Shown in pieces: positions 1 to 64,000 of a stretch of DNA of 64,000 nt. Under the pieces are notes generated by a model. The model was not told the DNA's origin. It ran no database searches and saw only the letters and a program-made list of their open reading frames with translations. The DNA lies in the NCBI GenBank assembly GCA_016781135.1, contig JADDQY010000126.1, positions 1,861-65,860 on the forward strand, written 5' to 3'. Source of the DNA: Actinomycetota bacterium. Its GTDB lineage: Bacteria; Actinomycetota; Acidimicrobiia; Acidimicrobiales; CADCSY01. Positions within the stretch are counted from its first letter, which is position 1; every line of letters begins with the position of its first letter. The position numbers and the translations under genes are program-made.

Positions 1-1
1 C

Positions 2-316
2 TCCACTCGTCGGCTCTCGGTCCGGATCTCGGCCGTCGCCGATCCGCCGCAGGCCGCCCTTGACCTGCTCGGCCACCGCCCCACGTCGCAGCGCGATCGC
101 CTCCGCTGGGACAGCGCCGTCGAGAACCTCGCCGTCTACCTCGACGAGCGCGGGCACGACTGGCCGGACCGAGCGGCGTCGCTACGCGACCTTCTCGGCG
201 AACGACCGAAGCAGATCCTCGACCGGTACGAGCACGATCGTGTTGCCAAGTCTGTGCAAGAAGCGATCAGTGCGCCCGGGAGAGACCTAAAACACGGTTT
301 GTCGCTCGGACGGTGA
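2..316 (+). CDS. C-terminal end of an unidentified protein (gene starts upstream of the window)
   Basis: Frame open from base 2 to TGA 314-316 with G/C-rich third codon positions. It is absent from the ORF track only because no start codon lies in the window. No motif recognised. Confidence 0.35.
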   Translation, partial: STRRLSVRISAVADPPQAALDLLGHRPTSQRDRLRWDSAVENLAVYLDERGHDWPDRAASLRDLLGERPKQILDRYEHDRVAKSVQEAISAPGRDLKHGLSLGR

Positions 317-328
317 TCCCGCGGGAGT

Positions 329-1093
329 TCACGCCGCAGGACCGGGCGGCGCCGCCCGGGTCGGTCCTGCCTCCGGGTCCGTCGGCTGCTGCAACAGCTC
401 AATCGTCGAGCCGTCGTCCAGGTGGAGCTGCACGGCTAGCGGATTCGCCGACGGGAAGGTCACCGCCGCGATGTGCTTGCCGACGACGGTCTCGATCTCG
501 AACCCGACGGTCACCGCGCGCAGTGAATCAAGCCGCGTCAACGCGTGACGAAGCTGAGCCCTCGCCGTTGCGCTGATCGAAGCGACGCGCACGATGTCGA
601 GACGGTCAAGCGTCACCCGGTACGTCAGGTCGACGACCGCTTCCGGAACGAGGCCATCCGCCGAGGCCGGAACCGGCAGGTAGCCGAGCATCTTCCCCGC
701 CATGAGGTTCCCACGATCTACGTCGAGGTCGTCGGGATGCAGCAGTGGGCTCGCCGTAAACGTGCGGTCAAGGCTCGCGTCCTCACTCGCCAGGCGCTCC
801 GCTTCGGCTTGGGGTACGCCCTGCTTGATCAGCTGGCTCCGGCGGCGGTTCCATTCCTTGTCGAAGTGGCAGTCGTGCGAAGTCACCATCACCAGCGCAG
901 GGCCGGCGGTGATGCGTAGGTCGGCGTGGTCGCCCGCAGGAGCGGTCACCGTGATGTCGTACGCGTCGAGTCGCGTCCACTGGGGTGGCGTGAATCGGTC
1001 GTCGGCTACGAGTCGGACAACACCAGCGAGCAGGATGTCGCCCTGCTGGGGCGGCCCGTCCGCAGGGACGTAAAAGGAGTCGGCGGGGATCAC
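329..1093 (-). CDS. Hypothetical protein, distal gene of a 3-gene operon (candidate effector)
   Basis: 254-aa ORF. Its GTG start overlaps the upstream stop (GTGA at 1090-1093). Conserved-looking block QQGDILL...VMVTSHDCHFDKEW. No family recognised. Confidence 0.6.
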   Translation of the reverse strand: MIPADSFYVPADGPPQQGDILLAGVVRLVADDRFTPPQWTRLDAYDITVTAPAGDHADLRITAGPALVMVTSHDCHFDKEWNRRRSQLIKQGVPQAEAERLASEDASLDRTFTASPLLHPDDLDVDRGNLMAGKMLGYLPVPASADGLVPEAVVDLTYRVTLDRLDIVRVASISATARAQLRHALTRLDSLRAVTVGFEIETVVGKHIAAVTFPSANPLAVQLHLDDGSTIELLQQPTDPEAGPTRAAPPGPAA

Positions 1094-1794
1094 CGGTAGC
1101 CCGGACGCCGGCGTTCGAGGTCGGGTTCCTCGAGCCTGTGCGCGTCGGTGGTGTCCATCTCATAGGTCGCGTCGGGCCGCGCTGTGGCAGCTCGAGGCGG
1201 AGCCGCCAGCTGACCAGCAGCGAGAGCGCGAACAGCGGCCGACCAGATGGGCTCGACTTGGTCGACGGCGCGCGGTCGAACGTCCACCCGGGCTCGAAGG
1301 CGTGCCACCCACGTCCGCCACGCCGTGGCGACCGCGTACCGGCCCGCACCGATCGAGTCGAGCAGCGTCGAATCGCCGCGTTGGCTCAGCACGATGTCGC
1401 GGACGTGACCAGGATGCTCCGCCTCGATCTCACGCGTGACGCGGGCAAGGATGCGGAGCGCCTCAATACGTTCGGGCTGCGGGTTGATCTCGCCGCTGGC
1501 ATAGCCCGACAATGAGCGCCGATCGACGCCAATCCCGCGCGCCACGTCCTGGCGGGTGAGGCCCCGCCGGCAGATATCGTCACGAAGCCGACGGACCTCA
1601 GCCACGATCTCCATCTCACGATGCTCGAACGCCGGGACCGTCGTGACGCCGAGGACGTGGTGGCGGAGGTACGCGCAGAGCGGAATGCCGGCGTTCGTGC
1701 CGAACACTGTCGTCGCCAGCAGCCCTGGCACGATCTCTACGTCGCTCGCGGCTCCGCACCGCAAGTACGAGGCCGGCGTGTCGACCATGCTCAT
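1090..1794 (-). CDS. XRE-type helix-turn-helix protein with uncharacterised N- and C-terminal extensions
   Basis: 234 aa. Central LTRQDVARGIGVDRRSLSGYASGEINP matches the XRE/Cro HTH pattern. ATGA overlap with the upstream gene at 1791-1794. Confidence 0.65.
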   Translation of the reverse strand: MSMVDTPASYLRCGAASDVEIVPGLLATTVFGTNAGIPLCAYLRHHVLGVTTVPAFEHREMEIVAEVRRLRDDICRRGLTRQDVARGIGVDRRSLSGYASGEINPQPERIEALRILARVTREIEAEHPGHVRDIVLSQRGDSTLLDSIGAGRYAVATAWRTWVARLRARVDVRPRAVDQVEPIWSAAVRALAAGQLAAPPRAATARPDATYEMDTTDAHRLEEPDLERRRPGYR

Positions 1795-2609
1795 GGCTGC
1801 CCTCCATACGCGACGAGGAACGAATCGTCAACGGCCCACCGGAAGAAGCGGTAGATCCGCTCACACGCGGACTCGGCCTTCGCCCCGAGTGCGACTGGCT
1901 CGAATGGCATGGGTTCCCCTGTGTAGGCGTCGAGATCGAGCACCCAGCTGCGCGACTTAACGGGAGCGATGGCGGGATCGAAGGTCGCCATCTCGGGGAG
2001 CACACCCCAGCGGCCGTGCAGTTCCAGGCCATCCGGTAGGTGGTAGGTCGTGTCGCTGAACGCGTGCACGAGGTCGGCACCGTCGCCTGCCGGTGTCCCG
2101 ACCGTGCCGAGCACCTCGGCGCGTAACAGCTCGGCGAGGCGACCGAGGAGTGCGGTGTCGGTAACGCGGTCGACGTACCTGATGCCGATCCGCTCGCAGA
2201 ACCGCACCCGCAGCTCTCGTTGGGCAGCCACGAGCAGCGCCGTCAGCCGGTCGAGGAAGTCCCGTCGACGCGTGTAGCGGGTGGTGGCGAGCGCCAAGAA
2301 GTCAGGCGCAAGCATGACCTGCCAGCCCTCTGGTCGTTCGTCGAACCGCCACAAGTGTCCCGACTCGGCCGTCGTGATCTGACCATCTGGCCCGACGAGG
2401 ATTCCGGCTTGTTGCTCACGTCGCATCACCGGATACACGCCGCGGATCGCCTCTTGGAACCCGGCGATGAAGTCCTCCGATCCGATCGACGCCACCCGCT
2501 CGAACCGCACCTGCGCGACCACGAACGCCAGCGGCGATCGGGGCAATGGCACCTCGGGCGCCGGCGGTCCAAACGGTGTCTCGATCACGCTTCCCACGAT
2601 ACTTCCCAT
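1791..2609 (-). CDS. TIGR04255-like uncharacterised protein (family assignment from memory)
   Basis: 272 aa. N-terminus ...PLPRSPLAFVVAQVRFERVASI...DFIAGFQEAIRGVYP resembles the N-terminal signature I recall for TIGR04255 family proteins. First gene of the operon, divergent from BREX. Confidence 0.45.
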   Translation of the reverse strand: MGSIVGSVIETPFGPPAPEVPLPRSPLAFVVAQVRFERVASIGSEDFIAGFQEAIRGVYPVMRREQQAGILVGPDGQITTAESGHLWRFDERPEGWQVMLAPDFLALATTRYTRRRDFLDRLTALLVAAQRELRVRFCERIGIRYVDRVTDTALLGRLAELLRAEVLGTVGTPAGDGADLVHAFSDTTYHLPDGLELHGRWGVLPEMATFDPAIAPVKSRSWVLDLDAYTGEPMPFEPVALGAKAESACERIYRFFRWAVDDSFLVAYGGQP

Positions 2610-2637
2610 CGGATGTCTTGGGAAGTCGCTTGAGAAG
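2590..2637. promoter_or_regulatory. Nested inverted-repeat operator candidate: CTTCCCA-N5-CTTCCCA-N10-TGGGAAG-N5-TGAGAAG
   Basis: Half-sites at 2590-2596, 2602-2608, 2619-2625 and 2631-2637, with 12-nt periodicity and symmetry about 2613/2614. The array straddles the ATG (2607-2609) of the TIGR04255-like gene in the divergent region shared with BREX. Confidence 0.5.
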
Positions 2638-2745
2638 TGTCATACCGTCTCTACACTGGGGACGACCTACGTCGTTCGACGTCGGCGTGGCAGAGACGAG
2701 GACAGTGGTCAGTTGGCCATGCTCTCGAGGTCGTGAGGCCTCCCC

Positions 2746-3279
2746 ATGACGGCGAGCGACTCGGCGCGCCTCGTGGTTGCCGTCGCGCGCCTGGGCGAGG
2801 CGGACCTCGCCGGCTGGTGGCGGTCGCATGGCCTTGACACGGTCGGCGAGTACGTGTTGCCGGACCTGTTCCCCCGAACGGCAACGGTTGTGGGGGCCGA
2901 GCTTGCCGTGCTGTCCGCGGCGAAGCGCCACGCCGACGCCTTGCCGGATCGCGACGACGTCCTCCACCTCTTCGGCGACCCACTTCCGGCCTTCGCAGAG
3001 GCGCTCGCGTGGTTGGCGGAGCTGAAGACAAGTGGCGAGACGAGCTTCCTCGACGAGCTCCGCGGCTGGTCGACGGCCGACGCCGCCCACGCCGAGGTCG
3101 GCGCCGCGACCGGGGAGGCGCCACCGGGCGAGCGGATCGGTACGACGCTGCGACTCGGCAAGGTGGCCGCAGCCGAGCTTGCCGATCCTGTCCGTGCCGC
3201 GGCGGTCGCGAAGTTCCTGGCTGCTGCGTACGCAGGTCAAGGTCGCGACCTCGCTGTCCCCTACTTCGATCTCGCATGA
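2746..3279 (+). CDS. Small protein translationally coupled to brxA (BrxE-like by position)
   Basis: 177 aa. Its stop overlaps the brxA start (ATGA at 3276-3279). It occupies the position brxE holds ahead of brxA in type 6 BREX. No catalytic motif seen. Confidence 0.5.
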   Translation: MTASDSARLVVAVARLGEADLAGWWRSHGLDTVGEYVLPDLFPRTATVVGAELAVLSAAKRHADALPDRDDVLHLFGDPLPAFAEALAWLAELKTSGETSFLDELRGWSTADAAHAEVGAATGEAPPGERIGTTLRLGKVAAAELADPVRAAAVAKFLAAAYAGQGRDLAVPYFDLA

Positions 3280-4040
3280 CGGCGCCGGCGTTTACCGTCA
3301 ACATCCAGAAGGGGGGCGCGTTGCTCCCCGACGCCCGCCGACTCGTGGAGGTCTGGGACGTGTCGGAGCCGGCTGAGGTGAACGTCCGGCGCGTCGCCGA
3401 CGAGAACCTGCTTGGCAAGACGACCAGGCGCCGCCTCGATGACGTCCTGTTGCGCTGCCTGGCGCCTCGTTTTGTCGAACCGGGACCTCACGTGGTCGCC
3501 GCGCTGAAGCGGCTGCTCCCCGATCACCGGGCCTTCATCGAGGCCGCCTACTACGAGACGAGCCGGGACGAGCGCTTGCTCGCTGCGTTTGCAGAGGGGC
3601 CGTGCTTCGCGTGGTACGACGCCGGGCGGTCCCGCGTGACGATCGACGACGCTACGTCATGGCTGGCGGAGCAAGCCGTCGCGGGCGTCTTGGCCGACTG
3701 GTCGCCGACGGTGCGGATCAAAGTCGGCCGCGGACTGCTGGCCGCACTGCGCGACTTCCAGGTTTTCGAAGGCGGCAAGCTCAAACGGTTCGCGCCGCCG
3801 CGGCTGTCCTTGCGTGGCTTCGCGTACGTCGCGTTCCGCCTCCACGAGCAGGGCGCGTCGTCGACGACCATCGCCACATCTCCTGTGTGGCGGCGTTGGC
3901 TCCTCGGCCGCGGGCGCGTCGACGACCTTCTGCACCAGGCTGCCTGCGCGGGACTCCTCACCTATGGCAGCGCCGGAACGGCGATCAGAATCGACTGGCA
4001 CGTCGCGACCGTCGAGGAGGCGATTCGTGCCGCTGCCTAG
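3276..4040 (+). CDS. brxA: BREX protein BrxA (DUF1819 family)
   Basis: The internal ATG at 3276 in the 3009..4040 frame gives 254 aa, MTAPAFTVNIQKGGALLPDARRL...ENLLGKTTRRRLDDVL. Call rests on DUF1819-like pattern and synteny. Confidence 0.75.
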   Translation: MTAPAFTVNIQKGGALLPDARRLVEVWDVSEPAEVNVRRVADENLLGKTTRRRLDDVLLRCLAPRFVEPGPHVVAALKRLLPDHRAFIEAAYYETSRDERLLAAFAEGPCFAWYDAGRSRVTIDDATSWLAEQAVAGVLADWSPTVRIKVGRGLLAALRDFQVFEGGKLKRFAPPRLSLRGFAYVAFRLHEQGASSTTIATSPVWRRWLLGRGRVDDLLHQAACAGLLTYGSAGTAIRIDWHVATVEEAIRAAA

Positions 4041-4605
4041 GACCATTCAGCAAGTCGCCGACACCATCGTCGCGTTCCATGCGAAGCCAGTCGGCGACGG
4101 CCCGTACCAGCTCTACCAGTACCTGCCGCACCAGGAGTACCGGGTCCGGCGGGATCTCGCCGACCTCAAGATCTGGCTCGAAGCCAAGCAGATCAACTGC
4201 GTCGCGATCTCCCTCGCCGATCTCTTCTGGCAGGCGATCGAGGAGAGCGGGCGCTTCGACGCGATCGTCAGCGCCGAGCAGGCCGGCGGTCCGACAGCGC
4301 TCGCGGAGGTCATCGAGTCCATCGGGAACCTCCTGCGGCGCAGCCTGTCGCTCACCGACCGCATCGTCGACGCCGTCAACGAGGTCTCACCCAGGTCGGC
4401 CGTGTTCCTCTACCGCGCCGGTGCCCTGTATCCCGCGATCCGCACCTCCGGGCTCCTCGACGAGCTGCTCGGGCGAGTCCTCCTGCCGGTCACCCTGCTG
4501 TACCCAGGACGCCTTCATGGCGACTTCGGCCTCAGCTTCATGGACATACTGCCGCCGCACTACGGCTACCGCGCCACGATCATCCCGAGAGGAGACGACG
4601 AGTGA
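4027..4605 (+). CDS. brxB: BREX protein BrxB (DUF1788 family)
   Basis: The GTG at 4027 in the 3814..4605 frame gives 192 aa ending ...LLYPGRLHGDFGLSFMDILPPHYGYRATII, typical of the DUF1788 C-terminus. Overlaps the brxA stop by 14 nt. Confidence 0.75.
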   Translation: MPLPRTIQQVADTIVAFHAKPVGDGPYQLYQYLPHQEYRVRRDLADLKIWLEAKQINCVAISLADLFWQAIEESGRFDAIVSAEQAGGPTALAEVIESIGNLLRRSLSLTDRIVDAVNEVSPRSAVFLYRAGALYPAIRTSGLLDELLGRVLLPVTLLYPGRLHGDFGLSFMDILPPHYGYRATIIPRGDDE

Positions 4606-7600
4606 AGGTCGCAGAGGTCTTCCGCCGGCCGATCGAGCGCCGCATCGAGGAGGTCATCAAGGTCGAGCTCGACGACGAGAAGACCGTCGCCGACGAGCTG
4701 ACCGAGTACGTCGCGACCGAGCGCATCCAAACAGCGATGGGGGAGGTGCTCGACTCCTACCAGGAAACCATCGACAACCCGACCGAGGACACCAACGTCT
4801 GGATCTCGGGGTTCTTCGGCTCCGGAAAGTCGAGCTTCGCCAAGGTCATCGGCTACCTCGTCGCCAACCCGGTCGTCGACGGGAAGCAGGCGAGCGACTG
4901 GTTCTTCGCCCACACCACCGCGCCCCGGCTCAAGCAGCTCCTGACGACGCAGATCCACGACCGGGCAAAGGCCGTCACCGTCCTCGTCGACCTGCTCTCC
5001 GCCCGAAACGTGTTGAACGAGGGCGAGAGCATCGTCCTACCGCTGTACCGCGCCCTGCTCGACCGCCTCGGCTACTCGACGGTGATCGCCCTCGCCGAGC
5101 AGGAGATCCGGCTCGAGAAGAAGGGCCTCTACGAGAAGTTCGCCGCCCGGTACCAGGAGCTGTACGACCGGCCGTGGTCGAGCGACCATCACGACCCCCT
5201 CGCCAAGAGCGAGATGAGCCGGGTCCTGCACGACATCGAGCCCGAGACCTTCGAGACCCCCGACAGCTTCGCCCACAGCCACTTCGACATTGCCATCGAC
5301 GCGAACTGGTTGGCGCAACGAGCGCTGGATCTACTCGACCGCCGCGGCCAGGGCGCCACCCGCGTGATGTTCGTAATCGACGAGGTCGGCCAGTACGTGG
5401 CTCGCGACGTCCACCGTGTCGGCGACCTCCAAGGTGTGGCCGAGGCGCTCCAGAAGACGCGCGGCCGGCTGTGGCTTTTGGCCACAAGTCAGCAGCGGCT
5501 CGAGGACATCGTCGAGTCGCTCGAGGGCAACCGGAGCGAGCTCGCCCGGGTGAAGGACCGCTTCCCGATCAAGGTCGACCTGCTCCCGTCCGACATCGAA
5601 GACGTCGTCGCCGCCCGCGTCTTGGACAAGTCCGCGGACGGGCAGGCCGAGGTCCGAACGAGGTTCGCGGCCTCCCGCAACCAGCTGAATGCGAACATCA
5701 AGCTCACCGGCTCCCGCGGGGCCGACCTGGCCGAGGAGCACGTCGTGCGCCTCTACCCGCTGCTGCCGTACCAGGTCCGGCTGTTCATCGACGCCGTCGC
5801 CGCCCGCCGCGAAGGCGGCATGGTGGGCGGCGCCAACCGCACGCTCCTGCGCCTCACCCAGCAGCTCGTGATCTCGCCCGACGTCGGCATCGCGGCCGAA
5901 CAGGTCGGGCGCCTCGCCACGGTCGACCGCGCCTACGACGTCATGGCCTCGATCGTGCCGCCCCGATGGCGCGACGAAGTCGAGCAGGTCGCGGCCCGCC
6001 ACTGTCCCGATGCGCTCCCGACCCGCGCCCTCAAGGTGATCGCGCTGTGCGTCGACGTCCGCGACCTCACGCTCGACGCCCACAACATCGCCGTGCTCCT
6101 CCACGACGACATGGCCGCCGAGTCGCTCGAGGCCGACGTGAAGGTGGCGTTGAAGACGCTCGTCGACGAAGGACGCATCGAGCTCGGCACCGCCGGCTAC
6201 CGCCTGCAGTCGCCCGAGGGGAAGTCGTGGATCGAGGCGCGCAACGTGATCACTCCCAAGGTCGCCGACGTCAACCGCCTCCGAAAGCAGCTCCTCGAGG
6301 GCCCGCTCGGGAGCCTCTCGGTCAACGCTGGACGGACGTTCACGGTCGAGCTGACCGTCGGCGACGAGAAGCTGTCGAAGGGAGACGTGCCCCTCGTGGT
6401 CGTCGAGCAGGACCCGAACGAGCTCCACGGCATCATCACCGAGTCGAGGGTCAAGAAGAACACCGTGTGGTGGACCCACACGCTGTCGAACGCGTCACTG
6501 CAGGCACTCGAGGAGCTCCACAAGAGCCAAGAGATGATCAACCGCCGTCAGGCCAGCGCGCGCGGTGGCGAGGACGCCGAGCTGGTGGCACGGGAGAAGC
6601 GCATCGCGGCCGAGTGGGAGGACAAGGCACGGCGCAGCATCGAGGCAGACCTCGCCACCGGGCGCGTCGTCTTCCTCGGTCGGGTCGACGCACCGCCGAC
6701 TGGCGACCTCAAGACGAGGGGCCAGAAGATCGTCGAGGAGCGGATTCCCGAGATCTACACGCGCCTCGGCGAGTTCGCCGCCTCACTCAAGGCGTCGGAC
6801 CCACTCGTCGTCCTGCGCGACGCAACTCTCGACGGGGTTCCTGCCGCGCTCACCGCGATCAAGCTCGTCGTGGTCAAGCCCTCAGGCAAGGAGATCGAGC
6901 GGACGAAGGGGCCGCTCAAGATGGTGCTCGACGAGATCGCCACCCAGCACGGCTACGGCGCCGAGGTGACCGGTGCCTCGCTTGCTAAGACGTTCGCGGC
7001 ACCGCCGTACGGCGCGTCCATGGAGGTGGTCCAGGCAGTCGTCGCCGCCGGCGTCCGCGAGGGCCTGCTGGACGTGCGATACCAGGGCGCCCTGATCAAG
7101 AACCCGGGCGACCAGCGACTCGACGCGGTGTTCAAGGGCCCCGCGGCGTTCCGCTCGGCAAGCTTCCGCTCGCACGAGGAGGTGGTGCCCGTCGACAAGC
7201 GCGTCGAGCTCGCGAAGAAGCTTACCCGCATCGTTGGCACCAAGGTAAACCCGACGACGGACGAGCTCGCGAGGACGGCCCGCGACATTTTCTCGCCGGA
7301 CGGCGCTGCAGCCGACCGAGTCCGCGCCACCCTCGTCGGCCTCGGCATCGCCGTCCCGACCGCCGTCACCACGGTCGCCGACGCCGCCCGCGACCTCGCG
7401 TCGGGCGATGACGACGGAACGGTGCTGACGGCCCTGGCCGTGTGGCACGACCTCGTCGCCGGGCGAGCCACCGTCGCCCAACTCGCGTCGCTCCTCGACG
7501 CCCACCTCGGCGAGTTGCGCGCCGCCCAGGAGGTCGCCGCCAGCTCCCCCGCCGGTCTGCCCGACGAGCTGGCTGCCGAGCACAGCGAGCTTCGCGATCT

Positions 7601-8057
7601 CCTCGACGCCGGTGACCTCGCCGACAAGCTCGGCCGAATCACCGCCATCACCGGCGCGATCACCGCCCATCGATCGGCTCGCCTGGCCAAGCTGCGCGCC
7701 GAGCTGGTCCAGCGCATGGAAGGCGAGCGCGCCGCGATCCGCGCTCGCTACCCGGCTGTCGACCCCGACGTGATGGCAGAGACGCTCTCACGCCTCGATC
7801 AGCTCAATCCGGTTGAGGGCGAGGAGGTCGGCACCGACGTGCTCGCGGCTCGCCTCGACGCCATCCAGAAGGCCGCCGCCGACGTCGCCCACGCGCTCGA
7901 CAAGGTCATCGCCAAGGAGCGGCTGGCAACGGTGCCGATCAGCGAGATCGCGCCGGACCTCATCCGCACCAGCGATGACCTCACCCTCGTCGTCGAGCGC
8001 CTCCAGAAGCAGGTCGCCGAGCTCCTGGGCGACGACAAGGAGGTCCGCCTCACGTGA
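4602..8057 (+). CDS. brxC: BREX ATPase BrxC/PglY
   Basis: 1151 aa with Walker A GFFGSGKSSFAKV near the N-terminus. GTGA overlap with brxB. Size and position are canonical. Confidence 0.9.
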   Translation: MKVAEVFRRPIERRIEEVIKVELDDEKTVADELTEYVATERIQTAMGEVLDSYQETIDNPTEDTNVWISGFFGSGKSSFAKVIGYLVANPVVDGKQASDWFFAHTTAPRLKQLLTTQIHDRAKAVTVLVDLLSARNVLNEGESIVLPLYRALLDRLGYSTVIALAEQEIRLEKKGLYEKFAARYQELYDRPWSSDHHDPLAKSEMSRVLHDIEPETFETPDSFAHSHFDIAIDANWLAQRALDLLDRRGQGATRVMFVIDEVGQYVARDVHRVGDLQGVAEALQKTRGRLWLLATSQQRLEDIVESLEGNRSELARVKDRFPIKVDLLPSDIEDVVAARVLDKSADGQAEVRTRFAASRNQLNANIKLTGSRGADLAEEHVVRLYPLLPYQVRLFIDAVAARREGGMVGGANRTLLRLTQQLVISPDVGIAAEQVGRLATVDRAYDVMASIVPPRWRDEVEQVAARHCPDALPTRALKVIALCVDVRDLTLDAHNIAVLLHDDMAAESLEADVKVALKTLVDEGRIELGTAGYRLQSPEGKSWIEARNVITPKVADVNRLRKQLLEGPLGSLSVNAGRTFTVELTVGDEKLSKGDVPLVVVEQDPNELHGIITESRVKKNTVWWTHTLSNASLQALEELHKSQEMINRRQASARGGEDAELVAREKRIAAEWEDKARRSIEADLATGRVVFLGRVDAPPTGDLKTRGQKIVEERIPEIYTRLGEFAASLKASDPLVVLRDATLDGVPAALTAIKLVVVKPSGKEIERTKGPLKMVLDEIATQHGYGAEVTGASLAKTFAAPPYGASMEVVQAVVAAGVREGLLDVRYQGALIKNPGDQRLDAVFKGPAAFRSASFRSHEEVVPVDKRVELAKKLTRIVGTKVNPTTDELARTARDIFSPDGAAADRVRATLVGLGIAVPTAVTTVADAARDLASGDDDGTVLTALAVWHDLVAGRATVAQLASLLDAHLGELRAAQEVAASSPAGLPDELAAEHSELRDLLDAGDLADKLGRITAITGAITAHRSARLAKLRAELVQRMEGERAAIRARYPAVDPDVMAETLSRLDQLNPVEGEEVGTDVLAARLDAIQKAAADVAHALDKVIAKERLATVPISEIAPDLIRTSDDLTLVVERLQKQVAELLGDDKEVRLT

Positions 8058-11000
8058 GCGGCCTGGACGAACGCCAGCGGCGCGCGCTCGCCCAGCTCGT
8101 CGCCGCCGCGCGTTCGACGCTCTACGACGACGCCGAGCGCGCCCTCCGCGGCGTCTATGGCATCGTCCCCGACGGCACGCTCCAGCCCGTCGAAGGGCTG
8201 GTGCCCGACCCCGCGCTCCACGCGCGCCGCAGGACGCTCGAGGACGTCCTGCGGTACCTCCGCGCCGACGGCGCGACCGCGAGCGGCGCTGTCGAGCGAC
8301 TCACCCGACAAGTCGCCTTCACCCACCTCAACCGGCTCCTCGCCATCCGCGTCGCTGACGCCCTCGGCGTCCTCGCCTCGTCGCTGCGCGACGGCACGGA
8401 CTCCGCCGGGTTCCGTCAATGGGTCACCGACCTCGCCCCGCTTCTCGCCACGGCCGACGACACCGGCGGCTACTGGACCTACCTCAGCCAGTGCGCCGAC
8501 GAGCTCGCCGTCGACGCTCCCGCCCTGTTCGACCCCCGCAATCCGCTGCTCGCGCTACGCCCGTCGAAGGCGGCCTTCGAGCAGGTCGTGGCGCTCCTCG
8601 CCGACCCCGCCAACGCCGACCTGTGGGACGCCGACGACACCTTCGGTTGGGCGTACCAATTCTTCAACACCAAGGACGAGCGCCAGCAGATGCGGGCCGC
8701 GTCCGCCGCGCCCCGCGACAGCCGCGAGCTCGCCGTGCGGAACCAGTTCTTCACGCCGGCCTACGTCGTGCGGTTCCTCGTCCACAACACCCTCGGCCGC
8801 CGCCTCGTCGACGCCGACGCGTCGACGCCGCTGCTCGACCAGCTCGACCTCCTCGTCGACCCACCGACCACCAAGGCCGCCCCGGTCGACCTCGCCCAGG
8901 TGAAAGTCCTCGACCCGGCGTGCGGCAGCGGCCACTTCCTCCTCGGTTGCTACGACGTGCTCGAAGCGGCGTGGGCGCTGCGGGGCGTCCCGCCCGCCGA
9001 GGCTGCCGCCCGCATCGTCCCTGCCCTGTGGGGCATCGACATCGACCCCCGCGCCGTCCAGGTCGCCCAGGCGGCCGTGATCTTCCGCGCCCGGCGCGCC
9101 TGCGGCCGCGCCGCGCTGCCGCCGCCGAACATCGTGTGCGCCCGCGCCCTGCCCGAGGACGAGGTGGCTTGGGCCCACGCCGAAGCCGGCCTCAGCGCCG
9201 ACCTCCGCCACCTTGTGGCCGAGATGCGCGCCGCCCTCCGTGACGCGCCCGTGCTCGGCCCCCTCCTCAAGGCCGAGCAGCGCCTCGCCGTGGCGATCCG
9301 CTCCACCATCGCCGGCGCCGACGACACCGGCGACGACCTCTTCGCCACGGCCGGCATCGCCCACGACAACTTCGGCAACGCCGAGCGCGCCTTAGTGGCG
9401 GCGCTCCAGCGCGCCGCCGACGCGACGACCGCGACCGCTGCGGAACGCCTTCTCGCCGCTCACGCGTCAGATGCCGTCCGCTTCCTCGAAGCAGTACGAA
9501 GCCGGTATGACGTCGTCCTGATGAATCCGCCGTTTGGATTGGCGGTGCCTGAGACTGAGGCCTATCTCAAGTCGGCATATGCCCTCGGGTGGACAGATCT
9601 CTATGCATGCTTTGTGTTCCGGGCTTTGGAACTGCTGCGCGCTGACGGTTACAGCGGGTCGATCACTTCGAATCAGTATTTTACGACTCGGAAGCTCCTA
9701 GGGTTCCGCAAACAACTAGTCGAACGACATCGGCCCATTGTTGTCGTGGATCTCGGGGCAGGTGTCCTCCATGACGCTGCTGTCAACGTGTCCTGTCAGA
9801 TTCTTCCAAACAGTCGGTACAGCGGTCAGACACTCTATGCCGATCTCGCACGTCTCATTGCAGCGGATCAAGCCGGGGCGTTTGATAGGGGGGAAGTTGA
9901 CTTCGCCTCAGTTGATCTGGCCACGTTTCTCAACGTCGATGGTGTCCCCTTCGCCTTTCACGTAGAGGTGGATCGCCTGGGAGCATGGAGCGAGTCCGCT
10001 GCGCGGTTTGAGCCGGCTATAGGGATCGTACGAACCGGAGGGAATACGTTCGACAACTTCCGGTTCGTCCGGTGCCGCTGGGAAGTAGAAACGAGCAAAC
10101 TCGGAACCGAGTGGGTCTCGTACCAAAAAGGTGGCGAGTTTAGGCCGTACTGGGCTAGCTCGCATCTTGTCGTTGACTGGCGCAACAACGGGGAACAGCT
10201 CCGCAACTTCGGGCACCAGCGTGGCGTGCTTCCTCAAGTGATGCAGTCGTCAACTCACTGGCGCCGACCAGGTCTCTGCTACCCGCGAGCAAACAAGATG
10301 CTCGGTGTTCGACTACTTCCGGCGAACGAGATCTTTGCTGAGAAGTCGATCGCAATATTCCCGGCAGAGGATGCGATCCTGCTTCCTGTGCTCGCGTTCC
10401 TGAACAGCTCTACGGCTCTGCAACTTGCACGTACCTTTGGGCGCAGCCGGTTCATCGAGAACAGTGCTATCAAGCGGCTGCCGGTGTCACGAGAGCAGAT
10501 CAGCGGCCTCCGTGATCTCGATGAGGACATCGCAGCATTGGTGGACATTGGTCGCCAGCAGGAAGCACTCGACGAGACGACTGCCCTGTTCAGGGGATTC
10601 ACCGTCGACTACGACAGGTGGGCGGACTGGATTTCTCTCGCGCGCTCCGAGGCTGCAGAGCTCCAACAGAGGATCGACCACGCCGTCGCGACACGTCTGG
10701 GCGTCGCCGTCGAGAGTGGGCAAGCCGAGCGCCTCGGCGCCATCCTTGACGCGCTCGTATCAACGGCCGACGCAAGCGAGTGGGGTCAGCGCCTGCTGAG
10801 CTTCCTCGTCGGCGCCGCGTTTCGACGGTGGGAGGTGACAACGGCCGCTCCCGGTAACTCGGTCTTCCGGTTGGGATGGACTAAGCCCTTACCGGCGGTG
10901 CCACCTGGGGCTGGGCCAGCGTGGGACAGTGCCGACGCCGACGCCGTTCAGTTCATACTTCTCGACGAGCCGGGCAGCGATCGGGACATCGTCGCCGCGG

Positions 11001-11569
11001 TCGAAGCGATCTCGGGGCGAATTGCAGCCGGGGGCGAACTTCTCGATCGCGCGGTGGCGGAGGTCGGTGAGCGGACGCTGCGTTCGTACATCCGACGGCG
11101 CTTCTTCAAGGAGCACCTCGGCCGCTACTCCAAGAGTCGGCGGCAGGCGCCCGTCTACTGGCAGCTCATGGTCCCATCGGGGCAGTGGAGCGCCTGGCTC
11201 TACGCCCCTCGATTCAGCCGGGAAATGCTCTACGCGCTGGTCACGTTGGCCGACCACCGTCTCGCCCTCGCCGGCGAGCGGATCGAGGCGCTCCAGCGTG
11301 ACGACACCACGTCGGCGCGGCAGCGGCAGAAGGCGGTCGACGCGGAACGCACCCTCGCGACGGAGCTGCAGGACCTGCGCGGCGACATCGCCCGGCTCGC
11401 CGGCCTCGGCTGGCAGCCCGACCTCGACGACGGCTACGTGCTGTGCGCCGCGCCACTCGCCCGGTGGTTCCCGAAGAACATGTGGCGGCAGCTCGGCGAG
11501 CAGCTCGCCGCCATCAAGAAGGGTGCCTACCCGTGGGCCGGCGTCGACGGGCACCGGGACGAGCTGTGA
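8054..11569 (+). CDS. pglX: BREX N6-adenine DNA methyltransferase PglX
   Basis: 1171 aa with SAM-binding VLDPACGSGHFLL and catalytic VVLMNPPFG. GTGA overlap with brxC. Confidence 0.9.
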   Translation: MSGLDERQRRALAQLVAAARSTLYDDAERALRGVYGIVPDGTLQPVEGLVPDPALHARRRTLEDVLRYLRADGATASGAVERLTRQVAFTHLNRLLAIRVADALGVLASSLRDGTDSAGFRQWVTDLAPLLATADDTGGYWTYLSQCADELAVDAPALFDPRNPLLALRPSKAAFEQVVALLADPANADLWDADDTFGWAYQFFNTKDERQQMRAASAAPRDSRELAVRNQFFTPAYVVRFLVHNTLGRRLVDADASTPLLDQLDLLVDPPTTKAAPVDLAQVKVLDPACGSGHFLLGCYDVLEAAWALRGVPPAEAAARIVPALWGIDIDPRAVQVAQAAVIFRARRACGRAALPPPNIVCARALPEDEVAWAHAEAGLSADLRHLVAEMRAALRDAPVLGPLLKAEQRLAVAIRSTIAGADDTGDDLFATAGIAHDNFGNAERALVAALQRAADATTATAAERLLAAHASDAVRFLEAVRSRYDVVLMNPPFGLAVPETEAYLKSAYALGWTDLYACFVFRALELLRADGYSGSITSNQYFTTRKLLGFRKQLVERHRPIVVVDLGAGVLHDAAVNVSCQILPNSRYSGQTLYADLARLIAADQAGAFDRGEVDFASVDLATFLNVDGVPFAFHVEVDRLGAWSESAARFEPAIGIVRTGGNTFDNFRFVRCRWEVETSKLGTEWVSYQKGGEFRPYWASSHLVVDWRNNGEQLRNFGHQRGVLPQVMQSSTHWRRPGLCYPRANKMLGVRLLPANEIFAEKSIAIFPAEDAILLPVLAFLNSSTALQLARTFGRSRFIENSAIKRLPVSREQISGLRDLDEDIAALVDIGRQQEALDETTALFRGFTVDYDRWADWISLARSEAAELQQRIDHAVATRLGVAVESGQAERLGAILDALVSTADASEWGQRLLSFLVGAAFRRWEVTTAAPGNSVFRLGWTKPLPAVPPGAGPAWDSADADAVQFILLDEPGSDRDIVAAVEAISGRIAAGGELLDRAVAEVGERTLRSYIRRRFFKEHLGRYSKSRRQAPVYWQLMVPSGQWSAWLYAPRFSREMLYALVTLADHRLALAGERIEALQRDDTTSARQRQKAVDAERTLATELQDLRGDIARLAGLGWQPDLDDGYVLCAAPLARWFPKNMWRQLGEQLAAIKKGAYPWAGVDGHRDEL

Positions 11570-14073
11570 CCAGCCCGCTCCGCACCCGGCTCGCCGACCT
11601 GCTCGCCTCGGCCATCGACCGCCACCACCTGGTCGTGTGGCAGGACACACCGGGCGAGTACGGCGCTGTCGCCGACGCGGCGGTGCCGGCCGACGTGGCC
11701 TTCGCTCGCTACGACGGCAGCTGGTTCGAGCTCCGCCACCGCGTCGAGACGCAGCTCGCGCTGGCCGAGCCGCCACGGCTCGTGGTCTACGTCGGCGCCG
11801 GCCCGCCCCCCGCTGACCCGCTCGCTGAGTTGCGGGCAGCCGCCCACATCTTCGAGATGCCTCTCCGCACGCTCGTCAGGACGGCGCTCGACACCCATCT
11901 CGCCGCCACCCAGATCGACGCCATCGCCGACAGTGCGAAGACCTTCGGGGAGGCCGAGGCCGCCGCCGGCACCGGCGTCCCCCCCGGGGTCGTCTCGCTC
12001 GTGCCGATCCTCGGCGCCGGCCTCTCCGCCGTCGCCATGATCGTCGAGGTGCTCGGCGGCCGCCGGGACGCCGCAGTCGACGCGAAGGCCGCGTGGGGCG
12101 ACGTCCAGCGCCTCGTCGAGCGGACCTTAAACATCGCCACCGGCGACACCCACGACAAGCTGCGCGAGACCGTCGCACGCGTGTTGCTCCTCGACGCCGT
12201 CGACCGTGCGGGCGTGCTCCCGGAACGCCTCCACACCGCCCTCCCATCTGCCGACGACACCCAGCTGGCGGCCCGCGCGCAAGCCATCGGCGAGTGGTGG
12301 GCCCGGCATCCCGAGCAAGCTGCGGTCGCGTTCAGGGCCGCGGACGACAGCGCTGGTCTCGCCGAAGACATTCGCTGGGCCGACGACCTCGCCGCGGTCG
12401 ACGTCGCCGGGTCGATCGAATCGATCGCCGCCCGACGGGCGCTCGACCTGATCGCCGGCGGCGACAACGGCGCCGCGGAGGCGCTCGCCCTGCGGCGACT
12501 CGGTGGGCGGTGGACGCGGCTCGCCACCGTTGTCCCGGCGTCCGATGACGGCTGGGCCATGCGCTGGCGGGCGATCGTCGCTCTGGCGGAGCTACGCCAT
12601 GACATCGCTGCCCATGTGGTTGCGGCGGGAGCCGACAGCTCGGCGATGCTCACCTGGTACGCCAGCGATGGCTGGCGCGCCGACCGCGCCCACCGCCGGC
12701 TCGAGCTGGCCCTCACCGCTCTCGCCGAGCATGGTGAGCTCGAGCAACCCGTCGCCGAGGTCCGCGCCGCGTACGAGGACTGGCTCGCCGCGGTCATCGA
12801 GCGCTTCACCAACGCCGTCGACGCGGCCGGCTTCGCCACCGGGTCGCTGCTGCGGCAGTCAGAGATCTTCGCTCGTTACGTCAAGACCGGCGACCTCCCG
12901 ACCGCGTACATCTGGGTCGACGCATTCCGCTACGAGCTCGCCGTGGACGTCACCGAGTCCCTGCGCGCCGCCGGCAACGACGTGGAGCTAGTGCCCGCCA
13001 TCGCAGCGGCGCCCACGATCACACCGGTCGGCATGGCCAACTTGTGCCCCGGCTCAGACCAGGGCTTCTACATCGACGAGCACGGCGGCACGCTGACCGT
13101 CAACGTCGCCGGCACGATCGTTGCCAACGTCGACGACCGGCGGAAACTGCTCCGAGGCGCGCTCGGCGAGGTCGCCGACCTCGAGCTGGGCAAGTGCGTG
13201 CAGCTTGGCGAGCAGGCGCTACGCAAGGAGATCGAGGGCGCCAAAGCGGTCCTTGTCCGCTCCACCGAGTTCGACGTCCACGGCGAGTCCGGTCTCCTGA
13301 GCGCGGCGTGGACCGGCTTCGCCGACACACAGGGGACCCTGCCGCGGGTCGTCGCCAAGCTCGCCAAGGCCGGCGTCCGCAGGGTGGTCATCACCGCCGA
13401 CCACGGCTTCATCTCCCTCAGCCGCCGCCTCGGCGACGCCTACAAGATCGACGCTCCCAAGGGCGGTAGCGGCGACCTCCACCGCCGGGCGTGGATCGGC
13501 CGGGGCGGCGTCGACCATCCCTCGGTCGTCCGCGTGCCACTCGCCTCGACGGGCGTGTCGTCCGACCTCGACCTGCTCGTCCCCCGAGGGCTCGCCCTGT
13601 TCAAGGCGGGCGGCTCGAAGCAGTTCTTCCACGGCGGGCTGTCACCGCAGGAGCTGGTCGTGCCCGTCGTCGTCGCGGACCTCGCCGTGCCCGCCGACAC
13701 CGGCTCGGTCAAGGTCGACGTCGACGTCGTCGGTGGCGTGATCTCCACCGGCGTCTTCGCCGCGACGGTCTCTTTCAGCGGCAACCTCTTCACCGCCTCG
13801 GTCGTCGTCCGGGCCGTCGCCCGCCGCGGCAAGGACCTCGTCGTCGCCCATGTGGTCAGCGGCGACGGCTTCGATCCCGCATCCGGCACCGTCGAGGTCC
13901 CCGCGAGCAACGAGGTGCGCCTGGTGTTCCAGGTGACGAAGCGACTCGAGCCGAACGACCAGGTCGAGGTGCACGTGCTCGACGCCCGCACCGACGCCAT
14001 CCTGGGGAAGGCCTCCGTTTCGGTGGCTGCGCCCGTGTCGACCTTCGACGACGACCTCGAGGACGAGCGATGA
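11566..14073 (+). CDS. pglZ: BREX alkaline-phosphatase-fold protein PglZ
   Basis: The GTG at 11566 (GTGA overlap with the pglX stop) gives 835 aa. PglZ-type VVITADHGF block. Canonical position. Confidence 0.85.
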   Translation: MTSPLRTRLADLLASAIDRHHLVVWQDTPGEYGAVADAAVPADVAFARYDGSWFELRHRVETQLALAEPPRLVVYVGAGPPPADPLAELRAAAHIFEMPLRTLVRTALDTHLAATQIDAIADSAKTFGEAEAAAGTGVPPGVVSLVPILGAGLSAVAMIVEVLGGRRDAAVDAKAAWGDVQRLVERTLNIATGDTHDKLRETVARVLLLDAVDRAGVLPERLHTALPSADDTQLAARAQAIGEWWARHPEQAAVAFRAADDSAGLAEDIRWADDLAAVDVAGSIESIAARRALDLIAGGDNGAAEALALRRLGGRWTRLATVVPASDDGWAMRWRAIVALAELRHDIAAHVVAAGADSSAMLTWYASDGWRADRAHRRLELALTALAEHGELEQPVAEVRAAYEDWLAAVIERFTNAVDAAGFATGSLLRQSEIFARYVKTGDLPTAYIWVDAFRYELAVDVTESLRAAGNDVELVPAIAAAPTITPVGMANLCPGSDQGFYIDEHGGTLTVNVAGTIVANVDDRRKLLRGALGEVADLELGKCVQLGEQALRKEIEGAKAVLVRSTEFDVHGESGLLSAAWTGFADTQGTLPRVVAKLAKAGVRRVVITADHGFISLSRRLGDAYKIDAPKGGSGDLHRRAWIGRGGVDHPSVVRVPLASTGVSSDLDLLVPRGLALFKAGGSKQFFHGGLSPQELVVPVVVADLAVPADTGSVKVDVDVVGGVISTGVFAATVSFSGNLFTASVVVRAVARRGKDLVVAHVVSGDGFDPASGTVEVPASNEVRLVFQVTKRLEPNDQVEVHVLDARTDAILGKASVSVAAPVSTFDDDLEDER

Positions 14074-16091
14074 GCATCAAGATGGATCACCTCGACCGCC
14101 TGGCCAACGACGTCTTCCCCGGGCGCGTCGTCCGCAAGGACCTCGTGCGCCGCGTCAAGGTCGGCCACAACGTCCCGGTGCACGTGCTCGAGTTCCTCCT
14201 GGGCAAGTACTGCGCGTCCGACAACCCCGACGTGGTCGAGCAGGGCCTCGTCGTGGTCAACCAGACCCTGCAGGAGAACTTCATCCGCCCCGACGAGGCG
14301 GAGCTCGCCAAGGCGAAGGTGAAGTTCAAGGGGCAGCACCGGATCATCGACAAGGTCGAGGCTCGGCTCGCCGAAAACCGGTTCTGGGCCACGCTCAGCA
14401 ACTTCACCGACAAGTGGGTCCACATCCACGAGGACATCGTGAAGCGCTACGAACGCCTTCTGCAGGGCGGCGTGTGGTGCCAGATCGACCTTATCTACAA
14501 CGAGCTGGAGGACGAGAAGCCGCTCCGGCCCTTCTACATCAAGGCTCTGAAGCCGATCCAGGTTGCGGCGTTCGACATCGAGGACTACCTCGCCGGCCGC
14601 TCGCGCTTCTCGCGTGACGATTGGCTCGATCTCCTCGTCCGCTCCATCGGCCTGGAGGCGTCGCAGTACGACCTTCGCGCCAAGCTCGTCTCGCTGACAC
14701 GCCTGATCCCGATGGTCGAGCGCAACTACAACCTGATCGAGCTCGGCCCGTGGGGTACAGGCAAGTCGTTCGTGTACCGGGAGCAGTCACCAAACACCAT
14801 CCTCGTGTCGGGCGGCAAGGTCACCGTCCCGCAGCTGTTCGTCAACAACGCGACCGGACGCGTCGGCCTGCTCGGGATGTGGGATGTCGTCGCCTTCGAC
14901 GAGGTTGCCGGGCTCGAGCTCTCCGACACCACGGTTGTCCAGATGCTCAAGGACTACATGGAGGCGGGGTCGTTCGCTCGCGGCCGCGACGAGATCGTCG
15001 CCGAAGCCTCGACTGTGTTCGTCGGCAACACCACCCGACCGCACACCCAGCTGGTCCGCGACGCCCACCTCTTCGCCGACTTGCCGAAGGCGATGATCGA
15101 CCCGGCCTTCCTCGATCGCATGCACTTCTACCTTCCGGGGTGGGAAACGCCGAAGCTCGAGCCTCAGTTGTTCACCGACCACTACGGCTTCGTCTCGGAC
15201 TACCTCTCGGAGGCAATGCGGCAGCTGCGAAAGCGCACGTTCGTGAACGCGATCGACGCCGAGTTCGCTCTCGGCCCGCACCTGGCTCAGCGAGACGCGA
15301 AGGCCGTTCGCAAGACGGTTTCAGGTCTGCTCAAGCTGCTCCACCCTCACGGCGAGTGGACCCGCTCCGAGCTGCGTGAGTACCTCGAGTGGGCGATGGA
15401 AGGTCGCCGCCGTGTGAAGGAGCAGCTGAAGAAGCTCGCCGCGCACGACTTCTCGAAGACGGCCTTCACCTATGTCGAGGTCGATACGGGCCGCGAGTAC
15501 CCGGTCGAGGTGGCGGAGCAGCCGGAGGAGGATGTCGTCGCCGAGGCCCTCGAAGAGGAGCCGGCCGCGGGCGTGAGCGGCGGCGTTGACGCGGGGCCCG
15601 CGGTGCTGCCGACGGCCGAGTTGATCGCGGCTGGCGAGAGCCGCAACGTCGAGTTCAAGTCGACCGCTCGGTTGAACCTCCACACCAACCAGCGCGACCC
15701 CGCGATCGAGCTCGCCGTGGTCAAGACCGTCGCCGGGTTTCTCAACACTTACGGCGGCACGCTGGTGATCGGCGTGGCCGACGACGGCACCCTTCGGGGA
15801 CTGCACGACGACTACGTCACCGTGGGCAAAAAGGGCCGTGACGGGTACGAGAACTTCCTCACGACGCTGCTGGACACACGCGTCGGGCGAGCGGCCGTGG
15901 CGCACGTGAGCGTCAGCTTTGAGGCGGTCGACGGCCACGACGTCTGCCGGGTCGACGTGAAGCCCAGTCCCGAACCGGTCTTCGTGACGAACGACAAGGG
16001 CGACGCCGACCTCTACGTCCGTCTCAACAACAGCACCCGGCTGTTGAACACGTCGGACGCCTTGACGTACGTCCGGCAGCATTGGCGATAG
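14070..16091 (+). CDS. brxL: BrxL-type AAA ATPase with C-terminal AlbA_2 (Schlafen-like) domain
   Basis: The ATG at 14070 (ATGA overlap with the pglZ stop) gives 673 aa. BrxL-like N-terminus (FPGRVVRKDLV...VLEFLLGKYC), Walker A GPWGTGKS and Walker B VVAFDEV. An acidic linker is followed by ESRNVEFKS...VAGFLNTYGGTLVIGVADDG, which is AlbA_2-like. Confidence 0.8.
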   Translation: MSIKMDHLDRLANDVFPGRVVRKDLVRRVKVGHNVPVHVLEFLLGKYCASDNPDVVEQGLVVVNQTLQENFIRPDEAELAKAKVKFKGQHRIIDKVEARLAENRFWATLSNFTDKWVHIHEDIVKRYERLLQGGVWCQIDLIYNELEDEKPLRPFYIKALKPIQVAAFDIEDYLAGRSRFSRDDWLDLLVRSIGLEASQYDLRAKLVSLTRLIPMVERNYNLIELGPWGTGKSFVYREQSPNTILVSGGKVTVPQLFVNNATGRVGLLGMWDVVAFDEVAGLELSDTTVVQMLKDYMEAGSFARGRDEIVAEASTVFVGNTTRPHTQLVRDAHLFADLPKAMIDPAFLDRMHFYLPGWETPKLEPQLFTDHYGFVSDYLSEAMRQLRKRTFVNAIDAEFALGPHLAQRDAKAVRKTVSGLLKLLHPHGEWTRSELREYLEWAMEGRRRVKEQLKKLAAHDFSKTAFTYVEVDTGREYPVEVAEQPEEDVVAEALEEEPAAGVSGGVDAGPAVLPTAELIAAGESRNVEFKSTARLNLHTNQRDPAIELAVVKTVAGFLNTYGGTLVIGVADDGTLRGLHDDYVTVGKKGRDGYENFLTTLLDTRVGRAAVAHVSVSFEAVDGHDVCRVDVKPSPEPVFVTNDKGDADLYVRLNNSTRLLNTSDALTYVRQHWR

Positions 16092-16110
16092 GCGACTCGG
16101 AGGAGACCAC

Positions 16111-17961
16111 ATGCCGGCGGTGAGCACGTTCGACAGCACCAAGACCGACCTGGTCGAGCTCCTTACGAGCGCTCGAACTGGTGAGGCGCAGCTGCCCGAT
16201 TTCCAGCGCGGGTGGGTTTGGGACGACGAGCACATCCGCGACCTGATCGCGAGCGTCTCCCGGTCGTTCCCGATCGGCACGGTGATGATGCTGGAGCACG
16301 GCGGCGAGGTGAGCTTCCGAACTCGCCCGCTCGAGGGCGCCACACCCGATTCCCGCACCCCCGAGCTGCTCGTCCTCGACGGTCAGCAGCGGCTCACGTC
16401 GCTGTTCCAGTCGCTCATGTCCGGCAAGCCGGTCGCGACCAAGGACGCCAAGGCGCTTCCTATCGAGCGGTGGTACTACCTCGACATCCGGAAGTGCCTC
16501 GACCCGAACATCGAACGTGAGGACGCCGTCTTCTCGATCCCGGCCGATCGAGTCCTGCGCACGAACTTCGGCCGGGACGTCGTGATCGACCTCAGCACGA
16601 GAAGCGATGAGTACGAGCAGTGCATGTTTCCGCTGAGCGAGGTGTTCGACCACTACGACTGGGCCTCGGGGTTCAGAGAGAGGCATGGATACGACCCCGA
16701 CGTCAGCCGGATGTGGGACAAGTTCGAGCGCGACGTCGTCCAGCGCTTCCGCTCGTACCAGCTACCGGTCATCCGGCTCCACAAGCAGACGCCGAAGGAG
16801 GCCGTCTGCCTCGTTTTCGAGAAGGTCAACACCGGCGGCGTGTCGCTGACCGTCTTCGAGTTGCTGACTGCCACCTTTGCCGCCGTTGCGCCACCGGACT
16901 TCGAGCTCCGCGGCGACTGGGAGGCGCGAGAGCGCCGTCTCCACCAACAGCGCGTGCTGCGCGACGTCGCAAACACCGACTTCTTGCAGGCGATCACGCT
17001 GATCGTCACACGAGAGCGGCAACAAGCAGCGCTAGCTGCCGGCGAAGAGGAGGACCGTGTCCCCGGCATCAGCTGCAAGCGCCGAGACATCCTCCGCCTG
17101 ACCTTCGACGACTACCAGCGGTGTGCCGATCCGGTCACGCAGGGCTTCGAGCGGGTCGCTCGCTTCCTGCACCGGGAGCGCATCTTCGAGACGAAGTACC
17201 TGCCCTACAGCACCCAGCTCGTTCCGCTGGCGGCGCTGCTCTCCGTCCTAGGCGATGACGGCTTGGAGAAGCCTGCGGTGCGGGACAAGCTGGCGCGCTG
17301 GTACTGGTGCGGCGTCTTCGGAGAGCTGTACGGCTCAGCGACCGAGACACGCTTCGCCCGTGACCTGCCGGAAGTGCTGCGTTGGATTGAGGATGACACC
17401 GCTGTCCCCCGGACGATCGTCGATGCGAACCTCACGCCAGAGCGTGTGGTAACGCTCCGCACCCGCAACAGCGCCGCCTACAAGGGCGTGTATGTGCTGC
17501 TCATCCGGGAGGGCGCTCGTGACTTCCGCACCGGCGAAACGGCGAACGACCAGAACTACTTCGAGGAAGCAGTCGACATCCATCACATCTTCCCGCAGAA
17601 GTGGTGCCGTGAGCGCAAGCCCGAACCGGTTTCCGCCGGGCTGTTCGACAGCATCGTGAACAAGACACCGTTGACAGCTCGCACCAATCGGATAATCGGC
17701 GGGCGAGCGCCGAGCGAGTATCTGAGGAGCCTGCGCGAGAACCACGGTGTGTCGAAGGCCGACGAGACGAAGAACCTCGAGTCGCACTTCATCGAGCCGG
17801 AGAACCTCCGCGCTGATGACTTCGAAGCGTTCTTCCGCGCCCGGCACCGGGAGCTCCTCGACCGAATCGGCGCAGTCATGAGGAAACAGCTCCTTGTCGA
17901 TCGGACGGAGACCGCGGCGAAACCGGTCTCGTACGAGGAGCTTGAGGGCACAGACGAGTGA
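16111..17961 (+). CDS. GmrSD-family type IV restriction enzyme (DUF262 + DUF1524), BrxU-like
   Basis: 616 aa. N-terminal LPDFQRGWVW and LVLDGQQRLTSL (DUF262). C-terminal DIHHIFPQKW...NKTPLTARTN (DUF1524 His-Me finger). Lies 19 nt after brxL with a GGAGGA Shine-Dalgarno. Confidence 0.85.
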   Translation: MPAVSTFDSTKTDLVELLTSARTGEAQLPDFQRGWVWDDEHIRDLIASVSRSFPIGTVMMLEHGGEVSFRTRPLEGATPDSRTPELLVLDGQQRLTSLFQSLMSGKPVATKDAKALPIERWYYLDIRKCLDPNIEREDAVFSIPADRVLRTNFGRDVVIDLSTRSDEYEQCMFPLSEVFDHYDWASGFRERHGYDPDVSRMWDKFERDVVQRFRSYQLPVIRLHKQTPKEAVCLVFEKVNTGGVSLTVFELLTATFAAVAPPDFELRGDWEARERRLHQQRVLRDVANTDFLQAITLIVTRERQQAALAAGEEEDRVPGISCKRRDILRLTFDDYQRCADPVTQGFERVARFLHRERIFETKYLPYSTQLVPLAALLSVLGDDGLEKPAVRDKLARWYWCGVFGELYGSATETRFARDLPEVLRWIEDDTAVPRTIVDANLTPERVVTLRTRNSAAYKGVYVLLIREGARDFRTGETANDQNYFEEAVDIHHIFPQKWCRERKPEPVSAGLFDSIVNKTPLTARTNRIIGGRAPSEYLRSLRENHGVSKADETKNLESHFIEPENLRADDFEAFFRARHRELLDRIGAVMRKQLLVDRTETAAKPVSYEELEGTDE

Positions 17962-17990
17962 CCCCGACGGCGATCACCCCGACGGCGATC
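17961..17990. repeat. Perfect 15-bp tandem direct repeat (ACCCCGACGGCGATC x2)
   Basis: Copies at 17961-17975 and 17976-17990. They fill the gap between the convergent GmrSD stop and integrase stop. Confidence 0.9.
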
Positions 17991-19236
17991 AATCGCTCAG
18001 GGGCGGGCACCGACGGAGCAGGGCACCGAGCGTGTCGGCCGCCCGTTCGTCGGCGGCCTGGAGGAACTGGGCGTAGAAGTCGAGCGTCGTCGAGGCGTTG
18101 GCGTGCCCGAGTCGACCGCTGACCGTGCGGATGTCGATGCCGGCCGTCAGGAGCTGCGTGGCGCTGAAGTGGCGAAGGTGGTGGAGCTTCACGCCCTCGA
18201 GCCCGAGCTCGTCACGGAGGCGGCCGAAGGCGAGGGTGGCGTAGTTCGGACGCCAGGGCTTCGAGAAGTCGACCTCGTGCGAGAACAGGAACGAGTTCGG
18301 CGAGAGCTTCGCTCCGCACTTCGTAGCCAGCTCCTCGCACGCCTGGCGGTGAGCGATGAGCAGGGCGGTCGTCTCTTCGTCGAGGGTGACCTTCCGGACC
18401 TGGTGCGTCTTGGTGTCCTTCTCGATGAGCTCGCCGCCAACCTCGACGATGCTGCGGGCGATCGTCACCCGGCGCTTGTCGAGGTCGACGTGCTTCCACC
18501 GCAGCGCGCAGAGCTCGGCGCGGCGGGCCCCCGTCGCTGCCGCCAACCGGAAGCAGGTCGGGAGCGACGGGTTGACCTTCGTCGCCGCCTCGATCAGCCG
18601 GGCGACGTCGGCGGGGTCGGGCAGCTCGAGGTACTGCTTCTTCGAGCGCGGCGGCGTGGCGTTGGCCGCCGGGTTCACCGTGAGCCACCCCCACTTCACG
18701 CCCTGGGCGAGCGCGCGCCGCAGCACGGCGTGGGCGCGCATCACCGTGTTCGGGGCGAGTGCGGTGCCGCCGGGGCCGCCCGACCGGCGAAGCTTTGAGT
18801 ACCACTGGTCGAGGTCCGCGGTACGGAGACGACGGAGGGGTACGTCGGCCCAGCGCGGGAGGATCCGCTTGTCGAGCAACCGGCGGTACTCGGCGGCGAC
18901 CGCCGGCGACAGGTCCGGCGCGGCGTGGGAGTACCAGCGCTCGCACAACTCGCCGACGGTTCCGGCTTGAACGGCGTGTTGGCCGTCTTCGATCTCGGCG
19001 AGCAGCCGGCCGAGGGCGACCTCGGCCTCTCGACGCTCGCCGCGGACGGTGCGTGTGACGTAGCGCTTCTTGCCCGTCTCGGCGTCCTTGCCGGCGAAGG
19101 CTCGGATCTCCCAGGACTGCTTCCCTCGCTGGCGGATCGACCCGGCCACGACCGCCACCGTACCGCGGTCGGATGGGCAAGAGTAGCGATTTGGATGGGC
19201 AACCGCCTCTCGGAACGGTTCAGCACCCGCAGACAC
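17989..19236 (-). CDS. Tyrosine recombinase / phage-type integrase
   Basis: 415 aa. C-terminal catalytic region HHLRHFSATQLLTAGIDIRTVSGRLGHANASTTLDFYAQF (R..H..R..Y pattern). Adjacent to the tRNA 3' end. Confidence 0.9.
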   Translation of the reverse strand: MSAGAEPFREAVAHPNRYSCPSDRGTVAVVAGSIRQRGKQSWEIRAFAGKDAETGKKRYVTRTVRGERREAEVALGRLLAEIEDGQHAVQAGTVGELCERWYSHAAPDLSPAVAAEYRRLLDKRILPRWADVPLRRLRTADLDQWYSKLRRSGGPGGTALAPNTVMRAHAVLRRALAQGVKWGWLTVNPAANATPPRSKKQYLELPDPADVARLIEAATKVNPSLPTCFRLAAATGARRAELCALRWKHVDLDKRRVTIARSIVEVGGELIEKDTKTHQVRKVTLDEETTALLIAHRQACEELATKCGAKLSPNSFLFSHEVDFSKPWRPNYATLAFGRLRDELGLEGVKLHHLRHFSATQLLTAGIDIRTVSGRLGHANASTTLDFYAQFLQAADERAADTLGALLRRCPPLSD

Positions 19237-19260
19237 CGCCCTTGACCTGCTACTTTGCGG

Positions 19261-19333
19261 CGCCCCCGGCAGGACTCGAACCTGCGACGCACGGTTTAGG
19301 AAACCGACGCTCTATCCTCTGAGCTACGGGGGC
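19261..19333 (-). tRNA. tRNA-Arg (anticodon CCT)
   Basis: Hand fold: acceptor GCCCCCG/CGGGGGC, D arm GCTC-AGAGGATA-GAGC, anticodon arm TCGGT-TTCCTAA-ACCGT, T arm GCAGG-TTCGAGT-CCTGC, discriminator G. CCA is not encoded. Confidence 0.85.
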
Positions 19334-19549
19334 TGACGGTCTGAAAGCGCTGGCCAGCGCCCATTGTTGCCGACGGTCGCCCACCTGCTTGCCATCTATA
19401 GGCCGCGGTTAGGGGCGGAGCGATCGGTGTTGCGCAGAGCCATGGCTGGCTGGCTCCGACCTCGCCCGCTACCCAACGGTTTCACCGTACCCCCGAAGCT
19501 CGATCATGTGACGAACACGACCGGCTGACCGTGCCCCGGGAACCGACAG

Positions 19550-19610
19550 CGCTCCGGACAGGACTCGAACCCGTGGCCTACCGCTTAGGAGGCGGTCGCT
19601 CTCTCCAGCT
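19550..19610 (-). pseudogene. 5'-truncated second tRNA-Arg(CCT)-like copy
   Basis: Retains the D-loop (AGCTGGAGAGAGC), anticodon arm ACCGC-CTCCTAA-GCGGT, T arm ACGGG-TTCGAGT-CCTGT and 3' acceptor strand CCGGAGC. The matching 5' acceptor strand and 5' D-stem are absent. Confidence 0.65.
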
Positions 19611-19996
19611 CGAAAGCGCAGCGGCAGCCAGGGCGTCCTCGTCGGGAGCGCCCTCGTCGTTGAGCGGCACCTCTCCTCCGCCGGGCAGGAACGCCAAACT
19701 CGTGGTTCTCGGTGCCGATGTTCTTGGCGGCGAAGGTGAACACGCCGGCGCCCACCTCGACCATCCCTGGCGCAAAGGCTAGTCGCCGAGCTTGATGCCG
19801 ACCGTCTCGGCCGAGCTTGATGCCGACAGTCTCGGTCGCCTCGGCCTCGAGCTCTTCGCCCACCGGGATGCACGCCGCCGCCGCGCCGCCGTGGTCGACC
19901 TCCACCGGGGCTTCGGACCCTGCACCTGGCGACGAGGCCGTCCGGCTCCGCCTGACCATCCTCACCACATCCCACCACCGCCATTACCAGCGCCAA
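19611..19996 (-). pseudogene. Decayed cupredoxin-like lipoprotein gene remnant
   Basis: Lipobox-like MALVMAVVGCGE in one frame, VEVGAGVFTFAAKNIGTENHEF in a second, and FLPGGGEVPLNDEGAPDEDAL in a third. The last frame runs into the tRNA fragment. Confidence 0.3.
19786..19835. repeat. 25-bp tandem duplication (CCGAGCTTGATGCCGACNGTCTCGG x2, one mismatch)
   Basis: Copies at 19786-19810 and 19811-19835. The unit length is not a multiple of 3, and the repeat lies inside the decayed gene remnant. Confidence 0.85.
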
Positions 19997-20319
19997 AGCA
20001 TCCCGTCAGCCGGGACGGACAACCTCAGGCAGGCCATTGCTACTGGTCACGAACGACGTCGAGCGTCCCACGCCTCTCGGACCGAGGCGGTCAGCTGGTT
20101 CGGGGTGACGACGAGACAGAACCGGCGCTCGCCAAGAGATTGCCAGGTGAGATCCTCTCTGTACAACTACCGAAGGATAGCTAGTAGGTTTACCTAACGG
20201 GCGCAAGTGAGTGATCAAGACAGCAAGGAGCCGCTTCACCTGCGCTCCTACCGGTCGGCTATCTTCCGCCTCAGGAGACCGCCGGGGAGCGAAAGAGCTC
20301 GAGGCCGAGGAGGTGCGCC

Positions 20320-21906
20320 GTGAGGCTTCGTCTGCGGTGGGTGCCGGTGCTGGTGGTGGTCGCCCTCGTCGCCCCCGCCGTGGCGCTGGCGCATCCTCCT
20401 GGCTCGGGTCAAGACCGGGATTTCACCGCTGCTCCCCCGGCCATCGACGACCCCGGCCCGTGCACCGAGCAAGCAGCTGCTTCATTGCCCGATGGCGACG
20501 GGCATGACCATCTCGACATCACCCAGCACCGCTTCGCCTGCCGAATGCGCCAGGTGTTCTTCGACGGCCTGGGCGACGAGCTGGCCGCCGAGCCGGACGT
20601 GGTGCTGGGCGAGATGGATGTGAAGAACGGCCTGGCGGCGGTGACGGTGACGTTCCCCGAGTCGGGCGTGGTGTTCTTCGACGTCTCCAATCCGGCCCAG
20701 CCGGAGTTCCTGAGCTGGTACCGCGGCTCGAAGTGCGAGGGATTGGTGACCGACATCAACTGCGGTGCCTTCGTCGACCTCTCGAGCGACGGCACCGTGG
20801 CGTTCCTCTCCACCCAGGCCCTGACCTTCCTCCCCGCCGCACTGCCCGACGTGGGCGTGCGGCCGGTCTCCCTGCCCAGCGTCGAGGTGATCGACGTTCG
20901 CCAGCCGCGTACCCCACGGCGAGCGCAGATCTATCCGGTCGTCAGCCTGGGTGGCGTCCACACGTCACGCTCGCACGTCGTGCCTGCCGGCCCCACCGAG
21001 GGTGGGCCGCGCGCACCGGGTGAGTACGTCTTCTCGGTGGCCAACGGCTTGGGGGTCGAGATCAGCAGGCTCGACCGGAGTGGCGGAACACCCCGTCTCA
21101 CCCAGGTCAGGCGCATCACCATCGACGACGTCCACGACACCTTCATTCAGAACGACCCCCTGACCGGGCGGACCTACCTGTACGTGGCGGCGGGCTTCGA
21201 GTCAGGGGCCTACGTCTATGACGTCACCGATCCGGCCCAACCCCGGCTCCTCGCCGAATGGGACCTCACGCCCCACTGCTCGGCCGACTGGTACGCCCAC
21301 ACCATCGACGTGGTCGTGCGCGATGGTCGGCGCTCGCTCACCCTCGACGCCGAGAGCCTCGACCTCGGCGCGCAGCCGTCCGCCGACCAGGCCCGCGGCT
21401 GCGGCCAGGTCCGGGGCAACGGAGACAAGCCCGGTCCGCTGTGGATTCTCGACGCCACCGACTTCTCCGCGCTCGGTCCCGCCGTTGACACGGGCAACGA
21501 CGCCGTAGACCAGCTCCGGTCGGCCTCGGAGTCGGCGCTGGTGACCACTTGGACCAATCCAGCGGGCCGGCCCGGGGGAGATCTGCGGTTCTCGCCTCAC
21601 AACCAGCAGATCGTGGGCGACAGGATCTACCTTTCCCATTACCACGGCGGCGTGTACGTGCTCGATGCATCGGCGGCGTTCGCCGGCCGGCCCCAGCGCC
21701 CTGGAGAGCTGGGCTTCGTGGTCCCCCATGGCGACGAGATCCGCCCGGCCAGCGAGCCGCTGATCCAGCCCCTGATCGGCTTCTTCGGCGAGATCGAGAG
21801 GGACCGGCCCATGATCTGGGATGCCGTCTTCTACGAGGGCTACGTCTTGGCCGCCGACATGCGGGGTGGCTTCTACTCCTTCCAGTACGAGGGCGACCGC
21901 AGCTAG
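20320..21906 (+). CDS. Secreted beta-propeller protein with LVIVD-type repeats
   Basis: 528 aa with signal peptide MRLRLRWVPVLVVVALVAPAVALA. Recurrent blocks such as VVFFDVSNPAQPEFL, AYVYDVTDPAQPRLL and GGVYVLDAS. Confidence 0.55.
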   Translation: MRLRLRWVPVLVVVALVAPAVALAHPPGSGQDRDFTAAPPAIDDPGPCTEQAAASLPDGDGHDHLDITQHRFACRMRQVFFDGLGDELAAEPDVVLGEMDVKNGLAAVTVTFPESGVVFFDVSNPAQPEFLSWYRGSKCEGLVTDINCGAFVDLSSDGTVAFLSTQALTFLPAALPDVGVRPVSLPSVEVIDVRQPRTPRRAQIYPVVSLGGVHTSRSHVVPAGPTEGGPRAPGEYVFSVANGLGVEISRLDRSGGTPRLTQVRRITIDDVHDTFIQNDPLTGRTYLYVAAGFESGAYVYDVTDPAQPRLLAEWDLTPHCSADWYAHTIDVVVRDGRRSLTLDAESLDLGAQPSADQARGCGQVRGNGDKPGPLWILDATDFSALGPAVDTGNDAVDQLRSASESALVTTWTNPAGRPGGDLRFSPHNQQIVGDRIYLSHYHGGVYVLDASAAFAGRPQRPGELGFVVPHGDEIRPASEPLIQPLIGFFGEIERDRPMIWDAVFYEGYVLAADMRGGFYSFQYEGDRS

Positions 21907-21984
21907 CACCCGGTCCTGCAGGTGCTGGACGGCCTCGGCCCGGTCGATCTGCACGCGCCCTTCCCCTGGAGCGAGACCGACCCG

Positions 21985-22879
21985 GTCGCCGCACTCGCCC
22001 TTGCACCTGGAGATCATCCTCACCAACCGCCTCCCCGACGACTCGCCCCCGGTGTCGCTGCACGCCGACGGCCTCGCCTTCGACCCGCTCGACTCGGGTG
22101 ACCTGGAGGTCCGCAACAATCCGTCCCAGGTCGTCGCCGTCGGCGATCGTCGGACCTACACGTTCTCGCCCATCCGGAGTACGGGCCGGGGGCGGCCATG
22201 GTCCGGGACGGGGGCGACCTGGCTCACTCCGGCGGGCTGGGGCTGTACGGAGCGGTGGTCATCAGTCCCGCCGGATCCGAAGTCGATCCCGCCGGTGGCT
22301 GGTCGACCACCGTCACCGACGCTGACGGCACCGCCTGGCGAGACGTGGTCCTCTTCTCCCACGACGAAGATGACGCCCTCGGTGGCCATCGCATGCCGTA
22401 TGCGCGGGCGGTCAGGGGCGCCGTCGGCTCAACTACCGGCAAGGCGACGAGGGCCCCACATCGAGGCCCACGCCGGTGATCCGCTGTGGATCCACGTGCT
22501 CGCCCCTTGGAGCGAACAGGCACAGGTGCTCGAGCCTCGCATGCTCGGTAGCACCCTGGTCGACTCCGTCGCCCTGGGCGGGTTGGAGTCGATCACGGTC
22601 GTCCCCGAGGGCGGCGCAGGGGGCGTCGACCAGCGACCAGGCACCTACTGGCTCGGTGACCACCGAGAGCCCTACCGAGAGGCGGGACTGTCCGGGCGGC
22701 TGGTCGTGCACCCCCGGTGCGGCGACGACGTCTCCCTCGCCCGGCTCCCGGACTCGCCCGGATGTGAAAGCGGACCGTGGGCGTCACTGCTGGGAGGGGG
22801 CGCAGCGTTGGCAGTGGTGGCTGTCGGCGTCGGCTTGTGGTACCCACGACACCGCCGCACGGCGAGGGAGGCCGATTGA
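21985..22879 (+). pseudogene. Multicopper-oxidase/cupredoxin-like membrane-anchored protein, multiply frameshifted
   Basis: Sensible sequence switches frame near 22170, 22425 and 22455 (VSLHADGLAFDP... / DLAHSGGLGLYGAVVISP... / LNYRQGDEGP / DPLWIHVLAP...). C-terminal TM segment AALAVVAVGVGLWY. Confidence 0.4.
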
Positions 22880-23072
22880 CTGGGCTGAGACGGGCCTCCT
22901 GGGAAGTTGCACCAGTCGCACCGGGGGGGACCAACCCAGAGCCGAGCTGGCCCAAGCCGAAGCCGTACACCACGCCGACACCTCGGTGTGTCATCCCTCC
23001 CACGCTGATGGTCGACGGGCAGCGACGACCAGGAGCATGCACGGTCGTTCCGGTTCCGGGGTAGACGAAGGC

Positions 23073-23474
23073 ATGCGCGGATGGTCAGCGAACATCGAGG
23101 ATGCGACAGTCGACAACGAGACCTTCCGGACGGTGGTGTTCACCGGGGACTCCTTGCAGGTGACCGTCATGAGCCTCCGCCCCGGCGAGGAGATCGGTAC
23201 CGAGGTGCACGACGGGCTCGACCAGTTCATCCGCGTGGAACAGGGACGGGCCGATGTGCTCATGGGACCGTCGAAGGACGACCTGAGCGAGATCCATCAG
23301 CTCGAGGACGACTGGGCCGTGGTCATCCCCGGGGGCACCTGGCACAACGTGATCAACCGGGGCGATTCCGCCCTCAAGCTTTACTCGATCTACGCCCCGC
23401 CCGAGCACCCCGACGGCGCGGTGCACCCAACGAAGGCCGACGCCGAGTCGGCCGAGGCCGAGGACGAAGGGTGA
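23073..23474 (+). CDS. Cupin-domain protein
   Basis: The internal ATG at 23073 gives 133 aa. Cupin-like GEEIGTEVHDGLDQFIRVEQGRADV...IPGGTWHNVIN. Confidence 0.65.
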   Translation: MRGWSANIEDATVDNETFRTVVFTGDSLQVTVMSLRPGEEIGTEVHDGLDQFIRVEQGRADVLMGPSKDDLSEIHQLEDDWAVVIPGGTWHNVINRGDSALKLYSIYAPPEHPDGAVHPTKADAESAEAEDEG

Positions 23475-23495
23475 CTGCCCGCCAGGCGCCCCCAG

Positions 23496-24062
23496 GTGAG
23501 AACCATCCGCACCGTGGGCCACGGCGCGCTCGAGCCTGCCGAGCTCCTGGGTCTGCTCAGGCGTAGCGGCATCGAGGCCATCGCCGACGTGCGCCGCTAT
23601 CCCGGCAGCCGCCGCCATCCTCAGCTGGCACGGGGGCCGATGGAAGAGTGGCTGCCCGAGGGCGGCGTCGACTACGCGTGGATCCCGGCCCTCGGCGGGC
23701 GCCGAACGACCACGCCGCGCTCGCCCCACGTCGCCCTGCGCAACGAGCAGTTCCGGGGCTACGCCGACCACATGGCGACCGAGGAGTTCGCCACCGGGAT
23801 GGGCCAACTTCGTCAGCTGGCCTCGGCTCGGTCGGTGGCCGTCTTGTGCGCCGAGTCGCTGTGGTGGCGGTGCCATCGCCGGCTGATCGCCGATCACCTC
23901 GTCCTCATCGGGCACACGGCGGTGGAGCACCTGTTGCACGACGGCCGGAGCGCCCCGCACGCACCGACCGCAGGAGCACGGGTGGAGAGCGGCATGCTCG
24001 TCTACGACGTCTCCGAGCACCCCCTGCTCTTCGACCCGACCGCATGCTCCCTGCCGGACTGA
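23496..24062 (+). CDS. DUF488 family protein
   Basis: 188 aa. MRTIRTVGHG...IEAIADVRRYPGSRRHPQ...LGGRR matches the DUF488 pattern. Confidence 0.65.
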   Translation: MRTIRTVGHGALEPAELLGLLRRSGIEAIADVRRYPGSRRHPQLARGPMEEWLPEGGVDYAWIPALGGRRTTTPRSPHVALRNEQFRGYADHMATEEFATGMGQLRQLASARSVAVLCAESLWWRCHRRLIADHLVLIGHTAVEHLLHDGRSAPHAPTAGARVESGMLVYDVSEHPLLFDPTACSLPD

Positions 24063-24109
24063 GCCTGCACGGCGGCGCGCCGCCCCGGGCTCGCGTGGCC
24101 CCGCCGCAA

Positions 24110-26109
24110 ATGAGATCGCTCGACGCTGTGTGTGAGGATGGGAACGTGCTGGCCGAGGGCGGAACGGCGGAGCGAGAGCTCGACCAGGCCCAAGAGGCGA
24201 TGGCGACGCTGGACGTCGACGGTGCCGTCGCCCACCTTTCCGCCGCCATCCGTGGCTTCACCGCCAGCGGCAACCGCCGGGCAGCGGCGATGGCATGCGT
24301 GAGGCTCGGCGAGCTGTTCGCCCACGCCATGAGCAACCTCACCGCCGGCCGGGGGTAGTTCGCTCGGGCGGAGCGCCTGGTGCAGGACGAAGCTCCGTGC
24401 GTGGAGCAGGGATGGGTGGCGGTGGCAGCCATGGGATGCGAGTTGACGATCCCGCCGTGCTCCTGGCCCGGGCCGAGCTCGCCCTCGACCGGGCAAGGAG
24501 GTTCGGCGACGTGAACCTCGAGACCAAGGCGTTGGCCGATGCCGGCCTCGCCCATCTCCACGCTGGGCGCGTCGCAGAAGGCATGGCGCTGCTCGACGAG
24601 GCGATGGCGCTCGCCTGTGGCACCGCCGATGACCGCGACGTCGCCTGCAAGTCGGCGTGCTCGTTGTTCACCGCTTGCTACTTCACCGCCGACTTCGAGC
24701 GGGCCGGTCGTAGGCGTCGGTCCTCCGCCAGCAGGGGCTGATCGCGGGCACCCCCGGGGCCCCGATGTTCCTCAGCACCCACTGCGACAGCGTGCAGGCG
24801 GCGCTCTTGTGCGAGGTGGGCCGCTGGGGTGAGGCCGAGGAGCTGCTCGTGCGGGCCATCGCCGACTTCGAGGCCACGATGGCGAGCGGGAGCTGGCACC
24901 CGGCGATCGCCCTCGCCGATCTCCGCATCCGCCAGGGCCGTCTGGCCGATGCCGAACAGCTCCTCCTCGGCAAGGACGGCCACGTCGAGGCCCTGCTTCC
25001 TGCCGCCCGGCTGCACCTCGCCCGCGCTGACTACGACCTGGCTCGGGCCACCGCCCTTCGGGGCTTACGAGCCTTGGCGCTGATCAGCTGCGCGCCGCCG
25101 AGCTGCTCGCCGTGCTGGTCGAGGCCGAGCTGGGCTCGGCAACGCTGACGCGGCGACCGCCCGCTGTGCCGAGCTCGGCGCCGGGACCAGCGGCCTCGAC
25201 CTCCCTGCCCTGCGGGCCCGGGTCACCACGGTGCGGGCCCGGGCGCTCGCTGCCAACGGCGAACTGGCGGCGACGGCGGCGGCGATCGAGGGCTGTGTCG
25301 ACGCCGTCGCCGGTGCCAGGGTGCCCTGCCTGCACGTCGCCCTGCTCCTCGACCTGGCCAGGCTGCTCGAGCGCGCCGGTGACCGGGCGGCGGCGATGGT
25401 GGAGGCAAGGGCGGCGGGCGCGGTGTTGGCCGGGCTCGACGTGGTGCTCCCGCCCCGAGACGTCGCCCTCCTCGAGCACCTCGGCGTTCAGCTGGACGGC
25501 GGTTGTGGCCGGCAACCCTCCCACACCGCCACCCTCATGCGGGAGGATCGCTGGTGGGAAGCGGCGTGCGGCGAGTCCGGGTTCGCCTCCCGACACCAAA
25601 AGGAGCTTCGCTACCTCGCCGAGCTGGTGGCCAATGCCGGCGTCGAGCAGCACCCGCTCGACCTGGTCGACCGGGTGGAAGGCGTCGCCCCCGCCTCCAC
25701 TGGTCTCGCCGCCCCTGTCGACCGGCGCCGTCTGGGGGATGCCGGCGAGATGATCGACAGCCAGGCACGGGCCGCCTACCGCCGCCGGGTCGAGGCGCTG
25801 CGCTCGGCGATCGACGATGCCCTCGCCGCCGGGCACGACCGCCGTGCCGAGGACCTTCAGCTAGAGCTCGATCACATCGTCGCCCAGCTCGCCCAGGCGT
25901 TCGGGCTGGGCGGCCGCGGCCGTCGCGCCTCCTCGGCGGCTGAGCGGGCTCGGCTCAACGTCACCCGTGCTCTCCGCTCGGCCACGGCCAAGGTGGCCCA
26001 GGCCCTTCCCGAGCCCGGCGCCGCCCTCGATCGACGGGTCCGCACCGGCTTGTACTGCGCTTACGAGCCGCACGACGACGACGAGGTCCGCTGGTTCGTT
26101 CACCGCTGA
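24110..26109 (+). pseudogene. Large helical-repeat (TPR-like) regulatory protein, disrupted
   Basis: The coherent protein is spread over four track ORFs in different frames. There is an in-frame TAG at 24356-24358 and frame changes near 24445, 24730, 25080 and 25135. Confidence 0.4.
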
Positions 26110-26146
26110 GTGAACGGGATCGGCCGCCGTTGAACGCCCTAGGGGC

Positions 26147-26871
26147 ATGGAAACCACCATCAACGAAATCTCCGACGGGATCTACCGGATCTCGACCTAC
26201 GTCCCCGAGGTCGCGCCACCGGCCGGCTTCACCTTCAACCAGTTCCTCGTCGTGGCCGACGAGCCGCTGCTGTTCCACACCGGTCCCCGTGGGTCGTTCC
26301 CCGCCGTGGCCGAGATGGTCGCCAAGGTCGTCCCGTCGAGTCGCTGCGGTGGATCACCTTCGGCCACGTCGAGGCCGACGAGTGTGGCTCGATGAACATG
26401 TGGCTGGCCGCCGCTCCTCGATCGCAGGTGGCCCACGGTGCCCTCGGGTGCATGGTGTCGCTCAACGATCTGTGCGACCGGGCGCCCCGTCCCCTCGCCG
26501 ACGGTGAGGTGATCGACCTGGGCGGCAAGCGGGTCCGCCATCTCGACACCCCCCACGTGCCTCACGGGTGGGAGGCGCGGGTCCTCTACGAGGAGACCAC
26601 CAACACCCTGCTCTGCGGTGACCTGTTCAGCCAGGTCGGTGGCGGGGCGGCGCTGACGACGAGCGACGTCGTCGAGCCCGCCATGGCTGCCGAGACGATG
26701 TTCCGCTCCACCTGTCTGGCCCCCCACACCGGCGCCACGCTGCGCCGCCTGGGCGACCTGGCACCCACCACGCTGGCGATCATGCACGGAGCATCCTTCG
26801 AGGGCGACGGTCGCCAGGCGTTGTACGACCTGGCGGATGCCTACGACCGAGAGCTGGCGGCGACAAGCTGA
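26147..26871 (+). pseudogene. MBL-fold (flavorubredoxin/ODP-like) metallo-hydrolase with one frameshift
   Basis: The N-terminal ISDGIYRISTYVPE...FNQFLVVADEPLLFHTG continues as VESLRWITFGHVEADECGS in another frame. A 1-nt shift near 26335, next to a CCC run, could be a sequencing error. Confidence 0.55.
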
Positions 26872-26878
26872 GGGCGCT

Positions 26879-26910
26879 CCCGCCTCCGGCGCCCCCTCAC
26901 CGGAGGCGGG
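26879..26910 (+). terminator. Stem-loop after the MBL-fold gene
   Basis: Perfect 11-bp arms CCCGCCTCCGG (26879-26889) and CCGGAGGCGGG (26900-26910) with a 10-nt loop, 8 nt after the stop. No U-tract. Confidence 0.45.
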
Positions 26911-27085
26911 CCGCACCGAGACCTGGCGGTGAAGAGCACACGCGCCGCTGGTTCGGGCGGGCCATGATCTGGGTCCACCGCGCCGGCCCCCGGCGGTTTA
27001 GCATCGGGACCCGTCGGGCGCCGAGCCCGCCTCCTCGGCTCTCCACCGAGCAGCGAGGGCTACTGGAAAGGGAGGTTGAGGAGCG

Positions 27086-27166
27086 ATGGGTCCTTACAAC
27101 ATCATCTGGCTGATCGTCGGCATCTTGCTGATCATCGTCTTGCTGCGCGTGCTCGGCGTGGTCTGA
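27086..27166 (+). CDS. Candidate 26-aa hydrophobic membrane peptide
   Basis: MGPYNIIWLIVGILLIIVLLRVLGVV, preceded by GGGAGG 7-13 nt upstream. It is below the ORF-track size cut-off. Confidence 0.4.
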   Translation: MGPYNIIWLIVGILLIIVLLRVLGVV

Positions 27167-27254
27167 TCCTCAGCCCCTGCCAGGTCGCCGCCCCCGCTCG
27201 GCGACAACGGCCAGCACGGGCTGGCAACAGTCCGAACCTCTCCAGGTGACGTCC

Positions 27255-28799
27255 TCAGCGGCCTGGGGAGGAGCCCGCTTCGCCAGCCGGGCCGCGCCTC
27301 GACAGCAGGGCGAGTACGTCGTCGATCGTGTCAACCTCATCGGGGTCCTTGTCGTGCCGGTAGCGGCGGACCCGGGCGAACCGCAGGGCAACGCCGCCGG
27401 CGTAGCGCGTCGACGCCTGCACCCCGTCGACAGCGACCTCCACCACGAGCGGCGGGGCAATCTCGACGACTCGGCCGTGCCGCGCCGACTCACGTCGGAG
27501 GAGCTCGGCGGTCTGCCATTCCAGCAGGGTGTCGGTGAGGCCCTTGAACGTCTTGCCCACCATGACGTAGCCCCCTTGGGGGTCACGGGCTCCGAGGTGC
27601 AGGTTCGACAGCCACCCCTGCCGGCGGCCGCTGCCCCACTCGGCGGCCAGGACGACCAGGTCGAGGGTGTGGACCGGCTTCACCTTCCTCCAGGCTGCGC
27701 CGCGACGGCCGGCCTCGTAGTTCGACGTCGCCGCCTTCACCATCACACCCTCGTGCCCGGCGGCGAGCGCCTCGCCTTGGAAGGCGACGGCGGTGGTGAC
27801 GTCGTCGGTGATGATCGACGGGACCCGGGGCGCGCCGAGACGGTCGAGGACCGCCGAGCGTTCGACCAGTGGCCGATCGAGCAGGTCGTGGCCGTCGAGA
27901 TGGAGACAATCGAAGAACCACACGCCGAGCGCCGCCCTCCTCGGTGGCCCGGTCCGTCGCCCGAAGCTGCTCATGGTGTCCTGGAAGGCATCCGGACCGT
28001 CTTCGCTCACTCCCATGACCTCCCCGTCGAGCACGACCTGCTCGACGTCGAGCGCACGGAGCACGGCCGCGACACCGGGGAGGCGAGCGGTCACGTCGTT
28101 GAGGTTGCGGGTGTAGAGCCGCACCTCGTCCCCGGCACGGTGGGCTTGGACCCGAGCGCCGTCGAGCTTCCACTCGACCGCACAGGTCCCGAGGTCGCCG
28201 ATCGCCGAGGCGACGTCTTCCGCGGTCGAGGCGAGCATGGGCAGGACCGGGCGCAGGACCTCCATGCCAATGGCGCAGACGCCGGACTGGCCCTGGGTCA
28301 GCGCGATCGCCGCCACACGGGCAAGGTCACCGGCCAGCATCACCGCTCGTCGGAGCGCGGCGAGCTCGACACCTGACGCTCGGGCCACGGCGTCGGCCAT
28401 GACCCCTTCCTGCGCCCCCTGGCGCAGGTCGGCGACGAGAAGCCGGCGGATGAAGTCCGCTTCGAGCAGCGTCGCCCGGCCGAGCAGGTCCTCCAGGAGC
28501 TCGAGGCGAGCGGTCCTCGTCCCAGCGCCGGCGAGCGACTGCAGCCGAGTGATCACCGCGTCGAGCTCGACCAGCTCGATGGACGGCCGCTCCGCCGCCG
28601 GCGTGTCGATGGCCCGAAGCATCGCCCACCCGACGCCGATCTTGCCTTGTCGAGGCTGCCCGGCGAGCAGGGCGACGGCCGGCTCCACCTCCGCCGGGGC
28701 GAGCCGGCGTAGCAGTGCGGCCAACGCCTCGACCTTGGCCGAGCGCGACCGGGTCGAGGCGACGTCCTCGGACGTCTGCACCAACTCGGCGAGCAGCAC
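27255..28799 (-). CDS. ATP-dependent DNA ligase
   Basis: 514 aa with adenylation motif EWKLDGARVQAH (KxDG). Length is typical of bacterial LigB/LigC-type ligases. Confidence 0.85.
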   Translation of the reverse strand: MLLAELVQTSEDVASTRSRSAKVEALAALLRRLAPAEVEPAVALLAGQPRQGKIGVGWAMLRAIDTPAAERPSIELVELDAVITRLQSLAGAGTRTARLELLEDLLGRATLLEADFIRRLLVADLRQGAQEGVMADAVARASGVELAALRRAVMLAGDLARVAAIALTQGQSGVCAIGMEVLRPVLPMLASTAEDVASAIGDLGTCAVEWKLDGARVQAHRAGDEVRLYTRNLNDVTARLPGVAAVLRALDVEQVVLDGEVMGVSEDGPDAFQDTMSSFGRRTGPPRRAALGVWFFDCLHLDGHDLLDRPLVERSAVLDRLGAPRVPSIITDDVTTAVAFQGEALAAGHEGVMVKAATSNYEAGRRGAAWRKVKPVHTLDLVVLAAEWGSGRRQGWLSNLHLGARDPQGGYVMVGKTFKGLTDTLLEWQTAELLRRESARHGRVVEIAPPLVVEVAVDGVQASTRYAGGVALRFARVRRYRHDKDPDEVDTIDDVLALLSRRGPAGEAGSSPGR

Positions 28800-28812
28800 C
28801 GGGCCAAGGTAG

Positions 28813-29403
28813 GTGAGGGACCTCCCTCGCCGAGATCGGGGAGCAGTGCCGAGGTCCGGTGACGCTCCGGCTCTGACCTCGGGGGCGCAGAACCTCGCTC
28901 CTCTGCTTCGCCCTCCGAGCGGCCACTACCCTCGGCACGTGTTCCGAGATCCGTACGTCTCCGCGGTGGTCCACCTCGCCGGCCTGGCGGACAAAGGCGA
29001 CCAACCACCGGTGGACGACCCCGAAGGGGTTGCCGCCCAGGGAGCGGCGGTGCTCGCCGGTGGTCCAACCGCTCCCGTCTCCCGCCAGGCTGAGGCCAGC
29101 CCTCGAGAGATACCGGTTCCCAGCTCGCCCAGCGCCGCCGCCCGGCTGAGGGGCTACTTCACCAGTGCCGGCTTCGAGGTTCACGCTCCCTTCGGCACGA
29201 CGCTTTCGATCGGAGCGGCCCAGTCGCGCTTCGAGAGTTTCTTCGACACCCGCCTGGTGGTGGACGAGGAGCAGTTGGGAGCTCCGATGACCACCGAGTC
29301 CGGCGGGCGGGAGTTGCCGTTGGAGGGCCTACCCGAAGAGGTACAGCGCGTGGTGGAGAGGATCTCCCTGCCCCTGCCGCCCGAGCTCCCCGGGGGACCA
29401 TAG
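28813..29403 (+). CDS. Hypothetical protein (start uncertain)
   Basis: 196-aa ORF. Only the C-terminal half (LRGYFTSAGFEVHAPFGTTLSIGAAQSRFESFF...) looks protein-like. Confidence 0.3.
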   Translation: MRDLPRRDRGAVPRSGDAPALTSGAQNLAPLLRPPSGHYPRHVFRDPYVSAVVHLAGLADKGDQPPVDDPEGVAAQGAAVLAGGPTAPVSRQAEASPREIPVPSSPSAAARLRGYFTSAGFEVHAPFGTTLSIGAAQSRFESFFDTRLVVDEEQLGAPMTTESGGRELPLEGLPEEVQRVVERISLPLPPELPGGP

Positions 29404-29570
29404 CGGCCTCGTCGGAGGGTGGGGCGGGAATCCCCCTGGGGCCCGGAGGGGGCCTGGAGGGCTGACCCGGCGGTGGGCTGTCTGCCTCGCCCCGTCCAAT
29501 CCCCGGCGTCCATCGCCGGCGCTGCGTTGGCGCTCCGATGGCTGGAGCCGTTGGCGGCGTCCCGCGCCGC

Positions 29571-30074
29571 CTACGCGTCGTGGCCGGAGTCGAGGTCTTG
29601 CACGTCTTGGAACCCGAGTTGGGTGCCCTCCGCTCGCTCGGCGTCGCCGGCGACGGGTTCGAGCAGGAAGGCGACGTGGTCGCCGCAGTCGAAGCGATCG
29701 AGGACCCGGCCGGCGACCCATCCCCGACAGCCAGGGAGGACCGGAGCACCGCCCGGTCCCGGCTCCCACTCGCAGCGGGCGAACTTGTCGATCTCGTCAC
29801 CGGTGTGCTCTCCGAAGAGCTTGGCAACGTCGAGGTCGCTGCGAGAGAGGAAGTGGACGACCACGACCTCGGCGCCTCGCACCACCCGAAAGGTGTGGTT
29901 GCGCTTGGAGATGCACACGAGCAACCGGGATGGTTCGATGCTGCACTGGGTCGCGAACCCCACCAGGCAGCCGGCGCGCTCCCCGTCGGCCCCTGCCGCG
30001 GTCACGACGAACATCGGGTAGTCGATGCTCGCGACCAGGGCTTGGAAGGCGGAGTTGGGGTCGTCAGCGGCCAT
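29571..30074 (-). CDS. Flavin reductase-like FMN-binding protein
   Basis: The internal ATG at 30074 gives MAADDPNSAFQALVASIDYPMFVVTAAGADGERAGCLVGF..., the typical flavin reductase domain pattern. Confidence 0.6.
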   Translation of the reverse strand: MAADDPNSAFQALVASIDYPMFVVTAAGADGERAGCLVGFATQCSIEPSRLLVCISKRNHTFRVVRGAEVVVVHFLSRSDLDVAKLFGEHTGDEIDKFARCEWEPGPGGAPVLPGCRGWVAGRVLDRFDCGDHVAFLLEPVAGDAERAEGTQLGFQDVQDLDSGHDA

Positions 30075-30108
30075 GTGCGCAGTCCCTTTGCGCTCGCGAC
30101 GGCGAGCC

Positions 30109-30462
30109 CTACTCCCCCTCGAGCAACTCGAGCACCCGTTCCGGCGGTCGAGCGATGATGGCACGGTCGTCGAGGATCACGATGGGGCGCTCGATCAAGA
30201 TCGGGTGACGGGTCATCGCGTCGAGGAGCTCGTCGCGGCTCGCTCGCTGGAGCCCGAGCTCGCTGTACACCGGTTCGCCGGTGCGCATCATCCGACGGGG
30301 ATCGTCGAAGCCGAGGAGCGCCATGACCCGCTCGAGCTCGTGGCGACTCGGCGCTCGCTCGAGGTACTCGACGTAGCGAGCGTCGACACCCCGCTCCGAA
30401 AGGATGGCCTGCGCCGTTCGACACTTGGAGCAGCTCGGGTTGAAGTAGACGGACATGTCCAT
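30109..30462 (-). CDS. ArsC/Spx-family (glutaredoxin-like) protein
   Basis: 117 aa. VYFNPSCSKCRTAQAILSERGVD...HPILIERPIV is typical of the ArsC/YffB family. Confidence 0.7.
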   Translation of the reverse strand: MDMSVYFNPSCSKCRTAQAILSERGVDARYVEYLERAPSRHELERVMALLGFDDPRRMMRTGEPVYSELGLQRASRDELLDAMTRHPILIERPIVILDDRAIIARPPERVLELLEGE

Positions 30463-30657
30463 GTCCGGCTCAGCGTAGGACCCCAGCGCTCCAACGCACG
30501 GCTGGGACGGGGCGGGACCACGAGGGCTTGCAACGAGTCCGCCGAGAACAGGCTCACGAACTCGGAGCGTTGAGCTGTTTCACGACTCGGTCAACGGGGT
30601 ACCGAGGAGCCTCCATGTCCCAGCTGAGGCGATTGTCCGTTCGGATCAGGAGGGTCG

Positions 30658-31560
30658 GTGATCGAGATGCGGGGGATGCCCAGCCAGCGACGGCTGGGAC
30701 CAGCGAAGGGACGAGCCATCGCCGAGCGGACGGTGGGCCCGGTGGGCCTCGGGGCCATGCCCATGTCGCTCGAGGGCAGGCCCGACCGGTCGCAGGCGAT
30801 CGCCACCGTCCATGCCGCCCTCGACGCGGGTATCACCCTGATCGATACTGCCGACGCCTACTCGACCGGCGGAGCCGACACCGGCCACAACGAACGACTG
30901 GTCGCCGAGGCCCTGCGGTCGTGGGGCTCGGGCCGCGAAGACGTGCTGGTGGCGACTAAGGGAGGCCATGTTCGCCCGGGTGACGGCTCCTGGCTGGTCG
31001 ACGGTCGCCCCGAGCACCTCAAAGCGGCGTGTGAGGCGTCGCTCGTGGCCCTCGGCGTCGAGGCGATCGACCTCTACCAACTGCACCGCCCTGATCCCGC
31101 CGTGCCCTTTGCCGAGTCCGTGGGGGCACTCGCCGAGCTCCGCGACGAGGGCAAGGTCCGCCTCGTCGGGCTGTCGAACGTGAGCGTCGAGCAGATCGAC
31201 GAGGCCAACCGCATCGTTGCCGTCGCCAGCGTGCAGAACCAGTTCTCGCCGGCGTTCCGGTCGTCGGGTCCCGAGCTCGCTCACTGCCGTGACCACGGGA
31301 TCGCCTTCCTGGCCTGGGGGCCCCTCGGCGGCATGGGCGCCGCCGCCAACCTCGGCTCGAGCCACCAGGCGTTCGCCGAGGTCGCCCGCCGTCACGCCGT
31401 CTCGCCCCAGCAGGTGGCGTTGGCGTGGGCGCTCGCCCACGCCGAGGTCGTCATCCCCATTCCGGGCGCCAGCCGCCCGTCGACGATCGTCGACAGCGCC
31501 AGGGCGGCCGAGCTGGCGCTGGATGACGACGACCTCACGCTGCTGGGGATGGCGGCGTGA
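30658..31560 (+). CDS. Aldo/keto reductase
   Basis: 300 aa. GLGAM...GITLIDTADAY...LYQLHRPD...GLSNV pattern. AGGAGG lies upstream of the GTG start. Confidence 0.8.
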   Translation: MIEMRGMPSQRRLGPAKGRAIAERTVGPVGLGAMPMSLEGRPDRSQAIATVHAALDAGITLIDTADAYSTGGADTGHNERLVAEALRSWGSGREDVLVATKGGHVRPGDGSWLVDGRPEHLKAACEASLVALGVEAIDLYQLHRPDPAVPFAESVGALAELRDEGKVRLVGLSNVSVEQIDEANRIVAVASVQNQFSPAFRSSGPELAHCRDHGIAFLAWGPLGGMGAAANLGSSHQAFAEVARRHAVSPQQVALAWALAHAEVVIPIPGASRPSTIVDSARAAELALDDDDLTLLGMAA

Positions 31561-32975
31561 CCACGGCCGGTCCCATCGAGCTCGTCGGCGGCTTCGAGAC
31601 GACATACCTTCCCGGCCACGACCGCGACGTCGCCGAGACGACCGAACACGACATCCGGTGGCGCGACGACCTCGAGTTGCTCCACAGCTTCGGGGTGACC
31701 CGGCTGCGCTACCCGGTGCGGTGGCACCGGATCGAGGCCGACGAGGGCGAATACGACTGGCGGGGCACCGACCAGGTGCTCGGCCACCTCCACGACCGCG
31801 GCTTGCGGCCCATCCTCGACCTGGTCCACCACACGAGCTACCCACGCTGGCTCGAGGGCGGCTTCGCTGACCCACGCTTCGGCGGTGCCTATCTGCGCTT
31901 CGCCGAGGCCGTCGCCCGTCGTTACCCCTGGATCCCCGAGTACACCCTGTTCAACGAACCGTTCTCGACGCTGTTCCTTGCCGGGCACGAGGCCATCTGG
32001 CCGCCCTATCTCTCGGGGATCGAGGGGTTCGTGCAGCTGATCGCCAACGTCCTGCCGGCCGTCACCGAAGCCAGCCGGATGTACCGCTCGCTGCTGCCCG
32101 AGGCACATCACGTCTACGTCGACACCTGCGAGCACCACTACGCGGGCGACGAGGCGTCCGGCCCGTACACGGCCATGGCCAACGACCGTCGCTTCTTCGT
32201 GCTCGACACGTTCCTGGGCTCGCTCGACCTCGACAGCTTGTTCCTGCCGCTCGTGCTCCAGGCAGGCGGGGAGCGACTGCTCGACATCGAGCCGGGAGTT
32301 ATCGACGTCCTCGGGCTCGACTACTACCCGCACTGCCAGTGGCGGTTCAGCCAGGAGGGAAACGTCGTCCCCGCTTGGGACCCGATCCCGCTCTCCGCCC
32401 AGATCCTGGAGTACTGGGAGCGCTACCGGCTCCCGTGCATGCTCTCCGAGACCAACATCCGTGGCTTCTCCTCCGATCGGGCCAGCTGGCTCAAGTACAC
32501 CCTCGAGCAGTGCGAGCTGGCCGCCGCCGCCGGCGTGCCACTCAGCGGGCACTGCTGGTTCCCGTTCATCGACTCGGCCGACTGGGACTCGTTGCTCTTC
32601 CGCTGTGAGGGCAACATCGATCCCGTCGGCGTCCACTGGCTCGACGAGAAGCTGGACCGCCGCCCATCGTCGATGTCGCGTTCCTACGCCCTGGCCGCTG
32701 CCGGGGTGCCGGCGGCAGAGCTGCCCGCGTACCGGCTGCGCCAGCCGGTGGCCACCTGGCTACGCGGCTACCTGCCCCACATGCAGCACTGGACCTGGGA
32801 ACCGCCTCCGACCAGCGAGATCTGCTCGAACACCACCCCGCCTGATGCCTGCATCGAGTTGAAGATCGTCGATCCACCGCCATCTCGTCATGTCCTCCCA
32901 CCTGCGCTGGACGCTGGCGTGGCCGCCACCGAGGCACCTGGTGCCGGCGGCTCGGAGGGCCTGGTCACCGGCTAG
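31557..32975 (+). CDS. Clan GH-A (GH1-like) glycoside hydrolase
   Basis: 472 aa with candidate acid/base TLFNEP and nucleophile MLSETN motifs. 4-nt overlap with the upstream gene. Confidence 0.55.
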   Translation: MTTAGPIELVGGFETTYLPGHDRDVAETTEHDIRWRDDLELLHSFGVTRLRYPVRWHRIEADEGEYDWRGTDQVLGHLHDRGLRPILDLVHHTSYPRWLEGGFADPRFGGAYLRFAEAVARRYPWIPEYTLFNEPFSTLFLAGHEAIWPPYLSGIEGFVQLIANVLPAVTEASRMYRSLLPEAHHVYVDTCEHHYAGDEASGPYTAMANDRRFFVLDTFLGSLDLDSLFLPLVLQAGGERLLDIEPGVIDVLGLDYYPHCQWRFSQEGNVVPAWDPIPLSAQILEYWERYRLPCMLSETNIRGFSSDRASWLKYTLEQCELAAAAGVPLSGHCWFPFIDSADWDSLLFRCEGNIDPVGVHWLDEKLDRRPSSMSRSYALAAAGVPAAELPAYRLRQPVATWLRGYLPHMQHWTWEPPPTSEICSNTTPPDACIELKIVDPPPSRHVLPPALDAGVAATEAPGAGGSEGLVTG

Positions 32976-33119
32976 GACGGGCGAGCAAGGGCCTCCCCCT
33001 CGCCCCCGGACGTCGGGACAGCCGGGCGGCGAGGTCACCGTGTCGCCGGCGCCGGCCCTGGGCGGTGGTGGGGGGGTACGCTGCCAGCCGACCGCCGAGC
33101 GCCCGAACGAGGAGTCGAG

Positions 33120-33974
33120 ATGACGTCGACGGCAGATGCGGTGTCCTGGGAAGACGCGATCTACCGCGACGGCATCATCTCCCTCAAAGGGGCCTTCTCG
33201 GCGCAGTGGGCCGATGAGATGCGGGAGGACTTCGAGGTCCTCTATGAAGAAGCTGAGCGCCGCGACCTCGAGTCCAGCGACGGACGAGGAAGAGGCCGTG
33301 TGCCGCGAGGCCCGGGTGACGATGCAAAGCGCTACTACCTCGCGGTTCACCCGCAGCGTCTGCGCCGCTTCCGAGAACTGGTCACCCACCCTCTTGTCGA
33401 TGCGGTGTGTCGCAGCGTCCTCGGGGACGACTACCAGTATGTCGAGATCGGGTTCGACGTCGCCCTCCCGGGTGCGGTCAAACAGCCCTTGCACCGTGAC
33501 TTCCCGACGCCGGAGGAGACCAAGGCCACCGGCCGCCTGAGCTCGCTGGCCATCAATGCCACCTGTGTCGACGTGACTCGCGAGATGGGCCCACTGGAGA
33601 TCGCGCCGGGCACCCACCTCGATGACAGCGCCGACTTCGAGCAGGGCATGCGAGTGCCCTCGACGATCTACGGCCGCTACGTCGACCGGCTCGAGAGCCG
33701 CATGCCGAAGCGGGGTGACGTTTCCATCCGCACCGGACTGACGGTGCACCGTGGCACCGACAACATCTCCTCCCTTCCCAGGCCAGTGATGATCCTGGGC
33801 GTGATGGCCGCTCAGTACGAGACGTTCGCCGACCACGACTTCACGATGACTCGCGACTACTACGAGAGCCTTCCGGCCGAGGTGAAGCAACATCTTCGCC
33901 GCTGCGAGCTTGCCGACGAGTTGGAGCCGATCGAACAGGATTACGTCTTGGACTTCCTGTTGGAAGAGGGATGA
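33120..33974 (+). CDS. Phytanoyl-CoA dioxygenase (PhyH)-family Fe(II)/2-oxoglutarate oxygenase
   Basis: 284 aa. Overall PhyH-like pattern (QPLHRDF..., ...TVHRGTDN). Confidence 0.5.
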   Translation: MTSTADAVSWEDAIYRDGIISLKGAFSAQWADEMREDFEVLYEEAERRDLESSDGRGRGRVPRGPGDDAKRYYLAVHPQRLRRFRELVTHPLVDAVCRSVLGDDYQYVEIGFDVALPGAVKQPLHRDFPTPEETKATGRLSSLAINATCVDVTREMGPLEIAPGTHLDDSADFEQGMRVPSTIYGRYVDRLESRMPKRGDVSIRTGLTVHRGTDNISSLPRPVMILGVMAAQYETFADHDFTMTRDYYESLPAEVKQHLRRCELADELEPIEQDYVLDFLLEEG

Positions 33975-34014
33975 GCCCGATCGAGGGCGCGTCGAGGAGC
34001 TCCGGCGGGTGGAG

Positions 34015-35493
34015 TCAGCCGCCCTCGTGGAGCTTGGTCAGGGCTACCCCGGCGAAAGCGCTCGAGACGTTGGTCCACAGGCCCACCTCTGCGGGGGGAA
34101 CCAGGTCGGGCGCGGGCTGAAGGGCCACGCCGTCGAGCTTCACGTCGAGGGCTCCCGGTGTGCGCCGCACCAGCAGCTGGTGGTACACGCCGGCGTCGAA
34201 GTCCTTCGTCAGCTGACCCAGCACTTTCTCGTGGGCAGCCCCTTGCTGCCGGCAGCGCCAGAGCACCCGTCGCCCTGGCGGGTCGACCAGCACCGCACTG
34301 TAGGTGCCGTCGTCCAGGTACGAGCTGAGGGCGCCGTAGACGGCGCCGCTCGGAGCGGGCTGGCGCACGGCGAGGTTGACCTCGAGGAGGTACGAGGACG
34401 GCGAGCGGAGGGTGACGAGGGCCGTGCCCGCCGTCCCGTCTCCGGTGTGAACCGCCTCGCCTCCGGTCACCTCCCAGCGCCCTCGCGTCCGCCACCGGGC
34501 CGGGTCGAGGCCGGTCCGGCGCTCGCCGTCGAAGAGGTCACGGAACGCAGGGACCGGGGGATGGGGCTGGGGGTCGACCCGAGGTCCGGGCGACGCCGGC
34601 TTTCCGTCCACCCACAACAGCCGGTCGGCGAACATGTAGCGCCCGCTGAGGGAGGGATCCCAGGCGTGGTACACGAGGTACTCGGTCACGTTGTCGGGGG
34701 CGACCACGATGCAAGCGTGACCGGGGCCGATGACGCTGCCGGGCGTCGTCCTCAGAAGCTCGGCGCCGTGGGGAGCGGCGACGGGCTCGTACGGCCCGAG
34801 CGGGTGGTCGGCCACCGCGCAGGTGACCCCGTAGTTGTCGGCCCGCCACGCGCCGCCGCTGTAGAAGCACCAGTACCTTCCCTCGTGCTTGCGGACGAAG
34901 GGCCCCTCGACGGTGAACCAGTCCCCCACCCGGTCGTACCAGTGCCGGTCGCGCTCGAAGATGTGCCATTCCGCATGTGGTCGCACCACGGTTGATCGAT
35001 CGCCGGCGAGACGGGACATGCCGAGTAGCCGGTCGACGACGATGCCGGTGCCGATCGGCTCACCCTCCAGGAAGTCGCGGCTGTAGAACAGGTACCACTC
35101 CCCGTCGTCGTCCCGGAACGGGTGGGCGTCGATGGTGAAGGGGTCGTCGGGGTCGAGGACGTCAGGAGGCTCGGCGAAGGGGCCGGTGGGAGAGGTCGCC
35201 GAAGCGACCCGCAGTTGGTGGCCCTCTCCCTCGGAACCTCCCGTCGAGTAGTAGAGGAAGAAGCGACCGTTGTCGTAGGCCACTTCCGGAGCCCAGTGGC
35301 ACCTGCTCGAAGGCGGGGCGCCCACGGCCACACCGGCCTGCTCCCAGTTGACGAGGTCCCGGGACCGCAGCACCGGGATCGCTCCCGTCGCCGGGGTGCC
35401 ATAGGCGTAGTACGAGCCGTTGAACTTCAATACGAAGGGATCGGCCAGCACCTGCGGATGCAACGGATTGCGGAAGGTGTCTCCCGGCGTCAT
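34015..35493 (-). CDS. Glycoside hydrolase family 43-like protein with C-terminal lectin-like domain
   Basis: 492 aa. N-terminal NPLHPQVLADPFVLKFNGSYYAYGT and repeated five-bladed-propeller-like blocks. Confidence 0.65.
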   Translation of the reverse strand: MTPGDTFRNPLHPQVLADPFVLKFNGSYYAYGTPATGAIPVLRSRDLVNWEQAGVAVGAPPSSRCHWAPEVAYDNGRFFLYYSTGGSEGEGHQLRVASATSPTGPFAEPPDVLDPDDPFTIDAHPFRDDDGEWYLFYSRDFLEGEPIGTGIVVDRLLGMSRLAGDRSTVVRPHAEWHIFERDRHWYDRVGDWFTVEGPFVRKHEGRYWCFYSGGAWRADNYGVTCAVADHPLGPYEPVAAPHGAELLRTTPGSVIGPGHACIVVAPDNVTEYLVYHAWDPSLSGRYMFADRLLWVDGKPASPGPRVDPQPHPPVPAFRDLFDGERRTGLDPARWRTRGRWEVTGGEAVHTGDGTAGTALVTLRSPSSYLLEVNLAVRQPAPSGAVYGALSSYLDDGTYSAVLVDPPGRRVLWRCRQQGAAHEKVLGQLTKDFDAGVYHQLLVRRTPGALDVKLDGVALQPAPDLVPPAEVGLWTNVSSAFAGVALTKLHEGG

Positions 35494-35684
35494 GGAGCCA
35501 ACGGTCGCCGGAAGCGTCGTTGAGCTCGAGCCTCACGCACCGGTGCGACCTCTCCTCGAATCCCCTCGACGGGTGCGATGAAGCGCACCTGGTCCGTTGT
35601 GGCTCCGGTTCGGTCTCGGCTCCGCTGCTGGTGCCAGCACGGCGGCACACGTCGCCGAGCCGAGCCGGCTGCCGTTCGTTGCCA

Positions 35685-36977
35685 TCACGCCGCCCCCCTC
35701 CGGGCCAGGTCTTCCACCAGCACGACACCCTGCTCGGGGCCGGGCATCAGCGCGATCTCCCGAGCCAGCCGCCGGGCCGCGTCCCGCCAGGCCGGCCCGT
35801 CGAGCAGGGCGGCCACCTCGCGCCGCACCGACTCCGGGGCCACCTCAGCGGGCAGCAGGCGGATCGCGGCGCCGACGGCCACGCAGCGGTCGGCGTTGCG
35901 GTACTGGTTCGCCCCCTGGGGCAGGACGAGCAGGGGCAGGCCGTGGGCCAGAGCGGCCAGCACGGTGCCCGATCCCCCGTGGGTCACGACCGCGTCGCAG
36001 CGGGGAAGGAGCAGCGACTGGGGGATGTAGCGCTCGACGTGCACGTTGGCCGGCTGACACCCCAGCTCGGCTGGATGTCGATCCGGGCCCACGGTCACCA
36101 CGAGGTTGAGGTCGTCGTCGCGCAAGCCCTCGACCACCGCCTCGATGACGCCGGGGGCGTGGTTGTCGACGGTGCCCAGGGTGACGTAGATGGTCGGTCG
36201 CGGCGGCAGCCCGTCGACCCACGTCGGCAGGGCCTCGCCGGCGCCGGCGTCGAAGGGGACGGGGCGCAGCGGGCGGCCCACCTCCCCGATCTGGTCGATG
36301 TCGGCGTGCTGGAGGCTCGGCGGGCAGATGTCGAGGTAGAGGTGCCGGAACATGCCGCCGAGAGGCCCGGGCTCCACGTTCCACTCCGCCCACAGGGGGG
36401 CGACGAGACGCCCGGCCGAGCGGGACAGCTCGAGGGGAAAGATGGGGCCGAGGCTGTGCGCCGCCCACGGCGTGTGGGTGGAGGCTGCGGCGACGGGCCC
36501 GGCAAAGTCGGTGACGTCGTGAACGACGAGATCCGGACGCCACCGCCGGATCAGCGCGACCAGGTCGGGGACCTTGGCCGGGGCGGCGACGGCGGCGAAC
36601 ATGTGGGCGCCGAACCTCCAGCCGTCGTCCGGCTCGAGGGGGGCCGCTCCAGGCGCCCGCAGGGCGGCCGCCATGACCTCGCCCCGTCCGAGCCCCGCCG
36701 GAAAGGCGGTGAAGCCGACCCTGGCCACCCGCTGGCAGAAGCGGTTGGCGGTGGCGAAGGCCACGTCGTGTCCGGCCGCCTCCAGCGCCCGAGCGAGCGG
36801 CACCATCGGGTGGAGGTGCCCGTGGCCGGGAACGCAGGTGAACAGGAACCGCACGGGGTGCAACCTAAGCGCTCGCCATCCCCGCCCCCCCCGGACCGCC
36901 ACGTCCGCCCCAGCTGCGCCCCCGCCCGCCCGTTCCACTGCACCGACCATGGTCGCCCCCGTCGTGGCCGCGTACAA
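35685..36977 (-). CDS. GT1-family (MGT/UDP-glycosyltransferase-like) glycosyltransferase
   Basis: FLFTCVPGHGHLHPMVPLARAL and THGGSGTVLAALAHGLPLLVLPQGANQ motifs. The true start is probably the GTG at 36854 (VRFLFT...). Confidence 0.8.
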   Translation of the reverse strand: MYAATTGATMVGAVERAGGGAAGADVAVRGGRGWRALRLHPVRFLFTCVPGHGHLHPMVPLARALEAAGHDVAFATANRFCQRVARVGFTAFPAGLGRGEVMAAALRAPGAAPLEPDDGWRFGAHMFAAVAAPAKVPDLVALIRRWRPDLVVHDVTDFAGPVAAASTHTPWAAHSLGPIFPLELSRSAGRLVAPLWAEWNVEPGPLGGMFRHLYLDICPPSLQHADIDQIGEVGRPLRPVPFDAGAGEALPTWVDGLPPRPTIYVTLGTVDNHAPGVIEAVVEGLRDDDLNLVVTVGPDRHPAELGCQPANVHVERYIPQSLLLPRCDAVVTHGGSGTVLAALAHGLPLLVLPQGANQYRNADRCVAVGAAIRLLPAEVAPESVRREVAALLDGPAWRDAARRLAREIALMPGPEQGVVLVEDLARRGAA

Positions 36978-37035
36978 TCACGCGCCGCTGCACGGTGGGG
37001 GCATGTGGGCGGCGAGGATGTGCCGGGGGTGCTCA

Positions 37036-37293
37036 GTGGGCCTGAACCATGACGGTGAGATCGCCGTGCCGCCCGACCGGGGGCGGGAGGAGGTGTTCCT
37101 GGTGGTGGTGAACCACGAGGGGCAGCACTCGATCTGGCCGTCGCGGCGCCCGCTCCCGGCGGGCTGGACCGAGACCGACGCCCGCGGCGACCCGGAGGAG
37201 TGCCTGGCCCACATCGAGCGAACCTGGACCGACATGCGCCCGCTCAGCCTTTGTCGGCGGATGGAGGCCGGCACCCCAGACGTGGGATTGTGA
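37036..37293 (+). CDS. MbtH-like protein
   Basis: FLVVVNHEGQHSIWPSRRPLPAGW...CLAHIERTWTDMRPLSL is the MbtH signature. The start (GTG at 37036 or 37066) is uncertain. Confidence 0.8.
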   Translation: MGLNHDGEIAVPPDRGREEVFLVVVNHEGQHSIWPSRRPLPAGWTETDARGDPEECLAHIERTWTDMRPLSLCRRMEAGTPDVGL

Positions 37294-37308
37294 CGGACCG
37301 ACGGGGGC

Positions 37309-38331
37309 GTGGCTGCTGAGCGGATCGTCGAGGTCGAGCGCCTGCTGGGCGAGGCGCTGGCCCGACGAGGGGTCCACGGGGCCGACGCCGACTTCGTGGT
37401 GGCCGACCTCGTCTCCGCCCAGCTCGAGGGCAAGGCGACCCACGGCGTCGCCAAGATCCTCCTCATCGACTCGGCCCTCCGGGAGCGCCAGGGCGAACCG
37501 GTCGTCCGACAGCGTCGTGGCGGGATGGCGTCGGTCGACGGGCGCCGCCAGATCGGGCAGCTGGCGGGACGGTTCTGCGCGCGCCTGGCGATCGAGCTGG
37601 CCACCGAGGCGGGGACGGGCCTGGTGGCGCTCACCAACGCCGCACGCTTCGGTCGCCTCGCGCCCTACGGCCGCCTGATCGCCGACCACGGCCTGGTCGC
37701 CTTTGTCACCAACAACGCCGGCCCGCCGGTGGTGGTGCCGTTCGGATCGAACGATCCCGTCCTTGGCACCAACCCCGTCTGCTTCGCCTTCCCCGGGCGC
37801 CGGGCCAGCGTGGTGGTCGACCTCAGCACCGCCGAGCGGGTCTGGGGCGAGGTCCGGGGGGCGGTGCTCGAGGGCCGCCCCCTGCCGCCGGGGGCGTTCC
37901 TCGACGGGGACGGGCGCCCGACTCGCGATGCCCACTCGGTGGCGTCGGTGCTGGCCTTCGGCGGCCACAAGGGCTCGGCCCTGTGCCTGGCGCTGGAACT
38001 GCTGGCGGGGACGCTGACCGGCGCCAAGATGGGCCTCGAGGTGACCGGCGAGTACGACCTCGGGGCGGTGTTCCTCGCCGTCGACCCTGGCGCCCTCGTG
38101 CCGGGAGGCGACCCGGGGGCGGCGGCGGAGCGGCTGGTCGACTCGGTCAGGTCCAGCCGGCCGGCACCGGGCCACGACGCCGTCCTCGTCCCCGGTGATC
38201 GGACAGCCACCCGGCGGGAGGCCGCCCTGGCTGCGGGAGTGGTCGAGGTGGACCCGGTCACCATGGCCGGGCTGCGGCGGATGGCCGCCTCCGACGAGGG
38301 TGGGCTCGAACCGTCCGGCCGGCTCAACTGA
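37309..38331 (+). CDS. Ldh_2-family (malate/L-lactate/DpkA-type) NAD(P)H-dependent oxidoreductase
   Basis: 340 aa. LEGKATHGVAKILLI and overall Ldh_2 pattern. Confidence 0.65.
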   Translation: MAAERIVEVERLLGEALARRGVHGADADFVVADLVSAQLEGKATHGVAKILLIDSALRERQGEPVVRQRRGGMASVDGRRQIGQLAGRFCARLAIELATEAGTGLVALTNAARFGRLAPYGRLIADHGLVAFVTNNAGPPVVVPFGSNDPVLGTNPVCFAFPGRRASVVVDLSTAERVWGEVRGAVLEGRPLPPGAFLDGDGRPTRDAHSVASVLAFGGHKGSALCLALELLAGTLTGAKMGLEVTGEYDLGAVFLAVDPGALVPGGDPGAAAERLVDSVRSSRPAPGHDAVLVPGDRTATRREAALAAGVVEVDPVTMAGLRRMAASDEGGLEPSGRLN

Positions 38332-38368
38332 GATCGCCGACCGGCGGCGTTGGGGCGACGGCCGCGGC

Positions 38369-39580
38369 TCAACTCAGGGCCGGGACCACCGGGCGGTCGC
38401 CGAGCTCGTCGCAGAGCTCCACCATCTTGTCCATGGCGCGGCGGACCAGCTCGGGGTCGCGGGCCAGGGCGACACGCACGAAGTGATCGTGGCCGGGCTG
38501 GAGTGCACCCGAGGGCGCCAGCGGGTGGAAGAAGTCGGAGCCGTCGATCACCCCGACCTCCTTGTCGGCCAGGAGCATGTCGGCGAAGACCGGCGCCGTC
38601 AGGCCGGCGGGGGTGACGTCGAGGAGCACCAGGCTGCCGGCGTCGGGAGAGGAGGCCTCGAGGGGAAGGTCGACGCAGGCCTGCCTCACCACCTCGAGGT
38701 TGGTGGCGACGAGCTCGGAAAGGTGGTCGAACCAACGGTTGGCTTCGGCGGCGTCGAGGATGGCCCGGAACAAAAGCTTCTGGCGCCTGGAGACGTCGGA
38801 CTGGAGGACGTTGACTCGCTCGCCGACCGAGGACCGCACCTCCGGGCTGCAGAACGCGAACCCGAGCTTCTCGTGGTTGAGCCCGAAGGTCTTGCCGGTG
38901 TCCCAGAGCATGACCCACCTGAGCCCGGGGGGCGCGGCGTCGGCCAGGACCGGGACGTCGATGCCGGCGGGATCGACCAGGGCAAAGCACTGGTCGAGCA
39001 CGAGGGTGACGCCGTGCTCCAAGGCCAGCGCCACCAGGGCTTCCAGCTGGGGGGCAGCGACGACGTTGCCGCTCGGGTTGTCAGGGCTGGAGAGCACGAT
39101 GCAGCGGGTGTCGGCGCGGAGCGACGCCGCCAGCGCGTCGACGTCGAGGTCGAAGCCCGGCGCTTTCGCCGGCACGTACACCGGCTCCACCCCGGAGTGC
39201 TCGCTGAGCATGGCCGTCACCATGTCGACCCCAGGGGTGGTGGTGACGACGGAGCCTCCTCCTCCGAGCTGGCTGACGAGCACCCGGTCGAGGGCGACGC
39301 TGCCGGAGAAGGTGACGAACCCGTTGGCGGCGTGTCGTTGATCGATCCGCAGGCAGCGGCACGCCGCTTCGAGCAGTTCGCCGTCGCACGCCGCCTGCGA
39401 GAGCTTCGACGGAACCGAATAGGCAAGGTCGGGGTCGACTCCGGTGGCGAGGACCTCGCGCAGCCACGCCGGGAGGGCGACCTGGGGATAGCCCAGCCCG
39501 AGATCGATCTCGGCGCTACGGGCGATGGCAAGGCCGTGGCCGGTGAGCGTTGACGCCACCGGTCTGCTCGGGTGCCCCAC
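38369..39580 (-). CDS. PLP-dependent aminotransferase (class I/II fold)
   Basis: 403 aa. LSSPDNPSGNVV and WDTGKTFGLNHEKLGF (candidate PLP lysine). Confidence 0.7.
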   Translation of the reverse strand: MGHPSRPVASTLTGHGLAIARSAEIDLGLGYPQVALPAWLREVLATGVDPDLAYSVPSKLSQAACDGELLEAACRCLRIDQRHAANGFVTFSGSVALDRVLVSQLGGGGSVVTTTPGVDMVTAMLSEHSGVEPVYVPAKAPGFDLDVDALAASLRADTRCIVLSSPDNPSGNVVAAPQLEALVALALEHGVTLVLDQCFALVDPAGIDVPVLADAAPPGLRWVMLWDTGKTFGLNHEKLGFAFCSPEVRSSVGERVNVLQSDVSRRQKLLFRAILDAAEANRWFDHLSELVATNLEVVRQACVDLPLEASSPDAGSLVLLDVTPAGLTAPVFADMLLADKEVGVIDGSDFFHPLAPSGALQPGHDHFVRVALARDPELVRRAMDKMVELCDELGDRPVVPALS

Positions 39581-39583
39581 TGG

Positions 39584-42500
39584 CTACGCCCCGGTGCCGA
39601 CCGGCAGCTCCGACAGCCTGAGCCGGGGGTCCACGGCGATGGCCGAGAAGACCGCGCCCAGACCGTCGCAGAGTCGGGCCACCGTCGTGTCGTCGTAGAA
39701 GTCCTGCTTGTAGCTGAACCATCCCGAGAGGCGGCGGCCCTCGTCGAGGAAGGTGAGGCTGAGCGGGTGGAGCTGCCCCCGGAAGAACACCTCGTCCAGC
39801 CCGCCTCCGCCTGCTCGCCGCACCACCGCCGACCCGGGCGCGGTCTCACCGGCCGACACGTGGAAGTACAACAGCTCGACGGGCAGCGCTGACGCCAGCC
39901 GGACGGGGTCGGCGGGCCCGGGGAAGTCGGGGAACAGGGCATCGCGGATCCTCAGGAAGGGGACGTCCTGGTGCTCGAAGAGGCCGAGGATCGCATCTCG
40001 GGCCCGCCGGACGATCATCTCGAACGTCGGGTCGCCGGCGACCGACGTGCGGATCCGTCCCACGCCGGCGAACATGCCGATGACCCGGTCGACCTCCTGG
40101 TGGTGGCGCCCACTGGTGGTGGTGCTGAGGACCACGTCGGTCAGGCCGCCGGCCCGGCTGAACAGCGCCTGGGCCGCTGCCGTGCAGATCACGAAGCTGC
40201 TGGCGCTGGCCCTCCGGGCCAGCCGGCGCACGGCTTCGGTGGTCGGGGAGGAAAGGCTGAACGGCCGGCGCTCGACCCGCCGCCCCAGGCAGGCCGGGAG
40301 CCGGTCGAACGGTACGCAGGGGCCCAGAGGCATGTCCTGGAGCGCACGGCGCCAGTAGTCGAGCTGTGCCGCCAGCCTGTCCTCGGTCATCCACCGCCGC
40401 TGCCACAGGGCGACGTCGGCGTACTGGACCGGCAGGGGAGCCAGCCGGGGCGTGTCGCCCCGGACGAGCGCCTGATACACGACGCCGAGCTCCTCCAAGA
40501 AGATGTACGCCGACGTCAGGTCGCAGACGAGGTGGTCAAAGGTGACCACCAGCTCGCTGACGTCGTCTCCGAGGTGGTACAGGCAGGCGCGGAACAGCGG
40601 GGCCGTGGCCAGGTCGAAGGGTCGGGCGTCCTGCTCGGCGATCCGGCGGTGGAGCTCGGTTTCACGGTCCTGCTGCGGCACCGCGGTGAGGTCGGACACC
40701 GACATCCCCAGGGGGACCGAGGCGGCGACCGACTGGAACACCTCCCCCGAACCGGTGGAGAACCAGGTGCGCAGGCTCTCGTGGCGGTCGACCAGGTGAG
40801 CGAGGGCGGCCTCCAACACCTTCACCTCGACGGGAGCGGTGAGGCGGCGGTGGACGGTGAGGTTGTAGAGGCCTCGCACCGACGCCCTGGCCTCGAGGGC
40901 CAGCATCTGCTCCTGGGCCAGCGAGACAGGAACAGGGGCTCCCGGCCGGCGGTCCTGGCGGCTCAGCGGCGGGACCGCAGCGCGGGCGCCGTCCCAGGCG
41001 TCCAGGCGGGCGGCCAGGGCGGCCACGGTGGGTGCCTCGAAGATGAGGGGCACGGGAATGGCCCAACCGAGGGCGCCGCGCAGGCGGGCGATCACCTGGG
41101 TGGCCAGCAGGGAATGCCCGCCGAGGTCTAAGAAGTTGTCGTCGACCCCCACGTCGTCCACACCGAGGACCTGGGCCCACACGCCGGCGACGGTGCGCTC
41201 GGTCGCCGTTCGCAGGCGCGACGGCGATGGAGCCGAGGCCGGCGCCGTGGCCTCCGGGGCAGGGAGGGCCTCGACGTCGACCTTGCCGTTGGCGGTGAGT
41301 GGGAAGGCCTCGAGGGTCACGAAGGCGACCGGCACCATGTAGTCGGGAAGGCGGGCGGAGAGGAAGCGCCGTAGCTCGCCTGTCGTCGCCGTCACCGCTC
41401 CCGCTGCCGTCAGATAGGCGACCAGACGGCGGTCGCCGGGCCGGTCCTCGCGCACCACGACCAGGGCCTGGGCCACCTGGGGGTGGGCCCGAAGCGCGCT
41501 CTCGACCTCGTCGCGCTCGATCCGGAAGCCTCTGATCTTGACCTGACGGTCCTGGCGCCCGACGAAGGAGATGTTGCCGTCGGGTAGGCACCGAACGAGG
41601 TCGCCCGTGCGGTACAGGCGGGCCCCGGGGACGGTGGAGAACGGATCGGGGACGAAGCGCTGCGCGGTCAGGGCCGGGCGGTCGAGGTAGCCCCGGGCGA
41701 GTCCCGGACCGCCCACGTGGAGCTCGCCCACCTCGCCGGCAGCCACAGGGTCACCAGCGGCGTCGAGGATGTGAGCGGTGGCGTCGGCGATCGGCCGCCC
41801 GATGGGTGGGTCGCACTCGGCGTCGCCGAGGGTCGGCGGGTCGGCCCGCTCGTAGACCGTCGCCAGGTGACTCACCTCGGCCGAGCCGAAGACGTTCATC
41901 CAGCGGGCGCCCACCCCTCCCACCCGCGCCCATTGGCGCAGGGCCGAGGCCAGAGCGCGGTCGCCGCCGACGACGACCAGGCGCACGCTCCCAGGCACCG
42001 TCAGCCCCGTGTTCTCCAGGTCGTGGGCCCACTCCTGCCAGTAGCCGGTGGGTAGGTTCAGGACTGACACCTGCCTCGCGCAGAGCCACTCCGTCCAGGC
42101 CGGGCCCAGGAGCGGGATGTCCTCGGGGCGCAGCACGACCGTCCCCCCGGCCGCCCAGGTGGCGAACAGCTCCTCCACGCTGACGCCGAAGCTGATCGAG
42201 CAGAACTGCAGCACCCGGTCCTGCGGTCCGAGTCCGTAGCGCTGGGCAGCGACGAGGGTGTTGTGCACGACACCTCGGTGGGCCAGCATCACCCCCTTGG
42301 GCCGGCCCGTCGAGCCGGAGGTGTAGAACAGGTAGGCGAGGTTGTCGGGTGAAGCCGTGGCCGCCAGAGGCCCGGAGGGCTGGCGGGCGAGGTCAGCCCC
42401 GTCGGCGTCCAGGTGCACGAGATGTGGTCCCGGGGGGATCCGTCCCACCAGCGCCTGTTGGGTGACGATGACGGGGGCAGCGGTGTCGGCGACCATGAAG

Positions 42501-42811
42501 GCCAGGCGCTCGGCGGGGTAGGAGGGATCGAGGGGGACGCAGGCTCCCCCGGCCTTGAGGATGCCCACGGCGCCCACGACCAGGTCGAGCGAGCGCTGCA
42601 CCAGGAGACCGACGGGCACCTCGGGGCCGACGCCACTGCGTCGGAGGCGGTGAGCCAGCCGGTTGGCCCGCACGTCGAGGTCGCCGTAGCTGAGGGCTAG
42701 GTTGCCCCACTCCACCGCCACCGCACGAGGCGCCCGCCTCGCGTGGACCTCGAACAGCCCGGCCATCGTCAGCTCGCCCATGGCTGTGTCGGTCGTCGTC
42801 AGCTCGAGCAA
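39584..42811 (-). CDS. Non-ribosomal peptide synthetase, A-T-C
   Basis: 1075 aa. A3 LAYLFYTSGSTGRPKG, A7 YRTGDLVR, A8 GRQDRQVKIRGFRIE, A10 PLTANGKVD, T domain FLDLGGHSLLA, C-domain His motif FDHLVCDLTS. Confidence 0.9.
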   Translation of the reverse strand: MLELTTTDTAMGELTMAGLFEVHARRAPRAVAVEWGNLALSYGDLDVRANRLAHRLRRSGVGPEVPVGLLVQRSLDLVVGAVGILKAGGACVPLDPSYPAERLAFMVADTAAPVIVTQQALVGRIPPGPHLVHLDADGADLARQPSGPLAATASPDNLAYLFYTSGSTGRPKGVMLAHRGVVHNTLVAAQRYGLGPQDRVLQFCSISFGVSVEELFATWAAGGTVVLRPEDIPLLGPAWTEWLCARQVSVLNLPTGYWQEWAHDLENTGLTVPGSVRLVVVGGDRALASALRQWARVGGVGARWMNVFGSAEVSHLATVYERADPPTLGDAECDPPIGRPIADATAHILDAAGDPVAAGEVGELHVGGPGLARGYLDRPALTAQRFVPDPFSTVPGARLYRTGDLVRCLPDGNISFVGRQDRQVKIRGFRIERDEVESALRAHPQVAQALVVVREDRPGDRRLVAYLTAAGAVTATTGELRRFLSARLPDYMVPVAFVTLEAFPLTANGKVDVEALPAPEATAPASAPSPSRLRTATERTVAGVWAQVLGVDDVGVDDNFLDLGGHSLLATQVIARLRGALGWAIPVPLIFEAPTVAALAARLDAWDGARAAVPPLSRQDRRPGAPVPVSLAQEQMLALEARASVRGLYNLTVHRRLTAPVEVKVLEAALAHLVDRHESLRTWFSTGSGEVFQSVAASVPLGMSVSDLTAVPQQDRETELHRRIAEQDARPFDLATAPLFRACLYHLGDDVSELVVTFDHLVCDLTSAYIFLEELGVVYQALVRGDTPRLAPLPVQYADVALWQRRWMTEDRLAAQLDYWRRALQDMPLGPCVPFDRLPACLGRRVERRPFSLSSPTTEAVRRLARRASASSFVICTAAAQALFSRAGGLTDVVLSTTTSGRHHQEVDRVIGMFAGVGRIRTSVAGDPTFEMIVRRARDAILGLFEHQDVPFLRIRDALFPDFPGPADPVRLASALPVELLYFHVSAGETAPGSAVVRRAGGGGLDEVFFRGQLHPLSLTFLDEGRRLSGWFSYKQDFYDDTTVARLCDGLGAVFSAIAVDPRLRLSELPVGTGA

Positions 42812-43168
42812 CGCCCGGCCCGTCTCCTCGGGAGCAGTCTCATAGGGCAGGGACAGGGCGGGGCCGACCTCCCGTCACGACCATGTCGAGGTCAGCGGCC
42901 GGGGGGGACGACGACGCTGGGCACAGATGCGAACCGCACGATGGTGACATCCGGACTGCCCCCCCTTCTGGTGACCTGGGAGCGTAGCTCGCTCTTCGAA
43001 GCGCAGACCTATGGTCCGCTTTCGAGCGACCGCAGCCTTGCAATACGTGAAGGTGAGCGGTAGTAGTACGCACATGCCGCTCGGTGTGCCGGTGCCAGGA
43101 GCGCCGGCGAGCGCCACGACGACGGCCTGCGACGTCGTCACGCCCCCCGGGCACGAGAGCGCCACGCG

Positions 43169-52995: not shown

Positions 52996-53442
52996 ATGGC
53001 GGCGGCCTCGCCCATCCCGGTCGTGGCGTGCCCTTCGTGTGGCACCCGCAACCGTCTCCCGGCCGCGGCGGCCGGCACGCCACGCTGCGGTCGCTGCCAG
53101 TCGGCGCTGCCCTGGATCGCAGACGCCGACGACGCCACCTTCCTCGACATCGCCGAGCGCAGCCCGCTCCCGGTCGTCGTCGACCTGTGGGCGCCGTGGT
53201 GTGGGCCCTGCCGCACCCTCAGCCCCATCCTCGAGCAGCTCGCCCGAGAGTTCGCCGGGCGTTGCAAGCTCGTCAAGGTGAACGTCGACGAGGCGCCAGC
53301 CACCAGCGCCCGTTTCGCCGTCCAGGGGATCCCGACGCTCGTCGCCCTCCGAGACGGTCGTGAGGTCGGCCGCCAGGTGGGCGCCGCTCCCGGCGAGCGA
53401 CTCAGGGGCTGGATCAGCGCCAACCTCGCCAGCGCCGCCTGA
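52996..53442 (+). CDS. trxC: Thioredoxin 2-type thioredoxin (N-terminal zinc finger + WCGPC)
   Basis: The ATG at 52996 gives 148 aa. CPSCGTRNR...CGRC is followed by VVVDLWAPWCGPCRTLSP. Confidence 0.8.
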   Translation: MAAASPIPVVACPSCGTRNRLPAAAAGTPRCGRCQSALPWIADADDATFLDIAERSPLPVVVDLWAPWCGPCRTLSPILEQLAREFAGRCKLVKVNVDEAPATSARFAVQGIPTLVALRDGREVGRQVGAAPGERLRGWISANLASAA

Positions 53443-53486
53443 GGCGTCCGCCGGCGCGGCGACCCACGAGCCGCGACACTTGTGGA

Positions 53487-54266
53487 ATGCTGATCCATCT
53501 CGTCGCCGACTACGGCGCCGGCGACCTCGCGTTCGCCGAGGTCACCCAACGCCTTGCCCGACTGCTGCCCGAAGCCAGCGTGCTGCCCACGCCAGTCCCG
53601 GCCTTCGACACGGTAGGCGCCGGCTTCTGCGCCGCCCAACTGGCGCTCGGCGACGCACCGGGAGCCCGCCTGATCTACACCAACGTCGCGCCGCGCGCCG
53701 ACCACTCCGACCCGCGCCCAGGGAACCAGGGTGAGCGGCTGGTGGCGGCGTTGTGTTCGAACGGGATCGCGGTCGTCGGCGTCAACGCCCAGCACTGCTT
53801 CTCGTTCCTGCGCGACAACGCGGTGTTCCGGTCGGTGGACGTGCCCGACGCCGGATCGCAGTTCCGGTCCCGCGACCTGTTCCCGGAGGTGGTCGCAAAG
53901 CTGGCGCGCGGCGACCAAGGCTGTCTCGGTGCCGACGTCGACAACAGCCTGATCCCGCCCGCCCCCGAGAAGGCAGTGGCGTACGTCGACGGCTACGGCA
54001 ACGTCAAGACGACCTGGACCAACGCCCCAGCGGAGATCGGCGATCGAGTGCAAGTGGCGGTTGGCGGTGCGGTCGCCGTCGCCACCGTCACCGGCGGCAC
54101 CTTCGCCGTGCACCAGGGCGAGATGTCCTTCGCCCCGGGCAGCAGCGGCTGGGATGCCGGCGACGGCCGGCAGGTCTTCTACGAGCTCCTGCTGCGGGGC
54201 GGAAGCGCGGCCGAGCGACTGGGCCGACCGCATGGTGGCGCCCCTGTCGACATTCAACCGATCTGA
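53487..54266 (+). CDS. SAM hydroxide adenosyltransferase (DUF62)-like protein
   Basis: 259 aa. The N-terminal LVADYGAGDLAFAEV and C-terminal VAYVDGYGNVKTTW resemble DUF62, but the central motif is divergent. Confidence 0.45.
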   Translation: MLIHLVADYGAGDLAFAEVTQRLARLLPEASVLPTPVPAFDTVGAGFCAAQLALGDAPGARLIYTNVAPRADHSDPRPGNQGERLVAALCSNGIAVVGVNAQHCFSFLRDNAVFRSVDVPDAGSQFRSRDLFPEVVAKLARGDQGCLGADVDNSLIPPAPEKAVAYVDGYGNVKTTWTNAPAEIGDRVQVAVGGAVAVATVTGGTFAVHQGEMSFAPGSSGWDAGDGRQVFYELLLRGGSAAERLGRPHGGAPVDIQPI

Positions 54267-54305
54267 CCGGGCGGAGATGGCGCGGGTCCGCGGTGGGCCC
54301 CTTGC

Positions 54306-55319
54306 TCACCGCGGTGGTCGCCCCTGCTCGACCCGCCAGCGAGCAGCCGTCATCTCGGCGGGGCGGCCGGCGATGACACCGTCGACGCCCAGGCCGAGCC
54401 AGTCGCGGTACACCCGCGCCTGCTCCTCCTCGGCGCTCGCCGCCCAGACCCACACGTCGAGGCCCTCGGCGTGGGCCCGCTCCACCACCTCGGCGCTGAG
54501 CACCGGCACGCCACCCGACGTGGGCGGGATCTGGATGACCGAGTAGTGCTCGGCGAGAGGCTGGCTGGCGAACAGCCAGGACGTCAGCTCCTGGAGCCCG
54601 GGTGACACCGCCACCTCGGGCGCCAGCGCGTGGAATTCCTGCACCACCGCCGAGTCGAACGACACGACCACCGACGACTCGACCCGGTCGAGCTCCCGCA
54701 GCTCGGCGGCGAGCACCCGCGCCACCTCCACGGGGTCAACGTGCTGGCCGCCCTTGATCTCGATGTCGAGGGGCAGGTCAGGAAAGCGGGTGGCGATGTG
54801 GCGGAACGTCGGGACGGCGAAGTCGTCGGGGGTGTAGCCGGCGGGCGGCGGACGCTCACCGGTTCGGACCCCCCGGTACGGGTACTCCCCGGCGGGCCGG
54901 TCGCGACACGACCAGCACCTCGACCACCAGTGGGCGGCGTCGAGCGCCTGCAGGTCGGCGAGGGTCCGCTCGACCACCGGCCCCGTGGCCTCGGTCGTGC
55001 GATCGACCGTCTCGTCGTGGTGGACGACGAGCACGCCGTCGGCCGTCAGTTGCACGTCGAGCTCGAGCACGTCCGCCCCCTCGAGCACCGACTCGGCGAA
55101 CGCGAACGGCGTCGAGTGCGGGTGGGCCTGGTCACCACCGGCGTGAGCGACATTGAGCGGCCGGTCGCCGGCCAACACGTCCTCGATCGTCGGGGGGCCG
55201 GCGGGGGTGGGTGCCTCTTCGGTCCCGCCGTCCTTGCAGGCGGCGAGAGCCAGGGCGGCGGCGACCACGACGGCGAGCAGCAGGCGCGGGACTCGACCGC
55301 GGTAGCTCGTCGTGGCCAT
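54306..55319 (-). CDS. Glycerophosphodiester phosphodiesterase lipoprotein
   Basis: The internal ATG at 55319 gives the lipobox LALAAC. Also NVAHAGG...LELDVQLTADGVLVVHHDETVDRTT. Confidence 0.8.
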   Translation of the reverse strand: MATTSYRGRVPRLLLAVVVAAALALAACKDGGTEEAPTPAGPPTIEDVLAGDRPLNVAHAGGDQAHPHSTPFAFAESVLEGADVLELDVQLTADGVLVVHHDETVDRTTEATGPVVERTLADLQALDAAHWWSRCWSCRDRPAGEYPYRGVRTGERPPPAGYTPDDFAVPTFRHIATRFPDLPLDIEIKGGQHVDPVEVARVLAAELRELDRVESSVVVSFDSAVVQEFHALAPEVAVSPGLQELTSWLFASQPLAEHYSVIQIPPTSGGVPVLSAEVVERAHAEGLDVWVWAASAEEEQARVYRDWLGLGVDGVIAGRPAEMTAARWRVEQGRPPR

Positions 55320-55366
55320 CCGGTCCTCCCGCCTCGGCGTAGGTCCTCGATCCTTCCCGGTCGGGC

Positions 55367-56152
55367 GTGGACCAATCCGGCGGCGAACCCGCCAGACTCG
55401 TCCGGGTGACCCGGGCGACGACAAGCACGACAGTCCCGCCGGCGGCGCCCGCCACGGCCGGGGGCGCTCCCGGCACGGGGGCGGCGGTGGAGGTGCGGAA
55501 CCTCTCCCACCGCTATGAGACCTCCGACCGGCCCCTTGTCGTGCTGGACGGCCTGAGCTTCTCGATCCCCCCGGGCGGTTACGTCGCCCTGACCGGGGCG
55601 TCGGGCGCCGGCAAGAGCACGCTCCTCTCGATCCTCGGCGGCCTCGAGCCGCCGCAGTCCGGGCACGTGCACGTGGGCGGCCACGACCTCCACGCTCTCG
55701 GCGGCGACGAGCTGGCCGCCTACAGGCGGAGCACCGTCGGCTTCGTCTTCCAGCACTTCGGCCTGCTCGACACCCTCACGGCCAGCGAGAACGTGGAGGT
55801 GGCCCTCGCCCTCGCCGGAGCCCGGGCCGGCGCCCGCCGCCGCCGAGCTCGCGAGCTGCTCGCCGCCGTCGGTCTCGCCGATCGCGCCGCTCACCGTCCC
55901 GGGGCGCTGAGCGGCGGCGAGCGCCAGCGGGTGGCGATCGCCCGTGCCCTGGCCAACCGGTCCCGCCTCGTCCTCGCCGACGAGCCGACGGGCAACCTCG
56001 ACGAGCGGGCCGCTACCCAGGTGCTCGATCTGCTCGAGCAGCTCCCCGCTGAGCGGGGATGCACCTTCGTGGTCGTCACCCACGACCGCACCGTCGCCGG
56101 GCGCGCCCCCAGCCGGCTGCATCTCGCCGAGGGGCGGTTCTCGACGCCATGA
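55367..56152 (+). CDS. ABC transporter ATP-binding protein (MacB/LolD-like); start uncertain
   Basis: Walker A GASGAGKST, signature LSGGERQRV, Walker B VLADEPTGNLD. Confidence 0.85.
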   Translation: MDQSGGEPARLVRVTRATTSTTVPPAAPATAGGAPGTGAAVEVRNLSHRYETSDRPLVVLDGLSFSIPPGGYVALTGASGAGKSTLLSILGGLEPPQSGHVHVGGHDLHALGGDELAAYRRSTVGFVFQHFGLLDTLTASENVEVALALAGARAGARRRRARELLAAVGLADRAAHRPGALSGGERQRVAIARALANRSRLVLADEPTGNLDERAATQVLDLLEQLPAERGCTFVVVTHDRTVAGRAPSRLHLAEGRFSTP

Positions 56153-57411
56153 CGTGGGCCGATGCCGTCCTCTTCGCCGCTCGCGGTCTCGTCCGCCGCC
56201 GCAGCCGCGCCGTGCTCACCCTCGTCGCCGTTGCCCTCGCCGCCGCCCTGCTGACGGCACTGATGATGATCACCGAGACGGGCCGCTCCCGGGTGCTCGA
56301 CCAGCTCTCCCGCGGCGGGCCGTTGGCGGGCATCCGCGTGGACGCCGCCGTCGACGACGCCGAGGTCGACCGTGTGGTCAATCTCCCCGACGTCGCCGCC
56401 GTCGTCCCCATCGCCACCACCCGCCTGCTGGTTACCGCCGACGGCGCGGCGGTGGCTGCCGGCAAGGGGGCGGGCGAGGACCAGGCCGTCCCCGCCGTGC
56501 CCGGCGGCACCGACCTCGAAGGGATCGTCGGCGTCGACTTCCGCCAGGCGGACAACCTGCCCATCACCGTGCTCGCCGGCCGGCTCCCCGAGGCCCAGAC
56601 GGCGACGGAGGTGGTGGTCGACCAGCGCTGGCTCGAGCGCCGGGGGGTGGCCGAGGGCGAGGAGGCCGGCGTCGTGGGCAGCGAGGTGATGCTCGGCGCC
56701 GTGCGCGAAGGGGCCGGTGGCAGGCACGACCCGCTCGCCGTCCGCTGGACGCGCGCCATCGTCGTGGGCGCGGTGGCCCAGGAGGCGGCACCAGGGGGTG
56801 TGCTGGCCCCCCTGCCCGTCGTGCTCGACGCCCGTGCCTGGACCGGCGGCGGGGAGGGCGCCACCTACGAGGGGCTGTTCGTGGTGGCGCGCGGGCTGAA
56901 CCAGGTCGACGAGGCCCGCCAGCAGCTCGCCGGCCTCGGCCTCCCGAGCGAAGCACCCGAGAACCTCATCGCCTCCGTGCTGCGCTACCTGCACGTCGTC
57001 GAGCTCGTGCTCGCCAGCATCGGGGCGATCGCCCTGGTGATCGCCGCGCTCGGCATCGCCAACGCGCTGCTGGCCGCCGTGCGCGAACGCCGGCGCGAGA
57101 TCGGCGTGCTCAAGGCGATCGGGGCCCGAGACCGCGACGTGCGGAGGATCTTCCTCCTCGAGGCGGTGGCCCTCGGCCTCGGCGGCGGGCTGGCCGGCAC
57201 CGTGCTCGGATGGGCCATCGCCAGGGGCGTAGGCGCCGTCGTGAACGACTACCTGAGCGCCCAGGGCCTGGCCGGCGTCACGGTGGCGCTGCCGATGGCC
57301 GTGCTCAGCGGCGGGATCCTCGGCTCGGCCGTGCTCGCCCTCCTCGCCGGTACCGTGCCCGCGGTGCGCGCCGCCCGTCTGCCTGCTCGTGACGCCATGG
57401 GGGAGGGGTGA
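56149..57411 (+). CDS. FtsX-family ABC permease
   Basis: The ATG at 56149 overlaps the upstream stop (ATGA). N-terminal TM segment, large periplasmic loop, and a C-terminal 3-TM FtsX block (REIGVLKAIGA). Confidence 0.8.
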   Translation: MTWADAVLFAARGLVRRRSRAVLTLVAVALAAALLTALMMITETGRSRVLDQLSRGGPLAGIRVDAAVDDAEVDRVVNLPDVAAVVPIATTRLLVTADGAAVAAGKGAGEDQAVPAVPGGTDLEGIVGVDFRQADNLPITVLAGRLPEAQTATEVVVDQRWLERRGVAEGEEAGVVGSEVMLGAVREGAGGRHDPLAVRWTRAIVVGAVAQEAAPGGVLAPLPVVLDARAWTGGGEGATYEGLFVVARGLNQVDEARQQLAGLGLPSEAPENLIASVLRYLHVVELVLASIGAIALVIAALGIANALLAAVRERRREIGVLKAIGARDRDVRRIFLLEAVALGLGGGLAGTVLGWAIARGVGAVVNDYLSAQGLAGVTVALPMAVLSGGILGSAVLALLAGTVPAVRAARLPARDAMGEG

Positions 57412-58220
57412 GGAGGGTGGGGGCCGGGGCACCGCTCCTCCTGCTCGCTCTTGCCGCCCTGGCGCTGCTGGTCACGGCGTGCGCCGGCGGACGGGCCGAC
57501 ACCCTCGAGGTCGAGGCGCTGCCGCCGCCGTTCACCTACGTGGCCGTCGGCGCCAGCGAAACGGTCGGGATCGGTGCCAACGACCCCGTCAGCGAGTCTT
57601 GGCCCAGCGTCTTCTACCGCAACGCCCTCGCCCGCTCGGCCACCCTCGTCAACCTGGGGGTGAGCGGGGCGACCGTGCGCGAGGCCTTGGACCGGGAGCT
57701 GAAGCCCGCCCTGGCCGAGGAGCCGCGGCTCGTCACGGTGTGGCTCAACGTCAACGACCTCGTGCGCCAGGTGCCGGTGGAGCAGTACCAGCGCGACCTC
57801 GGGACGCTCGTTCGCGGTCTGCGGAGGGGCGGGGCCACCGACGTGCTCGTCGCCAGCACGCCCCCGGTGGGAGACCTGCCCCTCGTGCGGGCCTGCCTGC
57901 CCGGTGGCACCGGCTGCCAGCTGCCGTTCCGCCTGCCGTCGGCCGAGACGATCATCGAGCGTGTCGCCGCCTACAACGCGGCGATCTCCCGAGTGGCGGA
58001 GGCGGAGGGCGCCGTCGTCGTCGACCTCGCGGCGGCCGGCGGGGGCCGGATCGATCCCACCCTCGTCGCCGCCGACGGATTCCACCCGAGCACCGAGGGT
58101 CACCGCCGGGTGGCGGCCGCCTTCGCAGACGCTCTGGCCTCGCTGCCCTCGGCGGCCGAGCTCCGCCCACCGGCCGGCGGTAGCCCGGGGGCTAGCGCCG
58201 GTGCCACGGCTGATAGGTGA
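57408..58220 (+). CDS. SGNH/GDSL hydrolase lipoprotein
   Basis: GTGA overlap with the permease. Lipobox LLVTACAGG. Block I YVAVGASETVG. C-terminal DGFHPS. Confidence 0.75.
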   Translation: MRRVGAGAPLLLLALAALALLVTACAGGRADTLEVEALPPPFTYVAVGASETVGIGANDPVSESWPSVFYRNALARSATLVNLGVSGATVREALDRELKPALAEEPRLVTVWLNVNDLVRQVPVEQYQRDLGTLVRGLRRGGATDVLVASTPPVGDLPLVRACLPGGTGCQLPFRLPSAETIIERVAAYNAAISRVAEAEGAVVVDLAAAGGGRIDPTLVAADGFHPSTEGHRRVAAAFADALASLPSAAELRPPAGGSPGASAGATADR

Positions 58221-58300
58221 GCCGCGGTGGTACGAGGGCTCACCAGGTAGTGGCGTCGTTCCCCGCGGGTGGAGTTGGGACCACCCCTACCTTTGACGAC

Positions 58301-59167
58301 ATGGCACGCATCGACCAGCGCGATCCCCGCAACGCCGAAGGTGCCTGGTTCGTCGACACCCGCTGCATCGACTGCGGCACCTGCCGGGACCTCGTGCCCG
58401 AGCTCTTTGCTGAGGTGAACGGCCAGTCCGTCGTCGCCGTCCAGCCTGCAAGAGCCGACGCCGAGCACCAGGCGTGGTTGGCGGCCGAAGCGTGCCCCAC
58501 GCAGTCGATCGGGCGCAGCCCACGGACCCCACGTCCCCGCGGCTTGTTCCCGCTCAACGTCGAAGGGCCGGTCTTCGACCTCGGCCACACCAGCGAAGCG
58601 TCGTTCGGCGCAACCAGCTACCTGGTACTCCGGCCGGAGGGGAACCTCATGGTGGATGCACCTCGTTTCACGCGGGCCCTGACCGCTCCGCTCGATGCCA
58701 TGGGCGGGGTGGCGCAGGTGTTGCTCACCCATCGGGACGACGTCGCCGATGCAGCTCGGTGGGCGGGCCGATACGGGTCCAGGGTCTGGATCCACGAGGC
58801 GGACCGCCGGGCCGCACCGTGCGCCACCGACCTGCTGAGAGGCGAGGAGCCCGCCGCGATCGCTCCCGGCGTCATCGCCGTCCCGCTCCCGGGCCACACG
58901 AAGGGTTCGGTCGCCTTCGCCGTGGACGGCACCTGGCTGTTCACGGGTGACTCCCTGGCGTGGGACCAGCGCCGCCACGACCTGACCGCCTTCCGCGGCG
59001 TTTGCTGGTACTCCTGGGAAGAGCAAACGCGCTCCCTCGCTCGCCTCGCCGAGGCCACGACCTTCTCCTGGGTGCTTCCGGGTCACGGGGCGCGTGTCCA
59101 GCTCGATGCCGAGGACGCCCATCGGCGCCTTCTCGGGCTCGTCGAGCGCATGCGGGCCACTGCCTGA
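58301..59167 (+). CDS. Ferredoxin-domain / MBL-fold hydrolase fusion protein
   Basis: ATG at 58301. N-terminal CIDCGTCRDL...CPTQSI. MBL-like THRDDVADAARWA...PGHTKGS. Confidence 0.6.
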   Translation: MARIDQRDPRNAEGAWFVDTRCIDCGTCRDLVPELFAEVNGQSVVAVQPARADAEHQAWLAAEACPTQSIGRSPRTPRPRGLFPLNVEGPVFDLGHTSEASFGATSYLVLRPEGNLMVDAPRFTRALTAPLDAMGGVAQVLLTHRDDVADAARWAGRYGSRVWIHEADRRAAPCATDLLRGEEPAAIAPGVIAVPLPGHTKGSVAFAVDGTWLFTGDSLAWDQRRHDLTAFRGVCWYSWEEQTRSLARLAEATTFSWVLPGHGARVQLDAEDAHRRLLGLVERMRATA

Positions 59168-59441
59168 GCACTCGCGGTCTCCCACCTGCCGCCATCCGGC
59201 CAACAGGACGCCTTTTTGCTCGCCGCCTCGCTGCCCTGATTGGCGGGGCCCGGGAGCGGTTGCCTCCGAGCCCTGGACCGAGGTGAACGTCGAGCGATCA
59301 GGGCGTCTGGCCTTCCGCTCCCGCTTCTTGCCGCGCCCGTCGTCCGAGACGCGTGGCGCCCCGACTCTCCTGGACTGGCAGGCTGATGCCGCTGTCCGGT
59401 TCCCGGTGTGTCGGGCGAGCGCGTCTCGAGCCGCGGTGGAG

Positions 59442-59972
59442 CTACTCCACGTCGAACAGGTCGACTGCGTTCGTGGCCATCAGCTCGCCGGCCAACGCCT
59501 GCTTCATCGTGACGAAGTGCTGCTGCTCCTCGGCGGTGAGGTCGGACGACTGCGCCAGCCGCACGAACTCGTCGGTGACGAAGCCCTCTCGCAGCAAGAG
59601 CGACACCGTGCGGTCGCGGTAGCTGACCCGAAAAGCAAAGGTTCGAAGCGTGTGGCCCCGCTCCGGCCGCTCCAGCGCCGCATCGACGACGTAGCGGCCC
59701 TCGGTGAGGCCACGAGTGACCAGTTCACAGGCATCCCGAGCGCCGGGTCCGCGAAAGGCCGAGTGGACCATGACCTCTCGCCGCTCCACCGCGCCATCCG
59801 GTTCGAGAAGGGCGAAGGCCCGCTCCATCATCTTCAAGCCCAGGGCCACGCCCCCGGGGCTGTCCGGCCCGCTGTAGCGCAGCATCTCCTCGAACGAGAA
59901 GGCCACCGCCGTTCCCTGTTCCTGTACCTCGATGCTGTGGGCCATCCCACGCATCCTTCCACCCGTCGACAT
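59442..59972 (-). CDS. Hypothetical protein
   Basis: 176-aa ORF with coding-like composition. No confident family. Confidence 0.4.
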   Translation of the reverse strand: MSTGGRMRGMAHSIEVQEQGTAVAFSFEEMLRYSGPDSPGGVALGLKMMERAFALLEPDGAVERREVMVHSAFRGPGARDACELVTRGLTEGRYVVDAALERPERGHTLRTFAFRVSYRDRTVSLLLREGFVTDEFVRLAQSSDLTAEEQQHFVTMKQALAGELMATNAVDLFDVE

Positions 59973-60182
59973 CGAGGAAACGGCCGGAGGGCCGGCCGGT
60001 GTCGACCAGTCGGTCGGGAGCGGTTGCCGGCGTTAGCGTTGCCGCAGGCGCCATGTCCCGTTTCCAGCTCGCCCGGCCGTTGTCGTGCCGTCTTCGCGGC
60101 CAGGCCTCCCCAGGGGGCGAGTGAAATCGCTCAGGCGCTTGTGGGCGCTGACCCCAGCTGAGAGCCCGACCCTCTCGAGCGG

Positions 60183-61083
60183 TTGGGCCCATCTCGGCAA
60201 GGACGTGTCTTCGTGCGGCGATCCAGTGGCCCCGTGGCCGGCGCACCTGCCGCCGTGCTGATCCATGGCGTGGTCTCCACGCGGTATCTCCTGCCAACCG
60301 CTACGGCGTTCGCTCGCCGTTGTGCTGTGCTCGCCCCCGATCTACCGGGGTTCGGGCAAAGCTCCCGTTCGCGGCGCAAGGTCGCGATCGAAGACCAGGC
60401 AGACCTCCTGGACAAGCTGATCGCATGGGCGGGCTTCCGGCGGCCGACGGTGCTCGGGCACTCCGTGGGCGCCCAGGTAGCCGCCAGCCTGGCGCTCCGA
60501 CATCCCGAGGCCGTCGGGGTGGTTGGTCCTGGTCGGACCGACCGGAGACCCCAGGGTCCACAGCGTGGCCGCCGTCTTCGCCCGGTGACTGTGCACCGCC
60601 CCGGCCGAGCCCTTGCGGTTCAACGCGCTGGCATCGCGAGAACTGGTGGAGGTCGGCTCACGCCAGATGATTCGGACGCTACGAGCGGCCCTGGCCGATC
60701 CTTTCCTGGACAACCTGGGCCGGGTGGTGGTGCCCACCTTGGTCATCCGAGGCCAATGGGACCGCGTGGCGCCACAGCGCTGGGCGGAGGAGGCGGGAGG
60801 CCGACTGCGCTCGGCGCGTGTCGTCGTAGTGCCCGGCGTCGCCCACACGGTGGTCTACTCCGCCCCCTCGGAGCTGGCCGGGCTGGTGGCAGAATTCGCC
60901 GGTGGAGGTCATGGGCCACCGGACTGGTTCCCCGGTCCCAACGGGAGAGTCCGCCAACGCCTCACTCCGTTACGCTTGTGGCGGCAGTCAGGCTCGAGCA
61001 CCGGCGGTGGGCTGGCACCACCGGTGCCACGAGTACGAGGGAGACGGCATGCCGGCAACCCAACCCTACGAGCAGGACCGTAG
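60183..61083 (+). pseudogene. Alpha/beta-hydrolase, disrupted by a frameshift and an in-frame TGA
   Basis: VLIHGVVS...LPGFGQS...VLGHSVGAQVA (nucleophile elbow), then a frame change near 60517-60524. TGA at 60586-60588 lies inside ...VAAVFAR*LCTAPAEP..., and the C-terminal PTLVIRGQWDRV...PGVAHTV follows. Confidence 0.6.
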
Positions 61084-61223
61084 CTCATGAGCCGGTGGCA
61101 ACTCGGCGAGAGCACGTGGTTCCTCAGCGGCCTCGTCGGTGCGAACGGCACCACCGGGTGGTCGGCCTCTCAGGCTGGAGTACGTCGAGGGCGACTTCGA
61201 CGTGCGCGGGTGAGGGGCGCGGC

Positions 61224-61562
61224 GTGAGCGACGACGACGGCGCCCTCGAGGCGCTCGACGCCGGACTGCAGCGATCGACCGAGCCGGCGATGGAGGTCGG
61301 GACCGGTTGCTGGCGGTGTAGTCGTCCCCCGGCGGAGGCGTCGAGCTCTGGTCTCTGCGAGGGGTGCCGGGCGTTCCTGCTTGGCGACACCGACGTGGAT
61401 CCAACCGCCCGGCGCCCGGTGGCTGCGGCGCCGCCGCCTGTGGTCGACGAGGCGCTGCGCGAGGCGCTGGCCAGGTTCATCGACGCCTTCCAGGCCATGG
61501 CGCACCCTTTGGAGATCACGGCTGCGGAACGCGAGCCGCGGCTGTGGGACCCGGAGCCGTGA
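61224..61562 (+). CDS. Small Cys-rich (CxxC...CxxC) protein; start uncertain
   Basis: GCWRC-N14-CEGC zinc-ribbon-like spacing. The stop overlaps the next gene's start (GTGA at 61559-61562). Confidence 0.3.
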   Translation: MSDDDGALEALDAGLQRSTEPAMEVGTGCWRCSRPPAEASSSGLCEGCRAFLLGDTDVDPTARRPVAAAPPPVVDEALREALARFIDAFQAMAHPLEITAAEREPRLWDPEP

Positions 61563-61879
61563 GCGAGGACGACGCCATCACCGCCGGCCTGGTCGACGCT
61601 GCCCATGAGGCTGTCGAGCACCCCGGCGGCGACTCCCCCAAAGACCACGGCGACCCACTCGCCGAGGTTGTCCCGACCGAGCCCCCTGCCCGGGAGCCCG
61701 AGACCTACTCGACCGCTGAAGCCGCCCGGCTGCTCGGCATGAGCGAGGAACGGGTGCGCCAGATGGTCGACGAGGGCCAGCTGCCCGGGGAGCGAGACGA
61801 GGCCGGCGTGCTCGCCATCCCGCAGCAGGCCGTCAACGAGGTGCTGGGTCGAAGACGGAAGGAACCGCCCCACCAGTAG
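61559..61879 (+). CDS. Excisionase/MerR-type helix-turn-helix DNA-binding protein
   Basis: YSTAEAARLLGMSEERVRQMVDEGQLPG is a typical Xis-family HTH. Confidence 0.55.
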   Translation: MSEDDAITAGLVDAAHEAVEHPGGDSPKDHGDPLAEVVPTEPPAREPETYSTAEAARLLGMSEERVRQMVDEGQLPGERDEAGVLAIPQQAVNEVLGRRRKEPPHQ

Positions 61880-62041
61880 GTCTTTGAGCCTGGATCCGTT
61901 GAAGGCCCCATCGGACGGCCAGCAGGACGAAGGACCGCGCACGACTCGGACCAGTGGGGCGGCCACCTACGACGTGGAGCCCTCGCTTCAGCCTCCAGCA
62001 GCGAAAAGCAACAGGCGTCTCCCTTCAGATCCCATCCATGA

Positions 62042-62596
62042 CTACGGCCGCTTGATCTCGACCAACTCGGGGTGGCATCGGGCGAGCACGCACAGGCTGT
62101 TCCAGAGCTCGACGTCGTCGTGACGGGGCGGAAGCTCGGCCAGCTTCACGAAGACGACGGCGTCGTCGAAGACCAGGGTCGGGGTTCCGAACACGCCCAG
62201 GGCCTGGCCCTCACCGTGCTCCTCGGCGACGTGGCCCAGCCAGTGCTGGCGATCGAGGTCGAACGCGCCGGTGTCGACGCCAGCGTCGGCTGCTGCTGAC
62301 AAGAGGTTCCTTTCGTCCACCCGGCGCTCCTGCATTGCGTCGAACACCGCCTGGTGATAGCAGTCGAAGTCGGCTTGACGGGCGGCGTGGGCGAGGGCCA
62401 GGGCTAGCACGGAAACGCTCGAGATCTCGGGGCCGGTGAAGGGTGAAGGCGTGGAGGCGTCCCGGTTGACCTCCTTCAGCGAAAAGGTCGCCCAGCTCAA
62501 CTCGAGACCGGGAACCGCCTCCTGCAATCGACGGAACCACTGAAAGGCTCGCTGCGAGTACGGGCAGCTGTAGTCGTAGTAGATCGTCACCTGCAT
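62042..62596 (-). CDS. DsbA-family thiol:disulfide oxidoreductase
   Basis: The internal ATG at 62596 gives MQVTIYYDYSCPYSQRAF (CPYS active-site position) and FGTPTLVF near the C-terminus. Confidence 0.65.
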   Translation of the reverse strand: MQVTIYYDYSCPYSQRAFQWFRRLQEAVPGLELSWATFSLKEVNRDASTPSPFTGPEISSVSVLALALAHAARQADFDCYHQAVFDAMQERRVDERNLLSAAADAGVDTGAFDLDRQHWLGHVAEEHGEGQALGVFGTPTLVFDDAVVFVKLAELPPRHDDVELWNSLCVLARCHPELVEIKRP

Positions 62597-63969
62597 TCGT
62601 CCACCGTGTCCTCCACTCGTTCCCACGCCTTGCGGGCTGCGATGAGAACCGGGTCCCACACCGGGGAGTACGGCGGGGAGTAGGAGAGGTCGAGGTTGAG
62701 GATCTCGTCGACGCCGAGGCCGCTCCACAACACCGCCGCCAAGACGTCGATCCGCTTGGCCGCCCCCTCACGCCCCACGATCTGGGCCCCGAGGAGGCGT
62801 CCGGTTCCCTTCTCGACCACCAGCTTCGTCTTGATCGGCTGCGCCCCGGGGTAGTAGCCGGCCCGGGTGGTGGAGTCGACGACGACGCCCAGGGGTTCGA
62901 ATCCGGCCCCGGGCGCCTCGGATTCGCGCAGCCCCGTCCGGGCCACCTCCCATTCGCAGACCTTGGTGACCGCAGTCCCGATCACGCCCGGGAACGCGGC
63001 GTCCCCACCGCCAATGTTGATCCCGGCCACCCTTCCCTCCTTGTTGGCGTGGGTCCCGAGAGCGATGCTGACCGGGCCTCGGGAGATGCGGTGGAACTTC
63101 TCGGCACAGTCGCCTGCCGCCCACACGCCCTCGATGGTCGTCCGCATGCGGCGGTCGACGCGAATGCCACCGCTCGGCCCGTTGGGGATTCCTGCGGCGA
63201 CGGCGAGAGTGGTGCTCGGGCGAACGCCAAGGCCGAGGACCACGATGTCGGCCGGGATGGATCGTCGTTCGGTGACCACGGCGGTGACCCGGCCCTGGCG
63301 GGCGTCAAAGCCCACCACTTCCTCCCCGCTGTGGACGGAGATCCCCATCTTCCGCATGGCATCGGCGACGAGGACCCCCATGTCAGGGTCGAGGGTTGGC
63401 ATGGGCTGAGAGTCCCGGTGGACGACAGACACGTCGAGGCCCTGCATCTTGAAAGCTTCGGCCATCTCCAGGCCGATGTAGCCAGCCCCGACGACGACGG
63501 CGCGCCGAGGTTCTTCCTCGTCGAATGCACGCCGCACGGCGAGGCCGTCCTCGAGGGTCTGCACTCCGAATATGCCCTTTGCCTCGGCACCGGGGAGCGG
63601 GGGCCGCAATGGCTCTCCGCCAGTCGCCACCAACAGCTGGTCGAAGCCCTCCCAGTGCTCCTCTCCGTTCTCGAGGTTCCGGGCTCGCACCGCTCCTCGG
63701 CCCAGGTCGACCTCGGTCACCTCGTGGCGAATCCGGACGTCGACGGCGTAGGCGTCACGGAAGGTCTCGGGGGAGCGGGCGATGAGCTGCTCGGCGCGGG
63801 GGACGAGACCACCGAGGAAGTACGGGATGCCGCAGGCGGAGTACGAGGTGAACCTCCCCCGCTCGAAGGCGACGATCTCCAGGTCGTCCGCTCCTCGGCG
63901 CCGACGGGCCTGGGACGCCGCGCTCATGCCTGCTGCATCCCCTCCTATCACGACCAGCCGCTCAGCCAC
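62587..63969 (-). CDS. FAD-dependent pyridine nucleotide-disulfide oxidoreductase (CoA-disulfide reductase / NADH oxidase type)
   Basis: 460 aa. VVIGGDAAGMSAA (FAD), single redox Cys in SYSACGIPY, second Rossmann VVVGAGYIGLEMAE. Confidence 0.8.
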   Translation of the reverse strand: MAERLVVIGGDAAGMSAASQARRRRGADDLEIVAFERGRFTSYSACGIPYFLGGLVPRAEQLIARSPETFRDAYAVDVRIRHEVTEVDLGRGAVRARNLENGEEHWEGFDQLLVATGGEPLRPPLPGAEAKGIFGVQTLEDGLAVRRAFDEEEPRRAVVVGAGYIGLEMAEAFKMQGLDVSVVHRDSQPMPTLDPDMGVLVADAMRKMGISVHSGEEVVGFDARQGRVTAVVTERRSIPADIVVLGLGVRPSTTLAVAAGIPNGPSGGIRVDRRMRTTIEGVWAAGDCAEKFHRISRGPVSIALGTHANKEGRVAGINIGGGDAAFPGVIGTAVTKVCEWEVARTGLRESEAPGAGFEPLGVVVDSTTRAGYYPGAQPIKTKLVVEKGTGRLLGAQIVGREGAAKRIDVLAAVLWSGLGVDEILNLDLSYSPPYSPVWDPVLIAARKAWERVEDTVDECR

Positions 63970-64000
63970 GCGACCCGAGGACCCTTCGCTCGGTGCTCGT

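What the first reader, a model, noticed from the sequence alone, without database searches (positions are those of the whole stretch)
329..2609. Uncharacterised three-gene operon (TIGR04255-like / XRE-HTH / unknown 254-aa protein) divergent from BREX: candidate novel defence or toxin-antitoxin module
Three minus-strand genes are chained by 4-nt overlaps (ATGA at 1791-1794, GTGA at 1090-1093). They share a 136-bp divergent control region with the BREX operon, inside the same integrase-bounded island. None has an assigned function. The first resembles the sporadically distributed TIGR04255 family. The second has a central XRE HTH flanked by about 80 and 100 aa of unknown sequence. The third has a conserved-looking QQGDILL...VTSHDCHFDKEW block with no family I can name. 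Tight coupling, a regulator in the middle and a defence-island location match the usual context of new anti-phage or abortive-infection systems.
Basis: inference. Interest (0 to 1): 0.65.

Follow-up and report, generated by a model that had tools for sequence, protein, structure and literature searches.

The report
Self-regulated three-gene toxin-antitoxin-like defence-island cassette
Next to a BREX phage-defence system lies a real, uncharacterised three-gene operon with its own conserved DNA operator, which travels as one unit between defence islands and plasmids of several phyla and most likely acts as a toxin-antitoxin or abortive-infection module.

Summary
Three minus-strand genes (1791-2609, 1090-1794, 329-1093) are chained by 4-nt overlaps, divergent from a type 1 BREX operon.

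- **Gene 1** is a bona fide TIGR04255 protein. Its model shows a tandem beta-alpha-beta4-alpha (TBP-like) topology.
- **Gene 2** is an XRE-type HTH protein.
- **Gene 3** belongs to a rare family (176 clusters among 1.84 billion representatives). All top-50 PDB fold matches are MazF/PemK toxins, but the MazF catalytic Arg is absent and a family-specific Cys is invariant.
- **Unit:** the triad keeps its order wherever upstream DNA exists and co-diverges (Mantel r 0.75-0.89). Remote versions sit on plasmids of Cyanobacteria, Alphaproteobacteria and Micrococcales.
- **Context:** 8 of 13 annotated neighbourhoods hold defence systems (BREX, DISARM, type I R-M, SIR2, OLD-like, GmrSD). Others hold integrases or relaxases.
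- **New here:** a four-half-site palindromic operator (ACTTCYCA-N4-ACTTCCCA-N10-TGGGAAGT-N4-TGGGAA) abuts gene 1's start in 26 loci. It embeds a -35/-10 pair that implies a leaderless, self-repressed mRNA.

Best reading: an autonomous tripartite TA-like or abortive-infection cassette. It is absent from PADLOC and the searched literature. Function is unproven.

The parts
1791..2609 (-). Gene 1 (P1): TIGR04255-family protein. The longest ORF is 272 aa; the probable true start is GTG 2588-2586 (265 aa). The model has a tandem beta-alpha-beta4-alpha (TBP-like) pseudo-dimer topology.
   Evidence: NCBIfam TIGR04255, 109.4 bits against a cut-off of 30. AF2 model pLDDT 88.2, pTM 0.85, with a duplicated S1-H1-S2-S5-H2 topology. 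BFVD fold hits include a TATA-box binding protein and VETF-L. PDB fold hits are poor, TM below 0.3. A start codon lies 1-3 nt after the operator in 26 loci.
1090..1794 (-). Gene 2 (P2): 234-aa XRE-type HTH protein, the proposed repressor and antitoxin. Layout: variable N-terminus, HTH (about residues 64-120), a middle domain, and a conserved C-terminal tail.
   Evidence: HTH_3 31.1 bits and HTH_31 28.9 bits. Sub-threshold hits go to TA antitoxin HTHs such as MqsA. Alignment A6 shows that the C-terminal tail is shared with the HTH partners of the 2-gene variants, whereas the middle domain occurs only where P1 is present.
329..1093 (-). Gene 3 (P3): 254-aa protein with a MazF/PemK-like SH3-barrel core (about residues 15-192), a helical insert (75-104) and a small C-terminal beta domain (200-234). 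C75 is invariant. It is the proposed toxin or effector.
   Evidence: AF2 pLDDT 81.8. The top-50 Foldseek PDB hits are all MazF/PemK (best E 4e-3, TMt 0.55-0.69). The best profile-against-PDB hit is S. aureus MazF, E 0.43, colinear. PemK_toxin is the only Pfam family hit by more than one member. Only 176 clusters among 1.84 billion representatives match.
2591..2638 (-). Conserved four-half-site palindromic operator. On the coding strand it reads ACTTCTCA-AGCG-ACTTCCCA (2638-2619), a 10-nt spacer (2618-2609), then TGGGAAGT-ATCG-TGGGAA (2608-2591).
   Evidence: An ungapped stack of 26 distinct loci shows high information content only at the half-sites. All 59 motif matches (up to 3 mismatches) in 641 kb of loci lie at or just upstream of gene 1's start. 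The window has 2 matches against 0.42 expected. An inverted repeat was also found independently.
2596..2624 (-). Inferred promoter embedded in the operator: -35 TTCCCA (2624-2619), a 17-nt spacer, -10 TATCGT (2601-2596), then 7 nt to GTG 2588. This implies a leaderless mRNA.
   Evidence: A TANNNT hexamer is present at the same position in every stacked locus, and a start codon follows 1-3 nt after the motif. This is inferred from sequence and from general knowledge of actinobacterial leaderless promoters; it has not been mapped.
1090..1093 (-). GTGA overlap between the stop of gene 2 and the start of gene 3 (translational coupling).
   Evidence: Sequence. The same 4-nt overlaps recur in related loci.
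1791..1794 (-). ATGA overlap between the stop of gene 1 and the start of gene 2.
   Evidence: Sequence.

Best explanation
The triad is an autonomous, self-repressed, three-component toxin-antitoxin-like cassette. It moves horizontally as a unit and lodges in defence islands, integrative elements and conjugative plasmids. The operon is transcribed as a leaderless mRNA from a promoter buried inside a four-half-site palindromic operator. P2, the only protein with a classical DNA-binding domain, binds this operator as a dimer of dimers and represses the operon. P2's conserved C-terminal tail holds P3 inactive. P3 is a MazF/CcdB-fold protein with a family-specific invariant Cys. P1, the TIGR04255 protein with a tandem TBP-like saddle and many invariant Arg/Asp residues on its sheets, docks on the P2 middle domain. 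It acts as an accessory sensor or substrate-binding subunit, comparable to the two TBP-like domains that help RnlA bind RNA. Phage infection, loss of the element or transcription shut-off would deplete or displace P2. That would free P3 to arrest growth, giving abortive infection or post-segregational killing. What is shown: gene structure, family memberships, fold similarity, synteny, co-divergence, operator conservation and genomic context. What is inferred: who binds the operator, which protein is toxic, the protein contacts, the trigger and the target.
For: The genes, their overlaps and their families are confirmed. The triad order is conserved in about 26 loci from Acidimicrobiia, Mycobacteriales, Frankiaceae, Dormibacteraeota and Acidobacteria. 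Pairwise identities co-vary: Mantel r 0.89, 0.84 and 0.75, with 0 of 2000 permutations reaching these values. P2 evolves fastest, with mean identity 43% against 53% for P1 and 56% for P3, as is usual for antitoxins. Remote triads with the same architecture occur on six plasmids of three further lineages. Their third genes are homologous to P3 (hhalign probability 95%, E 2.5e-8). The P3 fold matches MazF/PemK: all of the top 50 PDB hits, weak colinear sequence signals. Two-gene variants (HTH plus P3, with no P1) have a classic antitoxin-then-toxin layout, and their HTH proteins share P2's C-terminal tail. The operator sits exactly at the promoter and start in 26 loci, as expected for autoregulated type II TA operons. 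Context: 8 of 13 neighbourhoods carry defence systems, and others carry integrase, relaxase, IS or VapBC genes. Literature precedents exist. A split MazF-like domain with a helical insert serves as a defence effector (GajC, PMC13069673). TBP-like domains serve as RNA-binding modules of the anti-phage TA toxin RnlA (PMC8266594).
Against: There is no experimental evidence of toxicity, neutralisation, DNA binding or phage protection. The MazF link rests on a fold match with modest statistics (best E 4e-3). The five AF2 models ranged from pLDDT 48 to 82. P3 itself has no Pfam hit. hhalign against a small MazF alignment was not significant. The MazF catalytic Arg of the RP motif is not conserved, so MazF-type RNA cleavage cannot be assumed. 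At 254 aa, P3 is more than twice the size of a typical MazF. P1's fold assignment rests on model topology and weak hits (TM below 0.3 in PDB). TA modules in general are enriched in defence islands, so the context cannot separate a defence role from an addiction role. The context sample is small and has no formal background control.
Confidence: 0.5

Rival explanations
1. The triad is a non-toxic regulatory cassette of mobile elements. P2 is a repressor and P1/P3 are co-regulators or anti-repressors, controlling excision, transfer or expression of neighbouring cargo, in the manner of ImmR-type or BrxR-type regulators.
For: The operon has an HTH protein with a strongly conserved operator. It is often adjacent to integrases, excisionase-like HTH_17 genes, TrwC relaxases and T4SS coupling proteins. 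Regulators of the WYL/BrxR type are known to sit beside diverse defence systems (general knowledge).
Against: The operator was found only at the triad's own start. No second copy occurs in 641 kb of flanking DNA, so there is no sign of a regulon beyond self-regulation. The triad's position and orientation relative to neighbours vary: divergent, downstream on the same strand, or separated by unrelated genes. Several contexts lack any mobility gene within 10 kb. P3's fold matches toxins, not regulators.
Confidence: 0.15
2. The triad is a dedicated accessory or regulator of BREX, sharing the divergent promoter region so that P2 co-controls brxE-brxL.
For: It is divergent from brxE in the window and in L048. 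It lies beside type 2 BREX genes in L002 and L006. A consensus-only promoter-like site for the BREX direction (2630-2657) overlaps the outer operator half-site.
Against: Nine of 13 annotated contexts have no BREX genes. The triad also sits beside DISARM, type I R-M, SIR2, OLD-like and VapBC genes and beside housekeeping genes. It also occurs on plasmids of other phyla. In L002 and L006 it lies downstream of BREX, not at its promoter. The operator always abuts gene 1, whatever the neighbour.
Confidence: 0.07
3. P1 (TIGR04255) is the enzymatic effector or toxin. P3 would then be an adaptor, immunity or sensor protein that merely shares an SH3-like barrel.
For: P1 has the most invariant charged residues on its beta-sheets (R35, E53, R56, R140, R144, R148, D225, D227 and others), which resembles an active or ligand-binding site. 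P1 is as conserved as P3. The TIGR04255 family (648 hits) is larger than the close P3 family (206 hits).
Against: Two-gene variants keep HTH plus P3 and drop P1, so the P2-P3 pair can stand alone. No P1-P2 pair naturally lacking P3 was seen; the one truncated P3 (L034) and the one frameshifted P1 (L033) look like decay. The gene order, with the HTH gene immediately upstream of P3, fits antitoxin then toxin. P1 has no match to any enzyme fold above TM 0.3.
Confidence: 0.1

Closest known systems
MazEF / PemIK (Kid-Kis) type II toxin-antitoxin systems
   Same: The P3 core is predicted to adopt the MazF/PemK SH3-like barrel; all of the top 50 PDB fold hits are MazF/PemK. The sequence motifs are colinear: GDI in strand 1, a hydrophobic strand like RPxxVl, and DLtyrxTvDr matching LEQIRTIDK. 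The partner gene lies immediately upstream and is translationally coupled. There is a palindromic operator at the promoter.
   Different: P3 is 254 aa, against about 110 for MazF, with a helical insert and an extra C-terminal domain. The catalytic Arg is not conserved. The family has its own invariant Cys (SHDCH here, TQTCD in remote relatives). The partner is a 234-aa XRE-HTH protein and not an AbrB/RHH MazE. A third gene (TIGR04255) leads the operon. P3 fails the Pfam PemK_toxin model.
RnlAB / LsoAB anti-phage toxin-antitoxin systems
   Same: RnlA contains two tandem TBP-like domains that assist RNA substrate binding for its nuclease domain (PMC8266594). Here a tandem TBP-like protein (P1) is encoded together with a putative nuclease-fold protein and an inhibitor.
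   Different: In RnlA the TBP-like domains are fused to a HEPN RNase. Here they form a separate protein, the effector fold is MazF-like, and no HEPN domain is present. The antitoxin RnlB has no HTH. There is no detectable sequence or significant fold match to RnlA.
Type II Gabija GajC (split MazF-like effector)
   Same: It is a defence-system component whose MazF-like domain is interrupted by an alpha-helical insertion (PMC13069673). This parallels P3's barrel with an insert at residues 75-104.
   Different: GajC works with a GajB UvrD-type helicase, and the triad encodes no helicase. Homology between P3 and GajC was not tested because the GajC sequence was not at hand.
Tripartite TA systems (TAC HigBA-SecB chaperone; HipBST; PaaR-PaaA-ParE)
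   Same: They have three co-transcribed genes in which a third protein modulates a toxin-antitoxin pair. They are autoregulated by an HTH component.
   Different: P1 is not SecB-like, not a kinase fragment and not a second regulator. Its family (TIGR04255) has no assigned role in any described TA system.
Xre-RES / MbcTA / ParST and MqsRA antitoxin HTHs
   Same: The HTH of P2 and of its remote relatives gives weak hits to the Xre-like antitoxin HTH, Xre_ParS and MqsA models. In each case an HTH is followed by a toxin-binding C-terminal part.
   Different: All these hits are far below the curated cut-offs. The partner toxin is neither RES nor MqsR.

Membership tests
TIGR04255 family (NCBIfam) | Whole-protein score above the curated cut-off of the TIGR04255 HMM over nearly its full length | tested here: met
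   P1 scores 109.4 bits against a cut-off of 30, E 2.6e-31, covering profile positions 2-248 of 252. The first genes of L001, L002, L003 and L004 score 108-126 bits.
XRE-family HTH (Pfam HTH_3 / HTH_31) | Score above the Pfam gathering threshold | tested here: met
   P2 scores 31.1 bits for HTH_3 (cut-off 23) and 28.9 bits for HTH_31 (cut-off 27) at residues 64-113.
PemK/MazF toxin family (PF02452) | Sequence match to the PemK_toxin HMM | tested here: not met
   The window P3 has no Pfam hit at E up to 1. Only 3 of 48 diverse family members hit PemK_toxin, best E 3.9e-4. The family profile against PDB gives S. aureus MazF as best hit, at E 0.43.
PemK/MazF toxin family (PF02452) | MazF/CcdB SH3-like barrel fold | tested here: met
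   All top-50 Foldseek PDB hits are MazF/PemK/MoxT/EndoA, with probability 0.92-1.0, TMt 0.54-0.69 and best E 4e-3. The query is an AF2 model with pLDDT 81.8. This is a moderate-confidence result.
PemK/MazF toxin family (PF02452) | Conserved catalytic Arg (RP motif before strand 3) and Thr/Ser used for RNA cleavage | tested here: not met
   At the equivalent position the window protein reads AGPALVMV. Relatives have G, R, W, Y or F there. The invariant residues of the family are instead Q17, G18, D19, C75, L108 and R192. The residue equivalence comes from a manual or HMM alignment, not a structural superposition.
Type II toxin-antitoxin module | Adjacent, co-oriented, translationally coupled genes with the DNA-binding antitoxin upstream of the toxin | tested here: met
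   There is a 4-nt GTGA overlap between P2 and P3. The same layout appears in all related loci and in the 2-gene variants L022 and L026.
Type II toxin-antitoxin module | Palindromic operator in the operon's own promoter (autoregulation) | tested here: met
   A four-half-site palindrome overlapping the inferred -35/-10 is conserved in 26 loci. Binding by P2 is inferred, not shown.
Type II toxin-antitoxin module | The toxin inhibits growth and is neutralised by direct binding of the antitoxin | not testable with these tools
   This needs expression and co-expression assays.
BREX system component | Obligatory co-occurrence with the BREX core genes (BrxC/PglY, PglZ, PglX) | tested here: not met
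   BREX genes are present in 4 of 13 annotated neighbourhoods (window, L048, L002, L006) and absent from the other 9.
Any system in PADLOC-DB v2.0.0 | HMM match of the components to a catalogued defence or candidate system | tested here: not met
   P1 has none. P3 has only a chance-level hit (E 0.044). P2 has only generic HTH hits to RmrA. The remote plasmid triads also have none.
TAC (toxin-antitoxin-chaperone) tripartite systems | The third gene encodes a SecB-like chaperone | tested here: not met
   P1 has no Pfam hit. Its model has a tandem beta-alpha-beta4-alpha topology, with TBP-type viral fold hits.

The most novel reading that the evidence does not exclude
The triad is a guard of methylation-based immunity, an 'anti-anti-restriction' system. 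It sits beside BREX (4 loci), DISARM (1), type I R-M (1) or orphan methyltransferases (1) in 7 of 13 contexts. All of these are targets of phage DNA-mimic inhibitors such as Ocr. P1's TBP-like DNA-binding saddle would recognise such DNA mimics, or aberrant phage nucleic acid. On recognition it would pull P2 off P3 and off the operator, releasing a MazF-fold effector that uses a new Cys-based chemistry. In logic this resembles PrrC/EcoprrI or PARIS, but it is built from entirely different parts. It would also give the first function to the cross-phylum TIGR04255 family.
Probability: 0.1. Interest if true: 0.85.

Novelty: new variant of a known kind. Interest (0 to 1): 0.62.

Why it matters
TIGR04255 is a curated protein family of unknown function, described as sporadically distributed. 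Four full-text searches found no paper on the family or on this gene combination. This analysis gives it a fixed genetic context for the first time. In the triad loci and the six plasmids inspected, it is the first gene of a mobile, self-regulated three-gene cassette. Its partners are an XRE repressor and a divergent MazF-fold protein that carries an unprecedented invariant Cys. The cassette spans at least five phyla and is absent from PADLOC. It clusters with BREX, DISARM, R-M, SIR2 and OLD-type systems. If it proves to be a defence or addiction module, it would add a new tripartite architecture and probably a new chemistry on the MazF/CcdB scaffold. The conserved operator and the leaderless promoter provide an immediately testable regulatory model. 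They also provide a DNA signature that finds the cassette in unannotated metagenomes and corrects over-extended gene calls.

Tried and rejected
- **Sequence searches of P1 and P3 against PDB:** no hits at E up to 10.
- **Pfam, NCBIfam and PADLOC for P3, and for the remote third genes:** nothing significant.
- **Foldseek of P1 against PDB:** only low-TM matches (AdoMetDC, Med18/20, PYL). These are not interpretable beyond a two-layer beta/alpha repeat.
- **hhalign of the P3 families against a 5-sequence MazF alignment typed from memory:** not significant. The aligned stretch was colinear for A3.
- **Pfam scan of the remote P3 family A5:** no PemK hits.
- **The search for related loci with the diverse alignment A3:** failed because no stretch was conserved enough. 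It was repeated with A1.
- **Phage and viral collections:** no P3 relatives in INPHARED or IMG/VR. P1 gave only three marginal half-length hits, so a phage-borne origin is rejected.
- **P3 by tblastn against plasmids:** no match. The remote homologues needed profiles.
- **Rfam on 1-3300:** nothing, so a hidden RNA component such as a type III antitoxin has no support.
- **Terminator scan:** one chance-level hit inside the gene 2/3 junction, which I ignored.
- **Literature:** 0 papers for TIGR04255, IPR026349 or CHP04255.
- **BREX-specific accessory idea:** considered and rejected on co-occurrence (4 of 13).
- **Cys75 as a PTP-type C-X5-R loop:** considered, but the spacing does not fit.
Full report
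**1. Observation**

The window is high-GC (about 68-70%).
- 1791-2609 (272 aa, ATG)
- 1090-1794 (234 aa, ATG)
- 329-1093 (254 aa, GTG)

The plus strand reads tcat at 1791-1794 and tcac at 1090-1093. The next gene on the plus strand starts at 2746, which leaves 136 bp.

That gene is a BrxE-family protein (NF033447, 80 bits). It is followed by BrxA, BrxB, BrxC, a PglX methyltransferase, PglZ and BrxL, which carries a C-terminal AlbA_2/Schlafen domain. After these come a GmrSD type IV restriction enzyme and a tyrosine integrase at 17989-19236. The integrase abuts tRNA-Arg(CCT) at 19259-19333. The described setting is therefore real: a type 1 BREX island integrated at a tRNA gene.

**2. The three proteins**

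*P1.* It passes the curated TIGR04255 threshold (109 bits against 30). It has no Pfam, PADLOC or PDB sequence match.
- Its AlphaFold model is confident (pLDDT 88, pTM 0.85).
- The order of secondary-structure elements is a duplicated strand-helix-four strands-helix unit, which is the TBP-like topology.
- Foldseek against PDB gives only low-TM matches.
- Foldseek against BFVD returns a giant-virus TATA-box binding protein and poxvirus-type early transcription factor large subunits among nine hits with E below 1e-3.
- Many invariant Arg, Asp and Glu residues sit on the strands.

*P2.* It has an XRE-type HTH at residues 64-113. It gives only sub-threshold similarities to antitoxin HTHs such as MqsA, and to the phage repressor RstR.

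*P3.* It has no match in Pfam, NCBIfam, PADLOC or PDB sequences.
- The family is rare. It has 206 clusters at 90% identity and only 176 representatives among 1.84 billion 50% clusters in an exhaustive profile search. All are about 250-300 aa.
- The AF2 model (pLDDT 81.8, though the five models ranged from 48 to 82) was searched against PDB. Every one of the top 50 hits is a MazF, PemK, EndoA or MoxT toxin, with probability about 0.92-1.0, TM normalised to the target of 0.54-0.69, and best E 4e-3.
- Three weaker sequence-level signals agree with this. The family profile's best PDB hit is S. aureus MazF (E 0.43), aligned colinearly at the GDI strand and at DLtyrxTvDr against LEQIRTLDKKRL. PemK_toxin is the only Pfam family hit by more than one of 48 members (3 members, best E 3.9e-4).

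P3 therefore has a MazF/CcdB-like barrel (about residues 15-192) with a two-helix insert (75-104) and an extra small beta domain (200-234). It is not a PemK family member by sequence. The catalytic Arg of MazF is not conserved. The residues conserved across the diverse family are instead Q17, G18, D19, C75, L108 and R192, with H73 and D109 nearly invariant.

**3. Is the triad a unit?**

I searched HMMs of the three proteins against six-frame ORFs of 35 related loci. These came from metagenomes and GTDB species representatives, all uncultured: Acidimicrobiia, Mycobacteriales, Frankiaceae, Dormibacteraeota and Acidobacteria. P1-P2-P3 appear in that order on one strand wherever upstream DNA is available.

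The exceptions are informative:
- L022 and L026 carry a two-gene version. A 168-174-aa XRE-HTH gene overlaps or abuts the P3 gene, and there is no TIGR04255 gene.
- L033 has a frameshifted P1.
- L034 has a truncated P3.

Pairwise identities of the three proteins across 26 loci are strongly correlated. Mantel r is 0.89 for P1-P3, 0.84 for P1-P2 and 0.75 for P2-P3, with 0 of 2000 permutations reaching these values. P2 is the fastest-evolving of the three.

In the P2 alignment, the C-terminal tail (PLY..A..AL..GR...RP..YE.D..A..F.EP...RRR) is shared with the HTH partners of the two-gene variants. The roughly 45-residue domain after the HTH is present only in proteins that have a P1 partner. This suggests that the tail contacts P3 and the middle domain contacts P1. 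That is an inference.

**4. Reach beyond this clade**

tblastn with P1 against PLSDB found TIGR04255 genes on nine plasmids. I inspected six: Chroococcidiopsis pCHRO.01, Kocuria rosea, Sinorhizobium americanum, Rhizobium etli, Sphingomonas paeninsulae and Paenarthrobacter ureafaciens. All six show the same triad:
- a TIGR04255 gene;
- a gene of about 200 aa with the motif LTWDQLA..F.VSRR..H.WA.G, unannotated in three PLSDB tables but present as an ORF;
- a 260-330-aa gene with W.QGD ... (S/T)QTCD(I/V) ... vaPlv ... vvDLdr.ttv.k.

This third-gene family has at least 491 members, all annotated as hypothetical and none with a Pfam domain. It is homologous to the P3 family by profile-profile comparison (probability 95%, E 2.5e-8 over 77 columns). 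The two families share the QGD strand and the invariant Cys at the strand-helix junction (SHDCH against TQTCD). The cassette therefore spans Actinomycetota, Dormibacteraeota, Acidobacteria, Cyanobacteria and Alphaproteobacteria. It was not found in phage genomes or IMG/VR contigs. P1 gave only three marginal partial hits there.

**5. A conserved operator (new)**

The inverted repeat around the start of gene 1 turned out to be conserved at the DNA level. This holds across loci whose proteins are only about 45-65% identical. An ungapped stack of 26 distinct loci gives this consensus: acTTCcCat.ctaCTTCCCat-(10 nt)-TGGGAAGTA..aTGGGAAgc-ATG/GTG. Information content is high only in the four 8-nt half-sites.
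- All 59 matches (up to 3 mismatches) in 641 kb of fetched DNA lie at or just upstream of P1 starts.
- In the window there are 2 matches against 0.42 expected by chance.
- In window coordinates the left pair is 2638-2619, the spacer is 2618-2609 and the right pair is 2608-2591.

Between the two right half-sites, every locus has a TANNNT hexamer (TATCGT at 2601-2596 here). Seventeen nt upstream lies TTCCCA (2624-2619). A start codon follows 1-3 nt after the motif (GTG 2588-2586 here), which is 7 nt after the -10 hexamer.

By the usual rules for actinobacterial promoters (general knowledge), this is a leaderless mRNA. Its -35 and -10 are both occluded when the operator is occupied. Two consequences follow:
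- The true P1 is probably 265 aa (1791-2588). This matches homologues that begin MIETPFGPP.
- The 359-383-aa calls in L002 and L003 are over-extensions.

The remote plasmid triads carry related repeats: TGTGAAGTAgaGTGTGAA directly before the Kocuria start, the same motif 22 nt before the Paenarthrobacter start, and TTCACA or TTTCAC repeats elsewhere. This parallels the conserved (V/D)(S/D)RR(S/A)(L/V) recognition-helix region of P2.

**6. Genomic context**

Thirteen neighbourhoods have Pfam-annotated neighbours:

| Locus | Neighbours within 10 kb |
|---|---|
| window | BREX-1, GmrSD, integrase |
| L048 | Same divergent BREX layout, TrwC, AlbA_2, CBASS |
| L002 | PglY, PglZ, BrxD, BrxHI (type 2 BREX) |
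| L006 | BrxD plus helicase, TrwC, AAA_15/21, PD-(D/E)XK |
| L008 | Integrase, TrwC, SIR2 plus HerA-like |
| L042 | SIR2_2, OLD-like ATPase |
| L043 | GmrSD, HsdMSR |
| L044 | MmeI-type methylase, helicase, DUF1998/MZB, PLD (DISARM-like) |
| L045 | Phd/YefM-PIN pair |
| L047 | Integrase, excisionase-like HTH, two methyltransferases, IS |
| L046 | rve transposase |
| L001 | Variable region with a transposase |
| L004 | Housekeeping genes near smpB |

Eight of 13 neighbourhoods carry recognised defence systems, and 11 of 13 carry defence, TA or mobility genes. The plasmid copies sit beside integrases, relaxases, a T4SS coupling protein, an MT-A70 methylase and a Fic protein. I had no matched background control, so the enrichment is indicative only.

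**7. Mechanism**

The best-supported reading is an autonomous, autoregulated tripartite TA-like cassette.
- P2 represses the leaderless promoter through the four-half-site operator and neutralises P3 through its C-terminal tail.
- P3 is the growth-arresting effector, built on a MazF/CcdB scaffold but with its own Cys-centred site.
- P1 is an accessory subunit bound through P2's middle domain, acting as a sensor or a substrate-recruiting module.

Two published precedents make this architecture plausible. RnlA, an anti-phage TA toxin, uses two TBP-like domains for RNA substrate binding (PMC8266594). The type II Gabija effector GajC is a MazF-like domain split by a helical insertion (PMC13069673).

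What is shown: gene structure, family and fold assignments, synteny, co-divergence, operator conservation and context. What is inferred: who binds what, which protein is toxic, the trigger and the target.

The rivals are a non-toxic regulatory cassette of mobile elements, a BREX-dedicated accessory, and P1 as the real effector. Each is weighed in its own section. The BREX-specific idea fails on co-occurrence (4 of 13).

**8. Comparison and novelty**

The cassette works most like a type II TA or abortive-infection module. However:
- P3 fails the PemK sequence model and lacks the catalytic Arg.
- P1 is not a SecB-type chaperone.
- Nothing matches PADLOC.
- Four full-text searches found no paper on TIGR04255 or on this combination.

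I rate it a new variant of a known kind. It is a previously undescribed, cross-phylum tripartite architecture. It gives the TIGR04255 family its first defined context and comes with a ready-made regulatory model. It remains a computational candidate until toxicity, operator binding and phage or plasmid phenotypes are measured.

Noticed in passing
window 54-69 and 19236-19251: An exact 16-bp direct repeat, CCGCCCTTGACCTGCT, has one copy between the integrase start and the 3' end of tRNA-Arg(CCT) (19259-19333) and the other near the left end of the window. It may mark the att sites of a roughly 19.2-kb island holding the triad, BREX, GmrSD and the integrase. The similarity does not extend beyond the 16 bp. 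The left copy lies inside an ORF that runs off the window's left end.
   Followed up: partly
window 2746-3279: The 177-aa gene that opens the BREX operon is a BrxE-family protein (NF033447, 80 bits; weaker hit to the BREX-6 BrxE model). It sits upstream of BrxA in what otherwise looks like a type 1 BREX system.
   Followed up: partly
window about 14070-16091: BrxL (BrxL_N plus the Lon-like ATPase domain) carries a C-terminal Schlafen/AlbA_2 domain, at residues 716-852 of the 866-aa ORF translation. This fusion may be worth a separate look.
   Followed up: no
window 16111-17961: A GmrSD-type (BrxU-like) type IV restriction enzyme lies directly after brxL and before the integrase. A GmrSD gene also lies near the triad in L043.
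   Followed up: no
L022 6044-7344; L026 811-2156: These are two-gene variants of the system: a 168-174-aa XRE-HTH gene plus a P3 homologue, with no TIGR04255 gene and without the TGGGAAG operator. In L026 a Doc/Fic-like ORF (motif HALVDGNKR) lies just upstream.
   Followed up: partly
L002 8143-9294; L003 1259-2410; L038 4818-5771: The gene calls or annotations of 317-383 aa for the TIGR04255 gene appear over-extended at the 5' end. The operator and the start codon that follows it indicate proteins of about 265 aa.
   Followed up: partly
L037 5795-6412; L040 4803-5393; L041 4798-5397: The middle HTH gene of the plasmid triads is missing from the PLSDB gene tables of Kocuria, Sphingomonas and Paenarthrobacter, but it is present as an intact ORF. 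The Kocuria third gene is also annotated with a truncated N-terminus.
   Followed up: yes
window 2630-2657 (+): The only sigma-70-like promoter match in 1-3300 (TTGAGA-16-TACACT) points toward brxE, and its -35 overlaps the outer operator half-site. Occupancy of the triad operator could therefore also affect BREX transcription in this particular island. This rests on a consensus match only.
   Followed up: no
window 2-316 (+): An ORF runs off the left end of the window. Its 104 aa within the window have no Pfam match, and its identity is unknown. It lies just downstream of the stop of gene 3.
   Followed up: partly

Follow-up and report, generated by a model that had tools for sequence, protein, structure and literature searches.

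The question raised by this locus is whether a BREX operon with type 1 gene order, a leading brxE-like gene and a trailing GmrSD enzyme is a local mixture of BREX subtypes, as a preliminary description had suggested, or a member of a conserved lineage. The window, that is, the whole stretch of 64,000 nucleotides that was analyzed, belongs to a metagenome-assembled contig (MAG) of an Actinomycetota bacterium, and gene identities were assigned using HMM profiles from Pfam, PADLOC and NCBIfam. ORF calling in the window recovered eight co-directional genes, all on the plus strand, from 2746 to 17961, at exactly the coordinates previously proposed, and these coincide with the genes called in JAGELD010000035.1, the public entry for the same contig (offset 1869). 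Judged from its sequence, the region is very probably an intact BREX anti-phage operon, probably transcribed as a single unit, of a conserved and mostly actinobacterial brxE-brxA-brxB-brxC-pglX-pglZ-brxL sub-lineage, a reading that includes the roles proposed below for BrxE, the Schlafen-type BrxL and the appended GmrSD enzyme, and the setting on a genomic island. The features are as follows.

2630..2657, plus strand: promoter-like site TTGAGA-16-TACACT, 89 nt upstream of brxE in a 137-nt divergent intergenic region
2746..3279, plus strand: brxE-family gene, 177 aa, the operon's first gene; 4-nt overlap with brxA; NF033447
3276..4040, plus strand: brxA, 254 aa; Pfam BrxA, PADLOC BrxA
4027..4605, plus strand: brxB, 192 aa; 14-nt overlap with brxA; Pfam BrxB, PADLOC BrxB
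4602..8057, plus strand: brxC, 1151 aa, P-loop ATPase; NCBIfam BREX_BrxC, PADLOC BrxC
8054..11569, plus strand: pglX, 1171 aa, N6-adenine DNA methyltransferase; PADLOC PglX, Pfam Eco57I
11566..14073, plus strand: pglZ, 835 aa; Pfam PglZ, PADLOC PglZ
14070..16091, plus strand: brxL, 673 aa, with BrxL_N, AAA+ ATPase, acidic linker and Schlafen/AlbA_2 parts; TIGR02653, Pfam
15636..16046, plus strand: Schlafen/AlbA_2 domain of BrxL, aa 523-659; Pfam PF04326
16111..17961, plus strand: GmrSD-type (DUF262 + HNH-like) putative type IV restriction enzyme, 616 aa; Pfam GmrSD_N
17989..19236, minus strand: tyrosine integrase; Pfam Phage_integrase (E = 1e-22) and a SAM-like N-terminal domain
19259..19333, minus strand: tRNA-Arg (CCT); ARAGORN

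The tight packing of the genes that had been described was confirmed by the sequence. Five junctions are 4-nt overlaps (ATGA at 3276, GTGA at 4602, 8054 and 11566, and ATGA at 14070), a 14-nt overlap at 4027-4040 joins brxA to brxB, and the 19-nt gap between brxL and gmrSD contains the sequence GGAGGAG. Profile searches with the eight proteins identified BrxA (Pfam 51.7 bits, cut-off 23; PADLOC E = 3.5e-32), BrxB (Pfam 61.1 bits, cut-off 26.8; PADLOC E = 1.3e-24), BrxC (NCBIfam NF033441 BREX_BrxC 584.7 bits, cut-off 400; PADLOC E = 1.5e-163), PglX (PADLOC E = 1e-198, with Pfam Eco57I matches), PglZ (Pfam 53 bits, cut-off 25; PADLOC E = 1e-95) and BrxL (E = 2e-211), and the product of the first gene matched no unrelated family. 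The profile E-values of PglX, BrxC and BrxL are such that the BREX assignment is not a matter of chance. All of the expected hallmark motifs were located: the BrxC P-loop GFFGSGKS at 4809-4832, the PglX motifs DPACGSGHF at 8912-8938 and NPPF at 9524-9535, the PglZ motif ADHGF at 13396-13410, and the BrxL Walker A motif GPWGTGKS at 14745-14768.

In terms of subtype, the claim of a type 1 core holds for its completeness and for the order brxA-brxB-brxC-pglX-pglZ-brxL on one strand, but the core is not of the textbook kind. The locus shares with type 1 BREX from E. coli HS, Salmonella and Acinetobacter (Goldfarb 2015 classification) the six core genes, their order, and the motifs of the P-loop, the methyltransferase and PglZ, and PADLOC-type tools would call it BREX type I. 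It differs from type 1 in the extra leading BrxE, in a BrxL with a Schlafen/AlbA_2 rather than a Lon-like C-terminal domain, and in PglX and PglZ proteins that do not reach the cut-offs of the NCBIfam BREX-1 equivalogs. For PglX the score is 466 bits, just short of the cut-off of 500; among relatives the N-terminal part of PglX is conserved and the central region past about aa 500 is divergent. PglZ reaches 91 bits with the BREX-1 type A model (cut-off 270) and 92 bits with type B (cut-off 400), and its top NCBIfam model is BREX-6 PglZ, at 190 bits, which is also under the cut-off of 400. By analogy with characterized type 1 BREX, PglX together with BrxB, BrxC and PglZ would N6-methylate the adenine of a short non-palindromic motif in host DNA, and unmarked incoming DNA would be kept from replicating; we infer that methylation-based exclusion operates here as it does in type 1. 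The lineage-specific changes to this scheme would be the leading BrxE and the Schlafen-type BrxL.

Scanning 185,579 species genomes with PglZ as the anchor returned 55 related loci, against which BrxL, GmrSD and BrxE were compared. BrxL scores 681 bits with TIGR02653 (cut-off 628), yet only profile positions 3-494 of 675 are covered, and its Pfam domains are BrxL_N, BrxL_ATPase and SLFN_AlbA_2. By both Pfam and TIGR02653, the Lon-like C-terminal domain is absent and SLFN_AlbA_2 stands in its place (PF04326, 58.3 bits, cut-off 25.3, E = 1.4e-15). This domain contains ESRNVEFK (aa 523-530, 15636-15659), an instance of Ex4ExK, and GVADDG (aa 568-573, 15771-15788). Ex4(E/D)xK is the catalytic motif defined for Schlafens (bioRxiv 10.1101/2025.07.24.666596), and residues E523, E528, K530 and D571 are unvaried in 23 divergent sequences. 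Searching the domain profile against the PDB recovered chains of SLFN14, SLFN11, SLFN13, SLFN5 and SLFN12 (E = 4e-7 to 1e-6 for SLFN14 and SLFN11), and the E211A mutant of SLFN14 and the E209A mutant of SLFN11 in solved structures fall at the same positions as catalytic-motif residues of BrxL. The AF2 model of the domain (pLDDT 92) matched DIP2311, SLFN13, SAMD9 and SLFN14 with a Foldseek probability of 1.0. The arrangement is widespread: in 44 related loci, all but four of those with a visible BrxL, a single ORF encodes both the BrxL core and SLFN_AlbA_2, and all 120 of the best database homologues of BrxL carry the domain. The preliminary description had overlooked this domain replacement.

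BrxL keeps its N-terminal and AAA+ ring modules, but a Schlafen-type domain whose Ex4ExK…D catalytic signature is intact takes the place of the inactive Lon-like domain. Motif conservation and the structural model suggest that this domain is most likely a nuclease effector, acting as a tRNase/RNase or as a single-strand nuclease. AlbA_2-related domains elsewhere are fused to many other defense proteins and also serve as nucleic-acid-binding modules, so nuclease activity is not assured. The domain could instead bind or sense nucleic acids, and we hold this to be a possible though clearly less favored role. In keeping with it, DNA-binding forms are among the best fold matches (the DNA-bound SAMD9 DNA-binding domain, and SLFN5, a protein described as binding DNA and RNA), plasmids carry fusions of related domains with methylases, DUF262 proteins and ATPases, and the Lon-like domain that was replaced is itself catalytically inactive (PMC12839542). 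What argues against a binding role is that Ex4ExK and the downstream Asp do not vary among the divergent sequences and that both the RNase activity of Schlafens and the defense function of bacterial Schlafens require these same residues.

As a candidate nuclease effector, the Schlafen-type BrxL parallels a known pattern in which the Lon-like domain is exchanged for a predicted nuclease. In the BrxL-HKD variants of type 1 BREX (PMC12839542), the Lon-like domain is likewise exchanged for a predicted nuclease with the N-terminal and AAA+ modules kept; there the replacement is an HKD/phospholipase-D nuclease, whereas here it is Schlafen/AlbA_2. The C-terminal options listed for BrxL in that work are only Lon-like, HKD, or none. 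Prokaryotic Schlafen defense proteins (pSlfn; bioRxiv 10.1101/2025.07.24.666596) have in common with BrxL the Schlafen nuclease fold and Ex4(E/D)xK, fused to a possible control module, but the partner here is the BrxL AAA+ ring within a BREX operon. BREX or BrxL fusions are absent from the main text of that preprint, and its supplement has BREX genes only as neighbors.

The presence of a GmrSD enzyme directly after brxL was also verified. Its N-terminal domain matches PF03235 GmrSD_N at 104.9 bits (cut-off 33.2, E = 8e-30) and contains DGQQR at 16378-16392 (aa 90-94). The match to GmrSD_C (PF07510, DUF1524 HNH-like) is weak, at 16.5 bits and below the cut-off of 23; the motif DIHHIFP is found at 17575-17595, and DIHHIFP…N…N resembles DHIYP of BrxU and EHICP of HEC-06. 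PADLOC assigned the protein to HEC-05 and PDC-M55C, the former with E = 1e-19 over the N-terminal part only, and a phmmer search of the PDB matched neither BrxU nor SspE. In the nearest relative, L064, gmrSD (90% identity) lies 14 nt past brxL. None of the 55 species-level related loci has the gene, nor do L006/L066 (BrxL identity 88%), and in other members of the lineage a HEC-01A/B pair sits between pglZ and brxL as an alternative accessory. GmrSD is therefore a narrow-clade accessory that lies outside the cassette of the lineage.

Like BrxU on plasmid pEFER, the appended type IV enzyme would be expected to cleave phage DNA that evades methylation-based BREX through glucosylation or another hypermodification. 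On pEFER, too, a BREX operon and a DUF262/HNH GmrSD-like enzyme are physically linked in one orientation, and the expected logic is shared, with the two systems together covering both unmodified and modified phage DNA; such complementation between BREX and GmrSD has precedent (PMC8565348, PMC12839542). The two loci differ in that BrxU is embedded in its BREX operon while GmrSD here is appended after brxL, in the distance between the two proteins, and in the host clade. Since gmrSD is missing from the species-level relatives, it may act quite independently of BREX, and it is possible, though less likely than not, that it is a neighboring autonomous gene of a defense island and not a functional BREX component. 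The substitution of a different accessory in other members points in the same direction, as does the fact that GmrSD-like enzymes such as BrxU/HEC-05 and HEC-06 defend alone once cloned. Against this, gmrSD is on the same strand as brxL at a short spacing, has its own RBS, and is separated from brxL by an interval in which no terminator-like site was found. Its adjacency to brxL is also kept in L064, where the flank downstream of gmrSD is unrelated to that here. Together these features indicate that gmrSD moves with the operon and is probably co-transcribed with it; operon membership and biochemical autonomy are not mutually exclusive.

Beyond gmrSD, the integrase gene is convergent with the operon, with 27 nt between the two stop codons, and adjoins the tRNA-Arg gene, as expected of a tRNA-integrated genomic island. 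To the right of the tRNA are ordinary chromosomal genes (ligase, glycosidases, NRPS), and the tRNA-Arg gene is likely the integration site of the operon-bearing island. To the left, the contig sequence available contains no copy of the tRNA 3' end, and the island may extend past that sequence; the sole repeat is a 16-nt exact one at 54-69 and 19236-19251, which is outside the tRNA and within a helicase gene. The location of the operon at the end of an integrase/tRNA-Arg island fits horizontal spread. A decaying or silent remnant on such an island is a very unlikely description of the operon. The source is a MAG, and promoter detection gave nothing significant: the promoter-like site upstream of brxE is the sole sigma-70-like match in 1-19600 (1 against 0.8 expected), and only its position is suggestive. 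All eight reading frames, however, are uninterrupted, every catalytic motif is retained, and identical copies of the operon are present in independent assemblies.

The leading gene had been called brxE-like, and this identification stands. Its product matches NCBIfam NF033447 BrxE_fam at 80.4 bits (cut-off 40) over residues 7-174 and profile positions 5-168 of 169, and an identical protein carries the precomputed Pfam annotation PF26412 BrxE; the Pfam copy searched here and the PADLOC models gave no match. In its first gene, coupled to brxA, and in a PglZ closer to BREX-6 than to BREX-1 profiles, the locus resembles type 6 BREX (brxE-brxA-brxB-brxC-brxD-pglX-brxHI-pglZ). It differs from type 6 in having BrxL instead of the BrxD ATPase and the BrxHI helicase, and its BrxE fails the BREX-6 equivalog NF033448 (32 bits, cut-off 80). 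The claim that brxE precedes brxA only in type 6 did not survive the locus survey. In each of the 32 loci whose upstream sequence is long enough, BrxE directly precedes BrxA and leads a BrxL-containing BREX, and in 31 of 34 loci the BrxA start falls -4 to +8 nt from the BrxE stop. Homologues of type-6 BrxD and BrxHI, searched with queries from the type-6-like locus L061, were found in none of the related loci.

The cassette of the lineage is BrxE-BrxA-BrxB-BrxC-PglX-PglZ-BrxL, and its hosts are mostly actinobacterial, including Acidimicrobiia, Thermoleophilia, Mycobacterium, Gordonia and others. Across the lineage, each cassette gene drops to identities of 34-50%, which indicates long vertical co-evolution of the gene set. 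The BrxE-led lineage with Schlafen-type BrxL is a conserved BREX variant and is not peculiar to one locus. Of the mixed subtype features that had been proposed, both additions are present, but BrxE is a rule of the lineage and not the mark of a local chimera, which the survey contradicts, and GmrSD is the accessory described above. That the locus is a one-off recombinant of a type 1 core and a type 6 brxE, as the preliminary description implied, is hardly credible: BrxE has been called exclusive to type 6 in the literature (PMC12839542) and the best PglZ model is that of BREX-6, but the seven-gene cassette recurs in every informative species-level locus, across these hosts and at this depth of divergence.

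As for what BrxE may do in this conserved variant, no homologue of known function was found, and its AF2 model (pLDDT 96) gave no fold match in the PDB and BFVD structure libraries. BrxE is compact, always first, and tightly coupled to brxA, and it would most likely be a stoichiometric partner of the DNA-binding BrxA, a partnership proposed because of gene position only.

The preliminary description had read a BREX operon of type 1 gene order from the sequence alone, and the eight co-directional genes it proposed were found by ORF listing and translation exactly where it had placed them. Protein identities were assigned using three profile sets (Pfam, PADLOC and NCBIfam), which agreed on all six core BREX proteins. 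The genes, with a match for each core product, are as follows:

2746-3279, + strand: brxE
3276-4040, + strand: brxA (Pfam BrxA, 51.7 bits)
4027-4605, + strand: brxB (Pfam BrxB, 61.1 bits)
4602-8057, + strand: brxC (NF033441, 585 bits against a cut-off of 400)
8054-11569, + strand: pglX (PADLOC, E = 1e-198)
11566-14073, + strand: pglZ (PADLOC, E = 1e-95)
14070-16091, + strand: brxL (TIGR02653, 681 bits against a cut-off of 628)
16111-17961, + strand: gmrSD

The five 4-nt junctions reported earlier are ATGA or GTGA overlaps at 3276, 4602, 8054, 11566 and 14070, brxA and brxB do overlap by 14 nt, and the 19-nt gap ahead of the last gene includes GGAGGAG. All of the previously quoted motifs were located in the translated products. 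Public gene calls are identical (MAG contig JAGELD010000035.1, GCA_017884145.1, of which the window is 1870-65869). A terminator scan returned no site at the operon gene junctions, including brxL/gmrSD, and the G+C content across the operon region is 62-73%.

In terms of subtype, PglX scored 466 bits on the NCBIfam BREX-1 model, slightly below the cut-off of 500. The best NCBIfam model for PglZ was that of BREX-6 (190 bits, against about 91 bits on the BREX-1 models), with PglZ falling below the cut-off on every subtype-specific NCBIfam model. PglX is 1171 aa long in the window (8054-11569) compared with about 1290 aa in relatives; its first ~480 residues are strongly conserved, while the central part, especially aa ~500-900, diverges sharply from the relatives. 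This divergence fits an altered target-recognition region and a putatively different methylation motif.

The domain architecture of BrxL, which the preliminary description had missed, was observed directly. Profile matches to BrxL end at about residue 495 and are followed by an acidic linker, and aa 523-659 (window 15636-16046) match Pfam SLFN_AlbA_2 (E = 1.4e-15). The window BrxL thus carries a Schlafen/AlbA_2 domain in place of the Lon-protease-like domain of canonical BrxL. The same three domains occur in every one of the top 120 database homologues (identities as low as 67%), among them proteins of Mycolicibacterium monacense, Acidimicrobiia, Gaiellaceae and Gemmatimonas; such homologues carry the NCBI name "protease Lon-related BREX system protein BrxL". 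When the single C-terminal region was used in phmmer against the PDB, only noise was returned, and Schlafen matches needed a profile. A profile of 23 BrxL C-terminal domains matched the PDB structures of SLFN14, SLFN11, SLFN13/8, SLFN5 and SLFN12 (best E = 4e-7). The AF2 model of the domain (pLDDT 92) gave a Foldseek probability of 1.0 against DIP2311 (AlbA_2), the SLFN13 N-domain, the SAMD9 DNA-binding/tRNase domain and SLFN14. The top plasmid match to the AlbA_2 domain (Actinomyces oris) is a protein on its own that lies outside any defence context, and it was set aside as uninformative.

The catalytic motif is intact, as E523, E528, K530 and D571 are invariant in the 23 sequences and form the signature Ex4ExK…D. 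This is the Schlafen catalytic motif that is needed for defence by bacterial Schlafens (bioRxiv 10.1101/2025.07.24.666596). The deposited mutants SLFN14 E211A and SLFN11 E209A change positions equivalent to signature residues of BrxL. The BrxL C-terminal domains known from a 2026 BREX survey are Lon-like, HKD-nuclease or absent, and Schlafen proteins are mentioned there only as separate neighbouring genes (PMC12839542). No mention of a Schlafen-type BrxL was found in the searchable BREX literature.

The leading gene had been called brxE-like, and its product gives a full-length match to the NCBIfam "BrxE family protein" model (80.4 bits, where the cut-off is 40), while scoring below the cut-off on the BREX-6 BrxE equivalog (32 bits against 80). 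Its database homologues are assigned to the precomputed Pfam family PF26412 (BrxE). The gene (2746-3279) had no match in PADLOC (E <= 10) or in the local Pfam-A copy, so PADLOC-DB v2 would leave it unlabelled. A BrxE profile run against 1.84 billion cluster representatives matched 559 clusters at E <= 1e-3; the best 150 of these are small stand-alone proteins or fragments, the full-length matches among them spanning ~170-260 aa apart from a single protein of 350 aa. A search of PLSDB plasmids gave no match. The invariant polar residues include R15, D20, W24, W25, T45, H62, R69, H74 and E92, and K94, Y173 and D175 are near-invariant (90% or more). A fold search using the AF2 model (pLDDT 96) gave nothing significant in the PDB or BFVD (best E = 1.9 and 1.1). 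The idea that BrxE is a domain split off from BrxA gained no support from profile comparison (probability 2.6%). The position of the gene suggests that BrxE is a stoichiometric partner of BrxA.

The distribution of the cassette was surveyed by aligning PglZ homologues and scanning 185,579 genomes (one per species) with 10-kb flanks, and the resulting 55 loci were examined by tblastn and HMM searches. Gene content, conserved order and coupling were directly observed. The order among surveyed loci was always BrxE-BrxA-BrxB-BrxC-PglX-PglZ-BrxL, and BrxE lay immediately upstream of BrxA in all 32 loci with sufficient upstream sequence. The distance from the BrxE stop to the BrxA start was -4 to +8 nt in 31/34 loci. 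The Schlafen domain was present inside the BrxL ORF in 44 loci, the exceptions being four divergent or damaged loci. Homologues of the type 6 proteins BrxD and BrxHI, searched with queries from the type-6-like locus L061, were absent from every surveyed locus. Actinomycetota make up most of the hosts (Acidimicrobiia, Solirubrobacterales, Gaiella, Mycobacterium and Gordonia), with a minority of MAGs labelled Gemmatimonadota, Myxococcales and others. One Acidimicrobiales chromosome, OY760933.1, carries two separate BrxE-led cassettes (L018 and L021).

BrxE has been described as exclusive to type 6 BREX (PMC12839542), and the preliminary description likewise took its position here to be one held only in type 6. 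This is contradicted by the survey, because BrxE leads a BrxL-containing cassette, without BrxD or BrxHI, across the surveyed loci. The earlier view that the locus mixes subtype features holds in that a type 1 order is combined with BrxE; it fails in so far as it implies a chimera, since the cassette recurs across a lineage. The window operon thus belongs to a coherent BREX lineage that is led by BrxE and has a Schlafen-type BrxL. The overall reading of a BREX operon was supported, and it is sharpened by the evidence on the BrxE lineage and the Schlafen BrxL. As far as the literature is searchable, BrxE outside type 6 is as undescribed as the Schlafen-type BrxL, though both are visible in the databases.

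The trailing gene, described earlier as a GmrSD enzyme, gives a strong match to GmrSD_N (DUF262) and contains DGQQR. Its C-terminal region gave a weak profile match and contains the HNH-like motif DIHHIFP…N…N. A phmmer search against the PDB returned no match to BrxU or SspE, only a spurious taurine dioxygenase. Homologues of this GmrSD were found in 0/55 species-level loci and were also absent from a relative whose BrxL is 88% identical. The nearest relative, with a BrxL of 94% identity, has a 90% identical GmrSD lying 14 nt after brxL, and the sequence past it is unrelated to that of the window. This patchy occurrence, with adjacency to brxL kept despite an unrelated flank, argues from sequence comparison that GmrSD is a recent accessory travelling with the BREX operon. 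The genes downstream of BrxL in relatives are heterogeneous, and no conserved eighth gene was found there. In five related loci (L047, L048, L050, L051 and L052), a HEC-01A (ABC ATPase) and HEC-01B pair lies between pglZ and brxL (for example L050:12469-14314 and L048:4252-6095). This fits the published occurrence of BREX-embedded defence genes as well as the demonstrated complementarity of BREX with the GmrSD enzyme BrxU (PMC8565348). The locus is a further case of BREX in which the accessory defences are interchangeable, with GmrSD in the window and HEC-01 in related loci.

By analogy with type 1 BREX, PglX-dependent m6A would mark host DNA and unmarked phage DNA would be excluded. The BrxL ring is predicted, from the known Schlafens, to bear a Schlafen-type nuclease effector, GmrSD may cleave hypermodified DNA as BrxU does, and BrxE would partner BrxA. 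How BREX stops phage is unsettled, and what BrxL does there is a matter of debate. A widespread natural variant, with a Schlafen-type catalytic domain standing where BrxL usually has its inactive Lon-like domain, offers a direct test of the BrxL position as an effector slot. As Schlafens also serve as tRNases in the antiviral immunity of animals, the variant ties BREX to them. We consider it possible, if rather doubtful, that the cassette is an unrecognised, mainly Actinomycetota BREX subtype in which the AAA+ ring delivers an active tRNase/nuclease and BrxE is a lineage-defining BrxA partner also found in type 6. If so, BREX would gain an RNA-cleaving or abortive-infection arm beside methylation-based exclusion. 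The occurrence of BrxE beyond type 6 favours a classification in which types 1 and 6 are merged, and the lineage is a tractable setting for working out the role of BrxE. The window operon itself is one more member, from an uncultured genome.

The island context was observed directly, with two features following the operon:

17989-19236, - strand: tyrosine integrase, convergent with and directly after the operon
19259-19333: tRNA-Arg(CCT), adjoining the integrase

The integrase and the adjoining tRNA suggest that the BREX operon lies at one end of an integrated island. BrxL has integrase homologues beside it in five related loci (L042, L051, L030, L010 and L020), immediately so in L042. The gap between the gmrSD and integrase stops is filled by a perfect 15-nt tandem duplication, CCCCGACGGCGATCA x2 (17962-17991); it may have arisen by chance or be the scar of an insertion. 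A 16-nt sequence, CCGCCCTTGACCTGCT, occurs as an exact direct repeat at 54-69 and 19236-19251 (blastn-short E = 0.003), one copy separating the start of the integrase gene from the tRNA and the other lying in the 3' part of the helicase gene at the left edge. When att repeats of the tRNA 3' end were sought, nothing but this repeat, with its copy inside the helicase gene, came up, and it was rejected as a convincing att site. Right of the tRNA are ordinary chromosomal genes; those at 39584-46249 and 27255-28925, comprising NRPS modules (one A-T-C, another with C joined to an ABC ATPase) and an ATP-dependent DNA ligase, are unrelated to the BREX finding.

At the left edge, a RecD/TraA-like helicase (AAA_30, SH3_13; L001:3-2185) ends at window position 316, which suggests that the mobile element extends left of the window. 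It is followed by a divergent three-gene operon (329-2609, - strand) with 4-nt overlaps and products of 272, 234 and 254 aa, with an HTH_3 domain and weak RmrA-like matches in the middle one. These genes were rejected as a conserved BREX regulator module because they occur in near-identical contigs only and are linked to BREX nowhere else. An inverted repeat, ACTTCCCA…TGGGAAGT (2601-2627), extends over the start of the gene for the 272-aa product and is next to a promoter-like sequence at 2630-2657; it is a candidate operator for the HTH protein.

Follow-up and report, generated by a model that had tools for sequence, protein, structure and literature searches.

The locus studied here raises the question of why BrxL, a core protein of BREX defense, should end in a Schlafen/AlbA_2 domain and what such a domain would do at that position. 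We analyzed a window of 64,000 nucleotides of actinomycetotal DNA (the window being the whole stretch under study; every feature given below lies on its plus strand). The brxL gene (14070..16091) is a single open reading frame (ORF) of 673 aa with Pfam, NCBIfam, and PADLOC BrxL matches, and it comes last among the core genes of a type 1 BREX operon, brxA-brxB-brxC-pglX-pglZ-brxL. The operon starts with brxA (ORF limits 3009..4040, the true start probably lying near 3290; Pfam BrxA at ORF aa 95-274, E = 2.7e-13; PADLOC BrxA) and brxB (ORF limits 3814..4605, the start probably lying downstream, past the brxA stop; Pfam BrxB at ORF aa 131-255, E = 3.3e-16). These are followed by brxC, encoding a PglY-like ATPase (4602..8057; PADLOC BrxC, E = 1.5e-163; Pfam DUF6079), the pglX methyltransferase gene (8054..11569; PADLOC PglX, E = 1e-198; Pfam Eco57I and N6_Mtase), and pglZ (ORF limits 11443..14073, start uncertain; PADLOC PglZ, E = 1.2e-95; Pfam PglZ). 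The brxL start codon at 14070 overlaps the pglZ stop codon as ATGA, and the frame then runs uninterrupted to the stop codon at 16089-16091.

The N-terminal and ATPase parts of the protein are those of a genuine type 1 BREX BrxL. The N-terminal domain (BrxL_N, aa 15-143; 14112..14498; PF20442, E = 3.8e-39) is followed by an AAA+ (MCM-like) ATPase (aa 155-466; 14532..15467; PF13337, E = 3.8e-127; also covered by the alignment to 8EMC). The N-domain and AAA motifs quoted in an earlier note on this DNA are all present in the ORF, among them the Walker A motif GPWGTGKS (residues 226-233), the Walker B motif VVAFDEV (residues 273-279), and YLPGWETPKLEP (residues 354-365). The canonical BrxL of Acinetobacter (8EMC/8EMH; Shen et al. 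2023, PMC10164562) shares the N-terminal domain and the AAA+ domain with its Walker A and B motifs, is likewise encoded by the last gene of brxA-brxB-brxC-pglX-pglZ-brxL, and has a similar length (679 aa versus 673 aa here). ATP-dependent ring assembly on dsDNA and a need for BrxL in restriction are known only for the Acinetobacter and E. coli proteins (PMC10164562).

The likeness to canonical BrxL stops abruptly near residue 492. The solved Acinetobacter structure 8EMC matches with an E value of 1e-157 but is aligned only with residues 7-492. The NCBIfam model TIGR02653 scores 681 bits (cut-off, 628 bits), with only positions 3-494 of its 675 matched and positions 495-675 left unmatched in this BrxL; the match to the PADLOC BrxL models ends at about position 496 of 680. 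At residues 498-679, the Acinetobacter protein carries a Lon/RadA-like domain; in the protein of the window, this place is taken by a Schlafen/AlbA_2 domain that is not related to it and that follows an acidic, disordered linker. A Pfam search of BrxL returned neither Lon_C nor ChlI at E <= 0.01, the Lon_C proteolytic domain with its Ser-Lys dyad (Lon protease S16) had no match, and the fold of the tail is that of Schlafen. With an hhalign probability of 0.5% between this tail and Lon-type BrxL tails, the earlier observation that a Lon protease block is missing holds. The limit of the 8EMC alignment at residue 492 and an hhalign probability below 1% show that the Lon-like domain has been replaced rather than having diverged. 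The earlier note was thus right about the swap but called the lost part an effector end. The canonical Lon/RadA-like domain has no protease catalytic motif and joins rings tail to tail (PMC10164562), so what was swapped out was a structural domain.

The linker (aa 483-515; 15516..15614) has a variable, acidic sequence that includes EQPEEDVVAEALEEEP, and it extends past the end of 8EMC homology at residue 492. In an AlphaFold2 (AF2) model of full-length BrxL built with 46 close homologues, its residues 483-510 have a pLDDT below 50 and are predicted to be disordered. The mean pLDDT of that model was 67.5, and values fell below 50 across residues 219-358; the ATPase region is therefore poor and domain packing unreadable, and we used only the confidence of the linker and the tail. 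The sole conserved linker positions in an alignment of 46 BrxL-AlbA_2 sequences (alignment A3) are E483-Q484-P485. In canonical BrxL, this is the place at which the Lon-like C-terminal domain is attached.

The C-terminal domain itself (aa 516-673; 15615..16088) is a Schlafen/AlbA_2 domain (PF04326) by both sequence and fold, as the earlier note had proposed, and its limits in the structure model plus the stop codon agree with the 15610-16091 given there. Pfam SLFN_AlbA_2 matches residues 523-659 of the full protein with 58.3 bits (E = 1.4e-15; cut-off, 25.3 bits), and the last 173 aa alone score 62.2 bits (E = 8e-17). The stretch LYVRLNNSTRLL quoted in the note is also present. The structure comparison suggested there gave the same answer: the solved BrxL aligned with residues 7-492 only, the AF2 model of the tail had a pLDDT of 96, and a Foldseek search with it returned 21 matches at E <= 0.001, all of them AlbA_2, Schlafen, or SAMD9 structures (best matches, 3lmm, Slfn13, SAMD9, and SLFN5/11/12/14). 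The nearest structure is bacterial DIP2311 (3lmm; TM score, 0.63). A profile of the domain matched SLFN14 (E = 2e-8), SLFN11, Slfn13, SLFN12, SLFN5, and CbCash in the PDB. The AlbA_2 domains of SLFN11, SLFN13, SLFN14, and SAMD9 match in fold (Foldseek probability, 1.0) with their catalytic Glu-Glu-Asp aligned, although the query-normalized TM score to eukaryotic Schlafens is only 0.4 to 0.5. The eukaryotic Schlafen nuclease core is two-lobed, a pseudo-dimer of about 330 aa with a zinc finger, whereas the BrxL tail has a single lobe of about 150 aa; its activity would therefore depend on oligomerization. A second AlbA_2 copy was not found in the window.

The tail retains the Schlafen catalytic signature, Ex4ExK plus GVxD (E523, E528, K530, and D571). 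The Ex4ExK motif (E523-S-R-N-V-E528-F-K530; 15636..15659) lies in ESRNVEFKSTARL, which begins at residue 523, and was placed by HMM alignment to SLFN14, SLFN11, and Slfn13. In the profile alignment, ESRNVEFK of the tail pairs with ESTHVEFK of SLFN14, and the two glutamates of the motif fall on the catalytic glutamate pair of Schlafen nucleases; a chain in 9jr9 with an E-to-A mutation aligns at the second. D571 (15780..15782), within GGTLVIGVADDG, falls on the Schlafen catalytic aspartate (D248 of rat Slfn13) when GVADDG of the tail is paired with GVDDES of Slfn13. Conservation of these positions is high. Among the 56 sequences of alignment A1, E523 is invariant, and E528 and K530 each occur in 55. 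All four residues are invariant in alignment A3 and kept in all eight divergent BrxL-AlbA_2 representatives. The motif corresponds to the Ex4(E/D)xK that PMC13056530 defines for prokaryotic Schlafens. Since the catalytic residues are retained, a predicted enzymatic effector is a better reading than a binding module. Of the earlier description as a nucleic-acid-binding module, the AlbA_2 identity stands, but a binding-only role is less probable for a domain that keeps nuclease residues.

How could such an enzyme act? We lean toward a reading, by analogy with characterized Schlafens, in which the tail would work as an endonuclease that is anchored to the ring of BrxL and gated by ring assembly, with RNA (tRNA) as its most likely substrate. 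The N-terminal DNA-binding region and MCM-like ATPase would load hexameric rings around dsDNA as in the Acinetobacter protein. Past residue ~492, the acidic disordered linker of about 30 residues would tether the single Schlafen/AlbA_2 domain with its putative metal-dependent catalytic signature. The endonuclease would then be gated by the ATP-dependent build-up of BrxL on phage DNA that is unmethylated; this could, for example, draw Schlafen domains close to one another, given that characterized Schlafens work as dimers or higher oligomers. The RNA (tRNA) substrate is suggested by every characterized Schlafen nuclease, and the outcome would be a translation-shutoff, abortive-type second layer in this BREX variant. 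As described in PMC13462974 and PMC13056530, prokaryotic single-domain Schlafens with Ex4(E/D)xK are Mn2+/Mg2+-dependent tRNA endonucleases controlled by oligomerization.

The closest parallels are the pSlfn fusions (PMC13056530) and Cash (PMC13462974, 9ylu), in which a single Schlafen/AlbA_2 domain with Ex4(E/D)xK is joined, in a defense setting, to a sensing or regulatory partner. The tail profile matches the Schlafen domain of CbCash, and by this analogy, the BrxL tail would be an oligomerization-gated tRNA endonuclease. There are two differences. The partners described there are HisKinase/GHKL ATPases, HTH, Ig-like, DUF262, Csx15, Argonaute, NACHT, and methyltransferases, and the text available to us does not name the BrxL MCM-like AAA+ ring; the Schlafen domain is also usually N terminal in those proteins but C terminal in this BrxL. 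A second parallel comes from Schlafen-HisKinase-wHTH genes adjoining BREX, which likewise tie a Schlafen-family RNase to BREX; PMC12839542 reads this RNase as a suicidal backup effector. They are stand-alone genes that bring sensors of their own, whereas in the window the Schlafen domain belongs to the polypeptide of BrxL, a core BREX component.

The tails of other BrxL representatives bear on how general this arrangement may be. They include Lon_C, MIT_C, protein kinase, and TIR, as well as the double tails Lon_C+HEPN, Lon_C+PIN, Lon_C+AlbA_2, and MIT_C+AlbA_2 (tail counts are biased toward relatives of the query). Because the representatives carry so many different tails, the C terminus of BrxL can be viewed as an exchangeable effector slot. 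More speculatively, BrxL may be a modular effector-delivery motor, its ring sensing or loading on unmodified phage DNA and its C-terminal slot carrying interchangeable toxic effectors (Schlafen, HEPN, PIN, TIR, protein kinase, or PLD); we regard this as possible but not as the likelier state of affairs. If it were so, type 1 BREX of the Schlafen lineages would stop phage mainly or additionally by DNA-triggered cleavage of tRNA or other RNA, so that a restriction-like system would contain an abortive-infection arm of its own. It would also explain the presence of this AlbA_2 subfamily on HsdR, GmrSD-like proteins, and methylases.

A noncatalytic tail has to be weighed against the tethered RNase. 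Some AlbA_2/Schlafen domains, such as the SAMD9 DNA-binding domain and SLFN5, are mainly nucleic-acid binders, and some of their catalytic residues differ or are missing. The structural matches of the tail include the DNA-binding domain of SAMD9 (7ksp), AlbA_2 has long been annotated as a DNA/RNA-binding domain, and the conserved basic residues K530, R534, K552, R627, R651, and R657 suit nucleic-acid binding. Because the replaced domain had a structural role, namely, ring-ring dimerization by a C-terminal domain lacking a protease motif (PMC10164562), the tail might be structural too: a binding or oligomerization module in place of the Lon-like domain, which dimerizes rings tail to tail or grips DNA or RNA leaving the ring. 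We consider this rather unlikely. Even BrxL-fused copies whose core identity is as low as about 35 to 45% have E523, E528, and D571 without exception, and pure binding would not need them. A long, disordered, and variable linker would also be a poor stand-in for a rigid dimerization domain. In the BrxL representatives P0250 and P0253, moreover, AlbA_2 follows an intact Lon_C or MIT_C domain, which argues for an addition and against a structural replacement.

With the tail taken as a nuclease, the main alternative is cutting of the DNA held by the BrxL ring. BrxL would thread unmethylated phage DNA, and the Schlafen-type domain would nick or cut it. This variant would then be a restriction enzyme proper, in analogy to the role proposed for the HKD/PLD tail of other BrxLs. 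BrxL does encircle dsDNA (PMC10164562), and the AlbA_2 subfamily of the tail is attached to DNA-tracking restriction components, at the 3' end of HsdR C-terminal genes and in DUF262, methylase, and PLD proteins. The HKD swap has also been read in print (PMC12839542) as direct degradation of invading DNA. To this we assign a low probability, given that the characterized Schlafen nucleases in the cited work (PMC13056530 and PMC13462974) cleave tRNA or rRNA and that the other small effectors on BrxL tails (HEPN, PIN, and TIR) are typically RNA- or NAD-directed abortive effectors, not DNases.

Replacement of the BrxL tail is not new in itself. The exchange of the Lon-like tail for another putative nuclease, HKD (PLD, MIT_C), has been published (Li et al. 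2025, PMC12065111; NAR 2026 survey, PMC12839542), and separate Schlafen genes beside BREX are reported in PMC12839542. BrxL-HKD and the AlbA_2-type BrxL are each found in type 1 BREX loci that are complete, and both keep the N-terminal and ATPase parts, but the chemistry differs, PLD-type HxK/R..D versus Schlafen Ex4ExK plus D, and the two share no profile or structural similarity. That the tail is this HKD variant mislabeled by Pfam is highly improbable: although HKD replaces the Lon-like domain in 1,030 of 2,913 BrxL-bearing taxa (PMC12839542) and the window sequence has GHDVCRVD, Pfam found no MIT_C or PLD match in BrxL, the hhalign probability against MIT_C-type tails was 0.4%, no PLD structure was among the Foldseek matches, the His of GHD is not conserved and the tail lacks any conserved His, and MIT_C and AlbA_2 coexist as separate domains in P0253, which together rule the identity out. 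The earlier note knew of no description of the BrxL-Schlafen fusion, and none was named in the literature searched, which takes in the main texts of PMC13056530 and PMC13462974; swapping of the BrxL C terminus as such was already in print with HKD.

The fusion matters for BrxL more widely. The mechanism by which BREX blocks phage replication and the part that BrxL plays are still counted among the open questions (PMC12707154), and BrxL has been hard to interpret because its canonical tail is catalytically silent. An AlbA_2-type BrxL with intact catalytic residues provides an experimental handle, as do the HEPN, PIN, TIR, kinase, and PLD variants: the effector activity of the tail could be mutated and assayed and could serve as a reporter for the time and place of BrxL activation. 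The variant offers a hint of the way in which BrxL might deliver a lethal activity. With it, the connection between Schlafen immunity in bacteria and in humans would reach a core component of a defense system that is among the commonest.

The BrxL-Schlafen fusion is a conserved natural variant. The survey of homologues called for in the earlier note found the same C-terminal swap in 120 of the 120 closest homologues, all with a length of 664 to 696 aa (NCBI, JGI, ENA, and Logan clusters). At nine GTDB species loci (Actinomycetota and unclassified metagenome-assembled genomes [MAGs]), the AlbA_2-type brxL comes last, after brxC-pglX-pglZ, and loci L002 to L008 have the gene order of the operon in the window. 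Codon usage is also uniform, with a GC3 of 0.88 to 0.96 in a single frame from the N-domain through the ATPase and the linker to the AlbA_2 segment, so that neither a frameshift nor a missed stop is suggested, and the splitting of the ORF that the earlier note had considered is absent. That faulty assembly or annotation, or a frameshift, merged brxL with a separate downstream AlbA_2 gene has next to no probability and is ruled out by this continuous single-frame ORF, the architecture of the homologues, and the nine independent species genomes (cultured Mycobacterium isolates among them); nothing was found in its favor, though free-standing relatives of the domain exist. A search with the C-terminal domain alone returned mainly such free-standing proteins and short fragments and was of no use for counting fusions. 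One plasmid match (Actinomyces oris, 47% identity) proved to be a free-standing protein of 322 aa encoded amid housekeeping genes and not a BrxL. A GmrSD gene was considered as a conserved partner of the AlbA_2-type BrxL and rejected, as it is absent downstream at all nine loci (L001 to L009). In the window itself, a GmrSD-family (DUF262/DUF1524) type IV restriction-like gene (16111..17961; GmrSD_N, E = 7.8e-30, with a weak GmrSD_C match) begins 19 nt past brxL with its own GGAGGAG ribosome-binding site.

The plus strand of the window encodes a complete type 1 BREX operon. Pfam identified brxA (ORF 3009-4040) and brxB (ORF 3814-4605), and PADLOC identified brxC (4602-8057), pglX (8054-11569), and pglZ (ORF 11443-14073), with E values from 1e-95 to 1e-198 across these three. 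The last gene, brxL (14070-16091), is a continuous ORF of 673 codons whose ATG overlaps the pglZ stop as ATGA. Its GC3 is 0.88 to 0.96 in one frame throughout the N-domain, ATPase, linker, and tail. A 1,128-codon ORF in another frame (3602-6988, plus strand) overlaps brxB and brxC; its first 334 residues had no family match, and it is most likely one of the spurious long ORFs often seen in DNA of 70% GC.

A Pfam scan of BrxL (E ≤ 0.01) found BrxL_N (aa 15-143; E = 3.8e-39), BrxL_ATPase (aa 155-466; E = 3.8e-127), and SLFN_AlbA_2 (aa 523-659; E = 1.4e-15; 58.3 bits against a cutoff of 25.3), with no Lon_C, no ChlI, and nothing beyond these three domains. With the last 173 residues as the sole query, the SLFN_AlbA_2 match reached an E value of 8e-17. 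The NCBIfam BrxL model TIGR02653 scored above its cutoff but over model positions 3 to 494 of 675 only, the PADLOC BrxL models stopped matching at about 496 of 680, and the solved Acinetobacter BrxL (8EMC/8EMH) could be aligned to residues 7 to 492 only (E = 1e-157). The end of this last homology coincides with a protease-sensitive junction near residue 500, ahead of the C-terminal domain, in Acinetobacter BrxL (PMC10164562). The earlier note had read an AlbA_2 end at 15610-16091 and no Lon block; both readings were borne out, and all motifs it quoted were found in the translation. The BrxL ring-ATPase core is joined to the Schlafen domain via a disordered, variable, acidic linker, with pLDDT below 50 at residues 483 to 510 of the full-length model and conservation limited to E483-Q484-P485 in an alignment of 46 full-length BrxL-AlbA_2 proteins.

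A profile built from the tail and 55 homologs matched human SLFN14 in the PDB (E = 2e-8), as well as pig SLFN11, rat Slfn13, SLFN12, SLFN5, and, among bacterial structures, the CRISPR-associated Schlafen CbCash and the AlbA_2 proteins 3lmm and 2kyy. The AlphaFold2 model of residues 516 to 673 (pLDDT 96; pTM 0.91) gave 21 Foldseek matches in the PDB at E ≤ 0.001, all of them AlbA_2, Schlafen, or SAMD9 (top match 3lmm; TM 0.63), and no Lon or phospholipase D structure. In profile-profile comparison, the tail matched 64 Lon-type BrxL tails with a probability of 0.5% and the MIT_C-type BrxL tails with one of 0.4%. The BrxL C terminus has therefore been replaced by an unrelated domain and has not simply diverged.

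The BrxL-AlbA_2 fusion is real and conserved. A survey for the same C-terminal swap found the same three Pfam domains in all 120 best homologs (identity down to 66%; NCBI, JGI, ENA, and Logan assemblies) except one 566-aa sequence for which AlbA_2 was not recorded; taxa include Mycolicibacterium monacense, Acidimicrobiia, Gaiella, and Gemmatimonas. Among the 80 best GTDB loci (one genome per species), 9 had the fusion (Actinomycetota, Acidimicrobiia, Propionibacteriales, Mycobacterium yunnanensis, Mycobacterium sp. E2733, and two unclassified MAGs), 70 were of the Lon_C type, and 1 was truncated at a contig end. Fusion brxL was preceded by brxC-pglX-pglZ in every locus with enough flank. Between the window (4602-16091) and nine related loci with AlbA_2-type brxL (L001 to L009), identity was 71 to 76% for the BrxL core, 49 to 67% for the Schlafen tail, and only about 35 to 50% for BrxC, PglX, and PglZ. 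By this measure, BrxL is far more constrained than the remaining operon.

An exhaustive HMMER search with BrxL residues 1 to 500 yielded 4,051 clusters at 50% identity. From the best 150 clusters, 54 representatives with a substantial tail were analyzed, and their Pfam types, in counts skewed toward kin of the query, were Lon_C (24), MIT_C (PLD/"HKD" type; 8), AlbA_2 (8), protein kinase (4; e.g., P0241), TIR (1), HEPN (1), and PIN (1). Composite tails occur in the metagenomic BrxL proteins P0250 (Lon_C+AlbA_2), P0253 (MIT_C+AlbA_2), P0232 (Lon_C+PIN), and P0239 (Lon_C+HEPN); the P0250 form may be an intermediate toward the Lon-less BrxL of the window. In a rough neighbor-joining core tree without support values, AlbA_2 types were interspersed with Lon_C, MIT_C, and kinase types at five or more positions, which suggests that tails have been shuffled repeatedly in BrxL, whose C terminus acts as an exchangeable slot. 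The metagenomic P0272 (1,093 aa) has BrxC C-terminal domains (fourth domain, wHTH, helical) followed directly by part of BrxL_N, the BrxL ATPase, and Lon_C. This protein is either an assembly chimera or a true fusion of BrxC with BrxL that arose when pglX and pglZ were deleted.

In canonical BrxL, the C-terminal domain folds like Lon/RadA, lacks a conserved protease catalytic motif, and dimerizes rings tail to tail (PMC10164562), whereas the BrxL studied here has an unrelated Schlafen domain instead. Replacement by PLD-type tails is already published: Li et al. 2025 (PMC12065111) pointed out MIT_C-like domains in BrxL, and a 2026 survey reports that, of 2913 BrxL-bearing taxa, 1030 have an "HKD" tail (PMC12839542). 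Its available text also describes genes for Schlafen-HisKinase-wHTH proteins as backup RNases next to BREX loci, in at least 1017 taxa, and makes no mention of a BrxL-Schlafen fusion. Schlafen homologs that have ATPase domains and are "tightly associated" with BREX form Cluster 2 of PMC13462974, whose main text gives no more, and searching full texts for BrxL together with AlbA or Schlafen turned up nothing else relevant. Within the text searched, no description of the fusion was found, in line with the earlier note. BrxL-Schlafen is a real, conserved, and mechanistically suggestive variant that extends an already recognized tail-swap theme.

In HMM alignments, E523-x4-E528-F-K530 falls on ESxxxEFK of SLFN14, SLFN11, and Slfn13, with the second Glu at the E-to-A mutation of an SLFN14 mutant chain (9jr9), and GGTLVIGVADDG aligns with Slfn13 GGYLLFGVDDES, so that D571 occupies the position of catalytic D248. 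E523 is invariant in the tail alignment of 56 sequences, 55 of which have E528 and 55 K530. None of the four residues varies in the 46 full-length fusions, and all four are kept in 8/8 divergent 50%-identity fusion representatives. According to PMC13056530, Ex4(E/D)xK is the motif of 5,930 prokaryotic Schlafen nucleases, tRNA cleavers in phage defense, and PMC13462974 describes the single-domain bacterial Schlafen CbCash as an Mn2+/Mg2+-dependent tRNA endonuclease activated by oligomerization. Because of the conserved Ex4ExK and D571, and by analogy with these Schlafens, the tail fits the description of a probable nuclease better than that of a DNA/RNA-binding module; its AlbA_2 identity stands.

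The Schlafen tail would be an active nuclease, its action tied to the assembly of BrxL rings on DNA that lacks the modification. RNA, specifically tRNA, is the favored candidate substrate, since the other small BrxL tail domains (HEPN, PIN, and TIR) are classic abortive effectors. The characterized Schlafen nucleases point the same way, as all those in the cited literature cleave tRNA or rRNA (PMC13056530 and PMC13462974). Cleavage of DNA is possible, given that BrxL grips dsDNA and that this AlbA_2 subfamily is regularly joined to restriction components that track DNA. A role confined to structure or binding is less likely, as the acidic residues are invariant and AlbA_2 can also follow an intact Lon_C or MIT_C.

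The closest free-standing relatives of the tail (P0205 and P0189; 44 to 46% identity) are encoded by genes that overlap the 3' end of type I restriction HsdR C-terminal-domain (PF11867) genes (L081, 1322-2612; L083, 4479-6714). Both HsdR genes appear to be truncated, at 174 and 527 aa, and the pairs are either frameshift-broken fusions or genuine two-gene units. Plasmid-borne relatives lie within DUF262, methylase, and PLD-domain proteins. Five further proteins of 230 to 265 aa (P0149, P0152, P0160, P0162, and P0175) carry an N-terminal hydrophobic YeaQ/YmgE-like membrane segment and a Schlafen domain of the same subfamily as the BrxL tail, to which it is 50 to 53% identical; they may represent a version of the nuclease anchored in the membrane.

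A GmrSD-family (DUF262/DUF1524) gene (16111-17961, plus strand) with its own ribosome-binding site (GGAGGAG) lies 19 nt downstream of brxL and is similar to the type IV restriction genes of BrxU type that accompany some BREX loci. Its presence is specific to this locus, because no GmrSD gene lies downstream of AlbA_2-type brxL in the nine related loci. A tyrosine integrase gene (17989-19236, minus strand; Pfam Phage_integrase, E = 1e-22) marks the end of the island and directly adjoins tRNA-Arg(CCT) (19259-19333). The block of BREX and GmrSD genes thus appears to belong to an integrative element that inserted at the tRNA gene.
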